NCBI GenBank assembly: GCA_041483195.1
Contig: JBGPFC010000011.1
Coordinates: 1-64,000, forward strand
From: Candidatus Eiseniibacteriota bacterium
GTDB taxonomy: Bacteria; Eisenbacteria; RBG-16-71-46
Direction of reading: 5' to 3'
Length of the DNA: 64,000 nt
How positions within the stretch are numbered: position 1 is the stretch's first letter; the number at the start of each line of letters is the position of its first letter. The notes beneath the pieces were generated by a model that was not told the origin of the DNA, did no database searches, and saw only the letters and a list, made by a program, of their open reading frames with translations. The position numbers were made by a program, and so were the translations under genes. Shown here one piece after another: positions 1 to 64,000 of the stretch.

Positions 1-235
1 CCGGCGCCTGCTCGCGCAACTGGGTGCGCGACACGAACGACAGCGCCTGCGGCGACTCGTAGTAGACCCGCGGCATCCGTGCCCCGGTGACCAGCGTTTC
101 TTTCAGGAACATCACCGGCCGCGTCGTGTCCGGCGCCGCAGGTCCCGCCGCCCCCGCCCACGCGGGCATCAGTGCCGCGAGTCCTACCAGCATCCACCAT
201 CCCACTCCCGCGCGGCGCGCGCGTCCCGTCGAAGA
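1..235 (-). repeat. Left arm of an inverted repeat (partner 15435..15669)
   Basis: Reverse complement of 1..235 matches 15435..15669 with two mismatches (GTA/GTG Val, CTG/CTC Leu; both synonymous). Confidence 0.93.
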
Positions 236-247
236 TTCGGAATGCAT
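1..247 (-). CDS. TonB-dependent receptor, 5' part only (runs off the left edge); near-identical paralogue of the TBDR at 15423
   Basis: Minus-strand ATG at 247 after AGGAGG; translates MHSESSTGRARRAGVGWWMLVGLAALMPAWAGAAGPAAPDTTRPVMFLKETLVTGARMPRVYYESPQALSFVSRTQLREQAP, i.e. signal peptide, TonB-box-like ETLVTG and plug start. Not in the supplied ORF track because it is truncated. Confidence 0.85.
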   Translation of the reverse strand, partial: MHSESSTGRARRAGVGWWMLVGLAALMPAWAGAAGPAAPDTTRPVMFLKETLVTGARMPRVYYESPQALSFVSRTQLREQAP

Positions 248-379
248 GTCGTCCTCCTGGGTCAGCACGCGCGACGACGGGCGATCACCCGCGCGGCGCG
301 TGCGCACACTCGTGCGTACCATAGGAGACGAGCGCGGCGCGGCGATATGGGGAAGAGTTGGGATGACGGCTACGAAAGA

Positions 380-1033
380 CTACGGAGCGTCGACCAGTCC
401 TTCGCGGATTGCGAGACGCACGAGCTGGGCCGCGGAACGGAGCCCGAGCTTGCGCATGAGGTTCGCGCGGTGGGTCTCGACGGTGCGTGCGCTGATGTCG
501 AATCGTGCCGCGATTTCCTTGGTCGAGAGCCCTTCCGCGATCCGTTTCAACACCTCGAGCTCGCGCTCGGTGAGATCGGCGAGCGGGCTCGCGGTCACGG
601 GCTTGCGCAACAGGTCGGCGAGCTGGCGCTGCACCTGCGGGCTGTAGTACGAGCGTCCCGCGCGCACGGCCTCGATGGCCGCCACCAGGTCCTGGACCGC
701 CGAATCCTTGAGCAGGTATCCGTCGGCGCCCTCGCGCACCGCGCGCTCGACGTACTCGGAGTCGGCGTGCATGCTGAGCACGAGCACTTTGATCTCGGGC
801 GCGATCTCGCGCGCGCGACGCAGCACTTCGAACCCGTCGATCCCCGGCATGCTGAGATCGAGCACCAGCACGTCGACCTCCATCTCCTCCAGCGCCGCGA
901 GCGCCGCCGCGCCGTCCGCGACCTCGCCCACCACGCTCACTGCGGGATCCGACTCGAGGATGCGCCTCACGCCCGCGCGCACCAGCGTGTGGTCGTCGGC
1001 GAGCAGCACGCGCGTGACGGGTGTCTGATTCAC
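380..1033 (-). CDS. NarL/FixJ-family response regulator (REC + LuxR HTH)
   Basis: VLLADDH...VLVLDLSMPGIDG...GADGYLLKDS receiver; LTERELEVLKRIAEGLSTKEIA...TVETHRANLMRKLG HTH. GTG start at 1033 overlaps the kinase stop (GTGA). Confidence 0.93.
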   Translation of the reverse strand: MNQTPVTRVLLADDHTLVRAGVRRILESDPAVSVVGEVADGAAALAALEEMEVDVLVLDLSMPGIDGFEVLRRAREIAPEIKVLVLSMHADSEYVERAVREGADGYLLKDSAVQDLVAAIEAVRAGRSYYSPQVQRQLADLLRKPVTASPLADLTERELEVLKRIAEGLSTKEIAARFDISARTVETHRANLMRKLGLRSAAQLVRLAIREGLVDAP

Positions 1034-2277
1034 GCCAGCGCCTCGCGCGGGATCGACGCTTCGACGCGAACGCCCGAGCCCGGCGCTCCGCCCACGCGCA
1101 GCGATCCACCCAGTGCGCTCACGCGCTCGCGCATCCCGAGCAATCCGAGGTGGGGCGTGATCTCGCCCTTCAGGCCGAGCCCATCGTCCTCGACGCACAC
1201 CACCACCCGTCCGCCCTCGAGGGCGAGCCGCACCTTCACTCCGCTCGCGCGCGCGTGACGCGCGACATTGGTGAGCGCCTCCTGCACCACGCGATACACC
1301 GCGACCTGGATGTCGGGCGCGAGCGCCGGCATGAACTCGGGGGAATGGAGATCGACCGGGATGCGGGTGCGTCGCGCGAAATCCTCGGTGAGCGCGCGAA
1401 TCGCCGGCAACAGCCCGAGGTCGTCGAGCACCGTCGGCCTCAGCAGGTTGCTGAGATCGCGCACCTGCGAGAGGGCGCGGCCCACCATCTCGCTCGCCTC
1501 GCGCCGGCCGTCGAGGTCGAGCTCGATCTTGACAGCGGTGAGGATCTGCCCCGCCTCGTCGTGGAGTTCGCGCGCGATGCGGCGGCGCTCGTCCTCCTGG
1601 CTGCGCAGCAGCAGGCGGGTGAGCTGCTCGAGCTGCGCGCTGCGCGCCTGGAGCGCGCGACGGCCCTCGCTCAGCACCAGGAACATGGTGCCGAGCCCGA
1701 CCACCGCGATGAACAACACATCGGCGAAGACACCGTAGAGCACCCCGCTTCCGAGCGGACGCAGCAGCGGATAATCCAGATGGTGAAGACCCCAGAGCGT
1801 GAACGTGACCGCCAGCAGCGTCGCGCCGCCCGAGTGCGCCTGGCGCCGGTGCCGCCAGAATACGCCCCCGGTCCAGAGCGTCACCCCGGACAGAAGTACC
1901 ACGCTCGAGACCCCGGCCGCGACCATGTTGTGGATCCCGAAGATCGAGAACGCGGCCCACGCCGATGAAGCGACGCCCAGCCACGCGTAACGCCATCGCC
2001 AGCGCAGGCCGCGCGCGAACTGGTGCGCCGCGAGCAGCAGCAGCAGCGCGCTGAAGCCGGTCACCGCCTGGTGCGCGAACAGCCAGCCCTCGCGGCGCGT
2101 GACGATGAACACGGCGATGCACGCGAGTCGCACCGCGTACAACGCCCACGCGATCGCCCAGGTCGCGAAGTAGGAACGCCGCTGGCGATGCCAGAGCGCG
2201 AGATAGACCATCGCCTGCAGAAACGTGAAGAACGCCTGAAAGGCGAGGGCCGCGAGCTCGAGCGTCTGCTGATTCAT
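1030..2277 (-). CDS. Membrane sensor histidine kinase (multi-TM sensor, HisKA_3 + HATPase)
   Basis: About 7 hydrophobic N-terminal segments; QEDERRRIARELHDEAGQ H-box, QEALTNVARHA N-box, EDDGLG and LGLLGMRERV G-boxes. Confidence 0.93.
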   Translation of the reverse strand: MNQQTLELAALAFQAFFTFLQAMVYLALWHRQRRSYFATWAIAWALYAVRLACIAVFIVTRREGWLFAHQAVTGFSALLLLLAAHQFARGLRWRWRYAWLGVASSAWAAFSIFGIHNMVAAGVSSVVLLSGVTLWTGGVFWRHRRQAHSGGATLLAVTFTLWGLHHLDYPLLRPLGSGVLYGVFADVLFIAVVGLGTMFLVLSEGRRALQARSAQLEQLTRLLLRSQEDERRRIARELHDEAGQILTAVKIELDLDGRREASEMVGRALSQVRDLSNLLRPTVLDDLGLLPAIRALTEDFARRTRIPVDLHSPEFMPALAPDIQVAVYRVVQEALTNVARHARASGVKVRLALEGGRVVVCVEDDGLGLKGEITPHLGLLGMRERVSALGGSLRVGGAPGSGVRVEASIPREALA

Positions 2278-2366
2278 TCGCGGACTCTACCGCAAAGCGC
2301 GGCGCGGGGGACCGGCGCCCGGCCGCGCCCGAGCGCCGTGCGCCGCTGCGCCGCGACCGGGCCCGC

Positions 2367-5300
2367 TCACTTCCTTCGGGGGGGAGACGCCATCGACGGG
2401 TCGTGGCACTGGATGCACAGCTCGCGCTTCGGCTCATGCGTGAGCAGGTGGTCCTCCTCGCTCGCGTGCGGCCGGTGGCACCCGATGCAGGTGAGCGGCC
2501 CCCCGGTGCGCGGATCCTTGCGGTCCTTGAACGGATGGTAGTGCTTGGACATGTCGGCGTGGCAGGTCTGGCACAGCGCGTTGACGTCTTTCTTGAGCAG
2601 GCGCGCGCCGTCGGTCGCGTGCGGATCGTGACAGGTCGTGCAGCCGTTCTCGAGCGCCTTGTGCTTGACGCGGCCCGCGAACAGCTTCGGGTCGTGGCAG
2701 CGGAGGCACAGGCGGTCGGCGGGCTCGCGCAGCATCGGCGCGGCCGCGGCCCCGTGCGGCGCGTGGCAAGTGAGACACTCGCGCTCGGTCCGCAGCGCGG
2801 CGTGCACGTTCGATTTCGCGAGCGCTGCCTTGATCGGCTCGTGGCACTTGAAGCACAGCGCGGAGCCCTTCGCGAGCAACGCGCCGCCGGTCTTGGTCGC
2901 GTGGCACGATGCGCACTCCCCGCGCGCGAACGGCAGGTGCGATTGCGGCCGCAGCAGCCCCCGCCTGCCCCTGGCCTGGACGTGCGGGTCGTGGCAGGAG
3001 AGGCAGTTCACCACCGCGAGGTCCATGCCCGGATGGCGCGCCACGAACGCGGCGTTCTTCGCCGTGTGACAGCCCGCGCAGATTGCCGCCCCCGCCTTGC
3101 GCGTCATCCCCGGATTCGCGGAGCCGTGGCTCGCGTGGCAGGTCAGGCACATTCCCATCGCGACCGGCGGGTGCGCCGTGCCCTGCTCGATGCGCTGCGC
3201 GAGCGCGGTGTGACAGCCGAAGCAGAGCTGCGCGACGCGCGACTTGAGCAGCGACGGATTCACGCTCTGATGCGGCTCGTGGCAGCTCGCGCAATCGCCC
3301 GCGCGCGCGGGAGGATGGCCGTGAGCGAGCGCCGCGTCCTTCGTCACCTGGGCGTGGCAGGCGGTGCACAACCGCTGCGGCGACTGCGAGAGCAGCGCGC
3401 TGCGCTCCGATGCATGCGGCGTGTGACACGTGAGGCACTGCCCCGCCCCCGCGGGCGGATGCACGTGGGCGGCGGGCGTCTTCGGACGGCCCACGTCGTG
3501 GCACTTTCCGCACAGCTGGGTCTTGGGCGCGATCAGCGTCGCGGCGCTGGGCGGCGCGCCGGCGGCGTGGCAGCGCGTGCAGTCCTGTTCGGCGAACCCC
3601 GGATGCGTGTGCGCGGCGAGCAACGCCGCGCTCTTCGATTCGTGGGGCGTGTGGCAGCTCAGGCAGTTGACCCCCGTGAGCTGGGCGCCGCGGTGCTTGC
3701 CGCGGAGATCTTCGTCGGCGGGATCGTGGCAATCCGCGCACAACGCAGGGACCGCTTTCGTCAGCGCGGGCGGCACCACGCCGCCATGCGGATCGTGGCA
3801 GGTGAGGCAATCGCCACTCTCGACCGGTGGATGCACCGTGCCCCCCCGCTTGCCGATGTCGGCGTGGCACGGCACGCACAGGCCTCCGCCCTGCGCCTTC
3901 AGCAGCTTCGAGTTCTTCGAGCCGTGCGGCTCGTGGCACATGGCGCACGCCCCGTTCGCGGCGGCGGTGTGCGCGCCGGCGGATGCGATCTTCCTTCCGA
4001 TCTCGGCGTGGCAGGTGGTGCAAAGCTCGGCCGGCGGCCGCACCAGCAACGCCAGCGTCTCGCCGCCGTGCGGCGCGTGGCAGGTCAAGCACTGGCCCGA
4101 TTGCGCGGGGGGATGCGAGTGCTCGGATTTCGCGGCGCGTCCCACCTCCGGATGGCACGTGAGGCACAGCGCCTCGCCCGCGGCGCGCGTCAGCTTCGGC
4201 GCGTCCGACTGATGGGGGTCGTGGCACGCCGTGCAGTTCCCGGCGCGGAACGGCGGATGCGCCTCCTTGCCGCTCACCTTCTGGTCGACGCCCGCATGGC
4301 AACTGGTGCACAGCTCGCGCCCCTCGCGTCGCAGCAGGTGGAGATTCTCGCTCGCGTGCGGGGCATGGCAGCGCAGGCAATCTTTCTTCGCGGCCGGCGG
4401 GTGGGTCCCGCTGTTCGCGGCGAGGCGCTTCGCGAGATCCTGGTGGCAGCCCAGGCACATCGACCCGTCGTCCGACTTCACGAGCTTCGCGCGATCCGAG
4501 CCATGGGGCTCGTGGCACGCCGAGCACTCGCCCTTCGCGAACGGCGGATGTACGACCGGGAGTTTGGCGGCTTCGGCCACCTCGCCGTGACACGTGCCGC
4601 ACAGCGTGTTCGGCTTGTCGCGCAGCAGCGCGCCGCCCTCGCCGCGATGCGGGTCGTGACAGGTGAGGCACTGGCCTTCGGCCGCGGGCGGATGCGGATG
4701 CGGCTTGCGATCGAGCCCGGCCTTCTCGTCGTGACACGTCACGCACAGCGCCGGGACTTCGGCGATCAGCTTCGCGGTGGGCTTGCCGTCGCTCGATGCG
4801 TGACACGCCTCGCACTGGCCCTCCGCGACCGGCGGATGCGTCCCCGCCCGCGCGAGCTTCGGTGAGGACGAGGCGTGCGCCGCGTGACAATCGAGGCACG
4901 CGAGCGCGCCGCGCACGACCTTCGCGTGCGCGGCCTCGATCTGCGGCGCGGCGTGACAGCCCGCGCACAACGCGTCGCCTTCCGCCTTGAGGAGCCCGGG
5001 CGCCGCGCTCCCGTGCGGCGCGTGGCAGGCGCCGCAGTCTCCCGACCTGAACGGCGGGTGGACGTCGGCCAGCGACATCTCCTGCTTCGCCGCGGCGTGG
5101 CACTTGAAGCACGAGGCCTCGGGGCCGCCCGCGCGCACCAGGTGCGGAGCGTCGGTCGCGTGCGGCTCGTGGCAGCCGAGGCACCCGCCGCTCGCGAACG
5201 CCGGGTGCGGGTGCGCGGGCTTCGCCTTCGCGAGATCGCCGTGACAGTCGAAGCACAGGTCCGGGAGCTTCTTCTTGAGCACCAGCTTCTGGGCGAACCC

Positions 5301-5516
5301 GTGGCTCATGTGGCACGCGCCGCAATCGTTCTTCGCGACCGGGGCGTGCACGAATTTCTTCCGATACTCCTGCTTCGACTGGGTGTGGCAGTCGTAGCAG
5401 GTGCGGGCCGGGGCGCCGCCCGCGGGTGAGTGCGAGGCCACGAGTCCCGCGGCGAAGAGTACGCCCGCGAACAGCGCCGCGAGGCCGCGGCGCGGCGGGC
5501 GTTTCGATGGGCTCAT
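2367..5516 (-). CDS. Giant periplasmic multiheme cytochrome c, 42 CxxCH motifs (paired-CXXCH repeat type), ~1049 aa
   Basis: ATG 5516 overlaps the upstream TGA; signal peptide MSPSKRPPRRGLAALFAGVLFAAGLVA; 42 CxxCH counted by hand, in repeating H-P-P...CxxCHxPH...LCxxCH units. Confidence 0.95.
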   Translation of the reverse strand: MSPSKRPPRRGLAALFAGVLFAAGLVASHSPAGGAPARTCYDCHTQSKQEYRKKFVHAPVAKNDCGACHMSHGFAQKLVLKKKLPDLCFDCHGDLAKAKPAHPHPAFASGGCLGCHEPHATDAPHLVRAGGPEASCFKCHAAAKQEMSLADVHPPFRSGDCGACHAPHGSAAPGLLKAEGDALCAGCHAAPQIEAAHAKVVRGALACLDCHAAHASSSPKLARAGTHPPVAEGQCEACHASSDGKPTAKLIAEVPALCVTCHDEKAGLDRKPHPHPPAAEGQCLTCHDPHRGEGGALLRDKPNTLCGTCHGEVAEAAKLPVVHPPFAKGECSACHEPHGSDRAKLVKSDDGSMCLGCHQDLAKRLAANSGTHPPAAKKDCLRCHAPHASENLHLLRREGRELCTSCHAGVDQKVSGKEAHPPFRAGNCTACHDPHQSDAPKLTRAAGEALCLTCHPEVGRAAKSEHSHPPAQSGQCLTCHAPHGGETLALLVRPPAELCTTCHAEIGRKIASAGAHTAAANGACAMCHEPHGSKNSKLLKAQGGGLCVPCHADIGKRGGTVHPPVESGDCLTCHDPHGGVVPPALTKAVPALCADCHDPADEDLRGKHRGAQLTGVNCLSCHTPHESKSAALLAAHTHPGFAEQDCTRCHAAGAPPSAATLIAPKTQLCGKCHDVGRPKTPAAHVHPPAGAGQCLTCHTPHASERSALLSQSPQRLCTACHAQVTKDAALAHGHPPARAGDCASCHEPHQSVNPSLLKSRVAQLCFGCHTALAQRIEQGTAHPPVAMGMCLTCHASHGSANPGMTRKAGAAICAGCHTAKNAAFVARHPGMDLAVVNCLSCHDPHVQARGRRGLLRPQSHLPFARGECASCHATKTGGALLAKGSALCFKCHEPIKAALAKSNVHAALRTERECLTCHAPHGAAAAPMLREPADRLCLRCHDPKLFAGRVKHKALENGCTTCHDPHATDGARLLKKDVNALCQTCHADMSKHYHPFKDRKDPRTGGPLTCIGCHRPHASEEDHLLTHEPKRELCIQCHDPSMASPPRRK

Positions 5517-5992
5517 GGGGCGGAGCCGCCGGAGGCCGTGCTGTCGCCGCTCACGATCGCGGCGCGATCCTCGAAGTCCACGCGCGCGATCTGGAACGCG
5601 AGCAGGCTGCGGCGCCCGAAATGGGGCGGCATGTTGAGAAACGCCCAGCTCGTGTCCTGCGGCACGCCCTGTTTGCGCACGACGATGCGGAACGCCGGGT
5701 TGTTTGGCTGGTTCGAGCGCGAGCTCACGACGCGCGTCTTGAGATTCATGGTGAAGTCGGGAACGAATTCCGTCACCTGCGCAGTGTACGGAGTGTCCCC
5801 CACCTGGAAATCCTGCTTGAGCCGCACCGAGTCTTCCTCGCGGAAGCCGGGAAGCGCGCGATGCCGGATCCGGAGCGTCACGCTCTTCACGCGCAGCTTG
5901 CGTACCGGCGAAGGCGGCTCGGCGGCGCCGGCCGACACGCCCGCGAATACCGAGAGCACCAACATCAGCCTCACCAGGGCGCGGGCTCTCAT
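5513..5992 (-). CDS. Exported protein with a ResB/Ccs1 periplasmic-domain-like motif, 159 aa
   Basis: Signal peptide MRARALVRLMLVLSVFAGVSAGA; motif EFVPDF...SSRSNQPNNPAFRIVV...SWAF recalls the beta-rich ResB soluble domain; ATGA coupling at both ends. Confidence 0.7.
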   Translation of the reverse strand: MRARALVRLMLVLSVFAGVSAGAAEPPSPVRKLRVKSVTLRIRHRALPGFREEDSVRLKQDFQVGDTPYTAQVTEFVPDFTMNLKTRVVSSRSNQPNNPAFRIVVRKQGVPQDTSWAFLNMPPHFGRRSLLAFQIARVDFEDRAAIVSGDSTASGGSAP

Positions 5993-6624
5993 TTCGATCC
6001 TCCCGTCGCGGTCGACGGGCCGTCCGGCGGACCCGCGCGGAACCCCGAGAGCATCTCGGATGCGAGCTCGGACGCGAGCCGGCTCGCGCTGCGCTCGCGG
6101 CCCCAGCCGAACACCGTCTCGCGGTCGTCGCCGGACCGGAATCGCGACGCCGCCCACAACACGCGGCCGCTCGCCGCATCGGTGAGCAGGAGGCTCACGC
6201 CGATCGCCGGAACGTCGCCATCCGGAGTGCGCGCCATGACGTTCTCGAGGACGGTCCCTGACATCACGAGGTCCGCGCGGAGGGCGGCGCCGAGCCTGCG
6301 CAGATCGGCCGGGGCCAGCGCTCCCGCCGGATGGATGCGCAACGAATCGAGCGCGGCGTCCACGTCCCCCGGGCCCAGCAGCTCGCACGAGCCGGTTCGC
6401 GCCAGCGCGCTGAAGAAGATCGGAGTCAGCGCCGCCCCCGCCTCGGGGCGCCCGGTGAGATTCTCGAGCGGCAGCAGCGCGACGCGCGGATGACCGGCGA
6501 GGGCCGGGGGCGCTGGGCGCAGCGTGCGGCCTGCGCCCGCGCATCCACACGCGAGCATCGCGAGCGCGCCCACCGCGGCGCACGCCAGCACCGCGCGGCG
6601 CCCGGCTCGAACGCGCGCGCGCAT
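5989..6624 (-). CDS. Lipoprotein, CsgG/DUF799(GNA1162)-like fold
   Basis: Lipobox-like LACGC; RVALLPLENLT...LGAALRADLVMSGTVLE...LLLTDAASGRVLWAAS pattern; coupled start (TGATG). Confidence 0.75.
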   Translation of the reverse strand: MRARVRAGRRAVLACAAVGALAMLACGCAGAGRTLRPAPPALAGHPRVALLPLENLTGRPEAGAALTPIFFSALARTGSCELLGPGDVDAALDSLRIHPAGALAPADLRRLGAALRADLVMSGTVLENVMARTPDGDVPAIGVSLLLTDAASGRVLWAASRFRSGDDRETVFGWGRERSASRLASELASEMLSGFRAGPPDGPSTATGGSK

Positions 6625-7247
6625 CAGAACGCCTTCGCCCGCAGGTGCGCGACGGCGTCGGCGCACGCGTCCTGCGTGAGGCGGCCGAAGGTGCGCTCGC
6701 TCGGGCCGCCGAACACCGGCACGCGCCCGTGACCGCGGCGATTGATGGAGATCCTCCACACGACCCTTTGGGTCGCCGCGTCGAGCAGCTCGACGTCGAA
6801 GCTCACGGCCGGGAAGTCGTCCCCTCCCGCGCGCTGGGTGGAATACTCGGTGACGGCCCCCCGGATGATGCCGTTCGCCTCAGCCTTCGCGGCGGCATCC
6901 TTCAGCTTGTCGGGATCGTAGCGGCCCTCGACGTTGGGCTCTCCGCCCACCTTCTCCAGCGAGGCCGCGAATTCGGAGGGCTCGATCACCTCGAAAGGAT
7001 GCGCGATGATGAGCTCCGTGATGAATGCGCGGGTGACACGCTCGCCGGCGAATCGGTCGGGGCTCAGATTGCTGAATGGGAGCACGGCGACCCGGCGGTA
7101 GAAGCTCATGTCCGCCTGGTCGCTCACGAAGAGGCGCGGCGCAGCTGCGCAGCCCGCGAGCAGCGCGAGGCCCGAGGCGGCCGCGACCGCGATCGGAATC
7201 GCACGGCGCACCGCGGGAAAATGGTTCGCGCCGCTCGCGTGCCTCAT
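6624..7247 (-). CDS. Lipoprotein, CsgG/DUF799(GNA1162)-like fold (paralogue of neighbour)
   Basis: Lipobox LAGC; RVAVLPFSNLS...ANGIIRGAVTEY...VELLDAATQRVVW; ATG 7247 overlaps the barrel stop (ATGA). Confidence 0.8.
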   Translation of the reverse strand: MRHASGANHFPAVRRAIPIAVAAASGLALLAGCAAAPRLFVSDQADMSFYRRVAVLPFSNLSPDRFAGERVTRAFITELIIAHPFEVIEPSEFAASLEKVGGEPNVEGRYDPDKLKDAAAKAEANGIIRGAVTEYSTQRAGGDDFPAVSFDVELLDAATQRVVWRISINRRGHGRVPVFGGPSERTFGRLTQDACADAVAHLRAKAF

Positions 7248-8941
7248 CGCCCGAAGCTCCGGGTGATCGTCACATCCGCCTGTCGCGCGCGGCTCCCCGC
7301 GCCCGGATCCACCACGCTCATGCCGGCATTGAACACGAGATCGCGGCCGAGTCCCAACAGCAATCGGCCTCCCAGCACCTCGCGGCCCGGAATCTGCGCA
7401 GCGGAGCTCTGCGCCTGGCGCTGATCGCTGCGCGTCCAGTTCCCGGACATCTGGAACCTCGCCCCGGGACTCCAGCGTGCCGTCCACTGGCGGGTCGAGA
7501 CCCGCGGATCGTCGTTCGGCTGTGCGCCCGCGCGCGACAGGCTGGCGGTGACGTCCAGCGTCCGCGCCGGCTTCCAGCGGAGATCGAGGCCCAGCATGTG
7601 TGAGATCGACCGCGCATCGAAGAGGCCCGGCCCCGAGCGATATCTCCGCTCGGCGAGCACGAGGGTGAGACCCCGCCACGGGGTGGCGGTGACCCCCGAC
7701 CCCGCCTGCGTGATGACGCGCACGCCGTGGGCCGCGGTATCGCCGTTGCTCGTCACCTGAAAATCGGTCGTGACGTCCAGCCCCTTGCGCAGGTGAACGC
7801 TCGTCGCGCCGCGAAAGCTCTCGACACCGAAGACCGACTGGCTCGGATTCCAGCTCGTCACGTGGGAGACGCTCGCGGTCCCGCGCCAATCGGGCCGCAC
7901 CACGCCGTCGAACGCCGCGGTGGCCGACGCGTAGCGCATGAGCCCGTTCACGGTCGCGGTGCGCGCGGTCCGCGCTCCCCCAGAGATCGTCCCGTGGAAC
8001 GCCTGCGCGGGATGCACGTCGAGCAGCAACCCCGCGTCGTGGTCGACGAAGCGGGTGACGCTCGAACCCCCGGTGTCGAGGCGTCGCGCCGCGTAATTGA
8101 GCGCCCAGTCCAGGCGGCGCGACTGGCGCAGCCCCGCGGTCAGCGTGCCGCCCAGGGTCTGCGTCAGGTTGCCGGCACCACGCGCGTTTTCGACGCGGGT
8201 GTGCGAGAGATCGGCATCCATCCCGATCGAGAGGGCCGGCCGCGGCGTCGCGCGAAGCGAGGCCCCCGACGTGATCGATCGCTGGGTCGTGGCGCGAGTC
8301 GCCGCGCCCGACGGCTGGTGGACGAGGTCGCTGTATCCGCCACGCATGCTCAACACCCCGCGATCCCACGTAGACTGCACGCTGCGCGTGGCTCCCAGGT
8401 CTTCCGGGATCTGGCCATCGGCGCTGCGATGCCGCCGGATCCACGACGCGTCGACGCGCGGAAGGTTCGGCGCGGCCAGATAGCCCGAGAACAGGGCCTC
8501 CTGCGTTCGCGTTCGCACGCTGGGCCCGTTCGCCGTGTCGCCGATCGCGGTGACCGAGGTGGTGGGCCGGTACGATCCGCTCAATCCGAACAGCGGATGG
8601 CTCAGCCGCAGCGCGCCGTACGGCGTGCGGCTCTGGCTCGCGCGATCCTGGTACGAAAGATCGGTGAGCCGCAGCTGCGACACGACGTCCAGGCGCTCGC
8701 CCATGCGCGTCGCGTGATTGAGCTCGTAGTTCTGGATCCAGAACCGTGAGGAGATGGTGGTGTCGCGCGCGCTCCCGTCCGGGGCGAGACGGCGCACCGT
8801 CTGCCGCACCTCCTGGAACTGCACCTGAAGATGACCCGAGAGCGGCTGCGCGGAGGCCGCGCCCGCCGCGCCGAGCACGGCGGCCGCGCACGCTGCGGCG
8901 AAACCTGGGGCCCGCGCGCGCGCGCGCGCCTCATCGCGCAT
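7244..8941 (-). CDS. Predicted outer-membrane beta-barrel protein of the cytochrome cluster
   Basis: Signal peptide ending AASA-Q; many alternating amphipathic strands; C-terminal ADVTITRSF; lies between cytochromes and lipoproteins. Confidence 0.75.
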   Translation of the reverse strand: MRDEARARARAPGFAAACAAAVLGAAGAASAQPLSGHLQVQFQEVRQTVRRLAPDGSARDTTISSRFWIQNYELNHATRMGERLDVVSQLRLTDLSYQDRASQSRTPYGALRLSHPLFGLSGSYRPTTSVTAIGDTANGPSVRTRTQEALFSGYLAAPNLPRVDASWIRRHRSADGQIPEDLGATRSVQSTWDRGVLSMRGGYSDLVHQPSGAATRATTQRSITSGASLRATPRPALSIGMDADLSHTRVENARGAGNLTQTLGGTLTAGLRQSRRLDWALNYAARRLDTGGSSVTRFVDHDAGLLLDVHPAQAFHGTISGGARTARTATVNGLMRYASATAAFDGVVRPDWRGTASVSHVTSWNPSQSVFGVESFRGATSVHLRKGLDVTTDFQVTSNGDTAAHGVRVITQAGSGVTATPWRGLTLVLAERRYRSGPGLFDARSISHMLGLDLRWKPARTLDVTASLSRAGAQPNDDPRVSTRQWTARWSPGARFQMSGNWTRSDQRQAQSSAAQIPGREVLGGRLLLGLGRDLVFNAGMSVVDPGAGSRARQADVTITRSFGR

Positions 8942-10358
8942 AGCCGACCGTGTACGACTCGCTTCCGTGGCAGGTGGGTGCGCAACTGCCGCCGGTCGCG
9001 GTCTCGGTGTAGGTCACGATGCCGGGCGCGCGCCCGGTCGCGATGAGATGCTTCTGCGTCGGCGCGCCATGCGTGGCGTGGCAGGCGTAGCAAGGCACGT
9101 TCTCCTCGCCGACGTGCTCGGCGTGGCCCTTCACGGCGTTCGGCGAGCTGAAGCGCGAATATCCGCGCACCGATTCCGGCGACGACGGATTGGCGTAGAC
9201 GTCGAACGCGTGGCAGCTGAAGCAGACTTCGTCGGACGCCATCGGCCGGAAGGCCGGCGACGCCGTGTAGGGCCCGGTCAGGATGTAGCGATAGCTCGAG
9301 CCGTGCGGCCCGCGGGTCGTGCCGAGCTCGCTGCCGTGGCAGTCCCCGCAGCGCGTGAGCGATGACGCGCTCCAACCCGCCACGAACGCGAGCGGATGGA
9401 TGTTCCGGTTGTTCCCCGCGGCCTCGACCGGATGGGTCGAGAGATTGTTGGGATTGAGCGCGCGCGCGAGGTCGGTCTGCCCGGCCGGCTGCGTCGTCCA
9501 CGACGAATGGCACTTGAAGCAGAGCTGAAACTCCGCGACCGGAGGCGTGAGCGTGTCGGACGCCACGATGAACGTATAGGAAGGCGCGCTGCCGGCGACG
9601 CCGTTCAATACGCCGACCCGGCTTACTCCGAGCAGGCGCTTCGATGCGGCCGGAGCATCGGGCGCCGCGAGCCCATCGCCGCGCGCGACGTGCGGATTGT
9701 GACAGTCCTCGCACTCCGCGTGACGGCGATTGACCGGCGTAACGGCGAAATCCGCGGGCTGGCTCTCGGCCGGGCCGGTGTGGCGGCCGGCGATGTCCAT
9801 CACCGGATGACGAAACGCCTTGAGCAGATCTGCGCGCACGTTGCTCGCGGCGGGATGCCCGTCGTGGCACGTGAGGCACAGCGCCTCTTCGCGCGCGATC
9901 GCCAGGCGTGGGATCAGGCCGGACGCGTCCTCCCATCCGTGCGGGTCGTGACAGTTCACGCACTTCCCGGCGGCGTCCGGCTCGACGCGTGAGGGCGGGT
10001 AGGGGCCTGGCCAGATCATCGCGGCCTCGCTCCCATGCGCGGATCCGGCGTAGGTCCAGGTATCCGGGTAGCTGCCGCCGGACCATGGGGTGGTGTGGCA
10101 GTCGTCGCAAAGCGTGTTGTCGTCGGGGCCCACCAGCGCGTGCGGCTGGGGCGCGGGCTGCGCGTTCGCGTGCTGCGTGTGGCAGGTCTCGCAGTCACCC
10201 GCGTGGGCGCTCTCGGCGAGCAGGTGCGCGATGCGGTCCGTGCCGCGGAGGGGCGGCAGGGGCCGCGAGAAGGAGACGAGGGTCGCGGCCGCCAGCATCA
10301 GCGCCAGCACTCCGCGAGTATCGACCGCCCGATGCGCAGACTGGTCCACGCCGCCCAT
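8931..10358 (-). CDS. Multiheme cytochrome c (9 CxxCH + 1 CxxxCH); start uncertain (10358 ATG or 10310 GTG)
   Basis: CETCH, CDDCH, CVNCH, CLTCH, CEDCH, CFKCH, CGDCH, CFSCH, CYACH and C-terminal CAPTCH; hydrophobic N-terminal leader. Confidence 0.9.
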   Translation of the reverse strand: MGGVDQSAHRAVDTRGVLALMLAAATLVSFSRPLPPLRGTDRIAHLLAESAHAGDCETCHTQHANAQPAPQPHALVGPDDNTLCDDCHTTPWSGGSYPDTWTYAGSAHGSEAAMIWPGPYPPSRVEPDAAGKCVNCHDPHGWEDASGLIPRLAIAREEALCLTCHDGHPAASNVRADLLKAFRHPVMDIAGRHTGPAESQPADFAVTPVNRRHAECEDCHNPHVARGDGLAAPDAPAASKRLLGVSRVGVLNGVAGSAPSYTFIVASDTLTPPVAEFQLCFKCHSSWTTQPAGQTDLARALNPNNLSTHPVEAAGNNRNIHPLAFVAGWSASSLTRCGDCHGSELGTTRGPHGSSYRYILTGPYTASPAFRPMASDEVCFSCHAFDVYANPSSPESVRGYSRFSSPNAVKGHAEHVGEENVPCYACHATHGAPTQKHLIATGRAPGIVTYTETATGGSCAPTCHGSESYTVGYAR

Positions 10359-10485
10359 CCGTTCGCGCTGACGCACCGCGGTCTCCGTGCTACTCCATCG
10401 TGGATGGTGCGGGCACGGCGCCCGCACCACCCGGCCCGCCGCGCGCCGGGTCTGTATCGCACGCGGCGGGGTTGAGGTCGACCGA

Positions 10486-11523
10486 CTATGCCCCTTCGGT
10501 GTGGCACTGCCGGCAGAGGTCGCGATGCTGTCCGCCGTCACCATCCTCGGTGGCCGTTCCCGTGCCCTTCATGAAGATCAGCCCGAACGCGTTCTGGGTC
10601 CCATGTCCCCGGTGGCAGCTGAAGCACGACGGCGTGACGGTGTTGTCCGCCGTGGTGCCGTCCCACAGGCCCTGGGAGTCCATCACCTTGACCTTGTTCG
10701 TGTGGCTGTTGAACTGCGAGAGGCTCGAGATGTACGTCGCGGTCGAACCACTCGCCCCGATGTTGACGTCCGCGGTCGGATGCCGCTTCCACGGGTTGGC
10801 GTTGGTCGAGCCGGTGCCGCCGCTCGCGCCGCCCATGTTCGCAGCTCCACCCGAGCCGTGGAAGTCGACGTGGCACGTCGAGCACCATGCTCCGTATGCG
10901 CTCTTCGTGACGTCGGGCTCGTTGAAGTCCACGTCGGCGTCTTTGTAGTGCGCCGCCGAGCGTTCGAACACGTCCTTCGTCAGGTCGTTCGTGCCCACGA
11001 CGTACGTCAGATTCTTGCCGGCGAAGGCACTGCGATTGAGAAGATTCCGATACTGCGCCGCGATGCCGTGCTGCGCGTGGCAGCTCACGCACTCCAGACC
11101 GTCCGGAGCCGTGAAGGTGCCGCCCGGCGCGACGCCCGTCGAATACAGCGTGTGGCCGTCGATGCCGTCGTATCCGACGTCGTTCGTGAAGCCGTGTCCG
11201 GTTTCAGCGGTCAATCCGCCGGCCCGGCGGATGCCCGCCGTGCCGCCGTTCGCGCCCAGCACGTCCGGCGCCCACGACTGATTGTCGTGGCAGGCCAGAC
11301 ACAGGGCGTTGGGGTCATTGCGCAGCAGATCCGCGTACGGCCCGCTGGTGCCCAGCGGCGGAAACACCGTGCCGCCCACGCTGTAGCCGTGCGACTGGCT
11401 GTCGTGAGCGACGTGGCAGTCGCTGCAAACCAGCGACGCGCCCACGTGGAAGTCGCCTGCCATGGCTGATGTGGCGAGCCCGAACAGGGCGGCCACCGTC
11501 AGTAAACCGATCAGGCGTTTCAT
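10486..11523 (-). CDS. Hexaheme cytochrome c, OmcS (nanowire cytochrome)-like
   Basis: AGGAG RBS; Sec signal MKRLIGLL...AMA; six CxxCH with OmcS-type context: FH-x6-CSDCHxxH, LL..CLACH, GH..APGGT..LECVSCHxxHG..YRNL, WCSTCHxDFH..RHP, CFSCHRGH, RDLCRQCH near the C-terminus. Confidence 0.85.
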   Translation of the reverse strand: MKRLIGLLTVAALFGLATSAMAGDFHVGASLVCSDCHVAHDSQSHGYSVGGTVFPPLGTSGPYADLLRNDPNALCLACHDNQSWAPDVLGANGGTAGIRRAGGLTAETGHGFTNDVGYDGIDGHTLYSTGVAPGGTFTAPDGLECVSCHAQHGIAAQYRNLLNRSAFAGKNLTYVVGTNDLTKDVFERSAAHYKDADVDFNEPDVTKSAYGAWCSTCHVDFHGSGGAANMGGASGGTGSTNANPWKRHPTADVNIGASGSTATYISSLSQFNSHTNKVKVMDSQGLWDGTTADNTVTPSCFSCHRGHGTQNAFGLIFMKGTGTATEDGDGGQHRDLCRQCHTEGA

Positions 11524-11629
11524 GTATTCACTCCTGCTGAGATGGGTAAGGGTGCTGCACTCAGCTCGCGCGAGAACTACTGCTTGTCGTCACCACCTCC
11601 TCCTCGTGTGCCGCACCATCCGAGATCCT

Positions 11630-12613
11630 TCACCGGATCGTCAGCAGTTGAATTCGCCCGCTCACACGCTCGGCGACGGCGAGGCGGGCTTTCCCGTCGG
11701 TCGCGAGCGCGCATGGATAGAGAAATTCGCCGGGCGCCGATCCCACACGGCCCACCGCCCCCAGAAAGCGCCCGGCGAAATCGAAGACCTGCACCAGCTG
11801 CCGGATCTCATCGCTCACCCAGATGCGGCCGTCGTCGGTGACGGCAACGCTCGATGGGAACGAGAAATTCCCCTCGCCGATGTCGTGCACGCCGAATCCA
11901 CGGATGAACCGGCCATCGGATTCGAAGATCTGGACCGCGCGCTGGGTGTCGAGGCACAACACGACCACGTGGCCGTCCGGGGTCGCCGCGAGCCCGGTGA
12001 TGCGCGCGATCTGTCCGGAGTCGCGGCCCGGCACGCCCCACACCCGAACCAGCGCGAGCTCCGGCGTGAACATGAACACGCGACCGCTCGCCCCGCGCGA
12101 GCCGACGAGAATCGAGCCATCGCGTGCCACCGCGACCGCCGCCGGCCCGAGCGCTTCCTCCGGCTCTCCGGCGCTCCGCGGAATCGCGAGGCGGGCGATC
12201 GACCGTCCCCGGAAATCGACGATGTCGAGGTAGGGCGCGAGATTGTCCACCACCAGCGTTCGGCCGCGGCCATCCACCGAGAGCGCGACCGGCAGGCCGT
12301 CCACCCACGTGCCGTCGGGTTGCTGGACGCGGTGGATGTAGTGAGCGCGGGCGCGTCCATCGAGCCCGATCACGTCGACGCGGTGGGCGCCGGTATTCGC
12401 GATCAGGATCTCTCCATGGGCGGCGTCGATCGCGAGGCCTCCCGGAGCAGCGAACGCGATGCCGGGCTCGGGGCCAGGCACCACCAGGGCGCTATCGATC
12501 GCGGGCGGGATCGACGCCGTCGCGATCGAGACGCACGCGCAGACGGCGACGGCGACGGCGCCGAGAATTGCGTCCCGAGTGGCGCGGGGAGAATGCGTTC
12601 CAGGGTGGCTCAC
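11630..12613 (-). CDS. Exported NHL-repeat (6-bladed beta-propeller) protein
   Basis: Repeats FAAPGGLAID, LPVALSVDGRG, FSFPSSVAVTDDGRIWVSD, GEFLYPCALATDG; hydrophobic leader. Confidence 0.88.
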   Translation of the reverse strand: MSHPGTHSPRATRDAILGAVAVAVCACVSIATASIPPAIDSALVVPGPEPGIAFAAPGGLAIDAAHGEILIANTGAHRVDVIGLDGRARAHYIHRVQQPDGTWVDGLPVALSVDGRGRTLVVDNLAPYLDIVDFRGRSIARLAIPRSAGEPEEALGPAAVAVARDGSILVGSRGASGRVFMFTPELALVRVWGVPGRDSGQIARITGLAATPDGHVVVLCLDTQRAVQIFESDGRFIRGFGVHDIGEGNFSFPSSVAVTDDGRIWVSDEIRQLVQVFDFAGRFLGAVGRVGSAPGEFLYPCALATDGKARLAVAERVSGRIQLLTIR

Positions 12614-12680
12614 GGGTCTTGGTCCTGATGGCTGATCTACGTAGTTCTCGGTATCCTGGGCTCAGTGTTCGTACAGAAGG

Positions 12681-12695
12681 GCAATCGCGATGCCA
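12681..12695 (-). promoter_or_regulatory. Putative sigma54 (-24/-12) promoter for the cytochrome operon
   Basis: Minus strand TGGCATCGCGATTGC = GG-N10-GC with TGGCA and TTGC, ~70 nt upstream of the NHL gene start. Confidence 0.65.
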
Positions 12696-13084
12696 TCAGT
12701 AACACTACGTTCCGAGGCCCGGTGATCCGGGTTATCGGATTGCGCGGCAGTGCGTTCGGGGAGAGAGCCGAGGCCCTCGAGTGGGTCGGATCGGCCCGTC
12801 GTGAGGCACTCGCCTGCCACCGTGGCAGCGGTCTCTGACAGGCTGGCCGGATCCACGGACGCGACGCGATCACCGATGACGCGCGGCCACGAGCCGCGTA
12901 CGCCGCTCGCCTGTGTTTCGTGCGGAGCGCGCGGAGCGCGCGACACGCGCCGCGCGTCGCCGTACTCCTCTGGTTGCGCACCACGATGTCCCGACTTCGG
13001 TCGCTGCGCGCGCACGGATGGCTTCGAGTTCTTCGCGCACGCGCGTGGCACCGTGCGGGCTCGCCCGTGCGACCGCGACGCGGC

Positions 13085-13099
13085 GGGTACGGAAGTTGC
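13085..13099 (+). promoter_or_regulatory. Putative sigma54 (-24/-12) promoter for ccmF-TBDR
   Basis: Plus strand GGGTACGGAAGTTGC = GG-N10-GC with ACG and TTGC, ~100 nt upstream of the ccmF ATG. Confidence 0.45.
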
Positions 13100-13196
13100 C
13101 TGAAGCCGTGGTGCTCGACCTCGATGTCGCCGGCTCGCACGATCGACCGTGCGGCTCGACCCGATCGCGTTCGACGCGTGTGACCGGAGGCCCACC

Positions 13197-16100
13197 ATGA
13201 ATCCCGGGGATCTGCTGCTCAGGCTCGCGCTCGTGACCGCGGTGCTCTCCGGCGTGTTCTACTTCGGAAGCCTGCGCGGGCGGCGCTGGAGTGCCGACGC
13301 GTGGATCTTCAGGGTCCACGCGTTGCTCCTGGTGGCCGCGTTCGCGCTGCTGTGCGCGTACTTCATGGGGCACCACTTCGAGTACTCGTACGTCGCGCAA
13401 TTCAGCTCGCGGGCGCTGGCGCCCGCGCTCACGCTCGCGGCGGTATGGGCGGGGCAGGAAGGCAGCATCCTGTTGTGGGCGACGTTCGGGGCGTTGATCG
13501 GGCTCGCGTTGATGCGTCAGCCGGGCCGGCTCGCCCGCCCCGCGATGTTCTTCCTGAGCCTCGCGCAGATCGGCCTGCTCGTGCTGCTGCAGCTGCGCAG
13601 CCCGTTCGCGCTTTCGTCAGCGACTCCGGCCGATGGGCGAGGACTCAACCCGCTGCTCGAGGATCCGTGGATGGTGGTGCATCCCCCGGTGCTGTTCCTG
13701 GGTTATGCCGCGCTGGTGGTGCCCTTCGCGCTCGCCGCGGCCGCGCTCGTCGTGCGTGAGTACCGCGAATGGAATCGCATGACCTGGCCGTGGGCGCTGT
13801 TCGCGGTCGTCGTGCTGGGCGCTGGAATCGCGCTCGGCGGCGTGTGGGCGTACAAGGTGCTCGGGTGGGGCGGCTACTGGGGATGGGATCCGGTCGAGAA
13901 CGCTTCGCTGGTTCCGTGGCTGGTGTCGGTCGCGCTGCTGCACGGCCTCCTCATCCAGCGCACCACGGGATCCCTGATCCGCACCAACCTGCTGCTCGCG
14001 TGCGCGGGCTGGGTCACGGTGCTGGGCGGCACGTATCTCACGCGCAGCGGCGTGCTGCAGGACTTCTCGGTGCACTCCTTCGCCGACTCCGGCATCAACG
14101 GGCCATTGAAGACCATCCTCTTCGTGTTCCCCGCGATCGCGCTGGTGCTGCTCGCCGCGCGCTGGCGCACCGTTGACGCGGCGAACACCCGGATCGCGAG
14201 CGTCTCGCGCGAGTCGGCGCTGTGGCTCGGCATGATCACGGTGCTGGTGCTCGGCGCGCTGGTCACGATCGGGACCACCGCTCCGCTGCTCACAGCGCTC
14301 GCGGGAAAGCCGTCGGGATTGCAGGCGGAGTTCTACCAGCGCGTGAGCCTGCCGATCGGCATCGCGCTGGTCCTGCTGATGGGCCTCTCACCGGCGCTGC
14401 GCTGGTATCGCCAGAGCGAGCTGTCGTGGCTGGCGGGGCTGCTGCCGGGCATCGCCGCCGCGTTGCTCGTCACCGTGCCGGCATACATGCTCGGCGCGCA
14501 CGCTCCCGGCCTGCTCGCGCTGGTCGCCGCCGCGGGGCTCGCGCTCGGGGTCAACGCGGTCGTCGCCGTACGCGTGTTTCGCCGCGGGTGGATGTACGGC
14601 GCGGGATATCTCGGACACATCGGCATCGCCGTCATGGTGCTCGGCATGGCGCTTTCGAGCACGCTCGGCAAGAGCCAGAGGCTCGAGCTCGCACAGGGTC
14701 AACCGGCCCATGCGCTCGGCTACACGCTCACCTGGAAGGACGAGGCGAGCGACGGGCGCGGCGGCCGTCTGCTCCACATCGTGGTACAGGCGCCGAACTG
14801 GACGCTCGATGCGCATCCCGCGCTGCTCCCATCCCCGCAGAACGAGGGCGTGATCCGCAAGCCCGCGATCAGCGGCTGGCGCGAACTCTATCTCTCGCCG
14901 CTCGAATTGCGCGAGCGGACGATGGATTCCGGCGGGATGACGTGGTTCGAGAAGGGCCAGCCCCTCGATGCGGGCGGGGCGCGCTACACCTTCAAGGGCT
15001 TCCGCATGGAATCGGGTTCGGGATTCCGCGTGCACGCGGATCTCGAGGTCCAGAAGGATGGACGCGTGATGCAGGCCTCACCCGCCATCGCGTCGGACCC
15101 GGCCGGGAGTCGCGCGGTTCCCGCGGAGATTCCGGGGATCGGGCCGGTCACCATCGCGCGCATCGACGCGGACCGCGGGCGGGTCGCGCTCCTGCTTCCC
15201 GCGGCCCCGATCGCGGCGACCATGGCCGTGGTCGACCTCAGCACCAAACCGTTTATCAATCTCGTGTGGATCGGCGCATTGCTCGCGGTCTTCGGTACGG
15301 GACTCGCGGGGTTGCGCCGCGCCACCGAGAAAGCCACGTCGCGCGGAACGCGGACGGCGGCGGGCAGCGGCCCGCCGCGGCCACTCCGCGGTGCCTCGCG
15401 ACCCAATATGGAGGAAGTCGCCATGCTGCCAGGCTCTTCGACGGGACGCGCGCGCCGCGCGGGAGTGGGATGGTGGATGCTGGTGGGACTCGCGGCACTG
15501 ATGCCCGCGTGGGCGGGGGCGGCGGGACCTGCGGCGCCGGACACGACGCGGCCGGTGATGTTCCTGAAAGAAACGCTCGTCACCGGGGCACGGATGCCGC
15601 GGGTCTACTACGAGTCGCCGCAGGCGCTGTCGTTCGTGTCGCGCACCCAGTTGCGCGAGCAGGCGCCGGGGGCGCTGGGCGACGTGCTGGGGACGCTGCC
15701 GGGGGTGGACAACAGCAAGGACAGTCCGTGGGAGCAGCGGCCGGTGCTGCGGGGCCTGGCGGGGCAGCGGGTGCTGGTGCTGATGGACGGCACGCCGATG
15801 AACAGCGTGCGCGGCAACGGGCCGCACCCCTCGCTGGTGGACCCGGCGCAGGTGGAGCGGATCGAGGTGGTGCGCGGTCCCTCGTCGGTGGCGTACGGAT
15901 CGGATGCCCTGGGCGGGGTGATCAACATCATCACGCGCGAGGCGCTGCCGGGAGCGGGTCGCAGCCTGAGCGGGTCGGCGACGCTGGGGGGCAGCACGGT
16001 GGACCAGCAGCGCACCGGCTACCTGGAGCTGATCCCGCGGATCGGGAAGTTCTCGGCGTTTCTCTCGAGCGGGGCCCGCAAGGCGGAGAACTTCGAGGCG

Positions 16101-17657
16101 CCCTCTGGCAAGGTGGCGAACTCGCAGTTCGACGACTACAACGCGCTCTCGAACCTGCGCTACCAGTTCACCGAGCGCACCGCGCTCAAGGGCGGCTGGC
16201 AGGTGTACCGGGGGCGCGACATCGGGATCCCGGGGCTCGACATTCGAGTCCCGGGTGAGATCGACGCGTACTCGTTTCCGTTCTACGAGCGCAACTTCGC
16301 GCACCTGACGCTCGACCACGGCTATCGCAGCTCGTGGCTGGCGGGCACCCGGGCGCGGGTGTACTGGCAGCGCGAGCACCGCGACTTCTTCTCCGTCAAC
16401 GAGGTCGCGCGCGCGCAGTTCTACAACGATCCCTACCTGGGACTGAACCCGGTGTTCAACCCGGCGCCGGGCGCGGCGCAGGGCATCGTCCAGCGCCAGG
16501 ACCGCTACTTCGATCTGCGCACCTGGGGCGGACAGCTGCAGCTGACCTCGATCAAGACGAAGTGGACCCGCTTCACCGCCGGGCTCGACGCGGCGCGCGA
16601 CCAGACCGGGGGCGACAACCTGCGGCTCCGCAACTGGCACTACACCTCGATCGGCGGCGCCGACTCGGCCGGTGCGACCAGTACGCGGCGCACCGCCTCG
16701 CTGCCGCGCGGCCGGTTCGCCAACTACGGCGGCTATCTGCAGAGCGAGTGGTACGTGCAGCCGCAGTGGACGCTGTCGGCGGGCGGACGCTACACCCACT
16801 ACCGCTACCGCACCGACTTCGGGCTCAACGCGCCGGCGGCCGGACCTTCGCCCGTCGCCTACTTCCAGCCCAAGTCGGTGGACGACGACGCGGCGAGTGG
16901 CTCGCTGGGATTGGTCTACACCCCGATCCGCGACCTGCACCTCACCGCCAACCTGGCGAACGGCTACCGCGAGCCCAACGCGCAGGACCTGTTCTTCAAC
17001 GGTCCGGGCTCGGTGGGCACGGTGCTCGGCAATCCCGACCTGAAGCCGGAGCGCAGCGTGTCCTACGACCTCGGGCTGCGCTGGGGACCGGGACCGTTCG
17101 CGATCTCGGGCAACGCGTTCTACACCACCTTCGACGATCTGATCAATGCGCTGCCGGTGGCGGCCGGCACCTACCAGTACACCAACATCGCGACCGCGAC
17201 CACCTGGGGCGGCGAGCTGGAAGGCGAGTGGCGCTTCCTGCCGCGCTGGACGGCGCGGAGCTCGATGTCGGGCACGGTGGGCGACATCACCAGCCGCGAG
17301 GCGATCCGCAAGATCTATGGGATCGACATCGACCGCGTGCCGCTGGAGCTGGTGCCGCCGTTCCGGGGCAGCGCCGCGCTGCGCTGGAGCGAAGCGCGCG
17401 ATCGGTTCTGGGTGGAGGGCAGCGCGCGTGGCTCGTGGCGCACCAATCGCCTGCCGCCGCCGATCCCGGGGGTCGGCCAGCTCTCGAGCTTCAAGAGCGA
17501 GTGGCTGGCGGGCGATGTGTTCGCAGGGGCGCGGCTCGGCGCGCAGCGCCTGCTGCTCGGCGTGCGCAACGTGGCCGACCGCCGCTATCGCCAGCCGCTG
17601 GGCTCGCTGGATGAGCCCGGACGCTCGGTGGTGGCCAGCGTCTCGACCGACTTCTGA
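13197..17657 (+). CDS. ccmF: CcmF/NrfE-type cytochrome c heme lyase, with no stop before the in-frame TonB-dependent receptor (CcmF part ~13197..15330)
   Basis: GGAGG RBS before ATG 13197; [41 protein letters not shown] (WWD domain), TRSG...SVHSF, [13 protein letters not shown]. Confidence 0.88.
   Translation: [1486 protein letters not shown]
15423..17657 (+). CDS. TonB-dependent receptor (own RBS and signal peptide; in frame with ccmF), 744 aa
   Basis: GGAGG before ATG 15423; plug motifs LRGL..[49 protein letters not shown]; C-terminal [13 protein letters not shown]. Confidence 0.92.
   Translation: [744 protein letters not shown]
15435..15669 (+). repeat. Right arm of the inverted repeat (partner 1..235)
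   Basis: 233/235 identity to the reverse complement of 1..235; identity starts at codon 5 of both TBDR genes. Confidence 0.93.
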
Positions 17658-18673
17658 TCCGGCGCCGCGGCCGGCCCCCCCACCACCGCGCGGGCCGGCC
17701 GCGGCTCGCCGCTCACCCCCGCCGCGGCGCCCAGCGGGCGCGTGCGCGGCAGGCCGTCGTCGCTCCAGCGCACCGTGCGCTCGGGCTCCGCGGATCCTGC
17801 GTAGTGCGCGATCAAGTCGATGGCCCGCTCCAGATGCGCGTCGTTTCGCGCGCCGCACACCAGCGCGCTCGGTCCCGCGAAATCGTTCGGCTCCACCAGC
17901 CAGCGGCCTCGCGATTCGAAGCGCGCGAGCCGCAGATTCTCGTCATGGTCCCGACCGAGCACGATCTTCAGGTCGCGATTCACCCGCACGTGACGCCCGA
18001 GCGTGAGCAGCGAGAGATCGTCGAGCGAGCTCTCCTCCGCTGGATCGTTCGCGAACAGGTCGCGCAGCCGGGCCGAGAATCGAGCGTCGGTGAGCAGACA
18101 ACCGCCGCCCGGAGCGGTGTGGTGGCGCAGACCGTAATGCGCCGCGAGTCCGAGCTGCTCGGAGCGCGAGCGTCCCGAGATCGCGAGCAGGCGCGAGCGA
18201 TCCACCCATCCACGCCGCTCGGGCTCAGTCTCGGGAAGGAGCCGCGCCGAGAGCGGGCGAAGCAGGAGCCCGTCGAGCCCGGAGTGCCGGTCCACCAGAT
18301 CCAGCGCCTCGCGCGTCTGCGACATGGGACGCTGGCCGAGCACCTCGCCGCTGAAGAGAAATCGCGCGCCGAACTCTTCGAGATACGGCCGGCCCAGCTC
18401 GAACATGAAACGGCGGCAGTCGCGGCACGGGTTCATATTGCGGCCGTAGCCCCACCGCGGATGCCGGAGCAGGCGCAGGAACTCCTCGCCCTTGGGGCGC
18501 GTCACCAGCGTCACGCCGAGCTCGCGCGCGAGCGCGTGGACGTCGCTTCGGCACGAAGTCGGCGATTCGAGATGCAGCGCGACCACGTCGATCCCCTGCT
18601 CGAGCAGGAGTTTCGTCGCGAGCGCCGAATCCAGGCCGCCCGACAGCAGACCCACCGCACGAATCGAAGTCAT
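17585..18673 (-). CDS. ThiI/MnmA-like PP-loop tRNA thiolation enzyme (DUF814-associated type)
   Basis: LLSGGLDS PP-loop; NPCRDCR, GEVLGQRPMSQ, PGGGCLLTD, GRH..KIVLGRD..EN. Confidence 0.82.
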   Translation of the reverse strand: MTSIRAVGLLSGGLDSALATKLLLEQGIDVVALHLESPTSCRSDVHALARELGVTLVTRPKGEEFLRLLRHPRWGYGRNMNPCRDCRRFMFELGRPYLEEFGARFLFSGEVLGQRPMSQTREALDLVDRHSGLDGLLLRPLSARLLPETEPERRGWVDRSRLLAISGRSRSEQLGLAAHYGLRHHTAPGGGCLLTDARFSARLRDLFANDPAEESSLDDLSLLTLGRHVRVNRDLKIVLGRDHDENLRLARFESRGRWLVEPNDFAGPSALVCGARNDAHLERAIDLIAHYAGSAEPERTVRWSDDGLPRTRPLGAAAGVSGEPRPARAVVGGPAAAPDQKSVETLATTERPGSSSEPSGWR

Positions 18674-18891
18674 GAGTGGAGGCGCATCTCCGCCGAGAGA
18701 TTTCGCGAGACCCTGGCGCACGCAGGCGGGGCCACCGTATGGAGCCCTCCGCGCCGAGTCAAGCCTCGCGGGCGCGACGCGCGCGCGGGTTGCGGGCCGC
18801 CCGCGCCGCGGCTACATTCCGCTTCTCGCGACCACGATGACCGTCTCAGCCTCCTTCCGCGGCGTCCTCGCGCCGCACCCGACGAGAGTCC

Positions 18892-19311
18892 ATGACGATC
18901 CCCGCTTTCAGCATCTTCTCCGCCGTGAGTGAGCTGTTCGTCACCGCCGGCGTGATCTACGTCGTTCGCCGCAACTGGACCCGGCGCGCGTTTCCGCTCG
19001 CGGTGTTCCTGGTGATCGCCCTGTTCGAAGCGTTCGTGAACGTGTTTTACATGACCACCAAGAGCGCGCAGGTGGCGAGCGGCCTCTCGACGATCGCCCC
19101 CGGCATGAAGCTCTTCTACGCCGGCCACGGCATCCTCTCGCTCCTCGCGTACCTGATCTTCGTCACGCTCGGCGTGCTCGCGTGGCAGGAACAGCGCGCC
19201 GGCCGGTACTTCTTCCGGGAGCGGCCGGCGGTGACCTGGTCGTTCGCGGTGGTGTGGGCGATCAGCATCGTATCGGGCGAGACCATCTTCGCGCTCCACT
19301 ATCTGGTGTGA
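18892..19311 (+). CDS. 4-TM membrane protein (DUF420-like)
   Basis: Four hydrophobic segments with a conserved-looking FYAGHGILS; first gene of a coupled run. Confidence 0.65.
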   Translation: MTIPAFSIFSAVSELFVTAGVIYVVRRNWTRRAFPLAVFLVIALFEAFVNVFYMTTKSAQVASGLSTIAPGMKLFYAGHGILSLLAYLIFVTLGVLAWQEQRAGRYFFRERPAVTWSFAVVWAISIVSGETIFALHYLV

Positions 19312-19796
19312 CCCCGGAACCTCGCGCGGCCGAGGCGCTCGAGGAGCTGCGTGCGCGCCGGTTGCGGGCACCGCTGCTGGCCGCGCTCTGGATACTGCTC
19401 GGAGTCGAAGGCGTGGGCGGCATCGTCATCTTCACCGCCCGCCTCGCCGCCGGCACGACGCCGGGTGAAACCCTCCACGTGGTCGCGGGGCTGCCGCTCA
19501 CCCTCGTCTTCATCGCGTACCAGTGGCAGCACTGGATGCGCGTGAGACCCTACCGCGCGCAGCTCCACTACATCCTGGGCGTGCTCTCCACGGCGTTCAT
19601 GGCGCTCACGCTGCTCACCGGCCTCGCGCTGGGCGGGTACTGGTGGGAGGGCCGCGAGGCGTCAGCGGCGCACGGCCCGGCGGCCTACCCGCCCGTGCTC
19701 TCCGGAATCCACAACATCGGCAGCATGCTGGTCCTGACCTTCGTCGGCGCGCATCTCGCCGCCGTGCTGATGCGCGACCGCAGTCTCTCACGCTGA
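19308..19796 (+). CDS. Small 4-TM membrane protein with paired His residues (cytochrome b-like)
   Basis: GTG overlapping the upstream TGA; H-x17-H and H-x13-H in TM helices 2 and 4. Confidence 0.6.
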   Translation: MTPEPRAAEALEELRARRLRAPLLAALWILLGVEGVGGIVIFTARLAAGTTPGETLHVVAGLPLTLVFIAYQWQHWMRVRPYRAQLHYILGVLSTAFMALTLLTGLALGGYWWEGREASAAHGPAAYPPVLSGIHNIGSMLVLTFVGAHLAAVLMRDRSLSR

Positions 19797-19807
19797 GGAG
19801 AACCCCC

Positions 19808-20455
19808 ATGGATGCTTCGTCACGGGTCACCGACGAACACTTCCGCTACGTCGCGGCGCGCACCACGCCGGATGACGGTTTTCTCAAGGAGCTGAAGCTC
19901 GCGGCCACCGCGGAGGGAATTCCCTCGATCTGGATCGCCCCGGAGCAGGCCAGCTTCATGCAGATCCTGCTGCGCGCCGCGCGCGTTCGCGAAGTGGTCG
20001 AAGTCGGAACGCTGGCCGGCTACTCGGCGATCGCGATGGCGCGCGCGCTGCCCGAGGGAGGCCGGGTGCGCACCATCGAGCTGAACCCCAGGCACGCGGA
20101 CTTCGCGCGGCGCTGGATCGCGCGCTCGGACGTGGCGGGCCGGGTCGAGGTCGTGGAGGGCGCCGGCATGGACGTCCTGCGGGGGTTCGCGTCCGATTCG
20201 GCGGACGCGGCGTTCCTCGACGCCGACAAGGCGAGCTATCCGCTCTACCTGGGCGAGTGCCTGCGAATCGTTCGACGGGGCGGGCTGGTGATGGCGGACA
20301 ACGCGTTCGCGTTCGGACAGCTGCTCGATCCGAATCCCACCGACGAGGACGTCCCGGCGGTGCGCACGTTCAACGACCTGATGGCGAAGACCCGGGAGCT
20401 GCAGAGCGTGATCGTCCCGATCGGGGACGGGCTGTGGGTGGGCGTCAGGCGCTGA
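19808..20455 (+). CDS. SAM-dependent O-methyltransferase (caffeoyl-CoA OMT/Methyltransf_3 family)
   Basis: GAGGAG RBS; VVEVGTLAGYS, FLDADKASY, GGLVMADN, IGDGL. Confidence 0.92.
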   Translation: MDASSRVTDEHFRYVAARTTPDDGFLKELKLAATAEGIPSIWIAPEQASFMQILLRAARVREVVEVGTLAGYSAIAMARALPEGGRVRTIELNPRHADFARRWIARSDVAGRVEVVEGAGMDVLRGFASDSADAAFLDADKASYPLYLGECLRIVRRGGLVMADNAFAFGQLLDPNPTDEDVPAVRTFNDLMAKTRELQSVIVPIGDGLWVGVRR

Positions 20456-20461
20456 ACGAAA

Positions 20462-20489
20462 CGGCCGCCCGCGCCGAGGCGGGCGGCCG
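20462..20489. terminator. GC-rich hairpin between convergent genes
   Basis: CGGCCGCCCGC-N6-GCGGGCGGCCG, 11-bp stem. Confidence 0.55.
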
Positions 20490-20513
20490 CACGTCACGCG
20501 AGGCGGGCTCGCG

Positions 20514-22523
20514 CTACGCCTCCAGCCAGCGCTTCAGCCAGTCGTTCACCTCGCGATACCAGAGCAGGGAGTTCCTGGGCTTCAGCACCCAGTGGTTCTC
20601 ATCCGGGAAGTAGACGAGCCGCGCCGGAATGCCCTTGGCCTTCAGCACCCCGTAGCACTCGAGCCCCTGCGTCACCGGCACGCGAAAGTCGCGCTCCCCG
20701 TGAATCACGAGCATGGGGGTCTTGAAGCCGGCCGCGAACCGCGAGGGATTCCAGCGGTCGATCGCGTCGAGGCCGTCCCACGGCTCGCCGCCGAACGACT
20801 GCGCGCGTCCCTGGGTCACGTCGCTCGCATACTGCGAGAGCGTGTCGTAGACGCCCGCGTGGTTGACGATGCAGCGGAATCGATCGGTGTGGGCCTCGAT
20901 CCACGACGCCATGTAGCCGCCGTACGATCCGCCCGCCGCTGCCATGCGCTTCTCGTCCACCAGCCCGCTCGCGACCAGCAGGTCGGTGGCCCTGATCACG
21001 TCCTGGTACGGACGATCGCCCCACGCCCCCTGGATGCGCTGCGCGAAATGCTGCCCCCACGACGTCGAGCCCTGGAAGTTCACCAGCGCCGCGACGTACC
21101 CAGGGGCCGCGAACAGCTGCGCGTTCCAGCGCGGGTGGAACTGGTCGCCCGAGATGCCGTGGGGCCCGCCATGAATCACGTGAACCAGCGGGTACTTCTT
21201 CCCAGCCTCGTACCCCGGCGGCATCACGACGAACATCTGCACCGTCTCGCCGTACGCGCCCTCGAACTGCAGCTCGCGCACCTCGCCGGCCGCGAACTGC
21301 GCGGTCGCGGGCGCCGTGAACTGCGTGAGCCGGCGTGGCACGCGGGCGTCGCGGCGGACGCCGTGGATCTCGGCGGGCTCGACCAGCGTCTGGAGCGAGC
21401 AGTAGACGGTGCCGTCGCGCGTGGACGAGGCGCCGGTCGCGGTGCCGCGCTCGGTGAGCGCCACCGGCTCGGCGGAGCCTGGCACGAAGCCGAACAGATC
21501 GACCCGCGCGTCCCGCTCGGCCTCGATCAGCAGCGTGCCGTCGTGCGCGAAGTCCCAGTGCGCCGGCGAGAGCGACCAGTCCTCCAGCAGCGGGGCGTGC
21601 GCCTTCGTCGCGCGGTCGTAGCGCATGAGGCGCACGCGGTCGGCGTAGAAGAACGGATCGTGCTGCATGCCGTACGCTATCCACTTCCCGTCCGGGCTGT
21701 ATCGCGGCCGCATGTCGTCCGCCGGATGATCGGACGTGAGGCAGCTGACCGCCCCGCCCGCGACCGGCACCACGTAGATCGCGGAGCGGATGAGCGCGTC
21801 GTCCCCGCGCACTGAGATGCCGTCGAACGCGATCTCGCGTCCGTCGGGCGAGATGTCGAAGTGGCCGCTCATGTCCATCCACTCGAACCACAGCGTGGAT
21901 TCGGGCGTGAGGTCGCGCAGCGCGCCGCTCGCGATGTCGCACACGAACAGGTGCGGCACCTCGCCGGTCGTGAGCCACGTGTCCCAATAGCGGTAGAGCC
22001 GGTCCTCCGTGACGTGCGCCTTGACCGGGTCCTTCTCGCGGCGCTCGATCTCGGCGGCCGTCGCCTCGGGCGTGAGATGGCCCTTGATGAGCATGGTCCC
22101 GAACACGATCCCGGTGCCGTCGGGCAGCCACTTCGGATCGAACGCGCCGAGCGGCAGATCGGTGAGCCGTTGAGGCTCGCCGCCATCCAGCGGCATGACG
22201 TAGAGCTGGCTCTTGCCCTTGTCGGCCTTGCGCGTGAACGCGAGCCTCCGCCCATCCGGCGCGAAGGCGGGCGAGCCGCTCGAGAACTCGGGAGCCGTGA
22301 GCGGACGCGGCTCACCGCCCTTCGCGGGGACCAGCCAGATGCGGCCCCGCCCCTCGTTCTTCTCAATGTCGTAGGTGGTGACGGGAACCGCGAGCGTCGC
22401 GCCGTCGGGCGATGGCACGGGGGCTCCCACGCGGGGGATCGCCCACAGGTCTTCGGCCGTGAACGGGCGCGGACCCTTGCGCGCGGGATAGAGCACGGTG
22501 GACGGGGTCGTCATGACGGACAT
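20514..22523 (-). CDS. S9 family peptidase (acylaminoacyl/dipeptidyl peptidase) with PD40 propeller
   Basis: GAGGAGG RBS; IHGGPH, GGSYGG nucleophile elbow, HGERDFRVP, FPDENHW. Confidence 0.93.
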   Translation of the reverse strand: MSVMTTPSTVLYPARKGPRPFTAEDLWAIPRVGAPVPSPDGATLAVPVTTYDIEKNEGRGRIWLVPAKGGEPRPLTAPEFSSGSPAFAPDGRRLAFTRKADKGKSQLYVMPLDGGEPQRLTDLPLGAFDPKWLPDGTGIVFGTMLIKGHLTPEATAAEIERREKDPVKAHVTEDRLYRYWDTWLTTGEVPHLFVCDIASGALRDLTPESTLWFEWMDMSGHFDISPDGREIAFDGISVRGDDALIRSAIYVVPVAGGAVSCLTSDHPADDMRPRYSPDGKWIAYGMQHDPFFYADRVRLMRYDRATKAHAPLLEDWSLSPAHWDFAHDGTLLIEAERDARVDLFGFVPGSAEPVALTERGTATGASSTRDGTVYCSLQTLVEPAEIHGVRRDARVPRRLTQFTAPATAQFAAGEVRELQFEGAYGETVQMFVVMPPGYEAGKKYPLVHVIHGGPHGISGDQFHPRWNAQLFAAPGYVAALVNFQGSTSWGQHFAQRIQGAWGDRPYQDVIRATDLLVASGLVDEKRMAAAGGSYGGYMASWIEAHTDRFRCIVNHAGVYDTLSQYASDVTQGRAQSFGGEPWDGLDAIDRWNPSRFAAGFKTPMLVIHGERDFRVPVTQGLECYGVLKAKGIPARLVYFPDENHWVLKPRNSLLWYREVNDWLKRWLEA

Positions 22524-22758
22524 CGGAACCTCCTCGGGGAGTGACTGAACGCAAGCGCAGCGCATTCTATCAGCGCGCGGAACGGGCTGGAAGGAAGCCC
22601 TGCGGGCGCGGTAGACCGCGTGACCGCCGCGTTTCGCCGCGCAAAACCCGGCCTCCATTCGGTCCGCCGGGGCCTGGTCCCTCCGGCGCAAATCGGCCAA
22701 TTACGTTATGCTCCCTCCCGCCAACCGTCGCCCTGGCCTTAAGGAGATCGAATCGACC

Positions 22759-25503
22759 ATGAGCCTCGATACCCACAAGGAGTCGTCCTCCATCGACGAC
22801 CGCGAGCTGGACACCTTCCGCCTGAACATGCTGGTGGGATTCAAGCGCCAGCTGCCCGACGCCGACCCGCGCGAGACCCAGGAGTGGATCGACGCCCTCG
22901 ACGACGTCGTGCGCAACGTGGGCCGCGAGCGCGCGGACTTCCTGCTGCGCAAGGTGCTCAAGCGCGCGCGCCAGCTGCGCATCGGGCTCCCGGGCCTGGT
23001 GCAGTCGCGCTACATCAACACCATCTCGCCAGAGCAGGAGCCCCCCTTCCCCGGCGACGAGCAGATGGAGCTGCGGATCCGGCGCATCATCCGCTGGAAC
23101 GCGGCGGTCATGGTGCTGCGCGCGAACCACGTCTCGCCGGGCATCGGCGGGCATCTGTCGACCTACGCCTCGAGCGCTTCGCTGTACGAGGTGGGCTTCA
23201 ATCATTTCTTCCGCGGCAAGGACGAGCGGCCCGGAGATCAGGTCTTCTTCCAGGGACACGCAGCTCCCGGCTTCTACTCGCGTGCGTTCCTCGAAGGACG
23301 CCTCACGGAATCGCAGCTCGATCATTTCCGTCGTGAGGTCGTGCGCGGGCAGGGGCTGTCGTCGTATCCACATCCGCGACTCATGCCCGACTTCTGGGAG
23401 TTCCCTACGGTCTCGATGGGTCTCGGGCCGCTCAACGCGATCTACCAGGCTCGCTTCAATCGCTACCTCCACGCGCGCGGCCTGGCTGACACCTCGGGCT
23501 CGCGGGTGTGGGCGTTCCTGGGCGACGGCGAGACCGACGAGCCGGAGGCAGTGGGCGCGCTCACCGTGGCCGCGCGCGAGGGGCTCGACAACCTGACCTT
23601 CGTCGTGAACTGCAACCTGCAGCGCCTCGACGGTCCGGTGCGCGGGAACGGCAAGATCATCCAGGAGCTCGAGGCGACCTTCACCGGCGCGGGCTGGAAC
23701 GTCATCAAGGTGGTCTGGGCGCGCGAGTGGGACGCGCTGCTCGCCCAGGACTACGACGGGGCGCTGGTCGAGGCCATGAACGAGACCGTGGACGGCGAGT
23801 GGCAGCGCTACTCGGTCGAGAGCGGCGCCTACATCCGCGAACACTTCTTCGGGCGCGATCCGCGGCTGCTCAAGATGGCCGAGCACCTCACCGACGATCA
23901 GCTGCGCGGCCTGCGCCGCGGCGGGCACGACTACCGCAAGGTGTACGCGGCGTACGAGGTCGCGACGCGCCATCAGGGCCAGCCCACCGTCATCCTCGCG
24001 AAGACCGTGAAGGGCTGGACGCTGGGGCCGGGCGCCGAGGCGCGCAACATGACGCACCAGATGAAGAAGCTGAAGACGGAGGAGCTCAAGAAATTCCGCG
24101 ACCGCCTCGAGCTGCCGATCCCCGACCGCAAGCTCGAGGATCCGCCCTACTACCACCCCGGGGAGGACAGTCCCGAGGTGCAGTACATGCTCGAGCGCCG
24201 GCGCGCGCTGGGCGGCTGCCTGCCGAAGCGCATCGTGCGCGCGAAGCCGCTGCCACCGCCCTCCGACAAGGTGTTCGCCGAGTTCGCGCTGGGCACTGGC
24301 GAGAAGCAGGCGGTCTCGACCACCATGGGATTCGCGAAGCTGCTCCGCAACCTGGTGCGCGATCCGGAGTGGGGTCCGCGGGTCGTGCCGATCATCCCCG
24401 ACGAGGCGCGCACCTTCGGCATGGAGGTGCTGTTCCGCGAGATCGGCATCTTCGCGACCTTCGGCCAGAAGTACGACCCGGTGGACTCGAAGCTGGTGCT
24501 CTCCTACCTGGAGAAGAAGGACGGCCAGCTGCTGGAGGAAGGCATCACCGAGGCGGGCTCGATGGCGTCGTTCACCGCCGCCGGGACCAGCTACGCGACG
24601 CACGGCGTGCCGGCCATCCCGTTCTACATCTACTACTCGATGTTCGGCTATCAGCGCACCGGCGACCTGGTGTGGGCGTTCGGCGACGCGCGCGGCCGCG
24701 GGTTCCTGCTGGGCGCGACCGCCGGGCGCACCACGCTCAACGGCGAGGGGCTCCAGCACGAGGACGGCCACAGCCACGTGCTGTTCTCCGTGGTGCCCAA
24801 CGCGCTCGCGTATGATCCGGCCTTCGCGTACGAGGTCGCGGTCATCATCCGCGACGGCCTCGATCGCATGTTCGTGAAGGGCGAGGACGTCTTCTACTAC
24901 ATCACGCTCTACAACCAGGACTACCCGATGCCCGCGATGCCGAGCGGCGTCGAGGACGGCATCCTGCGCGGCATCTACCACTACCGCGGGGCGGTGACCG
25001 CCGCGAAGCATCGCGCCCAGCTGTTCGGCAGCGGACCGATCCTGCTCCAGGCGCTGCGCGCCCAGGAGATCCTGGCCGAGAAGTACGAGGTGGCCGCCGA
25101 CGTGTGGAGCGTCACCAGCTACTCGCGCCTGCGCCACGACGCGCTCGAGGCCGAGCGCTGGAACCGGCTCCACCCGGGCGATCCGCCGCGCGTGCCGTTC
25201 ATCGCGCGCACGCTCGATGGCACGGCGGGCCCGATCGTCGCGGCCAGCGATTTCATGAAGGCGGTGCCCGAGATGATCGCGCGCTGGGTGCCGCGCCCCT
25301 ACACGCCGCTCGGCACCGACGGATTCGGGCGCAGCGACACGCGCGAGGGACTGCGGCGACACTTCGAGGTGGACGCCGAGCACATCGTGGTCGCCACGCT
25401 GTCCGCGTTGTGTGCGCAGGGCCAGGTCGCGCCCGGCGTGGTGGCGCGCGCGATCCAGGAGTTCGGGATCGACCCGGAGTCGGTCGCCCCGCAGGACGCG
25501 TAG
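22759..25503 (+). CDS. aceE: Pyruvate dehydrogenase E1, homodimeric type
   Basis: AAGGAG RBS; DADPRETQEWIDAL, GGHLSTYASS, SSYPHPRLMPDFWEFPTVSMGLG, GDGETDEPE, NCNLQRLDGPVRGNGKIIQELE, EGLQHEDG, LGTDGFGRSDTR. Confidence 0.96.
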   Translation: MSLDTHKESSSIDDRELDTFRLNMLVGFKRQLPDADPRETQEWIDALDDVVRNVGRERADFLLRKVLKRARQLRIGLPGLVQSRYINTISPEQEPPFPGDEQMELRIRRIIRWNAAVMVLRANHVSPGIGGHLSTYASSASLYEVGFNHFFRGKDERPGDQVFFQGHAAPGFYSRAFLEGRLTESQLDHFRREVVRGQGLSSYPHPRLMPDFWEFPTVSMGLGPLNAIYQARFNRYLHARGLADTSGSRVWAFLGDGETDEPEAVGALTVAAREGLDNLTFVVNCNLQRLDGPVRGNGKIIQELEATFTGAGWNVIKVVWAREWDALLAQDYDGALVEAMNETVDGEWQRYSVESGAYIREHFFGRDPRLLKMAEHLTDDQLRGLRRGGHDYRKVYAAYEVATRHQGQPTVILAKTVKGWTLGPGAEARNMTHQMKKLKTEELKKFRDRLELPIPDRKLEDPPYYHPGEDSPEVQYMLERRRALGGCLPKRIVRAKPLPPPSDKVFAEFALGTGEKQAVSTTMGFAKLLRNLVRDPEWGPRVVPIIPDEARTFGMEVLFREIGIFATFGQKYDPVDSKLVLSYLEKKDGQLLEEGITEAGSMASFTAAGTSYATHGVPAIPFYIYYSMFGYQRTGDLVWAFGDARGRGFLLGATAGRTTLNGEGLQHEDGHSHVLFSVVPNALAYDPAFAYEVAVIIRDGLDRMFVKGEDVFYYITLYNQDYPMPAMPSGVEDGILRGIYHYRGAVTAAKHRAQLFGSGPILLQALRAQEILAEKYEVAADVWSVTSYSRLRHDALEAERWNRLHPGDPPRVPFIARTLDGTAGPIVAASDFMKAVPEMIARWVPRPYTPLGTDGFGRSDTREGLRRHFEVDAEHIVVATLSALCAQGQVAPGVVARAIQEFGIDPESVAPQDA

Positions 25504-25512
25504 CGCCGCGCG

Positions 25513-27408
25513 CTACCGGATCCGCACCAGCTTCCGCGTCAGGACGCCGCTCGCGCCCTCGAGCCGCAGGAAGTAGAGCCCCTGCGCCGTCGGAACGCCC
25601 GCTTCATCGCGACCGTCCCACGACACGAAATGCGGGCCGGGCGCCGCATCCTGCGCCCGGCCCCACACCCGGCGGCCGCGCACATCCAGCACCTCGATCC
25701 GCACACGCTCCTGGGCGGCGAGCGAGAACTCGAAGCGCACGCCGAGGCCGCTCGGGTTCGGCACCGGGCGGGCGAGCGAGAACGCGAGCGGCCCGGCATC
25801 GGAGACCGCGACCGACTGCGAGGGCAGGATCCGGAAGAGCGCGTCGCTCGCGTCCTGGCCGATGTTCAAAGCGTGATCGAACGCCCTGATTCGGACCACC
25901 GCGCTGTCCGAGCCCTGCGCCGGCAGCGTCCAGTCGAGCGTTCCGAGATTCGCGATCCCGTGCTGGACCGCGAGCCACGGACCGCCGGTGCCCGAACGCG
26001 AGTAGTCGACGTCGACCGAATCCACGCCGACGTTGTCTGCGGCATTCCATGTGATGGCGTGCGTGCCGGAGGCGTCCCACGCCTCGCCGCCGTTGGGAGA
26101 GAGCACCGCGATGGTCGGGGCGGTCTGATCGGCGATCGAGAACATCGCGTTGCTCGCGTCGCTCGCGAGGTTGCCGGCGGCGTCGTGGGCCGTGATCCGC
26201 ACCAGCGCCTGGGTGCTCGGCGCGTTGGGCACCGGCCACGAGAACGAGCCGCTGTTGCCGAGGCCGCTCGCGATGCCGGACCAGCTCGAGCCGCCGTTCG
26301 AGGAGTACTCGAGATCCACGGTGGAGACCGCGACGTTGTCGGTCGCGCTCCACGTGACCGACCGCGGGGCACCGGCCGCGACGGTCTCGCCGCCGTTGGG
26401 CGACGTGACGCTCACGACCGGCGCCACGTCGTCGACGAAGGTGCCGGAGTTGGTGAGCGTGTCCGCGATTCCGTTGGCGATGATCGAGTCCACCCCGCCG
26501 GGTTGCCACACCGCGTTGATCCTGATCGGACCGCCCGCCACCTTGTCCCACGACGGGTTCGGCGCGGCGCCCGTGCCGGTCTCGGTCCAGTAGGTGCGCA
26601 CGGAGTGGTTGTGCAGGCGGCCGAGCGCCGAGGCCGTCGGATGGCCGTAGCCGTTGCCCGTGCCACAGGAGATGATGCCGATCCTGGGCTTCGTTGCGTT
26701 GAGCCAGTTGTCGTTCGTGGAGGTCGCCGAGCCGTGGTGGTGGACCTTGTACACTTCGACCGGCCCCACCAGCGGACCCACGATGGTCTCGACGTCCTTG
26801 GTGCCGCCGCTGTTGGTCCCCGTGAAGTCTCCCCCGAACGTCTCGTCGAACTCGCCGTAACTCACCTTGAGCATCAGGCTCAGCGAGTTCTCGTCGGTGG
26901 CCCCGCTCCCCGCGCCCGCGAGCTCCACGCACTTGATGATGACGGGATGCGCCGACAGCGAATCGAGCGTGAAGACCCGGCCCTTGGTCAGCGTGTGGCG
27001 GCTTCCCCCCAGGTAGGCCGCGTAGCTGGTGTAGGTCCCCGAGCTGTAGGTCGACCCGCGGTCCCAGCCCTGATCGATCGTGATCCCGGTGAGGCTCGTG
27101 ATGCAGCCGATGTGATCGGCGTGGTAGTGGCTCGCGAAGTGGAGATCCACGTGCGTGACCCCGAGCGCCTGCAGCTCGCTCAGGACCCGGCTGCAGCTCG
27201 TAGGGCTCGACCCGGCGGTGAAGTTGGTCCCTTCGTCGATCAGCACCACCTGGCCGCCCGGCGTGATGATGACCGCCCCGTCGCCCTGACCCGCGTCCAG
27301 GTGAATGACCTGGAGCTGGCCGTTGGTCGTGACGGCGCGCGAGGCGGCGGGTGCGAGGAGCGCGAGCGAAACCAGCAGCGCCGCGGCGCCGCGCCTGATC
27401 GGGGACAT
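25513..27408 (-). CDS. Secreted ComEC-like metallo-beta-lactamase-fold protein with two Ig-like repeats and a FlgD/T9SS-like C-terminal domain
   Basis: Signal peptide; LDAGQGD, SHYHADHIG, ENSLS, GD, KVHHHGS, YGHP; two V..PNGGE repeats; PNP..FSL..DVRGRRV..WDGRDEAG..GLYFLRL..KLV tail. Confidence 0.85.
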   Translation of the reverse strand: MSPIRRGAAALLVSLALLAPAASRAVTTNGQLQVIHLDAGQGDGAVIITPGGQVVLIDEGTNFTAGSSPTSCSRVLSELQALGVTHVDLHFASHYHADHIGCITSLTGITIDQGWDRGSTYSSGTYTSYAAYLGGSRHTLTKGRVFTLDSLSAHPVIIKCVELAGAGSGATDENSLSLMLKVSYGEFDETFGGDFTGTNSGGTKDVETIVGPLVGPVEVYKVHHHGSATSTNDNWLNATKPRIGIISCGTGNGYGHPTASALGRLHNHSVRTYWTETGTGAAPNPSWDKVAGGPIRINAVWQPGGVDSIIANGIADTLTNSGTFVDDVAPVVSVTSPNGGETVAAGAPRSVTWSATDNVAVSTVDLEYSSNGGSSWSGIASGLGNSGSFSWPVPNAPSTQALVRITAHDAAGNLASDASNAMFSIADQTAPTIAVLSPNGGEAWDASGTHAITWNAADNVGVDSVDVDYSRSGTGGPWLAVQHGIANLGTLDWTLPAQGSDSAVVRIRAFDHALNIGQDASDALFRILPSQSVAVSDAGPLAFSLARPVPNPSGLGVRFEFSLAAQERVRIEVLDVRGRRVWGRAQDAAPGPHFVSWDGRDEAGVPTAQGLYFLRLEGASGVLTRKLVRIR

Positions 27409-27643
27409 GTGTTCTCCGGGGTGCCGTAAGCGTGATGCGTTCGGGCGTCCGCGCGGCCGCCCCACCGTTGCGGAGCGGACCGGGCGGCCTAAGCCCGCGG
27501 GACTCCCCCCGCGAGCGTCGCCTCCAAGCGATGTATGAACGAAGCCGAGGAAAAGCTTACCAGATACGGGGCGCGCCCGGGTGAGGCGGCCATGAGGCCC
27601 GCGCTTGTGCGCGAGGCTCGGGCGCCGCTAGGCTCCGCCCCTC

Positions 27644-28420
27644 ATGAAGCTCTCCCAGCGGGTCGCGATCGTCACCGGAGGCGGGCACGGCATCGGCCGC
27701 GCCATCGCCCTGCGATTCGCCGCGGAGGGTGCGGCGCTGATGCTCGCGGGAACCGGCCGCGAGCGCCTCGATGCGACGGCGCGCGAGATCGGCGAGCGCG
27801 GCGGGCGCGCGCGCATCGCGCTCACCGACGTCGCGGACGAGGCGGCGGTCGCCGCGATGACCGCCGCAACGCTCGCGGCGTTCGGGGGGCTCGACATCCT
27901 CGTCAACAACGCGGGGATCGCAGGGCCGACCGCTGCGGTGGCCGATCTCGCGCTCGATCAGTGGGAGCGCACGCTCGCGATCAACCTGACCGGCGCGATG
28001 CTGTGCGCGAAGCACGCACTCCCGCATCTGATCGCGCGCGGCGGCGGCCGCATCATCAACATCACGTCGGTGGCGGGCTTCATTGGCTACGCCCTGCGCT
28101 CGCCGTACGCGGCCTCCAAGTGGGGCATGATCGGTCTCACCCGCACGCTGGCGCTCGAGGCCGGCGCCCACGGCGTCACGGTGAACGCGATCGCGCCCGG
28201 CTCCACCCGCGGCGAGCGCATGAGCCGCGTGATCCGCGACCGCGCCGCGGCGCTCGGCCGGACGGAACGCGAGGTCGAGGACGAGTACCTCGCCCCCACC
28301 GCGCTCAAGCACATGGTGGAGGAGGACGAGATCGCCGGGACCGCGTTGTTCCTCGCGTCGGAGGAGGCGCGCAGCATCACCGGCGAGACGATCTCGGTTT
28401 CGGGCGGGTTCCGGGTCTAG
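27644..28420 (+). CDS. SDR family NAD(P)-dependent oxidoreductase
   Basis: TGGGHGIG, NNAGI, YAASK, VNAIAPG. Confidence 0.93.
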   Translation: MKLSQRVAIVTGGGHGIGRAIALRFAAEGAALMLAGTGRERLDATAREIGERGGRARIALTDVADEAAVAAMTAATLAAFGGLDILVNNAGIAGPTAAVADLALDQWERTLAINLTGAMLCAKHALPHLIARGGGRIINITSVAGFIGYALRSPYAASKWGMIGLTRTLALEAGAHGVTVNAIAPGSTRGERMSRVIRDRAAALGRTEREVEDEYLAPTALKHMVEEDEIAGTALFLASEEARSITGETISVSGGFRV

Positions 28421-28453
28421 CGGGACGCGGCGGGCGGCGCGCGGCCCTCGGGA

Positions 28454-29071
28454 TCACGCGCCGGGATCGCGCCGCATCATGCCAACGAGCCGCGCCCTGA
28501 CCGCCGGCCATTCCGTGTCGAGCACGCCGTAGAAGATGGTGTCGCGCCATACGCCGTCGTCGTTCACGGCGTGCTTGCGCAGCACCCCCTCCTCGACGCA
28601 TCCGATGCGCAGCATGGCGTCGCGCGAGCGGCGATTGAGCACGTTGGTCTTGAGCTCGACGCGCGCGCAGCCCAGCGTCTCGAACGCGTGACGCATCATG
28701 AGGTACTTGGCCTCTGTGTTCACGTGCGTGCGCTGGAAGGGCCGGCCGACCCAGGTCCACCCGATCTCGACGCGCCGGTTGCGGCGGTCGATCGACCCGT
28801 AACGCGTGCACCCCGCGACCCGGCCGCTCGCCTTGTCGATGGTCGCGAACGGAATCGAGCGCCCCTCCTTCTGTTCGCGCAGCGCATCGTCGAGGTAGCG
28901 CGCGAGATCCTCCGGCGCGCGCACGATGGTCTGCGTCCAGCGCCACAGATCGGGATCGAGCCCGATCTCGAACAGCCCGTCGCGGTGACGCTCGAGCGCG
29001 AGCGGCTCCATGCGCACCCGCGTGCCGTCGAGGGTGACGGGGGCGATCTCGAGGGGCGGAGGGGCCGGCAT
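28454..29071 (-). CDS. GNAT (RimJ/RimL-type) N-acetyltransferase
   Basis: RVEIGWTW...QRTHVNTEAKYLMMRHAFE..RVELKT..NRRS..EGVLR..WRDT. Confidence 0.9.
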   Translation of the reverse strand: MPAPPPLEIAPVTLDGTRVRMEPLALERHRDGLFEIGLDPDLWRWTQTIVRAPEDLARYLDDALREQKEGRSIPFATIDKASGRVAGCTRYGSIDRRNRRVEIGWTWVGRPFQRTHVNTEAKYLMMRHAFETLGCARVELKTNVLNRRSRDAMLRIGCVEEGVLRKHAVNDDGVWRDTIFYGVLDTEWPAVRARLVGMMRRDPGA

Positions 29072-29079
29072 CGTGTGCC

Positions 29080-32000
29080 CTACGCCTTCACCATGTAGTA
29101 GATCGCCGCCGGATGGTGCACCACCAGCGCCGAGGTCGAGGCCTCCGGCACCAGCTGCCAGGCGCTGGTGAGCGTCACCGCGATCGCGGCTTCCGGCGAC
29201 AGCAGCCGGAACAGCTTCTCCTGGTCGGCGAGGTCGGGGCACGCGCTGTAGCCGAACGAGTAGCGCAGCCCGCGCGCCGGATCGATGCCGAGCTCGCCGC
29301 GGATCCTGCGATGGTGCCACTCGGCGAGGCCCTCGGCCGCCGACACCGCGAGCCCGTGCACGAACAGCGCCGTGGAATATTCGCCGGCGGCGTTGAGGCG
29401 CTCGCAGCGTTCGTCCGCCTCGGGGCCGACCGTCACCACCTGGAACGCGACAACGTCGAACTTGCTCGACTCGACGGGCATGAAGTAATCGGAGAGGCAG
29501 AGCCCCTCGCGCTCGGTCTGGCGCGGGAAGTTGAAGCGCACGACCTCCTCGATCTTGCCGCGCGGGCTCAGCGATCCCGGCGCGAACGCCGAGGGGTCGT
29601 ACACCACGAGGTCCTGCCCCTCGCTCTGGCACGGGAAGAAACCGTAGCTCGCGCGCGGCGTGAGCCAGCCCTCCGCCTCGGCCTCGCGCTGGAGCGCGAG
29701 ACGGCGCGGCTCGAAGTCCTCGCGGATCAGCCTGTCGAATTCCGCGCCGCTGCCGCGCGCGCCCCAGTGCAGGCGGTAGAGCGTCTTGAGATCTATCCCT
29801 TCGAACATGCCCGCGAACGGGATCTCGCGTCCCGTCGTCACGCGCGCGCCCCAGTGGGGAGGCGCGGGAATCACGATGTCGCGCGAAACCGTGACCTTGA
29901 AGTCGCGCTGCTGCGCCGTGGACTCCGCGGCCCTCGCCTCCAGCTCTCCCGCCTTGGTCTTGAACTCGAAAGCCTCGCGCCGGTTCCGCTCGGCCAGCGC
30001 CGTGGCCTGCGCGGGATCGGTGATCGCGTTCACGGTGTCGAGCCCCTCGAACGCGTCCTTGCAGTAGTACACGCCGGGCTCGTAGTACACCTCGCCGTCC
30101 ACCAGCGCCGCGCGCCGGCCGAAGTTGCGGTTGATGGCCGCGCCGCCGATCAGCACCGGGAACCCGAGCCCCGCGCGATGCAGCTCGCCGACGCAGATCG
30201 GCATCTGCTTGCTGGTCGAGACCAGCAGCGCCGAGAGCCCGATCGCGGTCGCGTCCACTTCCTTCGCCTTGTCGATGATGGTCTGCACCGGGACCTGCTT
30301 GCCCAGGTCGAACACGGTGTAGCCGTTGTTCGAGAGGATGGTCTTCACCAGGTTCTTGCCGATGTCGTGCACGTCGCCGTACACGGTCGCGACCACCACC
30401 CGCCCCTTGCTCACGTTCGCGCTCTTCTCGAGGTAGGTCTCGAGCCGCGCCACCGCCTTCTTCATGACCTCGGCGCTCTGGAGCACGAACGGCAGGATCA
30501 GCTCGCCGGCTCCGAACTTGTCGCCGACCTCCTTCATCGCCGGCAGCAGCACCGCGTTCAGTACCTTGACCGGGTCCTGCCGCTTGACCGCCGCGTCGAT
30601 CAGCGCCTCGATGCCGGCCGGCTTCCGGTGGAGGATCTGGAAGTGGATCTTCTGCTCGACCTCCATCGTGGCCTCGGCCGCCTCCTCCTCCTTCGCGCGC
30701 GCGTCTGGCGCGCGGCCCTCGAAGTGCGTGATGAATTTCGAGAGCGCCTGCGGATCGCGGTTGAAGATCAGGTCCTCCGCGAGCCGCCGGTCCTCGGCCC
30801 CGATCTCGGCGTAGGGCGTGATGTCGGCGGGGTTCACGATCGCCATGTCGAGCCCGGCCTGCACGCAGTGGTAGAGGAACACCGAGTTCAGGATGGCGCG
30901 CGACTCGCGGCCCAGCCCGAACGAGACGTTCGAGACCCCGAGGCTCGTGAGCACGCCGGGCAGCGCCGCCTTGATGCGGCGGATGCCCTCGATGGTCTCG
31001 ATCCCGGAGTCGAGGAACTCGGCGTCGCCGGTCGCGAGCGTGAAGGTGAGGTCGTCGAACACCAGCCGCTCGGCGGGCAGGCCGTATTCCCCGGTCACGA
31101 TCGCGTGGATCGCGCGCGCGACCTCGAGCTTGCGCTCCGCGGTCTTCGCCATCCCGACCGGATCGATGGTGAGCGCGATCACCGCCGCCCCGTACTTCAC
31201 GACCAGCGGCATCACGGCGTCGATGCGCTCGCGGCCGTTCTCCATGTTGATCGAGTTGATGAGCGCGCACCCGGGGTAGGCCTTGAGCGCTTCCTCGATC
31301 ACCGGCGCCTCGGTCGAATCGATCACCAGCGGCGCCTCGACCGAGAGCGCGAGCTTCTTCACGAGCCGCCGCATCATGGCGGCCTCGTCGGTGCGCTCGG
31401 TGAGCGCCATGCACACGTCGAGCGTGTGCGCGCCGCCCTCGACCTGGTCGCGCGCCACCGGGATCATCTCCTCGATCCGATCCTCGAGCGCGAGGCGCTT
31501 GATCCGGCGCGAGCCCTGGGTGTTGAGCCGCTCGCCGATGATGAGCGGCGCCGGCTCCTGGTGCATCGCGGTGGCGGTCATGCCGCTCGACAGGAACCAT
31601 CCGCTGCGCCCGGGACGCGGTGCGGGCGCGCGTCGCCCGATCGCCGCCACCATCGCGCGCACGTGGTCCGGGGTGGTGCCGCAGCATCCGCCCACGATGT
31701 TGACCCCCAGCTCGCTCACGAACTCGAGCAGCGTCGCGGCCATCGGCTCCGGCTTCATCGGGTAGAGCGTGCGGCCGCCATCGTTGATCGGGAGCCCTGC
31801 GTTCGGAATGCAGTGCAGGAAAGTGCTCGCGTTCTGCGACAGGTAACGCACCGCGTCGCGCATCAGGTCGGGCCCGGTCGAGCAGTTGAGGCCGATGATC
31901 TCGACCCCCATGGCCTCGAGCGTTGCGAGCGCGCCGCGGATGTCGGTGCCGAGCAGCATGCGCCCGGACGGATCGAGCGTGACCGAGCACTGGATCGGCA

Positions 32001-32574
32001 CGCGGCGCGAGGTGCGCTCGAACGCCTCGCGGCAGGCCAGGATCTGCGCCTTCATCTCCAGGATGTCCTGACAGGTCTCGAGGATGAGCACGTCGGCCCC
32101 GCCCTCGAGCAGCCCCTGCGCCTGCACCGCGAACGCGGGCACCAGGTCCTCGAGCCGGAGCTTGCCGAGATCCGCGTCCTCCGACGAGGGCAGCATCCCG
32201 GAGGGTCCCATCGAGCCGGCGACGAAGCGCGGCCGCCCGTCGGCCTGCTCGAAGCGATCGGCCGCGCGCCGCGCGAGGGTGGCCGCCGCGCGGTTGATCT
32301 CGAGCGTCTGCTCGCCGAGCCCCCACTCCTCGAGCCGCAGCCGCGCAGCCTGGAACGAGTTGGTCTCGACCACGTCGGCGCCCGCCTCGAAGTACGCGGC
32401 GTGGATGTCCTCGACCACGTCGGGGCGCGTCAGGCAGAGATGGTCGTTGCACCCCTCCCAGCGCTTGCCGCCGAAGTCGTCGGGACCGAGATTGCGGGCC
32501 TGCAGCTGCGTGCCCATCCCGCCGTCGAACACGAGCACGCGCTCACGGAGGGTGTCGAGTAGCCGGCTGGTCAT
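29080..32574 (-). CDS. metH: Cobalamin-dependent methionine synthase
   Basis: DGGMGT, LNCSTG, GGCCGT (Hcy domain); IGERLN, IDST (pterin domain); [11 protein letters not shown] (B12); [11 protein letters not shown]...PEASTSA. Confidence 0.96.
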
Positions 32575-33068
32575 GGACGGGAAGGCGGGACTCCTTGGAG
32601 GAGAGACCGGCGGCCGGCCGGTCTCGAGGATTGGCGCAACAGAATATCGGAGGCGCCTCGCAGCCGCAAATGGAGCGGGCCGCAACTGACCTCACACAGT
32701 GGCGGGCCGCCGAGGTCCTCGGGCACCGAGGGCGCGGACCATAGGGCGCTGCGCTTGCGTTGCGAGCAGTAGGAGGTGAATGGGCGAGGGAACCGCCTAC
32801 AAGGCTGCCTTCGGTCCTACGCGGTGGCGCGACGCGCGCACAGCCACACCGGAAAGAAGAAACGAGTGCGCGAACGCCGCTCCTGCTGCGGCGAGACGTT
32901 GCACCTCTAGGGCAGCCGCCATCAGCGGGCTCGTCCCGCGACTGGAGCCGCGGTGAGTCTGAGATTCGTGGCCGACGATCCGACCAAGCGGGCGCGCGGC
33001 AGCATCTCTTCAACGCCGCCCTCGGGGTCTACCGCGCGCGCCGACGCCGCGATGGCGTCAGATGCCTC

Positions 33069-33722
33069 TCATCTGTAACGCCGCTTCAGCTCCCCCCAGG
33101 ACGTGCGCCTTGTCGGGGTGATGGTATTGCCGCAAAAGACGACCTTGAAGATCAGATCAATCGTTGGCGCTCGCTCCCGCGCGGGGCCGACGGTCGAGCA
33201 GTCCCAGATCGGACTTGTCCTCCATGCACGACCCTCGGGATAGCCGTTTGTCGAGTCGGCCAGTAGCCAGATAGCGTCGTCGCAGAAGTAGTCCTTCACG
33301 GCAAAGAAGTATAGCCCCCTTCGCGGCAACGCGAGCGCGGGCGCTAGGTCAAAGTCAATCCGTACGGGATGAACACCGTCATCATATTGCTCGGGCAGGA
33401 CAACTGGCCCGGTCTGAAGCACGTTGAAACTATTCGGCGTCCCCGTGGAGTCGACCCCCGTGACGTAGAGCATGACATACGGGTAATAGGTGTTCTGCAA
33501 GGGATTGCGCCACACACTTATCGACTGAATAATCGTATCGGGAGCATAGAACGTCTGCCCGGTCGCCCGCCCCAGAAACGCTAACTCGGCAGTCTGAGCG
33601 TGGGTGGAGTCGAGGCCAACAAACGTTTCACTGCAGGGGGCGGCTTGTGACGGACCATGCCACTCCCCAAGGATCGCGATCGGGATGACGAAAGCGAGAA
33701 AGAGCCCTTCGCATCGCCGCAC
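33069..33722 (-). CDS. Secreted protein with a C-terminal TSWGELKRRYR motif
   Basis: GTG 33722 just after the upstream stop; hydrophobic leader; ends TITPTRRTSWGELKRRYR; codon usage less GC-skewed than the core genes. Confidence 0.7.
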   Translation of the reverse strand: MRRCEGLFLAFVIPIAILGEWHGPSQAAPCSETFVGLDSTHAQTAELAFLGRATGQTFYAPDTIIQSISVWRNPLQNTYYPYVMLYVTGVDSTGTPNSFNVLQTGPVVLPEQYDDGVHPVRIDFDLAPALALPRRGLYFFAVKDYFCDDAIWLLADSTNGYPEGRAWRTSPIWDCSTVGPARERAPTIDLIFKVVFCGNTITPTRRTSWGELKRRYR

Positions 33723-33730
33723 TGCGCCTT

Positions 33731-35824
33731 CTACCGTGCGATGAGCCACTTGCCATACCTTGTCTGCGTTCCGACCTGCACCCGGTACAGGTAAACGCCG
33801 GACGGCGCCCTTGCGCCAGAGGCGGTCGCCCCCGGCCACACCAGCGCTGACCCGCTCCGGCCATGGATTCGGGCAAGCCTTCGCCCCGCCACATCGAACA
33901 CGGCCAGCGTGGCTTCGGATGCACCCAGTACCGGCGTGATGACCTCGAAAATCCCCTCGCGCGAGTCCGCCTTAATGGACCACTCCGCCTGTTCCTGAGC
34001 CGGCCGCCCGGCCCGCGACGGACCGGCGTTTGGAATGACCGTGATTCTCGCGATGATTGCATCCACTCCGCCGCTCGGCGTACTCGCCACGAACTTCACA
34101 TTGAAAGTGCTCCCGACCGAGTCCGTCGGGTACCACGTCAGGATTCGAGTCAAGGGCGAAAAACTCATGCCGTGGGTAAGGAAGGACGCGGCATAGGTCA
34201 GAGGGTCGCTCTCGGGGTCGCTGGCGGACACTACCAGGGTGTTCGTGTGGTTCCGGTTCATCGAGACGGACACGCTTGCGGTGGTGTCGGCGACCGACTG
34301 ACTCCCGATCGACGTGAACTGTGGCGGCAAGTTCATGTTCCGGCGCGCGGCCCACATCTGAGGCGTCAGGTCCGAACTCCCCGGCGCCGTTGCCAGCAAA
34401 GCGAGCCTCGTTCCATCCGGCGAGAGCTTCGGAGTCAGCGTTGCGTAGCCGTAGCTCGGATAGTTCGCGATCGACCGGGTCGATGATGAAATCGTCGTAT
34501 CCCGAGCAAGCGTGTACGGAGCAGCGCTGCCTGCTTGGTACGACATCGTAAGGATGGCCGCATCTGGCGAGTAATGGGGAAGCCGAGCCTTCGCAGACGC
34601 GGGCGCATACACCGTCGTGATCGCGCCACTATCCGCCGGCACCCTGTAGACAGCAGCGGTCGAATCGGTGAGGTTGCGAAAGAACACGATCGTCTTGCCG
34701 TCCGGCGACCACTCTGGGTAAAATTCATTCAAGTTGCCACTTGTAATCTGCTTTGGTACCCCACCTGTGAAGGGCACCGTATATATGTGAAAATGGCCCG
34801 TAGGCACCACCCCGCTGAATGCAATCAGGTTCGCGTCAGGTGAAACTGACTCGTTGGTTATTGTCGCAAAGCTACCCGTCACGGATATGATCGTTTCGGT
34901 CGTGTCCGAGGCAATGCCGGGAACCCCCTTGTGGAGGATCTGGCTGTCACCGCGGCCGTACACGACCTGGTCTCCGAGCGGGGACCAGCTCGGGTCATAG
35001 TCGTCCCCCGACTCTGTCGGAAAGCTGAGTTGCAGCGTATCGTTCCCGGCAATCGGATTGGACGGCACGACCATGATCGCGCAGTGCCCGGACGCATTGC
35101 GCCGCTCATAGGCGAGCCGGGTCCCGTTGGGCGACCAGCCGATAACCCCGTCGCCGATCGTGTAGGCGGCGCCGTTGCCGCAGGAGCCGCAGAGGTTCGT
35201 GCGCCGGACCAGAGTGCCGAAGAGCGCGTTGCGATGGGAGTCCTCGAGATGCGCCTTCACAAGATCTACATCGGTGCTATTGACCGCTCCGCTGAAGTTG
35301 AGGTCACAGACGCTGGTGGTATCGCTGGAGTTCGTTCGCCCGTCGCCGTTCGTGTCCGTCGAACGCACCTTCGCGTCCAGGTAGCCCTGGTACACGCCCG
35401 TCACGTAGAGCTTGACGCGCAGCGTCCCGCAGCCGGACAGGCTGACAATCGTGACGCGCGTGATGCCGAGGGCATCGGTGGAGTCGTCGGCGAAAATCTT
35501 GGGTTGATCGTTCGGAATGAGATTTCCGCTCGGCACGGTCGTCGTCACCCAGATGGATTCCGGCGGCACACCTACCTTCGCGTTACACGCGTCGTCGGCG
35601 TAGTAGACCTTGATCCTCAGCCGCGACGGGTGCCCCGCGAGGACCGAGTCTCCGGCAGGGCACGCGGTAACCGAGTCCTTCAGGGACCACAACACGTTGG
35701 GCACCGGTGAGGATCCCATCGGGCCAAGCCCACCGCAATCAGCACGAGCAAACGATGTGAAAGAAATCGAGAGCAGCGCTACGAGGACGAGGGGGGGGGC
35801 GTATCGGAGCTTGAGGAGGGGCAT
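33731..35824 (-). CDS. Secreted protein: dockerin-like Ca-binding motif, TolB/PD40 propeller, Ig-like domain, FlgD/T9SS-like tail
   Basis: AGGAGG RBS; signal peptide ending ARA; DTNGDGRTNSSD..DLNFSGAVNSTD; WSPNG/WSPLG/WSPDG repeats; N..P..ASDPESDPLTY; FDVAGRRLA..SGVYLYRV. Confidence 0.82.
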   Translation of the reverse strand: MPLLKLRYAPPLVLVALLSISFTSFARADCGGLGPMGSSPVPNVLWSLKDSVTACPAGDSVLAGHPSRLRIKVYYADDACNAKVGVPPESIWVTTTVPSGNLIPNDQPKIFADDSTDALGITRVTIVSLSGCGTLRVKLYVTGVYQGYLDAKVRSTDTNGDGRTNSSDTTSVCDLNFSGAVNSTDVDLVKAHLEDSHRNALFGTLVRRTNLCGSCGNGAAYTIGDGVIGWSPNGTRLAYERRNASGHCAIMVVPSNPIAGNDTLQLSFPTESGDDYDPSWSPLGDQVVYGRGDSQILHKGVPGIASDTTETIISVTGSFATITNESVSPDANLIAFSGVVPTGHFHIYTVPFTGGVPKQITSGNLNEFYPEWSPDGKTIVFFRNLTDSTAAVYRVPADSGAITTVYAPASAKARLPHYSPDAAILTMSYQAGSAAPYTLARDTTISSSTRSIANYPSYGYATLTPKLSPDGTRLALLATAPGSSDLTPQMWAARRNMNLPPQFTSIGSQSVADTTASVSVSMNRNHTNTLVVSASDPESDPLTYAASFLTHGMSFSPLTRILTWYPTDSVGSTFNVKFVASTPSGGVDAIIARITVIPNAGPSRAGRPAQEQAEWSIKADSREGIFEVITPVLGASEATLAVFDVAGRRLARIHGRSGSALVWPGATASGARAPSGVYLYRVQVGTQTRYGKWLIAR

Positions 35825-36082
35825 GGCGACCTCCTGCTGGGTGGGCAACCCTGAGGGGCACCTCTGAGGCTACGCCTCAGCCGCACTGCGTCAATGAGAT
35901 TCCTGAACCATATGGGAATGGAGCACCGGTTTAGGATCGAGCGGTCCGCAAATCGACTCCGGCGCAGCGGGTTGAAGCGTTGAGACGCAATTTAAAAGAT
36001 GCTGACCGCTCTGGCAGCGAGAGTCACGATCCAAGAGCCCGCGCCTTGACAGCGGGCCGCGCGCGGCAGAACTTTCGCGACC

Positions 36083-36565
36083 GTGCCGCTCCTGCTCGAT
36101 CTCCTGCGCCATGGCGACGCGCTGCGCGCGCCCGATGGCGGCCACGACGCCGAACGCGCGCTCTCGCCCGCCGGCCGCGACACCATCGCGCGGCTGGCCA
36201 CGCATCTGCGCGCGGAGCGCTTCTCGCCCGATCGCATCCTCGCGAGCCCTTACCGGCGCGCACGAGAGAGCGCCGAGCTGCTGCGCGCGGGAACCGGCGC
36301 GCACGCGGCCATCGACATCGCGGAGGCGCTCACCCCGGATCGCGATCCGGAGGAAGTCCTCACGGACTTGGCGGCGCCCGGGGTCACGATCTGGCACGTC
36401 GTACTGGTCTCGCATCAGCCGCTGGTAGGGCGCATCGCGTCGTACCTGACGGGAACCGAGCCCGAGTTCTCGGCCGGCACCCTGGTGCGGATCGAGCTGC
36501 ACGGCGAGATCGCCCGCGGCGCCGGAAGGCTGGTGCGCGTGATCCATCCCCGCGATCTCATCTGA
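36083..36565 (+). CDS. sixA: Phosphohistidine phosphatase SixA (histidine phosphatase superfamily)
   Basis: LRHGDA..DAERALS..G, SPYRRARES, LVSHQP. Confidence 0.87.
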   Translation: MPLLLDLLRHGDALRAPDGGHDAERALSPAGRDTIARLATHLRAERFSPDRILASPYRRARESAELLRAGTGAHAAIDIAEALTPDRDPEEVLTDLAAPGVTIWHVVLVSHQPLVGRIASYLTGTEPEFSAGTLVRIELHGEIARGAGRLVRVIHPRDLI

Positions 36566-36717
36566 AACGCGGCCGCTCTGCGCGGCCACCCGCTCCCCCG
36601 CGCACCGGCGTCGCACGACGGCAGGGTGCGCGCAACGGGGGTTTCGGCGGCCCGTCGCCGGGTGCTAACCTGCGATGGCTCCCCCCGGCCGAACGCAGGT
36701 CACCGCAGGAGACCCCC

Positions 36718-37257
36718 ATGACCGTGAGCCCGATGTCCAGCCCCGGCGCGGGCACCGCGCCCCCTCGTGGCGACGTGCTGCTCGATGGCCTGTTCACCGG
36801 CATGATCGGCGCGATCGCCGTCGCGCTCTGGTTCCTCGTTCTCGATCTCGCCGCCGGGCGCCCGCTCTTCACGCCGGCGCTGCTCGGCACCGTGCTGCTG
36901 CGCGGCGGCGCCGCCGCCTCGCACGGCGTGATCGTCGAGCCGCTCGCGGTCGCGGCCTACACCGCATTCCATTTCGTGATCTTCATTGTGTTCGGCATCG
37001 TCGTGTCCTGGCTCATGACGTTGTTCGAGAGGTTCCCCATCATGTTCTTCGTGCTGCTGGTGCTCGCGCTCTGCCTTCAACTCGGATTCTTCGCGCTGAA
37101 CCTCGCGCTCGGGGCCGCGCTGCTCGGCCAGCTCCGGCCCTGGACCGTGATCGTCGCGAACCTGCTCGCCGCGACCGCCATGGCGTTCTATCAATGGAAA
37201 CGACACCCGAGCGTGTTGCGAGGCATCGAGCGCCTGTGGCAGGAAGAGGGCACGTAA
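36718..37257 (+). CDS. Integral membrane protein (~4-5 TM), unknown function
   Basis: CAGGAG RBS; hydrophobic segments with WFLVLD..GRPLFTP and YTAFHF. Confidence 0.75.
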   Translation: MTVSPMSSPGAGTAPPRGDVLLDGLFTGMIGAIAVALWFLVLDLAAGRPLFTPALLGTVLLRGGAAASHGVIVEPLAVAAYTAFHFVIFIVFGIVVSWLMTLFERFPIMFFVLLVLALCLQLGFFALNLALGAALLGQLRPWTVIVANLLAATAMAFYQWKRHPSVLRGIERLWQEEGT

Positions 37258-37285
37258 CTTAGAAGCCGGATTCGGGAGGATCGGG

Positions 37286-37996
37286 ATGGGATTTCTCGAC
37301 GGCAAGGTGGCGGTGGTGACGGGCGGCAACCGTGGCATCGGGCGCGGCGTCGCGGAAGGCCTGGCGCGCGAGGGCGCGATTGTCGCGCTCACGGCGCGCG
37401 ACGGCGAGGCGGCCGAGCGGGCTGCGCGCGAGATCGGGCACGGCGCGCTCGGCTTCGGGTGCGACGTGCGGAAGCCCGACCACGTGCAGCGCCTGTTCGC
37501 CGAGGTCACGCGCGCGGCGGGGGGCGCGGACATCCTGATCAACAACGCCGGCATCGGCATCTTCGGACCCGCCGCCGACATGACGTTCGAGGACTGGCGC
37601 GCCGTGATCGAAACCAACTTGAACGGCGTGTTCTACTGCTGCCACGAGGCGATCCCGCAGATGCGCAAGCGCGGCGGCGGTTACATCTTCAACGTCTCGT
37701 CGCTCGCCGGGAAGAATCCGATCGCGGGCGGGGCCGCGTACAACGCGAGCAAGTTCGGGCTCAACGGCTTCAGCGAAGCGCTCATGATGGAAGTGCGCTA
37801 CGACGGCATTCGCGTCTCGTACCTGATGCCCGGAAGCGTGGCGACCGAGTTCGGCCGCGGCGCGCGCGACAAGCAGGACTGGGCGCTGCGGCCCGAAGAC
37901 GTGGCCGAGGTGGTGCTGGACCTGTTGCGCTCACCGGCGCGCGCGCTCTACAGCCGCGTCGAGATGCGGCCGAGCCAGCCCCCGCGCAAGGGGTAG
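37286..37996 (+). CDS. SDR family oxidoreductase
   Basis: TGGNRGIG, NNAGIG, YNASKFG. Confidence 0.92.
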   Translation: MGFLDGKVAVVTGGNRGIGRGVAEGLAREGAIVALTARDGEAAERAAREIGHGALGFGCDVRKPDHVQRLFAEVTRAAGGADILINNAGIGIFGPAADMTFEDWRAVIETNLNGVFYCCHEAIPQMRKRGGGYIFNVSSLAGKNPIAGGAAYNASKFGLNGFSEALMMEVRYDGIRVSYLMPGSVATEFGRGARDKQDWALRPEDVAEVVLDLLRSPARALYSRVEMRPSQPPRKG

Positions 37997-38259
37997 GGGC
38001 AGCGGCCCACCGGGGCGGCTCCGCGGGTCCCGGCGGCCCCGGCCCGGTGCGCGGCGCGGCCCGCGCTCGTCCCGCGGCCTGCCGCGCCCGGGCGGTGCGA
38101 TTTGAGCGCCGGAACGCGCTGGGATAACGTACGCGACCTCGCGGGCAACCATTTGACCGCGGTGTGGCCGCCGATCCCCCGCCTGCCGGCCACGCCCTCC
38201 CGCGCGCGATCGCTTCGTGCCTAGGAAGACGTGTGAACTTGTCCCGAGGGGTTCCCATC

Positions 38260-40272
38260 ATGCGCTCCATGCCGGCGGCGACGCTCCCGGCCGCGACCGC
38301 GACCACTCCCGATGCGCCCTTCTGGGGCGCGCGTCCCGACGCAGCGGCGTTCGAGAAGCAGCAGGACGACCGGATCGCCCGGGCGCGCGCGGGGATCGAG
38401 CGGATGCTGGCGCTGAAGGGCGAGCGCACCGCCCTGAACACGCTGCGGCCCTACGACGACGCGCTGCTCGAGCTCGACGCGGCTTCGTCCCAGTCCGGGC
38501 TCATGGAGAACGTGCATCCCGATGCCGCGCTGCGCGCGGCCGCCGAGCGGGCGAGCCAGAAGACCGACGCGCTCGCGACCGAGATCTCGCTGAATCGCGC
38601 GCTGTACGACGCCCTGAGCGCGATCGACCTGTCGGGAGCCGACGCCGAGATCCGCACCTACGTCGAGAAGACGCTGCGCGACTTCCGGCTCGCCGGAGTG
38701 GACCGCGACGAGCCGACCCGCGCGAAGATTCGCGCGCTCCGCGACACGCTGGTCGAGATCAGCCAGGAGTTCGAGCGCAACATCCGCGGGAACGTTCGCA
38801 CGGTCGTCGTGAAGAACGCGGAGGAGCTGGACGGGCTTCCCGCCGACTACGTCGCGCGCCACAAGCCGGCCGCCGACGGCACGCTCACGCTGACGACCGA
38901 CCACCCCGACGCCGCCCCGGTCTTCACCTACGCGAAGCACGCGGAGCTGCGCCGGCGCATGTACGTCGAGTTCGCCAACCGCGCCTACCCGAAAAACATC
39001 GAGACGCTGGGGCGGCTGATCGCGAAACGCGCAGAGCTGGCGAGGCTGCTCGGCTTCTCGAACTACGCGGAGTACATCACGGCCGACAAGATGGTCGGGC
39101 ACGAGCGGAACGCCGCGAGCTTCATCGATCGGATCGCGGCGGCGTCCGCCGCGCTCGCGCAGGCGGAGTACGGCGTGCTGCTCGACCGCAAGCGGCGGGA
39201 GACGCCGGGTGCGGGCGTCGTGAACGCGTGGGACACGGGCTACCTGCAGGAATTGGTGCGGCGTTCCGAGTATGACTTCGACGCGCAGAGCGTTCGCCCT
39301 TACTTCCCGTACGAACGCGTCAAGCAGGGCGTGCTCGATGTGACCGCCCGGCTGTTCGACGTGACGTTCGAGCGGGCGAAGGACGTGCCGGTGTGGGACC
39401 CGGCGGTCGAATGCTGGGAGATGTTCGACGGCGGGACGCTCGCGGGCCGGTTCTACCTCGACATGCACCCGCGCAAGGACAAGTTCCACCACGCCGCCCA
39501 GTTCGACGTGCGCACCGGCGTCGCGGGACGCCAGATTCCCGAGGCGGCGCTGATCTGCAACTTCCCGGGCGGCGATCCGGGTGACCCGGGGCTGATGGAG
39601 GCGGGCGACGTCAAGACGTTCTTCCACGAGTTCGGCCACCTGCTCCACGCGCTGTTCGCGGGACGGCGCAGGTGGGTGGGCACGGGCGGCATCCGCACCG
39701 AGCAGGACTTCGTCGAGGTGCCGTCGCAGATGCTCGAGGAGTGGGCGAAGGATCCGGCGGTGCTCGCGACCTTCGCGAAGCATTATCAGACCGGCGAGCC
39801 GATCCCGGGCGCGCTGGTGCGCCAGATGAAGCGCGCGAACGACTACGGCAAGGGCCTCCAGATCCGCCGCCAGATGGTGTTCGCGCAGGTTTCGCTCAGC
39901 TGTTACAACCGCGACAGCGCGCATCTCGACACCGACGCGCTGGTGAAGGAAGTCACGGAGCGCTACCAGCCGTTCCCATACGTCGATGGCACGCACATGC
40001 AGTGCGCGTTCGGCCATCTCGACGGCTACTCGGCGGTCTACTACACCTACATGTGGTCGCTGGTGATCGCGAAGGACATGTTCGGCCAGTTCGATCGCGG
40101 CAACCTGCTGGCCCCGGGCGTCGCCAGGCGCTATCGCGACGTCGTGCTCGCCCCCGGCGGCTCGGTGCCGGCCGCGAAGCTGGTCGAGAATTTTCTCGGG
40201 CGGCCCTCCGACGACGGCGCGTGGACGCGCTGGCTTGCCGAGGACGGCGGCGAGGCGGCCGCGGAAGACTGA
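38260..40272 (+). CDS. M3A Zn-oligopeptidase (thimet/oligopeptidase A family), no signal peptide
   Basis: FFHEFGHLLH, DFVEVPSQMLE, FGHLDGYSAVYYTYMWS, FLGR. Confidence 0.93.
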   Translation: MRSMPAATLPAATATTPDAPFWGARPDAAAFEKQQDDRIARARAGIERMLALKGERTALNTLRPYDDALLELDAASSQSGLMENVHPDAALRAAAERASQKTDALATEISLNRALYDALSAIDLSGADAEIRTYVEKTLRDFRLAGVDRDEPTRAKIRALRDTLVEISQEFERNIRGNVRTVVVKNAEELDGLPADYVARHKPAADGTLTLTTDHPDAAPVFTYAKHAELRRRMYVEFANRAYPKNIETLGRLIAKRAELARLLGFSNYAEYITADKMVGHERNAASFIDRIAAASAALAQAEYGVLLDRKRRETPGAGVVNAWDTGYLQELVRRSEYDFDAQSVRPYFPYERVKQGVLDVTARLFDVTFERAKDVPVWDPAVECWEMFDGGTLAGRFYLDMHPRKDKFHHAAQFDVRTGVAGRQIPEAALICNFPGGDPGDPGLMEAGDVKTFFHEFGHLLHALFAGRRRWVGTGGIRTEQDFVEVPSQMLEEWAKDPAVLATFAKHYQTGEPIPGALVRQMKRANDYGKGLQIRRQMVFAQVSLSCYNRDSAHLDTDALVKEVTERYQPFPYVDGTHMQCAFGHLDGYSAVYYTYMWSLVIAKDMFGQFDRGNLLAPGVARRYRDVVLAPGGSVPAAKLVENFLGRPSDDGAWTRWLAEDGGEAAAED

Positions 40273-40338
40273 CAGCTTGAACCACGCGGGGCGGCCGCGC
40301 TCGGCCGCTCTTCATTCGCTCCACCTAAGGAGAACATC

Positions 40339-42396
40339 ATGCGTCTCAGACCCTTCGCCGCGATGCTCGCCTTCGCATTGCTCCAGCCGCCGGCCGCCTC
40401 GTTTGCCGCGCCGGCGGCCGCGCACGGTCGCGCCGTAGCTCGGCCCGCCGTGGACGGGCCGTTCTGGACCGGCCATCCCGACGCCGCGGCTTTCGCGCGC
40501 ACCGAGAACCAGCGCATCGCTCGCGCGCAGCAGGCGATCGATCGCATGCTGGCGGCGAACGGCAAGCGCACGATCGATAACACGCTGCGGCCATACGACG
40601 ACGCGCAGCTCGAGCTCAACGCCGCCGGCGCGCAGGCCGGGCTCATGCAGAACGTGCACCCCGATTCCGTGCTGCGCGACTCCGCGGAGACCGCGAGCCA
40701 GCGGGTTTCCGCCTTCGCGACCGCGCTGTCGCTCAATCGCGCCGTGTACGAGGCGCTCGCGGCGCTCGACCTGGGCAAGGCCGACGCCGAGACGCGCTAC
40801 TACGTCGAGAAGGAGCTGCGCGACTTCCGGCTCGCGGGCGTGGACCGCGACGAGGCGACGCGCGCCCGGGTCACCGCCTTGCGCGCTGCGCTGGTCGAGA
40901 TCGGCCAGCAGTTCTCGCGCAACATCCGCGGCGACCTGCGCAGCATCACGGCCAGGGACACGTCCGAGCTGGCCGGGCTCCCCGCCGACTACGTCGCGCG
41001 GCACGCACCCGGAGCCGACGGCCTGATCCACCTCACCATCGACTACCCGGACGCGCTGCCGGTGTTCTCATACGCGCGCAACGAGGACCTGCGCCGCCGC
41101 ATGTACATGGAGTACAACAACCGCGGCTATCCCGCGAACATGGCGGTGCTGGACAGCATGATCTCGAAGCGCTACCAGCTCGCGACGCTGCTGGGATTCA
41201 CGAACTGGGCCGACTACATCACCGCCAACAAGATGGTGGGTTCCGCCCGCAACGCCTCGAACTTCATCGATCGCATCGTCGAGGCCTCCGGCGCGCGTGC
41301 GGATCACGAGTACGCGCAGCTGCTGAAGCGCAAGCAGCAGGACGTGCCGGGCGCGACGGTGGTGAACGCCTGGGAGTCGGGCTACTACTCGGAGCAGCTG
41401 CGGCGCTCGGAGTACGACTTCGACGCGCAGAAGATGCGGCCGTACTTCCCATTCGCGCGCGTCGAGCAGGGCGTGCTCGACGTGACGAGCCGCCTGTTCG
41501 GCGTCACCTACCGCCGCGTGAAGGACGCGCCGGTGTGGGATCCGTCGGTCGAGTGCTGGGAGATGCTGGACGGCGGCAAGCTCGCCGGCCGGTTCTACTT
41601 CGACCTGCACCCGCGCAAGAACAAGTACAACCACGCCGCCCAGTTCGGCATCCGCACCGGCGTCGCGGGGCGCCAGATCCCGGAGGCCGCGCTGATCTGC
41701 AACTTCCCGGGAGGCGAGCCCGGCGATCCCGGCCTCATGGAGCAGAACGACGTCGAGACCTTCTTCCACGAGTTCGGGCACCTGCTCCACAGCCTGTTCG
41801 CCGGACGCCATCAGTGGATCGGGATCGGCGGCATCCAGACCGAGCGTGACTTCGTCGAGGCGCCGTCGCAGATGCTGGAGGAATGGCCGCGCGACCCGGC
41901 GGTGCTCGCCACGTTCGCGAAGCACTACCAGACCGGCGAGCCGATCCCGGCCGCGCTCGTGAAGCAGATGGTGCGCGCGAACGAGTTCGGCAAGGGGCTC
42001 CAGGTGCGGCGCCAGATGGTGTACGCGAAGACCTCGCTCTCGGTGTACGACCGCGATCCCAGGAGCGTTGACACCGACCGCATCATCCAGGAGCTGACCG
42101 CGAAGTATCAGCCGTTTCCGTTCGTCCCGGGCACGCACTTCCAGACGGCGTTCGGGCATCTCGACGGCTACTCGGCGGTCTACTACACCTACATGTGGTC
42201 GCTGGTGATCGCGAAGGACATGTTCAGCCAGTTCGACCGGGCGAACCTGCTCGACCCGAAGGTGGCGACCCGCTACCGAGACGCCGTGCTCGCGCCCGGC
42301 GGCTCGCTGCCCGCGGCGAAGCTGGTCGAGAACTTCCTCGGCCGGCCGTACAGCTTCGAGTCCTATCGTCGCTGGCTGAACGAGGACGTGCAGTAA
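40339..42396 (+). CDS. M3A Zn-oligopeptidase, exported paralogue
   Basis: AAGGAG RBS; signal peptide MRLRPFAAMLAFALLQPPAASFA; the same HEFGH and DFVEAPSQ motifs. Confidence 0.93.
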   Translation: MRLRPFAAMLAFALLQPPAASFAAPAAAHGRAVARPAVDGPFWTGHPDAAAFARTENQRIARAQQAIDRMLAANGKRTIDNTLRPYDDAQLELNAAGAQAGLMQNVHPDSVLRDSAETASQRVSAFATALSLNRAVYEALAALDLGKADAETRYYVEKELRDFRLAGVDRDEATRARVTALRAALVEIGQQFSRNIRGDLRSITARDTSELAGLPADYVARHAPGADGLIHLTIDYPDALPVFSYARNEDLRRRMYMEYNNRGYPANMAVLDSMISKRYQLATLLGFTNWADYITANKMVGSARNASNFIDRIVEASGARADHEYAQLLKRKQQDVPGATVVNAWESGYYSEQLRRSEYDFDAQKMRPYFPFARVEQGVLDVTSRLFGVTYRRVKDAPVWDPSVECWEMLDGGKLAGRFYFDLHPRKNKYNHAAQFGIRTGVAGRQIPEAALICNFPGGEPGDPGLMEQNDVETFFHEFGHLLHSLFAGRHQWIGIGGIQTERDFVEAPSQMLEEWPRDPAVLATFAKHYQTGEPIPAALVKQMVRANEFGKGLQVRRQMVYAKTSLSVYDRDPRSVDTDRIIQELTAKYQPFPFVPGTHFQTAFGHLDGYSAVYYTYMWSLVIAKDMFSQFDRANLLDPKVATRYRDAVLAPGGSLPAAKLVENFLGRPYSFESYRRWLNEDVQ

Positions 42397-42423
42397 CGGC
42401 GCGCGGCTGCGCGTCACATGCGA

Positions 42424-42456
42424 AAGGCCCCGGTCTCGCGTCGAGACCGGGGCCTT
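42424..42456. terminator. Hairpin between convergent M3 and lipA genes (likely bidirectional terminator)
   Basis: AAGGCCCCGGTCTCG-CGT-CGAGACCGGGGCCTT, 15-bp stem. Confidence 0.7.
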
Positions 42457-42474
42457 CGTGCGATTCGCGCGCGG

Positions 42475-43539
42475 TTACGCGGTCTTGCTCGCCTCGCCCG
42501 CGCGCACCGTGCCTGCCAGCTCGTCGGCGTGGAAGGACGATCGCACCAGCGGGCCGCTCGCCACGCTCTCGAAGCCGATCGCCTTCGCCCGCTCGCCCCA
42601 CGCGCGGAACGCGTCGGGGTGGACGTACTCGATCACCGGCAGGTGCATCGGGGTGGGCCTCAGGTACTGGCCGATGGTGAGCAGGTCGCAGCCGTGCGCG
42701 ACCAGGTCCTCCAGCGTCCGCGTCACCTCGTCTTCGCGCTCGCCAAGGCCCAGCATGATCCCGCTCTTGGACTTGATCCCGGCGCCGCTCGCCTTCACGC
42801 GCTGCAGCAGCTCGAGCGAGCGGTCGTAGCGCGCGCTGGGGCGCACGACCTTATGCAGGCGCTCGACGGTCTCGACGTTGTGGTTGATGACGTGCGGGCC
42901 GGCGTCGATCACGCGCTGGAGGTCGCCCGCGTGCCCGCGGAAATCGGGCACCAGCACCTCGATCACGGTGGCCGAGCGGCTCTTGATCGCCTCGATCACC
43001 ATCGCGAAGATGGTGCTGCCGCCGTCTTTCAAATCGTCGCGCGCGACCGAGGTGATGACGGTGTGGCGCAGCTTCATCGCCGCCACCGCCTCGCCAACGC
43101 GCCGCGGCTCGTCCCAGTCCACGAAGCCGTTGGGCTTGCCGGGCGCCACGGCGCAGAAACCGCAGCGTCGCGTGCACAGCTCGCCGAGGATCATGATGGT
43201 GGCGGTGCCGCGCTCCCAGCAGTGCCCGAGGTTGGGGCAGCGCGCCTCCTCGCACACCGTCACCAGCCTCTGCGTGCGCAGCAGCGTCTTGGTCTCCGCG
43301 TAGTCGCCGCTGCCGGGCAGCTTCACCTTGAGCCACGGCGGCAGGCGCCGGAATCCGGCGCCGCCCTCGGCGCCGAGGCCAACGCCCGCGCCCGATGCGC
43401 AGCCGCCGAAGCGCGGCGCGAGCGGCAGGCGCTGGGGCACGGCGGCGCGCGGCGCGCCGTACACGGGGATCTCGGGATGTGCGGCTTCGAGGATCGGAAG
43501 GCCGTCGTCAGCGGGCGGCGTGAGGGGAGCGTCGCTCAC
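42475..43539 (-). CDS. lipA: Lipoyl synthase
   Basis: CEEARCPNLGHC and CTRRCGFC cluster motifs, NHNVETV, GQYLRP, RSSFHA. Confidence 0.96.
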   Translation of the reverse strand: MSDAPLTPPADDGLPILEAAHPEIPVYGAPRAAVPQRLPLAPRFGGCASGAGVGLGAEGGAGFRRLPPWLKVKLPGSGDYAETKTLLRTQRLVTVCEEARCPNLGHCWERGTATIMILGELCTRRCGFCAVAPGKPNGFVDWDEPRRVGEAVAAMKLRHTVITSVARDDLKDGGSTIFAMVIEAIKSRSATVIEVLVPDFRGHAGDLQRVIDAGPHVINHNVETVERLHKVVRPSARYDRSLELLQRVKASGAGIKSKSGIMLGLGEREDEVTRTLEDLVAHGCDLLTIGQYLRPTPMHLPVIEYVHPDAFRAWGERAKAIGFESVASGPLVRSSFHADELAGTVRAGEASKTA

Positions 43540-43540
43540 G

Positions 43541-44695
43541 CTAGTCCCTCGCCATCGCGACGCGCGCGCCGGATCCCGCGAGCGCGAGCATGCGCTCGAG
43601 CGCGATGCGAGCGCCGCGCCGCACGGCCTCTGGCACGCGCACCGGGTTCACGACGTGGCCGGCCGCCAGGTTCTCGAGCGCCCACAACAGGTGCGCCGGG
43701 TCGATGCGGTTCATGGTGGCGCACGGACACACGTTCTTCTGCAGCGAGCGAATGGTCTGCCCGGGGTGCTCGAGCGCGAGGCGGTGCACCAGATTGATCT
43801 CGGTGCCGATCGCCCAGCTCGCGCCCGGCACAGCGCGCTCGACCTGCTGGATGATGAACTCGGTCGAGCCCACGAGATCGGCGGCGCGCACGACGTCGAG
43901 CGGGCACTCGGGATGGACCAGCACCTTCACGCCGGGATCCGCGGCGCGCGCCTCGTCGATCTGCTGCTTCGTGAACTTGGTATGCACCGAGCACCACCCG
44001 CGCCACAGGATGAGCCTCACCTCGGGATCGAACGCGCGGGCGTTCACGCGCGCGAGATCCTGCGCGCGGTACTCCCACTCCGCCATGCGCTCGAGCGGCA
44101 CGCCCATCGCGAAAGCGGTGTTGCGGCCGAGGTGCTGGTCGGGGAAGAAGAAGACGCGCGCCTTGCGCGCCCACGCCCACTCGAGCACCGCGCGCGCGTT
44201 GGACGACGTGCACACCACGCCGCCGCGGTCGCCGCAGAACGCCTTGAGCGCGGCGGTCGAGTTCATGTAGGTGACGGGCACCAGCGTCTCGCCGTGCGCC
44301 GCGGTGAGCCGCTCCCACGCGAGCTCGACGTCCTCGATGTCGGCCATGTCGGCCATCGAGCAACCCGCCTTGAGATCGGGCAGGATCACGGTCTGGTGGC
44401 TCTGGCGCAGCACGTCGGCGGACTCCGCCATGAAGTGCACGCCGCAGAAGACGATCGCCTCGGCCCGGTCCTGCGCGGCCGCGAGCTGCGACAGCTTGAG
44501 CGAGTCGCCGCGGAAATCCGCGAACTCGATGACGCTCTCGCGCTGGTAGTGATGCCCGAGGATCACCGCACGCGCGCCGAGCCGGCGCTTCGCGGCGAGG
44601 GTGCGCTCGCGGATCGCGGCGTGGTCGAGCACCGCGTAATCGGCGAAGGGTCGCGCGCCGGGCGCCTGGGGAACCGTCAGGGTGGTCAAGCTCAC
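43541..44695 (-). CDS. nadA: Quinolinate synthase
   Basis: ILGHHYQ, GDSL, FCGVHFMAE, AGCSMA, TYMNS, CTSSN, PDQHLG, VHPEC, GST, CPCATM. Confidence 0.96.
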   Translation of the reverse strand: MSLTTLTVPQAPGARPFADYAVLDHAAIRERTLAAKRRLGARAVILGHHYQRESVIEFADFRGDSLKLSQLAAAQDRAEAIVFCGVHFMAESADVLRQSHQTVILPDLKAGCSMADMADIEDVELAWERLTAAHGETLVPVTYMNSTAALKAFCGDRGGVVCTSSNARAVLEWAWARKARVFFFPDQHLGRNTAFAMGVPLERMAEWEYRAQDLARVNARAFDPEVRLILWRGWCSVHTKFTKQQIDEARAADPGVKVLVHPECPLDVVRAADLVGSTEFIIQQVERAVPGASWAIGTEINLVHRLALEHPGQTIRSLQKNVCPCATMNRIDPAHLLWALENLAAGHVVNPVRVPEAVRRGARIALERMLALAGSGARVAMARD

Positions 44696-44717
44696 GTCCG
44701 ATCGCGGCGCGGCCGCG

Positions 44718-45143
44718 TCATTCCAGCTCCGAGCGGTCGATGGGTTCGCGCCTCGAGTAGCCGCCCTCCAGCGTGTGCCAGTGGCTCACCTCCGGCTCGC
44801 CCAGCTGCCAGCACAGGAAGACCAGCCGGTCGCCAGAGATCGCGTAGAAATCCACGAGGCCCTTCTCGACGTCCTTGAGCAGGCAGCCGCGGCGCTGAAT
44901 GCGCTGGATGCCGCGCGAGAGCTCTTCGCCGAGCTCGCCACGACGCTCGAGCAACCGCCGCAGATCGATCGCGTCGGGATTGCCGGGCGCAGCGCCCGCC
45001 ACCGCGAGCGTGAGCACGTCGATGCGCCCCTGCGCGCGATCGAACTCGCGCTTGATCGCGCTCAGCCGCTCGAGCTCGGGCTTGAGCTCGGCGATCGTGC
45101 GGTTGGCCTCGTCGACGCTGAACAGCGTGAGCTTTGCGGGCAT
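44718..45143 (-). CDS. DUF2203 family protein
   Basis: FSVDEAN...LKDVEKGLVDF...LCWQLGEPEVSHWH..GGY..R.P pattern. Confidence 0.82.
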   Translation of the reverse strand: MPAKLTLFSVDEANRTIAELKPELERLSAIKREFDRAQGRIDVLTLAVAGAAPGNPDAIDLRRLLERRGELGEELSRGIQRIQRRGCLLKDVEKGLVDFYAISGDRLVFLCWQLGEPEVSHWHTLEGGYSRREPIDRSELE

Positions 45144-45150
45144 GACCGTC

Positions 45151-45546
45151 TCAGTGACCGCCGCACCCGCAGCCGCCGCCCCTGGCGGAGGCCTGGGTCG
45201 CGTCCGCTGCGCCTGCGTGCGCATGGCCATGCCCGTTGCCGCATCCGCACTCGCGCGCGGTCACGTTCGGGTTGTTGATGGTGAAGCCCTGCGCCTCGAG
45301 CGTCTCGACGTAGTCGATGCTGACGCCCTCGAGCATCGGCGCGCTCTGCGGATCCACCAGCACCTTGACCCCGCCGAACTCGCCGATCCAGTCGCCGTCC
45401 TCGGCCTGCGGCGCGAGCGACATGCCGTACGATGGACCGGAGCAGCAACCCTCGCTCACGTGAACGCGGAGCCCGAACACCGGCTCCTGCTGCTGGGCGA
45501 TGATCTCGTTCAGCTTCCGACTCGCGACGTCCGTCACGGTCAGCAT
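45151..45546 (-). CDS. A-type Fe-S carrier (HesB/IscA/ErpA family) with a His/Cys-rich tail
   Basis: AGGAGG RBS; LRV..GCCSGPSY, VDPQS..L.G..IDY, NPN..CGCG. Confidence 0.9.
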   Translation of the reverse strand: MLTVTDVASRKLNEIIAQQQEPVFGLRVHVSEGCCSGPSYGMSLAPQAEDGDWIGEFGGVKVLVDPQSAPMLEGVSIDYVETLEAQGFTINNPNVTARECGCGNGHGHAHAGAADATQASARGGGCGCGGH

Positions 45547-46274
45547 CTCAACCTCCTGGAGTGGCGGACGGCCTCCGCGGGATAAGCTTCGTGCAGCCAC
45601 GACTCGGCCTCGTTCCTCGAGGCCCATACGACATCGGCAAGCTCGAGGCGCCGGGCCACGGCGGCGGCGGCCGCACGGCGGGCCTCGCCGAGTGACGGGG
45701 CGCGCGATCCGAGCTGCACCCCGAGCGACGTCATGCGGATGTCGCGCAGGCCGCACGGGTGAATCAGGTCGAACCCGCTCAGGTCGGGAGCCACGTTGAG
45801 CGCGAACCCATGATAGCTGACCCAGCGCCGCACCGCGATTCCGAGGGACGCGATCTTCTCGCCGCCCACCCAGACGCCGGTGCGACCCGGGATCAGGCCG
45901 CCTTCGATGCCCCAATCCGCCAGCAGATCGATGATGGCTCCTTCGAGATCTCGCAGAAAACGGTGCAAGTCCCTGCCTCGCAACGCGAGATCGGCGATGA
46001 CGTAGCCCACCAGCTGCCCCGGTCCATGCCATGTGATATCGCCGCCGCGGGCCACCTCGAACACCTCGACCCCGCGCGCGGCCAGCGAGGCGGGGTCCGC
46101 GATCAGGCTCCCGGGGGCGGCGCCCCGGCCCACGGTGAGGACCGGAGGATGATCCGGGAACAGCAGCCAGTCCGAGGTGAGGCCATCGGCCCTCGCGCGC
46201 ACCAGCGCCTCCTGAATGCGCAGGCCGTCGCGGTAGGGCGTCGGCCCCAGGTGACAGGCGGTGAGCCGGGTCAT
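45540..46274 (-). CDS. lipB: Octanoyltransferase
   Basis: HPPVLTVGR, RGGDITWHGPGQLVGY, KIASLG, HGFALNV, IHPCG. Confidence 0.95.
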   Translation of the reverse strand: MTRLTACHLGPTPYRDGLRIQEALVRARADGLTSDWLLFPDHPPVLTVGRGAAPGSLIADPASLAARGVEVFEVARGGDITWHGPGQLVGYVIADLALRGRDLHRFLRDLEGAIIDLLADWGIEGGLIPGRTGVWVGGEKIASLGIAVRRWVSYHGFALNVAPDLSGFDLIHPCGLRDIRMTSLGVQLGSRAPSLGEARRAAAAAVARRLELADVVWASRNEAESWLHEAYPAEAVRHSRRLRC

Positions 46275-46284
46275 CGCGCGCGCC

Positions 46285-47655
46285 TCAGGCGTAGAACCAG
46301 AGCAGCTCGGGGCGCTCGAGCAGCTCGCACACGCGTCTCAGGAACTTCACGGCCAGCTCGCCGTCCACCACGCGATGATCGAAGCCGATTGACGCGTTCA
46401 TCATGGGCCGCGCGACGATCTGGCCGTCGCGCACCACGGCGCGTTCCGTGATCTTGTGCACCCCGAGAATCGCGACCTCTGGGACGTTGATCACCGGCGA
46501 CGAGTTGATCGCGCCGTACACGCCGGCGTTGGTGATGCTGAACGTGCCCCCCATGATGTCGTCGGGCTTGAGACGATCGGCGCGCGCGCGCGCAGCGAGG
46601 TCGTTCACCTCGGCCGCGATCTGCACCAGGTTCTTGCGGTCGCAGTCCTTCACGTTCGGCACGATCAGGCCCTTCTCGTCGCGGCCCACCGCCATGCCGA
46701 TGTTGTAGTAATGCTTCACCACGATCGCTTCGCCCTTCACCTCGCCGTTCACCCACGGGAACTCGCGCAGCGCGATGACGCTCGCCTTGATGAAGAACGG
46801 CATGTAGGTGAGCTTCACGCCCTGCGCCTCGAGCCTCGGTCCCCACTCCTTGCGCAGCGCCACGATCGCGCTCATGTCGGCTTCGTCGAAGCAGTGCGTG
46901 TGCGCCGCGGTGTGCTTGGCGCGCACCATGTTCTCGGCGATCAGCTTGCGCACCTTGGTGAACGGCACGACCTCCTCGCGCGGGCCCGCCGCGGCTGCGG
47001 AGACCTGCGCCTTCATGAATGCGGGCGGAGGTGCCGCGGCGGCCGGCGCCGGTGCGGCGATCGCGGGCGCGGCGCCGGCGGGACGCTGCACCCGCGACTT
47101 CAGATATTCGAGCAGGTCGTCGCGCGTCACGCGACCCGCGACGCCCGAGCCCCGGATCGCGGCCAGCTCGTGCGGGGCGACGTTCTGCTCACGCATGATC
47201 TTGCGCACGGCGGGCGAGAGGTTGCGCGCATCGTCGAGCGCGGCGCCGCCGTTCCCACCCGGGGCGGAAGCCCCCACCGGCGCGGACGCCACGGGCGCAA
47301 TCGCAACCGCGGTCGCGGCGGGAGGCGCGCTTCCGGCCGGCGCGGAGACGGCCGCGGGGAGCGCGGCGCTCGCGCGTGAGGCGGCCGCGGGCCGGGCCAC
47401 CGCTCCCACATCCTCCCCGAGCCCCAAGAGCACGCCGATCTCGGTTCCGACCAGCACCGTGGTGCCTTCCGGGACGACGATGCTCTGCAGCGTGCCTTCG
47501 GCCGGGGATGGGATCTCGACGTTGATCTTGTCGGTCTGGATCTCGACCAGCGGCTCTTCCTTGCGCACCCGCTCCCCGACGGCCTTCAGCCACTTGGAGA
47601 CGGTCCCCTCGGCGACGCTCTCGCCGAGCTGAGGCACGACGATCGATATGGCCAT
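46285..47655 (-). CDS. Dihydrolipoamide acyltransferase (E2 of a 2-oxoacid dehydrogenase), single lipoyl domain
   Basis: LGESVAEG..TDKINVE lipoyl domain; SPAVRK..GSG..GRVTRDD; GGTFSITN, FDHRVVDG. Confidence 0.93.
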   Translation of the reverse strand: MAISIVVPQLGESVAEGTVSKWLKAVGERVRKEEPLVEIQTDKINVEIPSPAEGTLQSIVVPEGTTVLVGTEIGVLLGLGEDVGAVARPAAASRASAALPAAVSAPAGSAPPAATAVAIAPVASAPVGASAPGGNGGAALDDARNLSPAVRKIMREQNVAPHELAAIRGSGVAGRVTRDDLLEYLKSRVQRPAGAAPAIAAPAPAAAAPPPAFMKAQVSAAAAGPREEVVPFTKVRKLIAENMVRAKHTAAHTHCFDEADMSAIVALRKEWGPRLEAQGVKLTYMPFFIKASVIALREFPWVNGEVKGEAIVVKHYYNIGMAVGRDEKGLIVPNVKDCDRKNLVQIAAEVNDLAARARADRLKPDDIMGGTFSITNAGVYGAINSSPVINVPEVAILGVHKITERAVVRDGQIVARPMMNASIGFDHRVVDGELAVKFLRRVCELLERPELLWFYA

Positions 47656-47757
47656 CCTGGATTCCTCCGTGAGCGCCGGGGCTCGAGGCCCCGGGCCTGT
47701 GCCGCGACTGCAGGCGCCACACGCGGCGCGCGGCGACGACTATAGCGGAACCGGGGC

Positions 47758-48273
47758 TCAGGGGCGACGTGGCGGCGGCTCGTGGCCCGGAGCGCCGCGG
47801 CGCGCGAGGCGCAGCCGGCGGCGCTCGATGGCGCGGGCGTGTTCCTCGATCTCGGCCTCGGTCTCGAGCGTGAGCGGCGGCACCGCGACCGGACGCCGCG
47901 TGACCGGATCGAGCGCGACGAACGTGACGTAGGCGGTGCTGGTGTGGCGGCGCTCGCCGGTGAGCAGGTCTTCGGACTCGACGTCCACCCGGATCTCCAT
48001 GCTGCTGCGATCCGCGAGCGTGATGCGCGCGTGGATCAGCGCCAGCTGCCCCACCTGGATCGGCGCCAGGAACGACATCTCGTCGATCGCGGCGGTCACG
48101 ACCGGCCTGCGGCTGTGGCGGTTCGCGACCACGGCGGCCGCGAGGTCGATCCAGTGCATCACCGTGCCGCCGAGCACGCTGCCGTGCACGTTGGCGTCGT
48201 TGGGCAGGACGAGCTCGGTCAACTCGGTGGCCGAGTCGGCAGCCCGCAGGCCCGTTCTCGAATCGGGCGTCAT
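47758..48273 (-). CDS. Acyl-CoA thioesterase (hotdog, YciA-like)
   Basis: VLPNDAN.HG..LGG.VMHWID, VVTA..D..F.API..G, SSMEI, TFVALD. Confidence 0.9.
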   Translation of the reverse strand: MTPDSRTGLRAADSATELTELVLPNDANVHGSVLGGTVMHWIDLAAAVVANRHSRRPVVTAAIDEMSFLAPIQVGQLALIHARITLADRSSMEIRVDVESEDLLTGERRHTSTAYVTFVALDPVTRRPVAVPPLTLETEAEIEEHARAIERRRLRLARRGAPGHEPPPRRP

Positions 48274-48417
48274 GGTCCTGCGGATCCTCCTGATCTTCCG
48301 ACGGAACCGGGGGCGACCCTCAAGAGCGGCGGGAACGGCGCATAACATAGGCGTTCCCACCCGGACGGGCAACGGGCCCGGCCGGCGAGCCGCCGCGCGA
48401 TTGCGACATCAACGAGA

Positions 48418-48447
48418 CGGCCGGCCGTCCCTGGGGACGGCCGGCCG
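48418..48447 (-). terminator. Hairpin downstream of the secreted-protein gene
   Basis: CGGCCGGCCGTCC-CTGG-GGACGGCCGGCCG, 13-bp stem. Confidence 0.55.
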
Positions 48448-48465
48448 CTCGGATGAACCGTTGCG

Positions 48466-50580
48466 TCAGTTGGCCAGCAGGATCGTGCGAAGCGTGCGCA
48501 CTTCGTCGCCGGCACGCAGACGATAGAAATACATACCCGTGTTGACCTTGTTGCCCTTGTCGTCCAGGCCCTTCCAGACCTTCTGGTAGGGACCGGCCGG
48601 CATCGAACCGCTCGCGAGCAGGGCCACGCGGCGACCCGCGATGTCGTACACGCCCAGCTGCACGTCGGCCGCCTTCGGAAGCGCGAAGGAAACCGTCATC
48701 GAGCGCGCCGGGTTCGGATACACCGAGAACGACAGCGTCGTCGGCGTCGAGCCGCCGACCCCCGCCGTGGCCGGGAACGTGATGTCCGCCGGACTGCGCG
48801 GGGCCACCCGGAAGCTGGGCGAGCTGGTGTTCGTCGTGTAGTGCACGACACCCACCACGTTGACATTCGAGCCGAGCGCCGGGTAGTTCACGTTGGCGGT
48901 GTCGTTCGCACCCAGCACGGTGTTCACATTCTCGCAGAAGATCGTGTCGGGATAGTCGGGCGCCGGACCCGCGACGTGGAATCCGTTCGACGGGGGCGGG
49001 TTGAACCGCCGGACCGCCTTGACGTTCTTCAGCACGATCAGCTCCGAGAGGTAGTCACGCGCGTTGTGCATGACCTGACCCGCGTCGCAGGTGTCGCGGT
49101 TGGCGATCCCCACCAGAAGCGGAATCGGGGCGGGAACGCCGGGGTTGCCCACGTCCGTCACCTTGACGATCGCCGCGAATTCGTTCTCGCTGTAGAACTC
49201 CTCGTCGGCGCCGGAGATGACGTACTCGTGACCGAGTGTCAGCGCGACCGGCGGAGCGAACACCGTGATGCCGCGATGACCTCCCGGCGGGTCGAACGGC
49301 TCCGGATCCGGATTGGGATCTTCCATGTAGTACAGATTGCCATAGATGCCCACGACGATACCGGTGAACGTCGAGCGCGGGCCGAACCCTCCGTTGATGA
49401 ACTGGCCGGAGGTGCCGGCGTATCTCGACTTGTCGCGGCAGGGCGACGCCGCGAGCGAATCGGGGTCGGGGGCGGACATCTCCCCGCACGTCAGCACGCC
49501 CGCGAGGAAATTCGCGGACACCGGCGTGGTCATCATGATGCTGTTCGCCGTGCCGACGATACTGTCGGCCGTCACCGACTCCGGGTCACCGTGGGACAAG
49601 CCGGTGCTGCTGACGGTGAGGATGACCGCGCTGGCGCCATCCATCGCGGCTGCATCGACCGATCCGAACGAGGCCAGGGAGTAGTGGCCCGGGTTGGTCG
49701 CCGAGAGGGGAGTCACGTCGCGGTCGAAGACGACGCGGTACTGGTTGTCCGCGACGGCGTAACCGTCGGTGATGCCCGGCGGCTGGGCGTCGACGATGTC
49801 AGCGGCGCCACGGGGCATGATGCGGAAACCGCGCGTGGCCGAGTTCCCGATGCCGGAGACGCTGGTCAGGATGGTGCCCACCGCGGGCGGCACCAGTGTG
49901 CTCAACTTGGCCTCGTCGATGAATACCGAGTCGCTCGGCGCGGCGTCGCGCACGACGAGCATGCCGTGGAACGAGAGACCCACCGTGCGTGCGACCCGAA
50001 CCGGACCGTCGAGCTTCATGAGCGCGCCCACGTAAGGAGGGAACGTCGCGTTGGTCGGCAGTTCGACGAAGTCGGTCGTGTTGCCCTCGAAGAACGGCGG
50101 CAGCGCGTTGCCCGAATTCACCTTTCTGAGGATGATGTTCGGAGCGGAGAAGTTGTTGTTCGGAGCCTCGAGCTCGGGGTCGCCGGCGAAGATGGCGCAG
50201 CGCGCGTACTCGACCACCATCGAATCGCCGAGATTGAAACCGTACGGCGCGCGGAGATTCGTGCCGTGCGTGAAGACATCGATGCCGGTAAAGGGACCGC
50301 CGGCCGAATTCTGAATGTAGATGTCGAAGCCGGTCGGGTTCTCGTCGAAGCCGGTGATGATCCCGGAGACGCCCAGCACGGTATCGCCGATCGCGCCGCT
50401 GGGACCCGTCTGGGGGGCGCACGCCGCGACCGTGTTCATGGTCGATCTGACCTGGAAGATCGTCAGCGTGTCCGTACACGTTGCGCCCGGACCCGGAGGG
50501 TACTTATTGAAGGCGACCGCGGCATTGACCGTGGCCAGCATCATGGCGGCGCCAAGGAAAGTGGTAAACATCTTCTTCAT
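48466..50580 (-). CDS. Secreted protein with repeated OB-fold-like modules, an Ig-like domain and a FlgD/T9SS-like C-terminal domain
   Basis: Signal MKKMFTTFLGAAMMLATVNAAVA; two units of G.(I/V)..G...Y(I/M)(Q/E)...GI.VF...G...V; tail YPNP..FALP..YDIAGRRV..W.G.DD.G..GMYFYRL. Confidence 0.8.
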   Translation of the reverse strand: MKKMFTTFLGAAMMLATVNAAVAFNKYPPGPGATCTDTLTIFQVRSTMNTVAACAPQTGPSGAIGDTVLGVSGIITGFDENPTGFDIYIQNSAGGPFTGIDVFTHGTNLRAPYGFNLGDSMVVEYARCAIFAGDPELEAPNNNFSAPNIILRKVNSGNALPPFFEGNTTDFVELPTNATFPPYVGALMKLDGPVRVARTVGLSFHGMLVVRDAAPSDSVFIDEAKLSTLVPPAVGTILTSVSGIGNSATRGFRIMPRGAADIVDAQPPGITDGYAVADNQYRVVFDRDVTPLSATNPGHYSLASFGSVDAAAMDGASAVILTVSSTGLSHGDPESVTADSIVGTANSIMMTTPVSANFLAGVLTCGEMSAPDPDSLAASPCRDKSRYAGTSGQFINGGFGPRSTFTGIVVGIYGNLYYMEDPNPDPEPFDPPGGHRGITVFAPPVALTLGHEYVISGADEEFYSENEFAAIVKVTDVGNPGVPAPIPLLVGIANRDTCDAGQVMHNARDYLSELIVLKNVKAVRRFNPPPSNGFHVAGPAPDYPDTIFCENVNTVLGANDTANVNYPALGSNVNVVGVVHYTTNTSSPSFRVAPRSPADITFPATAGVGGSTPTTLSFSVYPNPARSMTVSFALPKAADVQLGVYDIAGRRVALLASGSMPAGPYQKVWKGLDDKGNKVNTGMYFYRLRAGDEVRTLRTILLAN

Positions 50581-50896
50581 GGGGCACCCCTCGCTGAAGT
50601 AGGACCTTGTCGAGTACCGAAACCCGCGGGGTAAACTAGTCTGTTTAGCGTTGCCTCCCTGCGCGCGCGGCGCGTCACTTCGTGAAGTGAGACGGCGAAT
50701 GAGTCGAATCGAGGTGAATCGCGCTTGCAAGACCGTGTAGAGGATACCGCCTCGGGGGCGGGCAGTCGAGCCAGAATGCCCGTGGCGTTCGCGTTACGGG
50801 CACGTGACGGCAGCCCGTCCCTCGAGGATCATCCCCGCGCCTCGCCGAGCCGGCCATCCCGACTGCCGAGATGGCGCGCCCCGCCCCCCTTTCGGG

Positions 50897-52354
50897 TCAC
50901 GGCCGGGTGAGGCCCAGCAGCCCTAAGATCTTGAGCAGCACGATGCTGGCACGTTGGGGAAACCCGGCGGCCGGGACCGTCCCCGAGACCATCGGATACG
51001 TGTCCACGATGAAGAGGCCGTTGTGCGCCTGCGGGACGGCGAGCGCGATGGCCATGTCGAACGGGTTGTCCTGTGACAGCGTGTGGGCCGGGGCGTACAT
51101 CAGCACCTGAGAATTGTCCCTCGTCTGGAACGCCCGAAGCCCGGCGATGATCCGGCCGTTGTGCAGGCTGTCGGCGATCATCGGGCAACGCAGAGTGCCG
51201 CTGCCCGAAAGGCCCCAGGCTGCCGAAGAATCGGGCGAGAGCGGGAAGAGGAACGTTCCGTCGGAGTTGAGGTACTGGTTGACGAAGTCCGGCGCGAACG
51301 CGCCGTTCGTGCTCATGGCCGTTGTCAGGTTGAGCGACTCGAGGAACATGAGGCCCCCGTTGTCGAGATAGGGCCCGATGCCGGTGCCGAAGTTCGCCAG
51401 GACGCTCGAGACGGACGTCTGTTCGCCCCGATACCACACCACGGCCTCGAAGAGACGGAACGTCTGCTCCATGTCCTTGGCCGAACGGAACGGCTGGCTG
51501 CGCTGCAGGTGGAGGATCGACCACTGGGTGCTGGGTACGCCGGCATTGGCAATCGCGTGGGAGTACAAGGTGTCCACGCGCGTCTTGGAGCCGTCCGTGG
51601 TCGGGACGTCGTCGATGAGAAGCAGCCGCGCCCGGGTGCCGGTCACGGGCTGGCGGACGTACCAGCGAACGCTGTCGATCCCACCCGCCATTCCGCCGTC
51701 GTCGATGCCCTGGATATAGAGCGTGCGCGGACCCGACTTGTAGACGCCGCCCTGGAGGAACAGGGCGCTGGGCACGGTCATGCTGGTGCCGCTCGCAATC
51801 GAGGGGTTCGCGGCGTTCCCATCCAGCCAGACCCGGCTGACGACCTTGGTCGGATCGCCGTCCGCGTCGGAGACGGTCCAGTCCACGGTCGCCGACGCGA
51901 ACGTCGTGTCGGACCGGTCACCCGCGTTGGGCTTGTTGACGAGCTTCACGATCGGAGGGTTGTTGCGGAACTTGAACGACTGACGCGCCGGATTCGGATC
52001 GCGCACGCCGGCGTCATCGATCGCACGCACCTCGAACACGGCCTCGGTGAACCCGGTCGGCGTGAGGACGGTCACCACCATGTCGGTATTCGTCGTGAAG
52101 GCCCAGTTCGTATCCGCGGGGGCCGCCGGGTTGAGCAGGCGCACCTCGTATCCGACGATGTAGCCATGCGCGTCGGTGCCGAACCAGTAGAGGTGGACCA
52201 CGTGATTCACGGTGTCCACCGGGCCCTGGATGAAGATCGTGGTGTGCGGCGGCGTGTTCGGCCTCAGGATCGACTTGTGGCCGCAGCCGCTCAGGGCGAG
52301 TCCGCCCAGCGTCGCTCCGCCGGCGAGCAGGAGAATCGCGAGCACGCGGCGCAT
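50897..52354 (-). CDS. Lipoprotein with Ig/FN3-like domains
   Basis: Lipobox LSGC; N.PP.T..W.G.D..G.IVGY, FEVRAIDD.G..DP.PA repeats. Confidence 0.78.
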   Translation of the reverse strand: MRRVLAILLLAGGATLGGLALSGCGHKSILRPNTPPHTTIFIQGPVDTVNHVVHLYWFGTDAHGYIVGYEVRLLNPAAPADTNWAFTTNTDMVVTVLTPTGFTEAVFEVRAIDDAGVRDPNPARQSFKFRNNPPIVKLVNKPNAGDRSDTTFASATVDWTVSDADGDPTKVVSRVWLDGNAANPSIASGTSMTVPSALFLQGGVYKSGPRTLYIQGIDDGGMAGGIDSVRWYVRQPVTGTRARLLLIDDVPTTDGSKTRVDTLYSHAIANAGVPSTQWSILHLQRSQPFRSAKDMEQTFRLFEAVVWYRGEQTSVSSVLANFGTGIGPYLDNGGLMFLESLNLTTAMSTNGAFAPDFVNQYLNSDGTFLFPLSPDSSAAWGLSGSGTLRCPMIADSLHNGRIIAGLRAFQTRDNSQVLMYAPAHTLSQDNPFDMAIALAVPQAHNGLFIVDTYPMVSGTVPAAGFPQRASIVLLKILGLLGLTRP

Positions 52355-52356
52355 GG

Positions 52357-54387
52357 TCAGAAGCTTTCCCGGTCAGACTTCACGAGCAGGAACTTGCCGG
52401 TCTGGCGCTTCCCGGTGCTCTTGTCCTCGACCGCCCACATGTAGAGGCCGGTCGCGGCCGCCTGGCCCTGACGGGTGATCATGTCCCAGCCGAACATGTT
52501 GCCAGAGAGGACCGCTTTGAGATCGCTGCCGGGACGGTAGATGCCACGCGCGTTGCTCCCATCGTATGACCTGCCGTCGAAGTCCGTCGCATAGATGAGA
52601 TCGCCCGACAGCGTGTAGATGTGGATCGTGCACCGCTGGGGGAGGTTGGCGAACCAGAGGTAGTGATCGCGCGCCTGTTGCCCCCGGTCCCACGCGGCCT
52701 CGACGACGTATGGGTTGGGGAAGACCGTGATTCCGCCCCCTGCGATCTCGCCAGCGGCCGGGGCGGGCACCGATACCGTCTCGTTCTGAGAAATGCCGCT
52801 CTCGAGCGACTCGATGTCCGGCGTGCCGATATCGTAGGCCGTCACGGATGAGAAGTACTTGAAGCCGTCGCGCAGGTTCTGGACGGTGTACTTGTAGTGG
52901 TACGTGACGCCATCGATGGTGACCGGCGGGCACAGCCTGAGCGTATCCGGCATGGAACGCGGCGGCGTCACCTGGCCGCAATCGGCCGGCCAGCTGTTGA
53001 ACCCGGTCGAGTCGTGGGGTGGGACGACCTCGTCGATCTGGGCGACGAGGTCGAGCGTGTCCCGGCTCTGGCCAATGTACACGCGGTATCCCTCGAAGTC
53101 CTTCCCGATCGGGCTCGTCGGATCGACGAAGTCCTCCGGAGTATTGTCCCAGTAGTAGTCGAGCGCGTTCTTCCTCGCGACGACTTTCAGCCGGGGCGAA
53201 GGCGGAGGAACCGGAACGATGTAGTCCAGATCGTAGGCGCGCTGGGCCACGATCGCCCGCCTGGAGAGCTCTTCGTAGGTGAGACCGCCGATGTAGGCGA
53301 AATCCACAGAGGCGCTGTCGCCCGAGAAGATCGTCGGGAATGGCCCCACGGCGAGCAACGACACGGGGTCGCCGGATCCCGGGGCCAGGGCGTCCGGAAG
53401 GGGGCTGAGGCTCTGCCTCTGTCCGGTCGCCATGACCTCGTACTTCAGGGTGTCGGTCGCGCGGGAGGGGTCGCCGGGGGCATAGTTCCACGCCGCCAGC
53501 GTGATCAGCTTGTCGGCCGGATCCCGCACGTTGCCCGGCTTGACTCCGAGCAGCTTCACGGCGGCGATCTCCGGGACGAGGTCGAATCGGCACTGCGCGG
53601 GGTACACCCGGCTCTGGCAGTAGCGCTCGGTCAGCATGCTCAGCGAGTCCACCCAGGTGATGAGCTTCTTCGAGAACCAGCCGGTGGGAGGCAGAGAGCT
53701 CTGAAGGCGCATGTTGCCGCTGGCCAGCTCGTCGTACATGCCGAACCACACGTCTCGCAGGGGCGGTCCATTGTTGTGGATGACGTAGTGGAAGATCGTG
53801 AAGTGCGCATAGTCCGAGAATGACCACTCGAAGTTGTACTGGTTCACGACCACGCCCAGCGGCCGGTGGTGCTTGCGTTGATCCGCCGGCAGATCGCTGT
53901 AGCTCGAGATGAAATCCAGCTCGCTGACCGCGTCGGGATCGAAGAACCTGCTGTTGGGCAGCGTGGATCGCGCGCCGACGGAGGTCCCAGCTGGCGAGAA
54001 CTCTCCGGAGCCAGCGCTGTTGCTGCCCGCCGATCCGTCTTCCGTGGCGGTCGAGACGCCGATGAACGCGCCGCTGTCGTCAGACGCGTAGGCGCCGATC
54101 CAGGGGCCGCCGCGCACCATGTGCATGTGGCTCGAGCCCAGCGGGTATTCGAACGACGGCGCGAACGTCGAGAAGTTGGTCCCGATGAAGCCGTAGTTGG
54201 TGAGCGTGATGCCGATCTTGTTCCCGCTCATGACCCGGGCCGCGGGCTGGGTGGAATCCGATGACTGGTAGCTGCGCAGAATGGTGAATGGACCCGCCAC
54301 CGCCGGGTGGTCCTCGGCGGCCCACGCCGCGGTCGCGAAGCATGCGGCCGCCGCCGCGGACAGGAACAGGAGACGGGATCGGATCAC
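52357..54387 (-). CDS. Secreted protein of a TBDR/PorV cassette with a T9SS-like C-terminal domain
   Basis: Signal peptide; TNYG..EYP.GS; A..AY..PPP.P; DFEGYRVY; VFPNPY..FANLP..IYTLSGDLI..WD....ATGLY..GKFLLVK. Confidence 0.8.
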   Translation of the reverse strand: MIRSRLLFLSAAAAACFATAAWAAEDHPAVAGPFTILRSYQSSDSTQPAARVMSGNKIGITLTNYGFIGTNFSTFAPSFEYPLGSSHMHMVRGGPWIGAYASDDSGAFIGVSTATEDGSAGSNSAGSGEFSPAGTSVGARSTLPNSRFFDPDAVSELDFISSYSDLPADQRKHHRPLGVVVNQYNFEWSFSDYAHFTIFHYVIHNNGPPLRDVWFGMYDELASGNMRLQSSLPPTGWFSKKLITWVDSLSMLTERYCQSRVYPAQCRFDLVPEIAAVKLLGVKPGNVRDPADKLITLAAWNYAPGDPSRATDTLKYEVMATGQRQSLSPLPDALAPGSGDPVSLLAVGPFPTIFSGDSASVDFAYIGGLTYEELSRRAIVAQRAYDLDYIVPVPPPSPRLKVVARKNALDYYWDNTPEDFVDPTSPIGKDFEGYRVYIGQSRDTLDLVAQIDEVVPPHDSTGFNSWPADCGQVTPPRSMPDTLRLCPPVTIDGVTYHYKYTVQNLRDGFKYFSSVTAYDIGTPDIESLESGISQNETVSVPAPAAGEIAGGGITVFPNPYVVEAAWDRGQQARDHYLWFANLPQRCTIHIYTLSGDLIYATDFDGRSYDGSNARGIYRPGSDLKAVLSGNMFGWDMITRQGQAAATGLYMWAVEDKSTGKRQTGKFLLVKSDRESF

Positions 54388-55566
54388 TTAGCGCCTCTGA
54401 TAGCGAATCACCTGCGCGCGGCCGATGTCGGCGACGTAGGCGAGCGAATTGTCGACGGCGAGAGCGATCGGATCGAGCAGGGGCAGGTTGTCCGCGTTCC
54501 GCTCCACGTTGACCTGTTGAATGTAGGTGCCGTAGGTGTCGTATCGGAGCACGCGCTGATTCCCGCGATCGACCACGTAGAGGTATCCGGCTTCGTCGAC
54601 GGCGACCCCCTCGGGTCCGCTGAAGCTCGTCCCGGTCGGCGTCTCGCTGCCATCGACCTTGGTGAACCCGACCTCGAGATCGTTCGTCCCGATCAGCTTG
54701 GCCTTGTCGTTGTCGTGATCCGCGACGAATACCGCTCCCCCCAGCACCGGCGTCCACATGATGTGGTGCGGGTCTTCGACGGATGACGTGCCCCTGCCGT
54801 CCAGCACCACCCAGGTGGTATCCCGGTGCCAGTTGGCGCCCGGCATGTTGCGATCGTTCGGGACGATGCCCGCGTAACGCGGGCCGCGGGTGTATCGATA
54901 GATGCGCGAGATGAACTTGCGCGTGCGGATCCGCTGGTCGGTCGAGAGCGTATCGAGCACGACGGCGATCCCGGCGACGTAGACGTTGCCGGCGGCGTCC
55001 GCGGCGATCCCGTTCACCACGGAGAAGGTGGTGTCGGTGAAGGTCGACACCGTGTCGCCCCCCGTGATCGAGTACTCACGCACCCGCCAGGTCGCGGAGT
55101 AGTCCCAGATGATCGAGGGCCTGCCGTTTCGCGCGTTGTCCGGTTCGCACGTGTTGCGCAGGGGGTCGAGCTTCGCCATGCACGAATCGCCCTCGTCGAG
55201 CACGAAGAGCCTGGTCTGCGCGGAGGCGATCGCGACCGGATTGAAGAGGGACCGGAGGGGATCGAAGATCGGTGACCCGATCGGAACGTTCACGGTGAAC
55301 GGATAGAGCCGCACCTCCCCACGCGGGATCGACGGACCGAGCGAGCCACCGTGGTTGAAGAGCATGAAGAGCTGCGCCCCCTGGCCCTGCGTGATCAGGA
55401 GGTCGCGAATCCCATCCATGTCCTTCCACGTCGAGAGGTGCTCGTAACTCTTCGCGGTCGGCACCACCGCCGCGAACTTGCGCTCGGTCGGCAGCTTGAA
55501 CCGACCCCCGCACCCGGCGAGCAGGCCGGTGAGGATCGCGATCAGGAACAGCAGCGCCCGGCGCAT
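54388..55566 (-). CDS. NHL-repeat lipoprotein
   Basis: Lipobox LAGC; GIAADAAGNVYV, FSGPEGVAVDEAGYLYVVDRGNQRV; start overlaps the upstream stop. Confidence 0.82.
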   Translation of the reverse strand: MRRALLFLIAILTGLLAGCGGRFKLPTERKFAAVVPTAKSYEHLSTWKDMDGIRDLLITQGQGAQLFMLFNHGGSLGPSIPRGEVRLYPFTVNVPIGSPIFDPLRSLFNPVAIASAQTRLFVLDEGDSCMAKLDPLRNTCEPDNARNGRPSIIWDYSATWRVREYSITGGDTVSTFTDTTFSVVNGIAADAAGNVYVAGIAVVLDTLSTDQRIRTRKFISRIYRYTRGPRYAGIVPNDRNMPGANWHRDTTWVVLDGRGTSSVEDPHHIMWTPVLGGAVFVADHDNDKAKLIGTNDLEVGFTKVDGSETPTGTSFSGPEGVAVDEAGYLYVVDRGNQRVLRYDTYGTYIQQVNVERNADNLPLLDPIALAVDNSLAYVADIGRAQVIRYQRR

Positions 55567-56591
55567 CAGAACCTCACCCCCAGCGAGAGGCGATGGATGC
55601 CCCCGAGGAAACCGCCATCCGTGTAGGCGTAGTCGAGCGCGCCGCGCAGGGAGGCGAAGTCCCCCGCGAACCCGGCGCCGGCGCTGAACTTCAGCTCGTC
55701 GGCGTTGACGTTGTAGCCCGCCCTCAGGGCGAAGGAGCGCAGATAGGACCACTCCATGCCCGCCTTGAGCTGCAGCTCGTTGTCCGCGGGCTGGTTCATC
55801 TCGATCGTCGTGGTGACGCGATTTGTCGAGTTCTCCACCGGCTCGAACGCGATGCCGTATCGGAAGTCCAGCGGCGGGTCGAACCCGTCGTACTGGCGCA
55901 CCTCGCCCGAGAGCGGGGAAATGAATTGTCCGGACGGACGAAGTTCAGAGCCGAAGTTCGTGAGCGACGTCGCGATGCGAATGCTCCCGAGCCCCAGGTA
56001 GAAGATCGAGCCCATGTCGAAGAGCACCGCGCTGGTGCTCGGACCCCCGATCTGCGTTCCGAGGTCCTCGCGCAGGAACTTCACCCCCGCGCCCACCAGC
56101 AGCCTGTCGGTCCAGCGGCGGGCGAAGGCCACGCCCGCGACGAAGTCGGAGTACGTGAACTCGCGTCCCGTGCCGAACGGCTCGAGGGAGGTGGTCTCCT
56201 GGATCTTCGTGCTGAGAACGCCGAGCTGGAGTCCGATGGCTCCTCCCAGCTTGCGGGAGGGAAACACCAGCACCAGATGGTCGTAGTGGATGTCCGCCGG
56301 CCAGTCGACGTGCGACTCCAGGCCCTCGTTGCGCTGCATCGAAGCGAGTCCGGCCGGGTTCCAGTAGATCGCGCTCGGATCGTTCGCCACCGCGACGAAC
56401 GTCTCCCCCATGGCCTCGGCACGGGCGCCCACACCGATGCGCAGGAACGTTCCGGACGATGTGCCCGCGCGCTGTCCGCCGAGCGTGACCTGGGCGGAGG
56501 CTGGCGAGACCGCGCCGGCGACCCACACCGCCCAGGCCGCGGCCGCCGCGAGCGCGAACCGGCCGCCGGCCCCGGGGCGTGAATGCGCCAC
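55566..56591 (-). CDS. PorV/PorQ (FadL-like barrel) family protein; start uncertain
   Basis: FLRIGVGARAEAMG..VAVANDPSAIYWNPAGL, LRAGY, DYAY..LG.IHRLSLGVRF. Confidence 0.85.
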   Translation of the reverse strand: MAHSRPGAGGRFALAAAAAWAVWVAGAVSPASAQVTLGGQRAGTSSGTFLRIGVGARAEAMGETFVAVANDPSAIYWNPAGLASMQRNEGLESHVDWPADIHYDHLVLVFPSRKLGGAIGLQLGVLSTKIQETTSLEPFGTGREFTYSDFVAGVAFARRWTDRLLVGAGVKFLREDLGTQIGGPSTSAVLFDMGSIFYLGLGSIRIATSLTNFGSELRPSGQFISPLSGEVRQYDGFDPPLDFRYGIAFEPVENSTNRVTTTIEMNQPADNELQLKAGMEWSYLRSFALRAGYNVNADELKFSAGAGFAGDFASLRGALDYAYTDGGFLGGIHRLSLGVRF

Positions 56592-56652
56592 GCCCAGCGC
56601 CGGATGCGTGGCTCCGCCATGACGCGCGCGATCGCGCCCGGTCCGGCGTCGG

Positions 56653-59451
56653 CTAGAAGTCCACATCAAACTGCAGCCTCCATTGCGCGCCGGGGCCATA
56701 ATTCGACGGGTCGTCAGCGGTGCCGGTCTTCACGTAGTTGCTGAGCCCATGGACGTAGGCGGGATCGAACTGGCCCTGCCCCCAGAGATAGCCTCTGCCC
56801 GTGACCGGGTCCACGCGGTTGATCAGGTAGTCGTTGAAGATGTTCGTGCCCTGGAGGCTCACGTCGATGCGGCGGCCCCCGACCTCGACCCAGCGGTCGA
56901 CCTTGAGATCCGTGGTGATCTGGAAGGGCGCGTTCTTCGAGGAGGGCAGACCGATCGGGTTCTGATCCGCGAGGTCGTATGGCGTGTACGCGCGCCCCGA
57001 CTGTCCCTGCATGAAGACATTGAGACCGGTCTGTCGAAACCACCCGAGGCCGGCCGGCGGGCTCTTGTCGAATCGCAGGTCCAGGTTGCCGGTGAGCTTG
57101 TGCGGCCGGTTCCAGGTCACGAACACTTCGGACAGGCGAGTCTCGCTCGCACCCCCGATCTCCTGCAGCGCCTTCGCCTCGTTCGGGTTGCTGCTCTTGC
57201 CCTTCGTCTGCTGGTACGAGTACGACAGCCGGGCCGACCAGTTGTTCGAGCGGCGCTTCTCGACTTCCAGCTCGAAGCCCTTCGAGCGCGAGAAGTGCCC
57301 ATTCAGGTAGATGAAGTACGACTGGAGGTTTCCCGCGAGCGGGTCCACGCGCGTGGCACTCGGGTAGTCGTACACGTCGCGCACGAAGAACGTGACGTTG
57401 GCGGCCGCCGTCGGGAGGAACTGGTGCTTCGCGCCGACCTCGTAGTTCACCGAGATCTGGGGGTTGATGTTCGGATTTCCCTGAAGCGGGAAGGACTCGC
57501 TCGAGATCGAGTTCAGCTTCGAGTACACGTAACGATACGACGGGATCTGCGTGAACTCGCCGTAGTTGAAGAAGAAGCTGCTCTTCTCGGTAATCGGGTG
57601 CGACACGATCAGGCGCGGCGAGAGGTGCACCTTCATCCGCCGTCCGTACAACGAGCGCGTCGCATCGTAGAAGCCGTTGCGCTGGGTGGCCGCGATGTTG
57701 TGGCGCGAGGTGTCCGCCAGCGCGCGCTCGGCCTCCCGGCCGATCACCCAGTAGTCCCCGCGGAGGCCGGCATTCGCGACGAAGCCCTCGTATTCCAGGC
57801 GGTCGCGGAAGTACACGTCACCCACCCACGGGTGCACCGCCCACAGGTCGTGCGACTGCCCCAGCCCGTTCTTGTCGTCGAACCACGGAGACTCGATGTC
57901 GACGTATTGCACGGTCTGAAACTGGTGCTCGAGCCCGGCCTCCACTTCGTTGTGGTGCACGCGCTGCGTGATGTTCCATTCGAGGTTCCAGCTGGTGGTG
58001 CGCCGGTCGGACCACTGGTAGTTGTCACCCTTGTCGAGGAAGAAGTCGTCGCGGCGGGGATCCCCGACCGGGAAGGAACGGTCGGCGACCAGGCCGGACT
58101 CGACGTATTGGGTCCACGGCTTGCCGCCCACGTCCTGACGCTGCGCGAAGAAGTAGCGCGAGACCTGCGCCTCGGTGTAGCCCGTCGTCGAGAGCGTCCG
58201 CCGCCACTGCAGGGACGATTGAACGTTGTCCTCGAAGAAGGTCGCGGCGTGGTCGATGCGGTGCGCCCACTGCCACGGGTATGCCGGATCCCCGAGGTCG
58301 CCCTGCGCGGTGAGGAACGTGCGGCTGAAACCCTGGTCGATGGCGATGCGCTTCGAGAACGTGTAGGTGAACTTGTCCTCGCCGCTCGGCTTCCAGGTCA
58401 ATCCGTACCGGCCGGCCCAGCGGTTGTCCTCCGCCGGCGACCACCGGTCGGAGTAGCGGAACGGGATGCCGAAGAACGTGTCCTCGTAGCTCGAGTGCAG
58501 GCGCGGGTGAAGACCCTGCGGCAGGAGCGTGGAGTGGCTGAAGCCCGGGTCGCGGCCCTGGAGGTAGCTGTATCGGGTCTCGTAGAACGAACTCGAGAAG
58601 TCCACGATGGTCGTGACCGAGCCGGGGACTTTGAGACCGGCGCGCCGCAGCAGGGGAGCCCAGACCGGATCGGGACCGCCCGACACCAGCTGCCACATGC
58701 GGCCGCCGTAGCTGCCCCCCGACGTCGTGATTCCGGTCTCGAATTTGTCCGTGCCCTCCTTGAGCTTGATCTCGACCACGCCCGAGAGGGCGTTGCCGTA
58801 GCGGACGTCGTAAGCGCCGGTCGCGACGTTCACCTCGGACACCGAGCGCGCGTTGAGCTGGCCGGCGGTGGACTGTCCGGTGACGAGGTCGCGGTTCGCC
58901 ACTCCGTTCACGAGGAAGAGCGTCTCGTCGGTGCGGCCGCCGCGCACGTGGATCTGCTCGGCGTCGGTGCTGATGCCGGCCTGCTGCTGGAGCACGTCGC
59001 CGATGGTCGTCACCGCGAGATTGCGGATGTCGCCGGCGTTCACGCTGCGGATGGTCGCGCCCTGCCGCACCTCGACGAGCCGGCGCTCGGCGGTGACCTC
59101 GACCTGCTTCTCCTCGTGCACGACGATGTCCTGCAGCTCGAAGTTGAGCGTGGTGGGCTTGCCCGCGACGACCACGACGCCGGGCCGCGCCTCCGGCCGG
59201 TAGCCGAGGAACTGCACCTTGACCTCGTAGGTGCCGGGCGGCAGGCCGGGGACCTGGAACTGCCCCTCGGAATCCGTCAGGCCGCCGCGTTTCGCCTCGG
59301 TGATCGAGACCGTCGCGAAGGGAATGGCGTGTCCGGTCCGCTTGTCCGTGACGTGTCCCGAGATGCTGCCCCGGTCCTGGGCAGCAGCGGGAAGCGCCAG
59401 CAGGAAAAGCGACAAGGCGAGCAGCGTGGCGGGCGGGAGGTGTCGTGGCAT
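56653..59451 (-). CDS. TonB-dependent receptor with N-terminal carboxypeptidase-regulatory-like domain
   Basis: GSISGHVTD..G..IPFATV..D.EG.F..LPPGTYEV..FLGY; HVRGGR..E..VNGV; YGNALSGVV; SPRL; C-terminal FDVDF. Confidence 0.9.
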   Translation of the reverse strand: MPRHLPPATLLALSLFLLALPAAAQDRGSISGHVTDKRTGHAIPFATVSITEAKRGGLTDSEGQFQVPGLPPGTYEVKVQFLGYRPEARPGVVVVAGKPTTLNFELQDIVVHEEKQVEVTAERRLVEVRQGATIRSVNAGDIRNLAVTTIGDVLQQQAGISTDAEQIHVRGGRTDETLFLVNGVANRDLVTGQSTAGQLNARSVSEVNVATGAYDVRYGNALSGVVEIKLKEGTDKFETGITTSGGSYGGRMWQLVSGGPDPVWAPLLRRAGLKVPGSVTTIVDFSSSFYETRYSYLQGRDPGFSHSTLLPQGLHPRLHSSYEDTFFGIPFRYSDRWSPAEDNRWAGRYGLTWKPSGEDKFTYTFSKRIAIDQGFSRTFLTAQGDLGDPAYPWQWAHRIDHAATFFEDNVQSSLQWRRTLSTTGYTEAQVSRYFFAQRQDVGGKPWTQYVESGLVADRSFPVGDPRRDDFFLDKGDNYQWSDRRTTSWNLEWNITQRVHHNEVEAGLEHQFQTVQYVDIESPWFDDKNGLGQSHDLWAVHPWVGDVYFRDRLEYEGFVANAGLRGDYWVIGREAERALADTSRHNIAATQRNGFYDATRSLYGRRMKVHLSPRLIVSHPITEKSSFFFNYGEFTQIPSYRYVYSKLNSISSESFPLQGNPNINPQISVNYEVGAKHQFLPTAAANVTFFVRDVYDYPSATRVDPLAGNLQSYFIYLNGHFSRSKGFELEVEKRRSNNWSARLSYSYQQTKGKSSNPNEAKALQEIGGASETRLSEVFVTWNRPHKLTGNLDLRFDKSPPAGLGWFRQTGLNVFMQGQSGRAYTPYDLADQNPIGLPSSKNAPFQITTDLKVDRWVEVGGRRIDVSLQGTNIFNDYLINRVDPVTGRGYLWGQGQFDPAYVHGLSNYVKTGTADDPSNYGPGAQWRLQFDVDF

Positions 59452-59575
59452 GGGAATGGGCAGCGCTTTGGGCTGGAACCAAGAACCCTAAGGGAGCCGC
59501 CGCGGCAGGGTCAAGGCTTTCCTCACCTGCCCGGGCGCCCGGGGAGGGCCGGGAGCGCCGCGGGGGGCCATGGGG

Positions 59576-60652
59576 CTAGAGACCGGTCGAGCTTCGATCG
59601 TACTCGTGCGGGAACTCCTCCATGAAGATCCGGTCGATCTCGAGCGTCACCGCCCGCAGCACGCGCGCCTTCTGCGCGTACGGCAGGAACGAGCTCTTGA
59701 AACCGTTCATGATGATGCGCTTCACCTCGTAGGGGCTGAGGCGGAAGGTGCGGGCCGCGATCGAGATTTCGTCCGTCATCGTGGTCGCCGAGATCAGCCG
59801 GCTGTCGGTGTTGAGCGTCACCCGCAGGCCCTTCTGGAAATAGTAGTGAAACGGATGGTCTCGCATGCTGCGCACGGCGCGGGTCTGCACGTTCGAACTC
59901 AGGCAGACTTCGAGCGGGATGCGGTGATCGTTGACGTAGGCCAGGAGGTCCGGGTCTTCGCGCAGCCGCGTGCCGTGACCGATGCGGTGCGCGCCGCAGT
60001 AGTGGAGCGCCTGGCCGATGCTGACCGGGCCGAACGCCTCGCCGGCATGCACCGTCGAATTGATGTTGTTCTTGAGGATCAGCTGGAACGCGGCGCGGTG
60101 GGCCTTCGCCGGATAGTCCTTCTCCTGTCCCGCCAGGTCGAACGCCAGCACGCCGCGGCCCTTGTACTCCACCGCGAGCTCGGCGAGCACCACCGAGAAC
60201 TTGGGATTGAGCGAACGGATGCCGCAGATGATGACCCCGGTCGACATGCCGTACTTTCGTCCGGCCTCGGCGAGACCGGCGATCACCGGATCGACGATGT
60301 CCTCGAAGGCGAGACGCCTGCGCCGGTGCAGGATCGGCGAGTAACGCACCTCGAGATGCCGCACGTTCTCGGCGGCCGCGTCTTCGGCCAGCTCGTAGGC
60401 GACGCGATGCAGCGCCTCCTTCTGCTGCATCACGCTCAGCGTGAGATCGAAGATCTTGAGGTAGTCGGCGAGATTGCGCGTGCGGCGGCCGGCCTGCAGC
60501 AGCCGGGTGAGCTCCGGGATGCGGCGCGTCGGCAGCTTCACGCCCTGCTGATCCGCGAGCTCCAGCATGGTGCGCGGGCGCAGGCACCCGTCGAGATGGC
60601 AGTGAATGTCGGTCTTCGGCAGCCGCTGGATGACGCGCGCGGTCAGTCTCAT
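59576..60652 (-). CDS. add: Adenosine deaminase
   Basis: PKTDIHCHLDG, FDLAG.E, TVHAGE, RIGHG, EVCLSSN, LNTD. Confidence 0.93.
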   Translation of the reverse strand: MRLTARVIQRLPKTDIHCHLDGCLRPRTMLELADQQGVKLPTRRIPELTRLLQAGRRTRNLADYLKIFDLTLSVMQQKEALHRVAYELAEDAAAENVRHLEVRYSPILHRRRRLAFEDIVDPVIAGLAEAGRKYGMSTGVIICGIRSLNPKFSVVLAELAVEYKGRGVLAFDLAGQEKDYPAKAHRAAFQLILKNNINSTVHAGEAFGPVSIGQALHYCGAHRIGHGTRLREDPDLLAYVNDHRIPLEVCLSSNVQTRAVRSMRDHPFHYYFQKGLRVTLNTDSRLISATTMTDEISIAARTFRLSPYEVKRIIMNGFKSSFLPYAQKARVLRAVTLEIDRIFMEEFPHEYDRSSTGL

Positions 60653-61218
60653 CGGCCACGCTCGAGCGCCATGATCTTCTGGACGCGGCGTTCGTGCCGT
60701 CCGCCTCCGAAGGGCGTCTCGAGAAACAGCCGCGCGAGCCGCGTGGCGAGACCGCGATTCACGACCCGGGAGCCGAGCGCCATCACGTTCGCGTCGTTGT
60801 GCTCGCGCGCGTTCACGGTGGTGACGTCGTCGTGGCACAGGGCGCAGCGCACGCCGGGAATCTTGTTGGCGGCCATGCTGGATCCGATCCCGGCGGCGTC
60901 CACGACGATCCCTCGCGCGCAGCGTCCGTTCGCGACCTCGCGCGCGACCGCCGCCGCGAAGTCGGGATAGTCCACGGCATCGGTCGAGTGCGTGCCGCAG
61001 TCGTGCACAGTCCAGCCCAGATCCTCGGCGATCGCGCGCTTCAGGGTCTCCTTGAGGGCGAAGCCGCCGTGATCGGAGCCGATCGCGACGCGCCGCGAAG
61101 CGGCAGGAGCCGCGCCGGGCGCACGCGGCGCCGCGGCGGGCGCGGACTCGGGACCGAGCGCGCGTTCGACCGCCTCCCGGACCACCCGCCGCACTTCGGA
61201 CTCGTCCACGTCGCGCAT
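60649..61218 (-). CDS. rpiB: Ribose-5-phosphate isomerase B with an N-terminal extension
   Basis: IGSDHGG..LK, VDYPD, GIGSSMAANKIPGVR, AREHNDAN, F.GGRH.RRV. Confidence 0.93.
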   Translation of the reverse strand: MRDVDESEVRRVVREAVERALGPESAPAAAPRAPGAAPAASRRVAIGSDHGGFALKETLKRAIAEDLGWTVHDCGTHSTDAVDYPDFAAAVAREVANGRCARGIVVDAAGIGSSMAANKIPGVRCALCHDDVTTVNAREHNDANVMALGSRVVNRGLATRLARLFLETPFGGGRHERRVQKIMALERGR

Positions 61219-61377
61219 AAGTGGACGGAGTCTAGGAACGTGGCCCGGGCCGGTCAAGCGCGCGGGAGCCTCGCGACCGCGTGCGGGCAGGTGCGCGCGG
61301 AGTGCGGGAAGCCGTACAATCATCCGCCACTGTCGCAAGCCCGCGCTCCCTCGCCCGGTCTTCCTGGAGGAATCTTC

Positions 61378-62751
61378 GTGACCTTCGTCCCGCTCACCCG
61401 CCGGCTCATCGCGCTGTGCTGGATGGCCAGCTTCGCGCTCCCTTCTCACGCGGCCGCCGCCGACGGCGCGCCGGTCGCGCTCCCGGACAGCACCGTCCTC
61501 GAGAGTTGGACGCTTCCCAACGGCCTGCGCGTGGTGACGCGCCACGTTCCGTACTGCGGTTCGGTGGACGTCACGCTCGCCTACGGATTCGGGAACGCGG
61601 ACGATCCGCTCGGCAGGGAGGGTCTGCACGCGCTGCTGGCCGAGCTCGAGTACATGGGCGCCACCGCCGAGGCCCCCGAACGTTCGCGCGGCGACATGTC
61701 GAGCCAGCGCCCGGCGGGGTGGGATCTCGCGCTCTCGCCGCACCTCACGCGCTTCTCGGAGCTCGCCGGCGTCCAGCAGTTTCCGGGTGTGCTGCACCAG
61801 GTCGCGACGCGTCTGCGTGGCGTGACCGTCACGGCGCCCGGCCTGCGCACGTGCCTGGGCGCGGTGCGCGCGGACCTCGATTCGAGCTATCGCGCCGATG
61901 TCGGCACGGCGCTCTACTACGGCGCCGCGATCTGGGCGCGCGGGGGCGACGACGCGAGGTGCGCGCGGATCGCGTCGGGAAAGGGGCTGCAGGGGCTGAA
62001 CGCGCGCGATCTCCAGCGGCAGCTGCGCGAAGCGTTCGTCCCCGCGAACGCGGTGCTCAGCATCGCGGGCAACCTCGCCTCGGTGCCGGTGCGCGCGCTG
62101 GTGCTGAACGAGTTCGGCTCGATCCCGGCGGGCAGCGCCTTCCCGGCCCCGGTCCACGCTGCCCTCGACTCGGCCAGCTGCGCGACGGCGCGGCGCGAGG
62201 CGCGCGGCGCGGCGGGGGTGGTGGGCCTGTTCGCCCCGGCGCTCACCGACAGCACGCATCCCGCCTTCCTCATGCAGCTGCTGCTGGCCGGCGGACACTG
62301 CGCGGATCGATGGGGCGCGGCCGATCCGCCGCTCCGTTCGCGCTTTCAGTACGCGGTGCTCGACGACCCGGAAATCGCGCGCTTTTACGCGCCGGTGCAG
62401 GCCGACGCGAAGGACCCGGACGTCATGACCGTGGAGTTCACATCGACGCTCGGCGAGGTGAACGCGATGATCGTGGAGCCCAAGACCTACCAGCAGATCT
62501 GGCGCAGCGTGGACTGGCTGCTGGGCGGTCCCCTGCCGCCCGAGCTGGGGAAGCGGGTGCTGAAGGACGCCGGCACGCTGCACGCGCTCGCGTCGGGCAT
62601 GGCGGCGCGCGAGCTGTGGGGCGGCGAGCCGTTCTGGTCAGAGTACCGGCGGCGCTTCCGCGACGCGATCGATCACCCGTTCCCCAAGTGGTACGAATGG
62701 TTCGTGGCCCCGGAACACCGGGTCGCGCTGCTGATGGTGCCGAGGCCGTGA
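61378..62751 (+). CDS. Exported M16 (insulinase)-like protein, apparently lacking the HxxEH site
   Basis: GGAGG RBS, signal peptide; TLPNGLRV...G..DDP.GREGLHALLAEL; F.P.NAVLSIAG. Confidence 0.72.
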   Translation: MTFVPLTRRLIALCWMASFALPSHAAAADGAPVALPDSTVLESWTLPNGLRVVTRHVPYCGSVDVTLAYGFGNADDPLGREGLHALLAELEYMGATAEAPERSRGDMSSQRPAGWDLALSPHLTRFSELAGVQQFPGVLHQVATRLRGVTVTAPGLRTCLGAVRADLDSSYRADVGTALYYGAAIWARGGDDARCARIASGKGLQGLNARDLQRQLREAFVPANAVLSIAGNLASVPVRALVLNEFGSIPAGSAFPAPVHAALDSASCATARREARGAAGVVGLFAPALTDSTHPAFLMQLLLAGGHCADRWGAADPPLRSRFQYAVLDDPEIARFYAPVQADAKDPDVMTVEFTSTLGEVNAMIVEPKTYQQIWRSVDWLLGGPLPPELGKRVLKDAGTLHALASGMAARELWGGEPFWSEYRRRFRDAIDHPFPKWYEWFVAPEHRVALLMVPRP

Positions 62752-62761
62752 GGCCGCGCCC

Positions 62762-63067
62762 TTAGCCCCGGGGCCAGCGAGCGGCGAGCGCCTCGAGCCT
62801 GCCGGCGAGCTCGACGTCGCGCGCGCTGATCCCGCCCGCGTCGTGCGTCGTGAGCTCGATCGTCACCGTGTCGTAAACGTTCGACCACTCGGGATGATGG
62901 TCCAGCTGCTGGACCAGCAGCGCGGCCGCCGACATGAAGCCCCAGGCCTCCACGAAGTCGTGAAAGCGATAGACGCGTCGCAACTTTCCGCCCGCGAGCT
63001 CCCAGACATGAAGCTCCCGCAGCGCCTGCGCGAGCGCATCGTCGGTGAGCCTGGCCACGTGTCCCAT
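62762..63067 (-). CDS. Pterin-4-alpha-carbinolamine dehydratase
   Basis: F.DF..A.GFM, DHHPEWSNVY..V.I.LTTHDAGG.S.RD..LA. Confidence 0.93.
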   Translation of the reverse strand: MGHVARLTDDALAQALRELHVWELAGGKLRRVYRFHDFVEAWGFMSAAALLVQQLDHHPEWSNVYDTVTIELTTHDAGGISARDVELAGRLEALAARWPRG

Positions 63068-63145
63068 CGTTCGCCTCCCTGATGCGCGGCGCGCCTCGCG
63101 CCGCGCGTTGACCCTCACACCGTGCCTTGCTACCTTGCGACGCGC

Positions 63146-63793
63146 ATGTCGCGGCGCATTCTCATCGGCATCGCCGGCGGATCCGGATCCGGCAAGACGC
63201 TGGTCGCCCGCACGATCGTGCGCGGCCTCGGCTCCGGACGAGTCGTCATCATCGACCAGGATTCCTACTACCGGAACCTCGAAGACATCCCGCTCGGAGA
63301 GCGCGAGTCCCGCAATTTCGACCATCCCGACGCGTTCGACAACGAGCTCATGCTGCGGCACGTCGAGGAGCTGCTCGCGGGCCGCACCATCGCCCAGCCC
63401 ATCTACGACTACGCAGAGCACCGGCGCCTCGAGGAGACGCGCGAGGTCGGCGAGCACCTGATCATCGTGCTCGAGGGCATCCTGATCTTCGTCGACCCGG
63501 CGCTGCGCGCGCTCATGGACATCAAGCTCTTCATCGACGCCGACGCCGACGTGCGTTTCATCCGCCGGCTGCGGCGCGACCTGGTCGAGCGCGGGCGTTC
63601 GGTGGACAGCATCATCCGCCAGTACGAGGAGAGCGTGCGCCCCATGCACGAACAGTTCGTCGAGCCGTCCAAGCGATGGGCCGACGTCATCATCCCCGAA
63701 GGCGGGCACAACCAGGTCGCGATCGACCTGGTGAAGACCAAGATCCGCGACCTGTTGCGCGAGCGAGGCGTCGAGCCGGTTCCCGCCGTCTGA
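63146..63793 (+). CDS. udk: Uridine kinase
   Basis: IGIAGGSGSGKT, DSYY, NFDHPDAFD, EGIL, RRLRRD..ERGRS, VRPMHEQFVEPSKRWAD. Confidence 0.96.
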   Translation: MSRRILIGIAGGSGSGKTLVARTIVRGLGSGRVVIIDQDSYYRNLEDIPLGERESRNFDHPDAFDNELMLRHVEELLAGRTIAQPIYDYAEHRRLEETREVGEHLIIVLEGILIFVDPALRALMDIKLFIDADADVRFIRRLRRDLVERGRSVDSIIRQYEESVRPMHEQFVEPSKRWADVIIPEGGHNQVAIDLVKTKIRDLLRERGVEPVPAV

Positions 63794-63814
63794 ACCGCGC
63801 CTCACGCCCCGTGC

Positions 63815-64000
63815 TCAACGCGCGCGCGCGCTCGCCGTCGCCCGCGCACGCGGCGAACGCCCGGCACGCCCCGCCGGGGCCACCTCGCCCGCGATCAGGT
63901 GGTACGCGCGCAGCGCCTCCCCCACCGACCACGCCTGAGCGATGCAGCCGCACGGGGCGTGGGGCGGATCGCCGTTCGCGATCTCCGGGAGCGTGCCGGC
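63815..64000 (-). CDS. Glycogen debranching enzyme (amylo-alpha-1,6-glucosidase), 3' end only
   Basis: Minus-strand frame reads [33 protein letters not shown]...stop; GCIAQAWSV is the characteristic C-terminal motif of this family. Confidence 0.8.

Follow-up and report, generated by a model that had tools for sequence, protein, structure and literature searches.

The omcS-companion (osc) machinery was reportedly described by Shen et al. 2025 (Cell Chem Biol 32:239), whose title calls it widespread and ancient. In the available part of a paper that cites this work, folding is attributed to OscH, secretion to OscE/F/G and morphology to OscD (PMC13194489). The clusters of OmcE, as far as the available text of PMC13712944 goes, code for a pair of multiheme cytochromes and a pair of propeller lipoproteins, in addition to the filament subunit and a large barrel; a mounting model of the porin type has also been proposed. 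In OmcS and OmcE, according to the accessible portion of PMC9473688, a heme is ligated by a histidine of the adjacent subunit.

The window, that is, the whole stretch of 64,000 nucleotides that was analysed, belongs to a Candidatus Eisenbacteria genome, and DNA nearly identical to it is found in sediment metagenome runs. We consider, with a probability of about 0.72, that the minus-strand cluster between positions 2367 and 12613 is a compact member of the OmcS/omcS-companion (osc) type in a sediment Candidatus Eisenbacteria genome; what is new is the host, whereas the kind of system has been published before. A preliminary description of this DNA had rightly expected a non-Geobacter, FCB-like host, and the case of a deltaproteobacterium did not hold; the novelty that it claimed was overstated, given the title of Shen et al. 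2025 and the presence of the hexaheme cytochrome in 13 of the 40 relatives searched. The eight co-directional genes run from the GTG start of the propeller gene at 12613 to the stop codon of the 42-heme cytochrome gene at 2367, and are listed here with the spacer and the neighbouring heme lyase gene.

11630..12613, minus strand: secreted NHL-repeat beta-propeller, 327 aa, first gene of the cluster (Pfam)
10486..11523, minus strand: OmcS-family hexaheme c-type cytochrome, 345 aa precursor, mature form about 322 aa, proposed filament subunit
10359..10485, minus strand: intergenic spacer with two G+C-rich hairpins, 3' of the subunit gene (folding)
8931..10358, minus strand: decaheme cytochrome, 475 aa, 9 CxxCH and a C-terminal CxxxCH (motifs)
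7244..8941, minus strand: outer-membrane beta-barrel candidate, 565 aa (strand periodicity)
6624..7247, minus strand: PelC-like lipoprotein 1, 207 aa, lipobox Cys33 (profile match)
5989..6624, minus strand: PelC-like lipoprotein 2, 211 aa, lipobox Cys28 (profile match)
5513..5992, minus strand: small secreted protein without known family, 159 aa (conservation)
2367..5516, minus strand: 42-heme cytochrome, 1049 aa, 21 tandem doubled-CxxCH units (motifs, Pfam)
13194..15350, plus strand: second CcmF/NrfE-type heme lyase, divergently transcribed (Pfam; 3' end uncertain)

The gene starts chosen are consistent with those of homologues. The layout agrees with the preliminary description, which had given exactly these outer coordinates, about 58 heme motifs (we count 57 CxxCH and 1 CxxxCH over the eight genes), an approximately 10-heme cytochrome, a 42-heme cytochrome whose 42 CxxCH are indeed present, an NHL propeller (Pfam NHL, E=6.2e-15; the six-bladed propeller DUF5128 also matches, E=4e-6) and start/stop overlaps among the last six genes, whose five junctions overlap by 11, 4, 1, 4 and 4 bases.

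Many genomes carry this set of eight proteins as a conserved unit. Of 79 related loci, 33 contain all eight families in canonical order, or 41 if detection of the barrel is waived, and 51 contain at least seven of the eight. The 33 loci in canonical order belong mostly to Eisenbacteria and other FCB-type candidate phyla. Dozens of loci in other genomes contain these families again, so the arrangement of the genes is not due to chance. The propeller gene adjoins the hexaheme gene in 31/32 close loci and 40/47 distant loci (71/79 in all, at a coverage of at least 60%). The distribution of the hexaheme is patchy: it is found in 0/3 genomes of the same genus (80–93% complete) and in 8/24 of the same family.

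The hexaheme, which has six CxxCH motifs, is more strongly conserved than the other seven cluster genes (median identity 64.5% and 48.2%), and its family counts 641 cluster representatives at E<=1e-3. Searched as a single sequence, it does not find OmcS, and the kinship is therefore distant. The family profile (A7), on the contrary, matches OmcS (PDB 6ef8) with E=1.2e-17 in a single alignment that pairs query positions 25–364 with residues 1–405 of 407, and a narrower hexaheme profile (A1) matches the same chain with E=1.2e-7. The predicted mature N-terminus pairs with OmcS residue 1 and the six heme motifs are collinear. The next PDB matches of the family profile are OmcE-type filament cytochromes, 7tfs (E=2.1e-7) and 9yuq (E=8.1e-7), the latter identified as OmcE-type in the available part of PMC13712944; here the profile matches the N-terminal half of the chains. 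Seven histidines outside the motifs (His 26, 40, 124, 152, 222, 248 and 307) are invariant in 22/22 diverse sequences. Among them, His40, four residues past the first heme motif, aligns with OmcS His16. In OmcS, His16 is the histidine that ligates a heme of the neighbouring subunit. Judged by these alignments, the hexaheme is a distant but clear homologue of OmcS, and the OmcS-like character put forward in the preliminary description holds over the whole length of 6ef8. From this we infer that the protein would polymerise into extracellular filaments.

The protein proposed earlier to be an outer-membrane beta-barrel can be kept as a candidate for that function. Its period-2 hydrophobic power is well above that of shuffled sequences (z=+4.9, against -0.9, -1.4 and -2.1 for three control families), it has no hydrophobic helix beyond the signal peptide, and its language-model features are closest to outer-membrane barrel clusters (0.96). 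None of 20 members of the family matches any Pfam family, and the PDB search gave no match, including no PelB chain in a library that contains 9h80. Assignment to the MtrB/PioB-family porins of MtrAB conduits was considered and rejected, as 0/20 members match MtrB_PioB.

Both lipoproteins are PelC-like by their profile matches. Lipoprotein 1 (profile A3) matches PelC (5t11, E=2e-11; 9h80_C, E=3.5e-8), GNA1162 (E=1.5e-4) and Pfam LpoB (E=1.4e-4), and lipoprotein 2 (profile A5) matches PelC (9h80_C, E=2.4e-17), GNA1162 (E=8e-7) and LpoB (E=8e-4). The lipobox cysteine is invariant in both families. Aligned with hhalign, the two profiles match with probability 100 and E=1.7e-40, which indicates that the two lipoproteins are paralogous. 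They had been described as CsgG/DUF799-like: the second half of this assignment holds in a loose sense, in that the DUF799 protein GNA1162 is matched beside PelC and LpoB, while no CsgG chain is. PelC lipoproteins are known for their ring architecture.

The genome has the equipment for extracellular electron transfer: 14 open frames with at least three CxxCH, an MtrA-like decaheme with an MtrB/PioB porin (contig C19, E=8e-83) and a fusion of a 14-heme cytochrome with cytochrome b561. It may be that the same hardware works in reverse and draws electrons from Fe(II), from reduced minerals or from a partner cell, instead of serving the respiration of extracellular acceptors, a reading which we regard as unlikely. 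Sequence gives no direction of electron flow, and the MtrB/PioB porin family, one member of which is encoded in this genome, is used by iron oxidisers too. In addition, FeGenie surveys find iron-cycling genes in Eisenbacteria metagenome-assembled genomes and, in the part of the paper available, leave their roles unseparated (PMC8478452). The argument on the other side is indirect: the characterised OmcS serves Fe(III) oxide reduction and interspecies transfer, as stated in the accessible part of PMC10954620.

Another alternative is a porin–cytochrome conduit, in which the barrel houses the decaheme and the hexaheme is a monomeric terminal reductase at the surface, like MtrC, that forms no filament. 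Mtr and Pcc conduits are likewise built from a barrel, one cytochrome in the periplasm and one outside; moreover, the subunit falls short of OmcS in length, and polymerisation is itself deduced. We nevertheless find this conduit improbable: the barrel lies outside the MtrB/PioB family; a true MtrAB-type pair is encoded elsewhere in the genome; PelC-like ring lipoproteins belong with a polymer export gate and are not, to our knowledge, known from Mtr or Pcc conduits; the N-terminal segment is invariant, as is the histidine aligned to the inter-subunit ligand of OmcS; and the best three PDB matches are all filament formers. An unrelated periplasmic multiheme reductase system, the case that the preliminary description had named as refuting, is highly improbable, since its one argument, weak and motif-driven NCBIfam matches of the 42-heme cytochrome to NrfH, NrfB and HmcA, far under the cut-offs, is set against the end-to-end homology with OmcS and a conserved unit that includes an outer-membrane barrel and lipoproteins; neither a catalytic subunit nor a heme ligand motif other than His was seen.

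Among the other members of the OmcS-type cluster, the decaheme carries its CxxxCH site (CAPTCH) at the C-terminus and retains it in 13/13 aligned Eisenbacteria-type sequences; its counterpart in distant loci is a shorter, 7-heme form. The decaheme has no relative in the PDB. In the 42-heme cytochrome, the CxxCH are spaced by 20–30 residues in 21 repeats of about 48 residues, all of its 84 cysteines lie inside motifs, it has 95 histidines, and Pfam Paired_CXXCH_1 matches 21 stretches (E=2.4e-220). The spacer that follows the subunit gene folds with a minimum free energy of -71.4 kcal/mol (z=-2.48; 4/200 shuffles fold equally well), and terminator-like sites with a T run were looked for in it and not found; its hairpins may act as an attenuator or stabilise the mRNA.

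The small protein is a conserved secreted protein without known family. It is conserved in 46 loci, with R45, D66, P78, F80, N98, A100, W116, P123, H124 and F133 invariant, and matches nothing in Pfam, NCBIfam or the PDB, the one lead being a weak likeness to DUF2155 (0.81). The proposal that it is a ResB-like protein had to be abandoned: 0/27 family members match ResB, a protein of System II cytochrome c biogenesis, at E<=1, and neither does anything in the whole genome.

Regarding the flanking genes, the divergently transcribed lyase matches Pfam Cytochrom_C_asm (PF01578, E=1.2e-33) and CcmF_C (PF16327, E=3.6e-19). Its NCBIfam scores are under the subfamily cut-offs (266 bits for nrfE, against a cut-off of 569 bits), which makes it a divergent CcmF/NrfE paralogue; where it ends on the 3' side is uncertain, as its frame meets no stop codon ahead of the next gene. 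The housekeeping ccmC, ccmE and ccmF sit on contig C4, so that the adjoining gene is a second paralogue, and a heme lyase of the cluster's own, as had been suggested, is plausible. A homologue is found upstream in 14/79 loci (at least 60% coverage), and profile matches occur there in more loci. The TonB receptors and the two-component system, which the preliminary description had also counted in the unit, do not belong to it: a TonB receptor is a neighbour in 0/79 related loci, and so is a histidine kinase. Of a two-component system, the frames tested here gave a histidine kinase but no response regulator, and the join between the lyase and receptor genes falls on an assembly branch point.

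We propose the following mechanism. Sec would export all proteins of the cluster and the System I Ccm machinery would attach the hemes, while the CxxxCH site conserved in the decaheme may be handled by the CcmF/NrfE paralogue encoded next to the cluster. An outer-membrane gate would be made up of the barrel together with both PelC-like lipoproteins, arranged as a ring; it would act as the PelB–PelC gate does for the Pel polymer, and in line with the channel role proposed for OscEFG. The hexaheme would cross this gate or stay anchored in it, and extracellular subunits would join head to tail, with His40 as the ligand of a heme in the following subunit. Electrons would cross the periplasm and the membrane along the 42-heme chain and the decaheme, and would be supplied by a CbcL-like quinol-oxidising cytochrome encoded elsewhere in the genome. 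The propeller may steer assembly or filament shape.

A broader reading is doubtful when its five parts are taken jointly. The common design of OmcS-type filament machinery in the sediment candidate phyla (Eisenbacteria, Zixibacteria, Latescibacterota, Gemmatimonadota and Ignavibacteria) would combine a compact hexaheme of about 322 residues with a barrel and two PelC-like lipoproteins; the export gate would descend from the polysaccharide gate of the Pel type or have a common ancestor with it; the 42-heme cytochrome, plugged into the gate, would serve as a wire that spans the periplasm; peptide-degrading heterotrophs of these phyla would respire minerals via cytochrome filaments; and these filaments would be exported through a porin and ring, without a pilus motor.

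The closest known protein is OmcS of Geobacter sulfurreducens (GSU2504, PDB 6ef8 and 6nef). It shares with the hexaheme the six collinear CxxCH, a mature N-terminus of the form F/Y-H-x-G-x4-CxxCH-xx-H, CxxCHxxH at hemes 1, 3 and 5, and CxxCHxxxH at heme 4, but has 407 residues where the mature hexaheme has about 85 fewer.

The likeness to a Geobacter companion set of NHL, lipoprotein, barrel and large multiheme genes, noted in the preliminary description, fits the published accounts of osc and OmcE clusters, as far as the available parts of PMC13194489 and PMC13712944 describe them. Set against what the accessible text of the citing papers says of osc, both loci have on one strand an OmcS homologue and a propeller, together with a putative barrel–lipoprotein set and very large, presumably periplasmic multiheme cytochromes. 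By description, OscE/F/G, GSU2497–GSU2499, are a channel-like set and OscI and OscJ, GSU2495 and GSU2494, large periplasmic multihemes; their counterparts here would be the barrel candidate with two conserved lipoproteins, and the 42-heme and 10-heme cytochromes. The osc locus has the prolyl-isomerase OscH and omcS/omcT/oscC paralogues, whereas the cluster described here has eight genes with a single subunit gene, and no PPIase domain (Pfam, NCBIfam) in the eight proteins. Further features that set it apart from osc are the 42-heme cytochrome, the small protein without known family and the adjoining CcmF/NrfE paralogue.

With the Pel gate (PDB 5t11, 5t10, 5t0z, 9h80) the cluster shares lipobox lipoproteins that match PelC, here encoded directly after the barrel gene. 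Pel has one PelC lipoprotein where there are two paralogues here, PelB is a TPR-porin while the barrel has no detectable similarity to PelB or TPR, and the window contains no pel-type domains or pel genes; the cargo of the Pel gate is a polysaccharide, whereas here it would be a protein. Last, the OmcE-type clusters have a similar parts list in the available description (two multiheme cytochromes, one or more propellers, a subunit and a large barrel), but OmcE has four hemes, whereas the subunit of this cluster has six and aligns full-length with OmcS.

The eight minus-strand genes at 2367-12613 form a real, conserved cluster of the type described around omcS in Geobacter (the osc, or omcS-companion, genes), and the host is new. 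The G+C content of the window is about 70%, so the genes were called from third-position G+C together with homologues.

Genes of the cluster in order of transcription (coordinates, strand, description)
11630-12613, minus strand: NHL propeller
10486-11523, minus strand: hexaheme cytochrome, 6 CxxCH, proposed filament subunit
8931-10358, minus strand: decaheme cytochrome, 9 CxxCH and one CxxxCH
7244-8941, minus strand: barrel candidate, 565 aa
6624-7247, minus strand: lipoprotein 1
5989-6624, minus strand: lipoprotein 2
5513-5992, minus strand: small secreted protein, 159 aa
2367-5516, minus strand: 42-heme cytochrome, 42 CxxCH

The cluster carries 58 heme motifs in total, and its last six genes overlap at their junctions by 11, 4, 1, 4 and 4 bases. 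No promoter or terminator exceeds shuffled sequence in a scan of 2000-13400, and a search of the window returned no tRNA and no Rfam family. Directly 3' of the hexaheme gene, 10359-10485 (minus strand) holds two strong G+C-rich hairpins (-71.4 kcal/mol, z=-2.48) with no T run.

Profile alignments establish the hexaheme cytochrome as a homologue of OmcS, as judged from sequence. A search of the PDB with the single sequence gives matches at chance level only; the top PDB match of a profile built from 20 family members is OmcS (6ef8, E=1.2e-7). Among 1.84 billion cluster representatives, 641 relatives of the hexaheme are found at E<=1e-3, 395 at <=1e-10 and 184 at <=1e-30. When twelve distant relatives are added to the profile, OmcS is matched at E=1.2e-17 in a single alignment that spans residues 1-405 of 407, and the matches that follow are 7tfs, which we take to be an OmcE-type filament chain, and 9yuq. 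That the latter is an OmcE-type filament chain is confirmed in a passage of PMC13712944. In the profile alignment the six heme motifs of the hexaheme and of OmcS are all collinear, and the predicted mature N-terminus that follows the signal peptide (G-D-F-H-V-G...) falls on residue 1 of mature OmcS. All 22 of 22 sequences keep the same seven histidines outside the motifs, including His40, which aligns with OmcS His16, presumably the residue that ligates the heme of the neighbouring subunit. In OmcS and OmcE, one heme is ligated by a histidine from the adjacent subunit, according to a passage of PMC9473688.

Counting one genome per species, the hexaheme has 115 relatives, the best 80 of which give the 79 loci that we analysed; family presence and order were scored with family profiles on every open frame of these loci. 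Most of these best 80 matches are Candidatus Eisenbacteria MAGs (60-68% identity), followed at 43-56% by Zixibacteria, Latescibacterota, Krumholzibacteriia, Gemmatimonadota, Ignavibacteria, Fibrobacteraceae, Armatimonadetes, Acidobacteriota and Planctomycetota. The conservation of the eight-gene unit is clear from this sample: at least seven families are present in 51 of the 79 loci, and all eight occur in canonical order in 33, or in 41 when the barrel, which is poorly conserved, is left out of account. Still among the best 80 of 115 matches, 52 loci are long enough to be judged; the canonical arrangement is seen in 24 of them, or in 32 if the barrel is disregarded, and the remaining 20 are mostly rearranged versions; four of the 52 hold the subunit gene and little more, and three of these four nothing more. 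Conservation is highest for the subunit gene, whose median identity is 64.5% among the close loci (32 in this set) and 48.2% among the distant ones (47); the barrel stands at about 32%. The unit is small as well as well conserved, and could be expressed whole.

Two variations on this layout are seen among the same best 80 of 115 matches. At least two hexaheme frames are present in 21 of the 79 loci, which is reminiscent of the omcS/omcT duplication in Geobacter. Zixibacteria-type loci (L038, L047, L056, L059, L074 and others) have the unit in a different order: large cytochrome, NHL, hexaheme, cytochrome, barrel, two lipoproteins, and a second NHL-hexaheme pair.

The two lipoproteins are PelC-like, on the evidence of profile comparison. 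Their profiles match PelC structures in the PDB (5t11, E=2e-11; 9h80_C, E=2.4e-17), ahead of the DUF799 protein GNA1162 and then LpoB; the two are paralogues of each other (hhalign probability 100, E=1.7e-40), and the lipobox cysteine is invariant in each family. In the Pel system, the outer-membrane lipoprotein of the export gate is PelC, which forms a ring under the PelB barrel. The barrel candidate has no relative in Pfam (searched with 20 family members), NCBIfam or the PDB. When hydrophobicity is averaged over the family, the period-2 power is strong (z=+4.9 relative to shuffles, compared with -0.9, -1.4 and -2.1 in three control families of the same cluster), no hydrophobic helix follows the signal peptide, and its neighbours in language-model features are clusters of outer-membrane barrels. 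A complex prediction of the barrel with lipoprotein 1 scores 0.00, which decides neither way. The likeness to PelC suggests a concrete model of the export gate that can be tested, a barrel with a ring of lipoproteins beneath it. The subunits would be exported through this gate and polymerise head-to-tail, and electrons would be supplied through the 42-heme chain.

The 42-heme protein is made up of 21 repeats, each about 48 residues long and bearing two CxxCH; all of its 84 cysteines lie inside motifs, and its 95 histidines are sufficient for bis-His ligation. The small secreted protein (159 aa) is conserved, has no Pfam or PDB relative, and gives only a weak DUF2155-like lead in the Atlas. The preliminary description called it ResB-like, a label for which we find no support; the whole genome is without a ResB match. 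The decaheme cytochrome gives only chance-level matches in a single-sequence search of the PDB, its C-terminal CxxxCH is present in 13 of 13 aligned Eisenbacteria-type sequences, and its counterpart in distant loci is a 7-heme form.

Upstream of the cluster and divergently oriented lies a gene for a heme lyase of the CcmF/NrfE type. It is a second paralogue, since the housekeeping ccmC, ccmE and ccmF are located on another contig (C4), and it has a homologue at the equivalent position in many related loci. We infer that the CxxxCH site of the decaheme is linked to this adjoining paralogue; the pairing of a conserved site with a private lyase suggests a dedicated heme-attachment step, in which the lyase would serve the system.

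The preliminary description had credited the cluster with its own heme lyase, TonB-dependent receptors and two-component system, and of these a dedicated lyase is plausible, as the adjoining paralogue. The receptor, the histidine kinase (1030-2277) and a ThiI-like gene are each found in none of the 79 loci from the best 80 of 115 matches; no response regulator is detected by Pfam in three frames of 1-1258, the contig beginning at base 1 of the window. A single open frame at 13194-17657 (plus strand; 1487 codons, no intervening stop) covers both the lyase and a TonB-dependent heme receptor; for the receptor, a separate ATG (15408 or 15423) and a separate signal peptide are present. This adjacency is doubtful, because public contigs aligned to the junction (15201-15464) break at 15435-15464, contigs from three runs on the side of the receptor have another upstream sequence at about twice the depth, and no public contig spans the join. 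Either misassembly or the existence of two variants, of which this is one, may account for it.

As to the host, for which the preliminary description had proposed an organism apparently other than Geobacter, best matches on both sides of this join place the contig in Candidatus Eisenbacteria. To its right, the methionine synthase shares 81% identity with its counterpart in the Candidatus Eisenbacteria RBG_16_71_46 genome (which holds the related locus L033) and 76-77% with that of another Eisenbacteria MAG, compared with at most 42%, over partial stretches, in Latescibacterota, Zixibacteria and Gemmatimonadota genomes; to its left, the cluster genes all match Eisenbacteria MAGs best. The genome (4.17 Mb, 93 contigs, 96.8% complete) has 14 frames with at least three CxxCH. 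The hexaheme is an accessory trait: a search of 40 relatives detected it in 13, the figures being 8 of 24 for genomes of the same family and 0 of 3 for those of the same genus (G006-G008, 80-93% complete), which suggests gain or loss within the lineage. Among the control genomes that gave a match, none is a Geobacter. In five runs labelled sediment metagenome, not counting the two that may be the source, 75-96% of the sampled words are present.

The same genome holds a second electron-transfer locus (L080; contig C19, 9000-29000), with an MtrA-like decaheme together with an MtrB/PioB porin (E=8e-83), a cytochrome b, proteins bearing 18, 19 and 5 hemes, and a fusion of a 14-heme cytochrome with a cytochrome b561 domain, which we take to resemble Geobacter CbcL. 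A 20-heme cytochrome gene reaches the end of contig C12 (L081; 95431-97362). Elsewhere in the window, 33731-35848 and 48466-50793 (both minus strand) lie where the G+C content is lower (0.62-0.66) and encode large secreted proteins that end in a FlgD_ig-like domain; one also bears PD40 propeller repeats. With the PorV-like gene at 55566-56729, they resemble components and cargo of a type IX-like secretion system.

Full-text searches found no description of the Eisenbacteria version of the cluster, and it is absent from the searched passages of PMC10954620, PMC5815863, PMC11323493 and a preprint on peat (10.64898/2026.05.27.727921); the phyla concerned may already be reported in Shen et al. 2025 or its supplements. 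A sediment lineage, uncultured and peptide-degrading, is added to the probable makers of OmcS-type cytochrome filaments. Regarding known systems, passages of PMC13194489 on the osc operon of Shen et al. 2025 assign folding to OscH, secretion to OscE, F and G, and morphology to OscD, and passages of PMC13712944 describe OmcE clusters and a porin-type mounting model. The likeness to PelC and the pairing of CxxxCH with a lyase leave the category of the system unchanged: it is the OmcS/osc system already published for Geobacter, and called widespread in the title of Shen et al. 2025.
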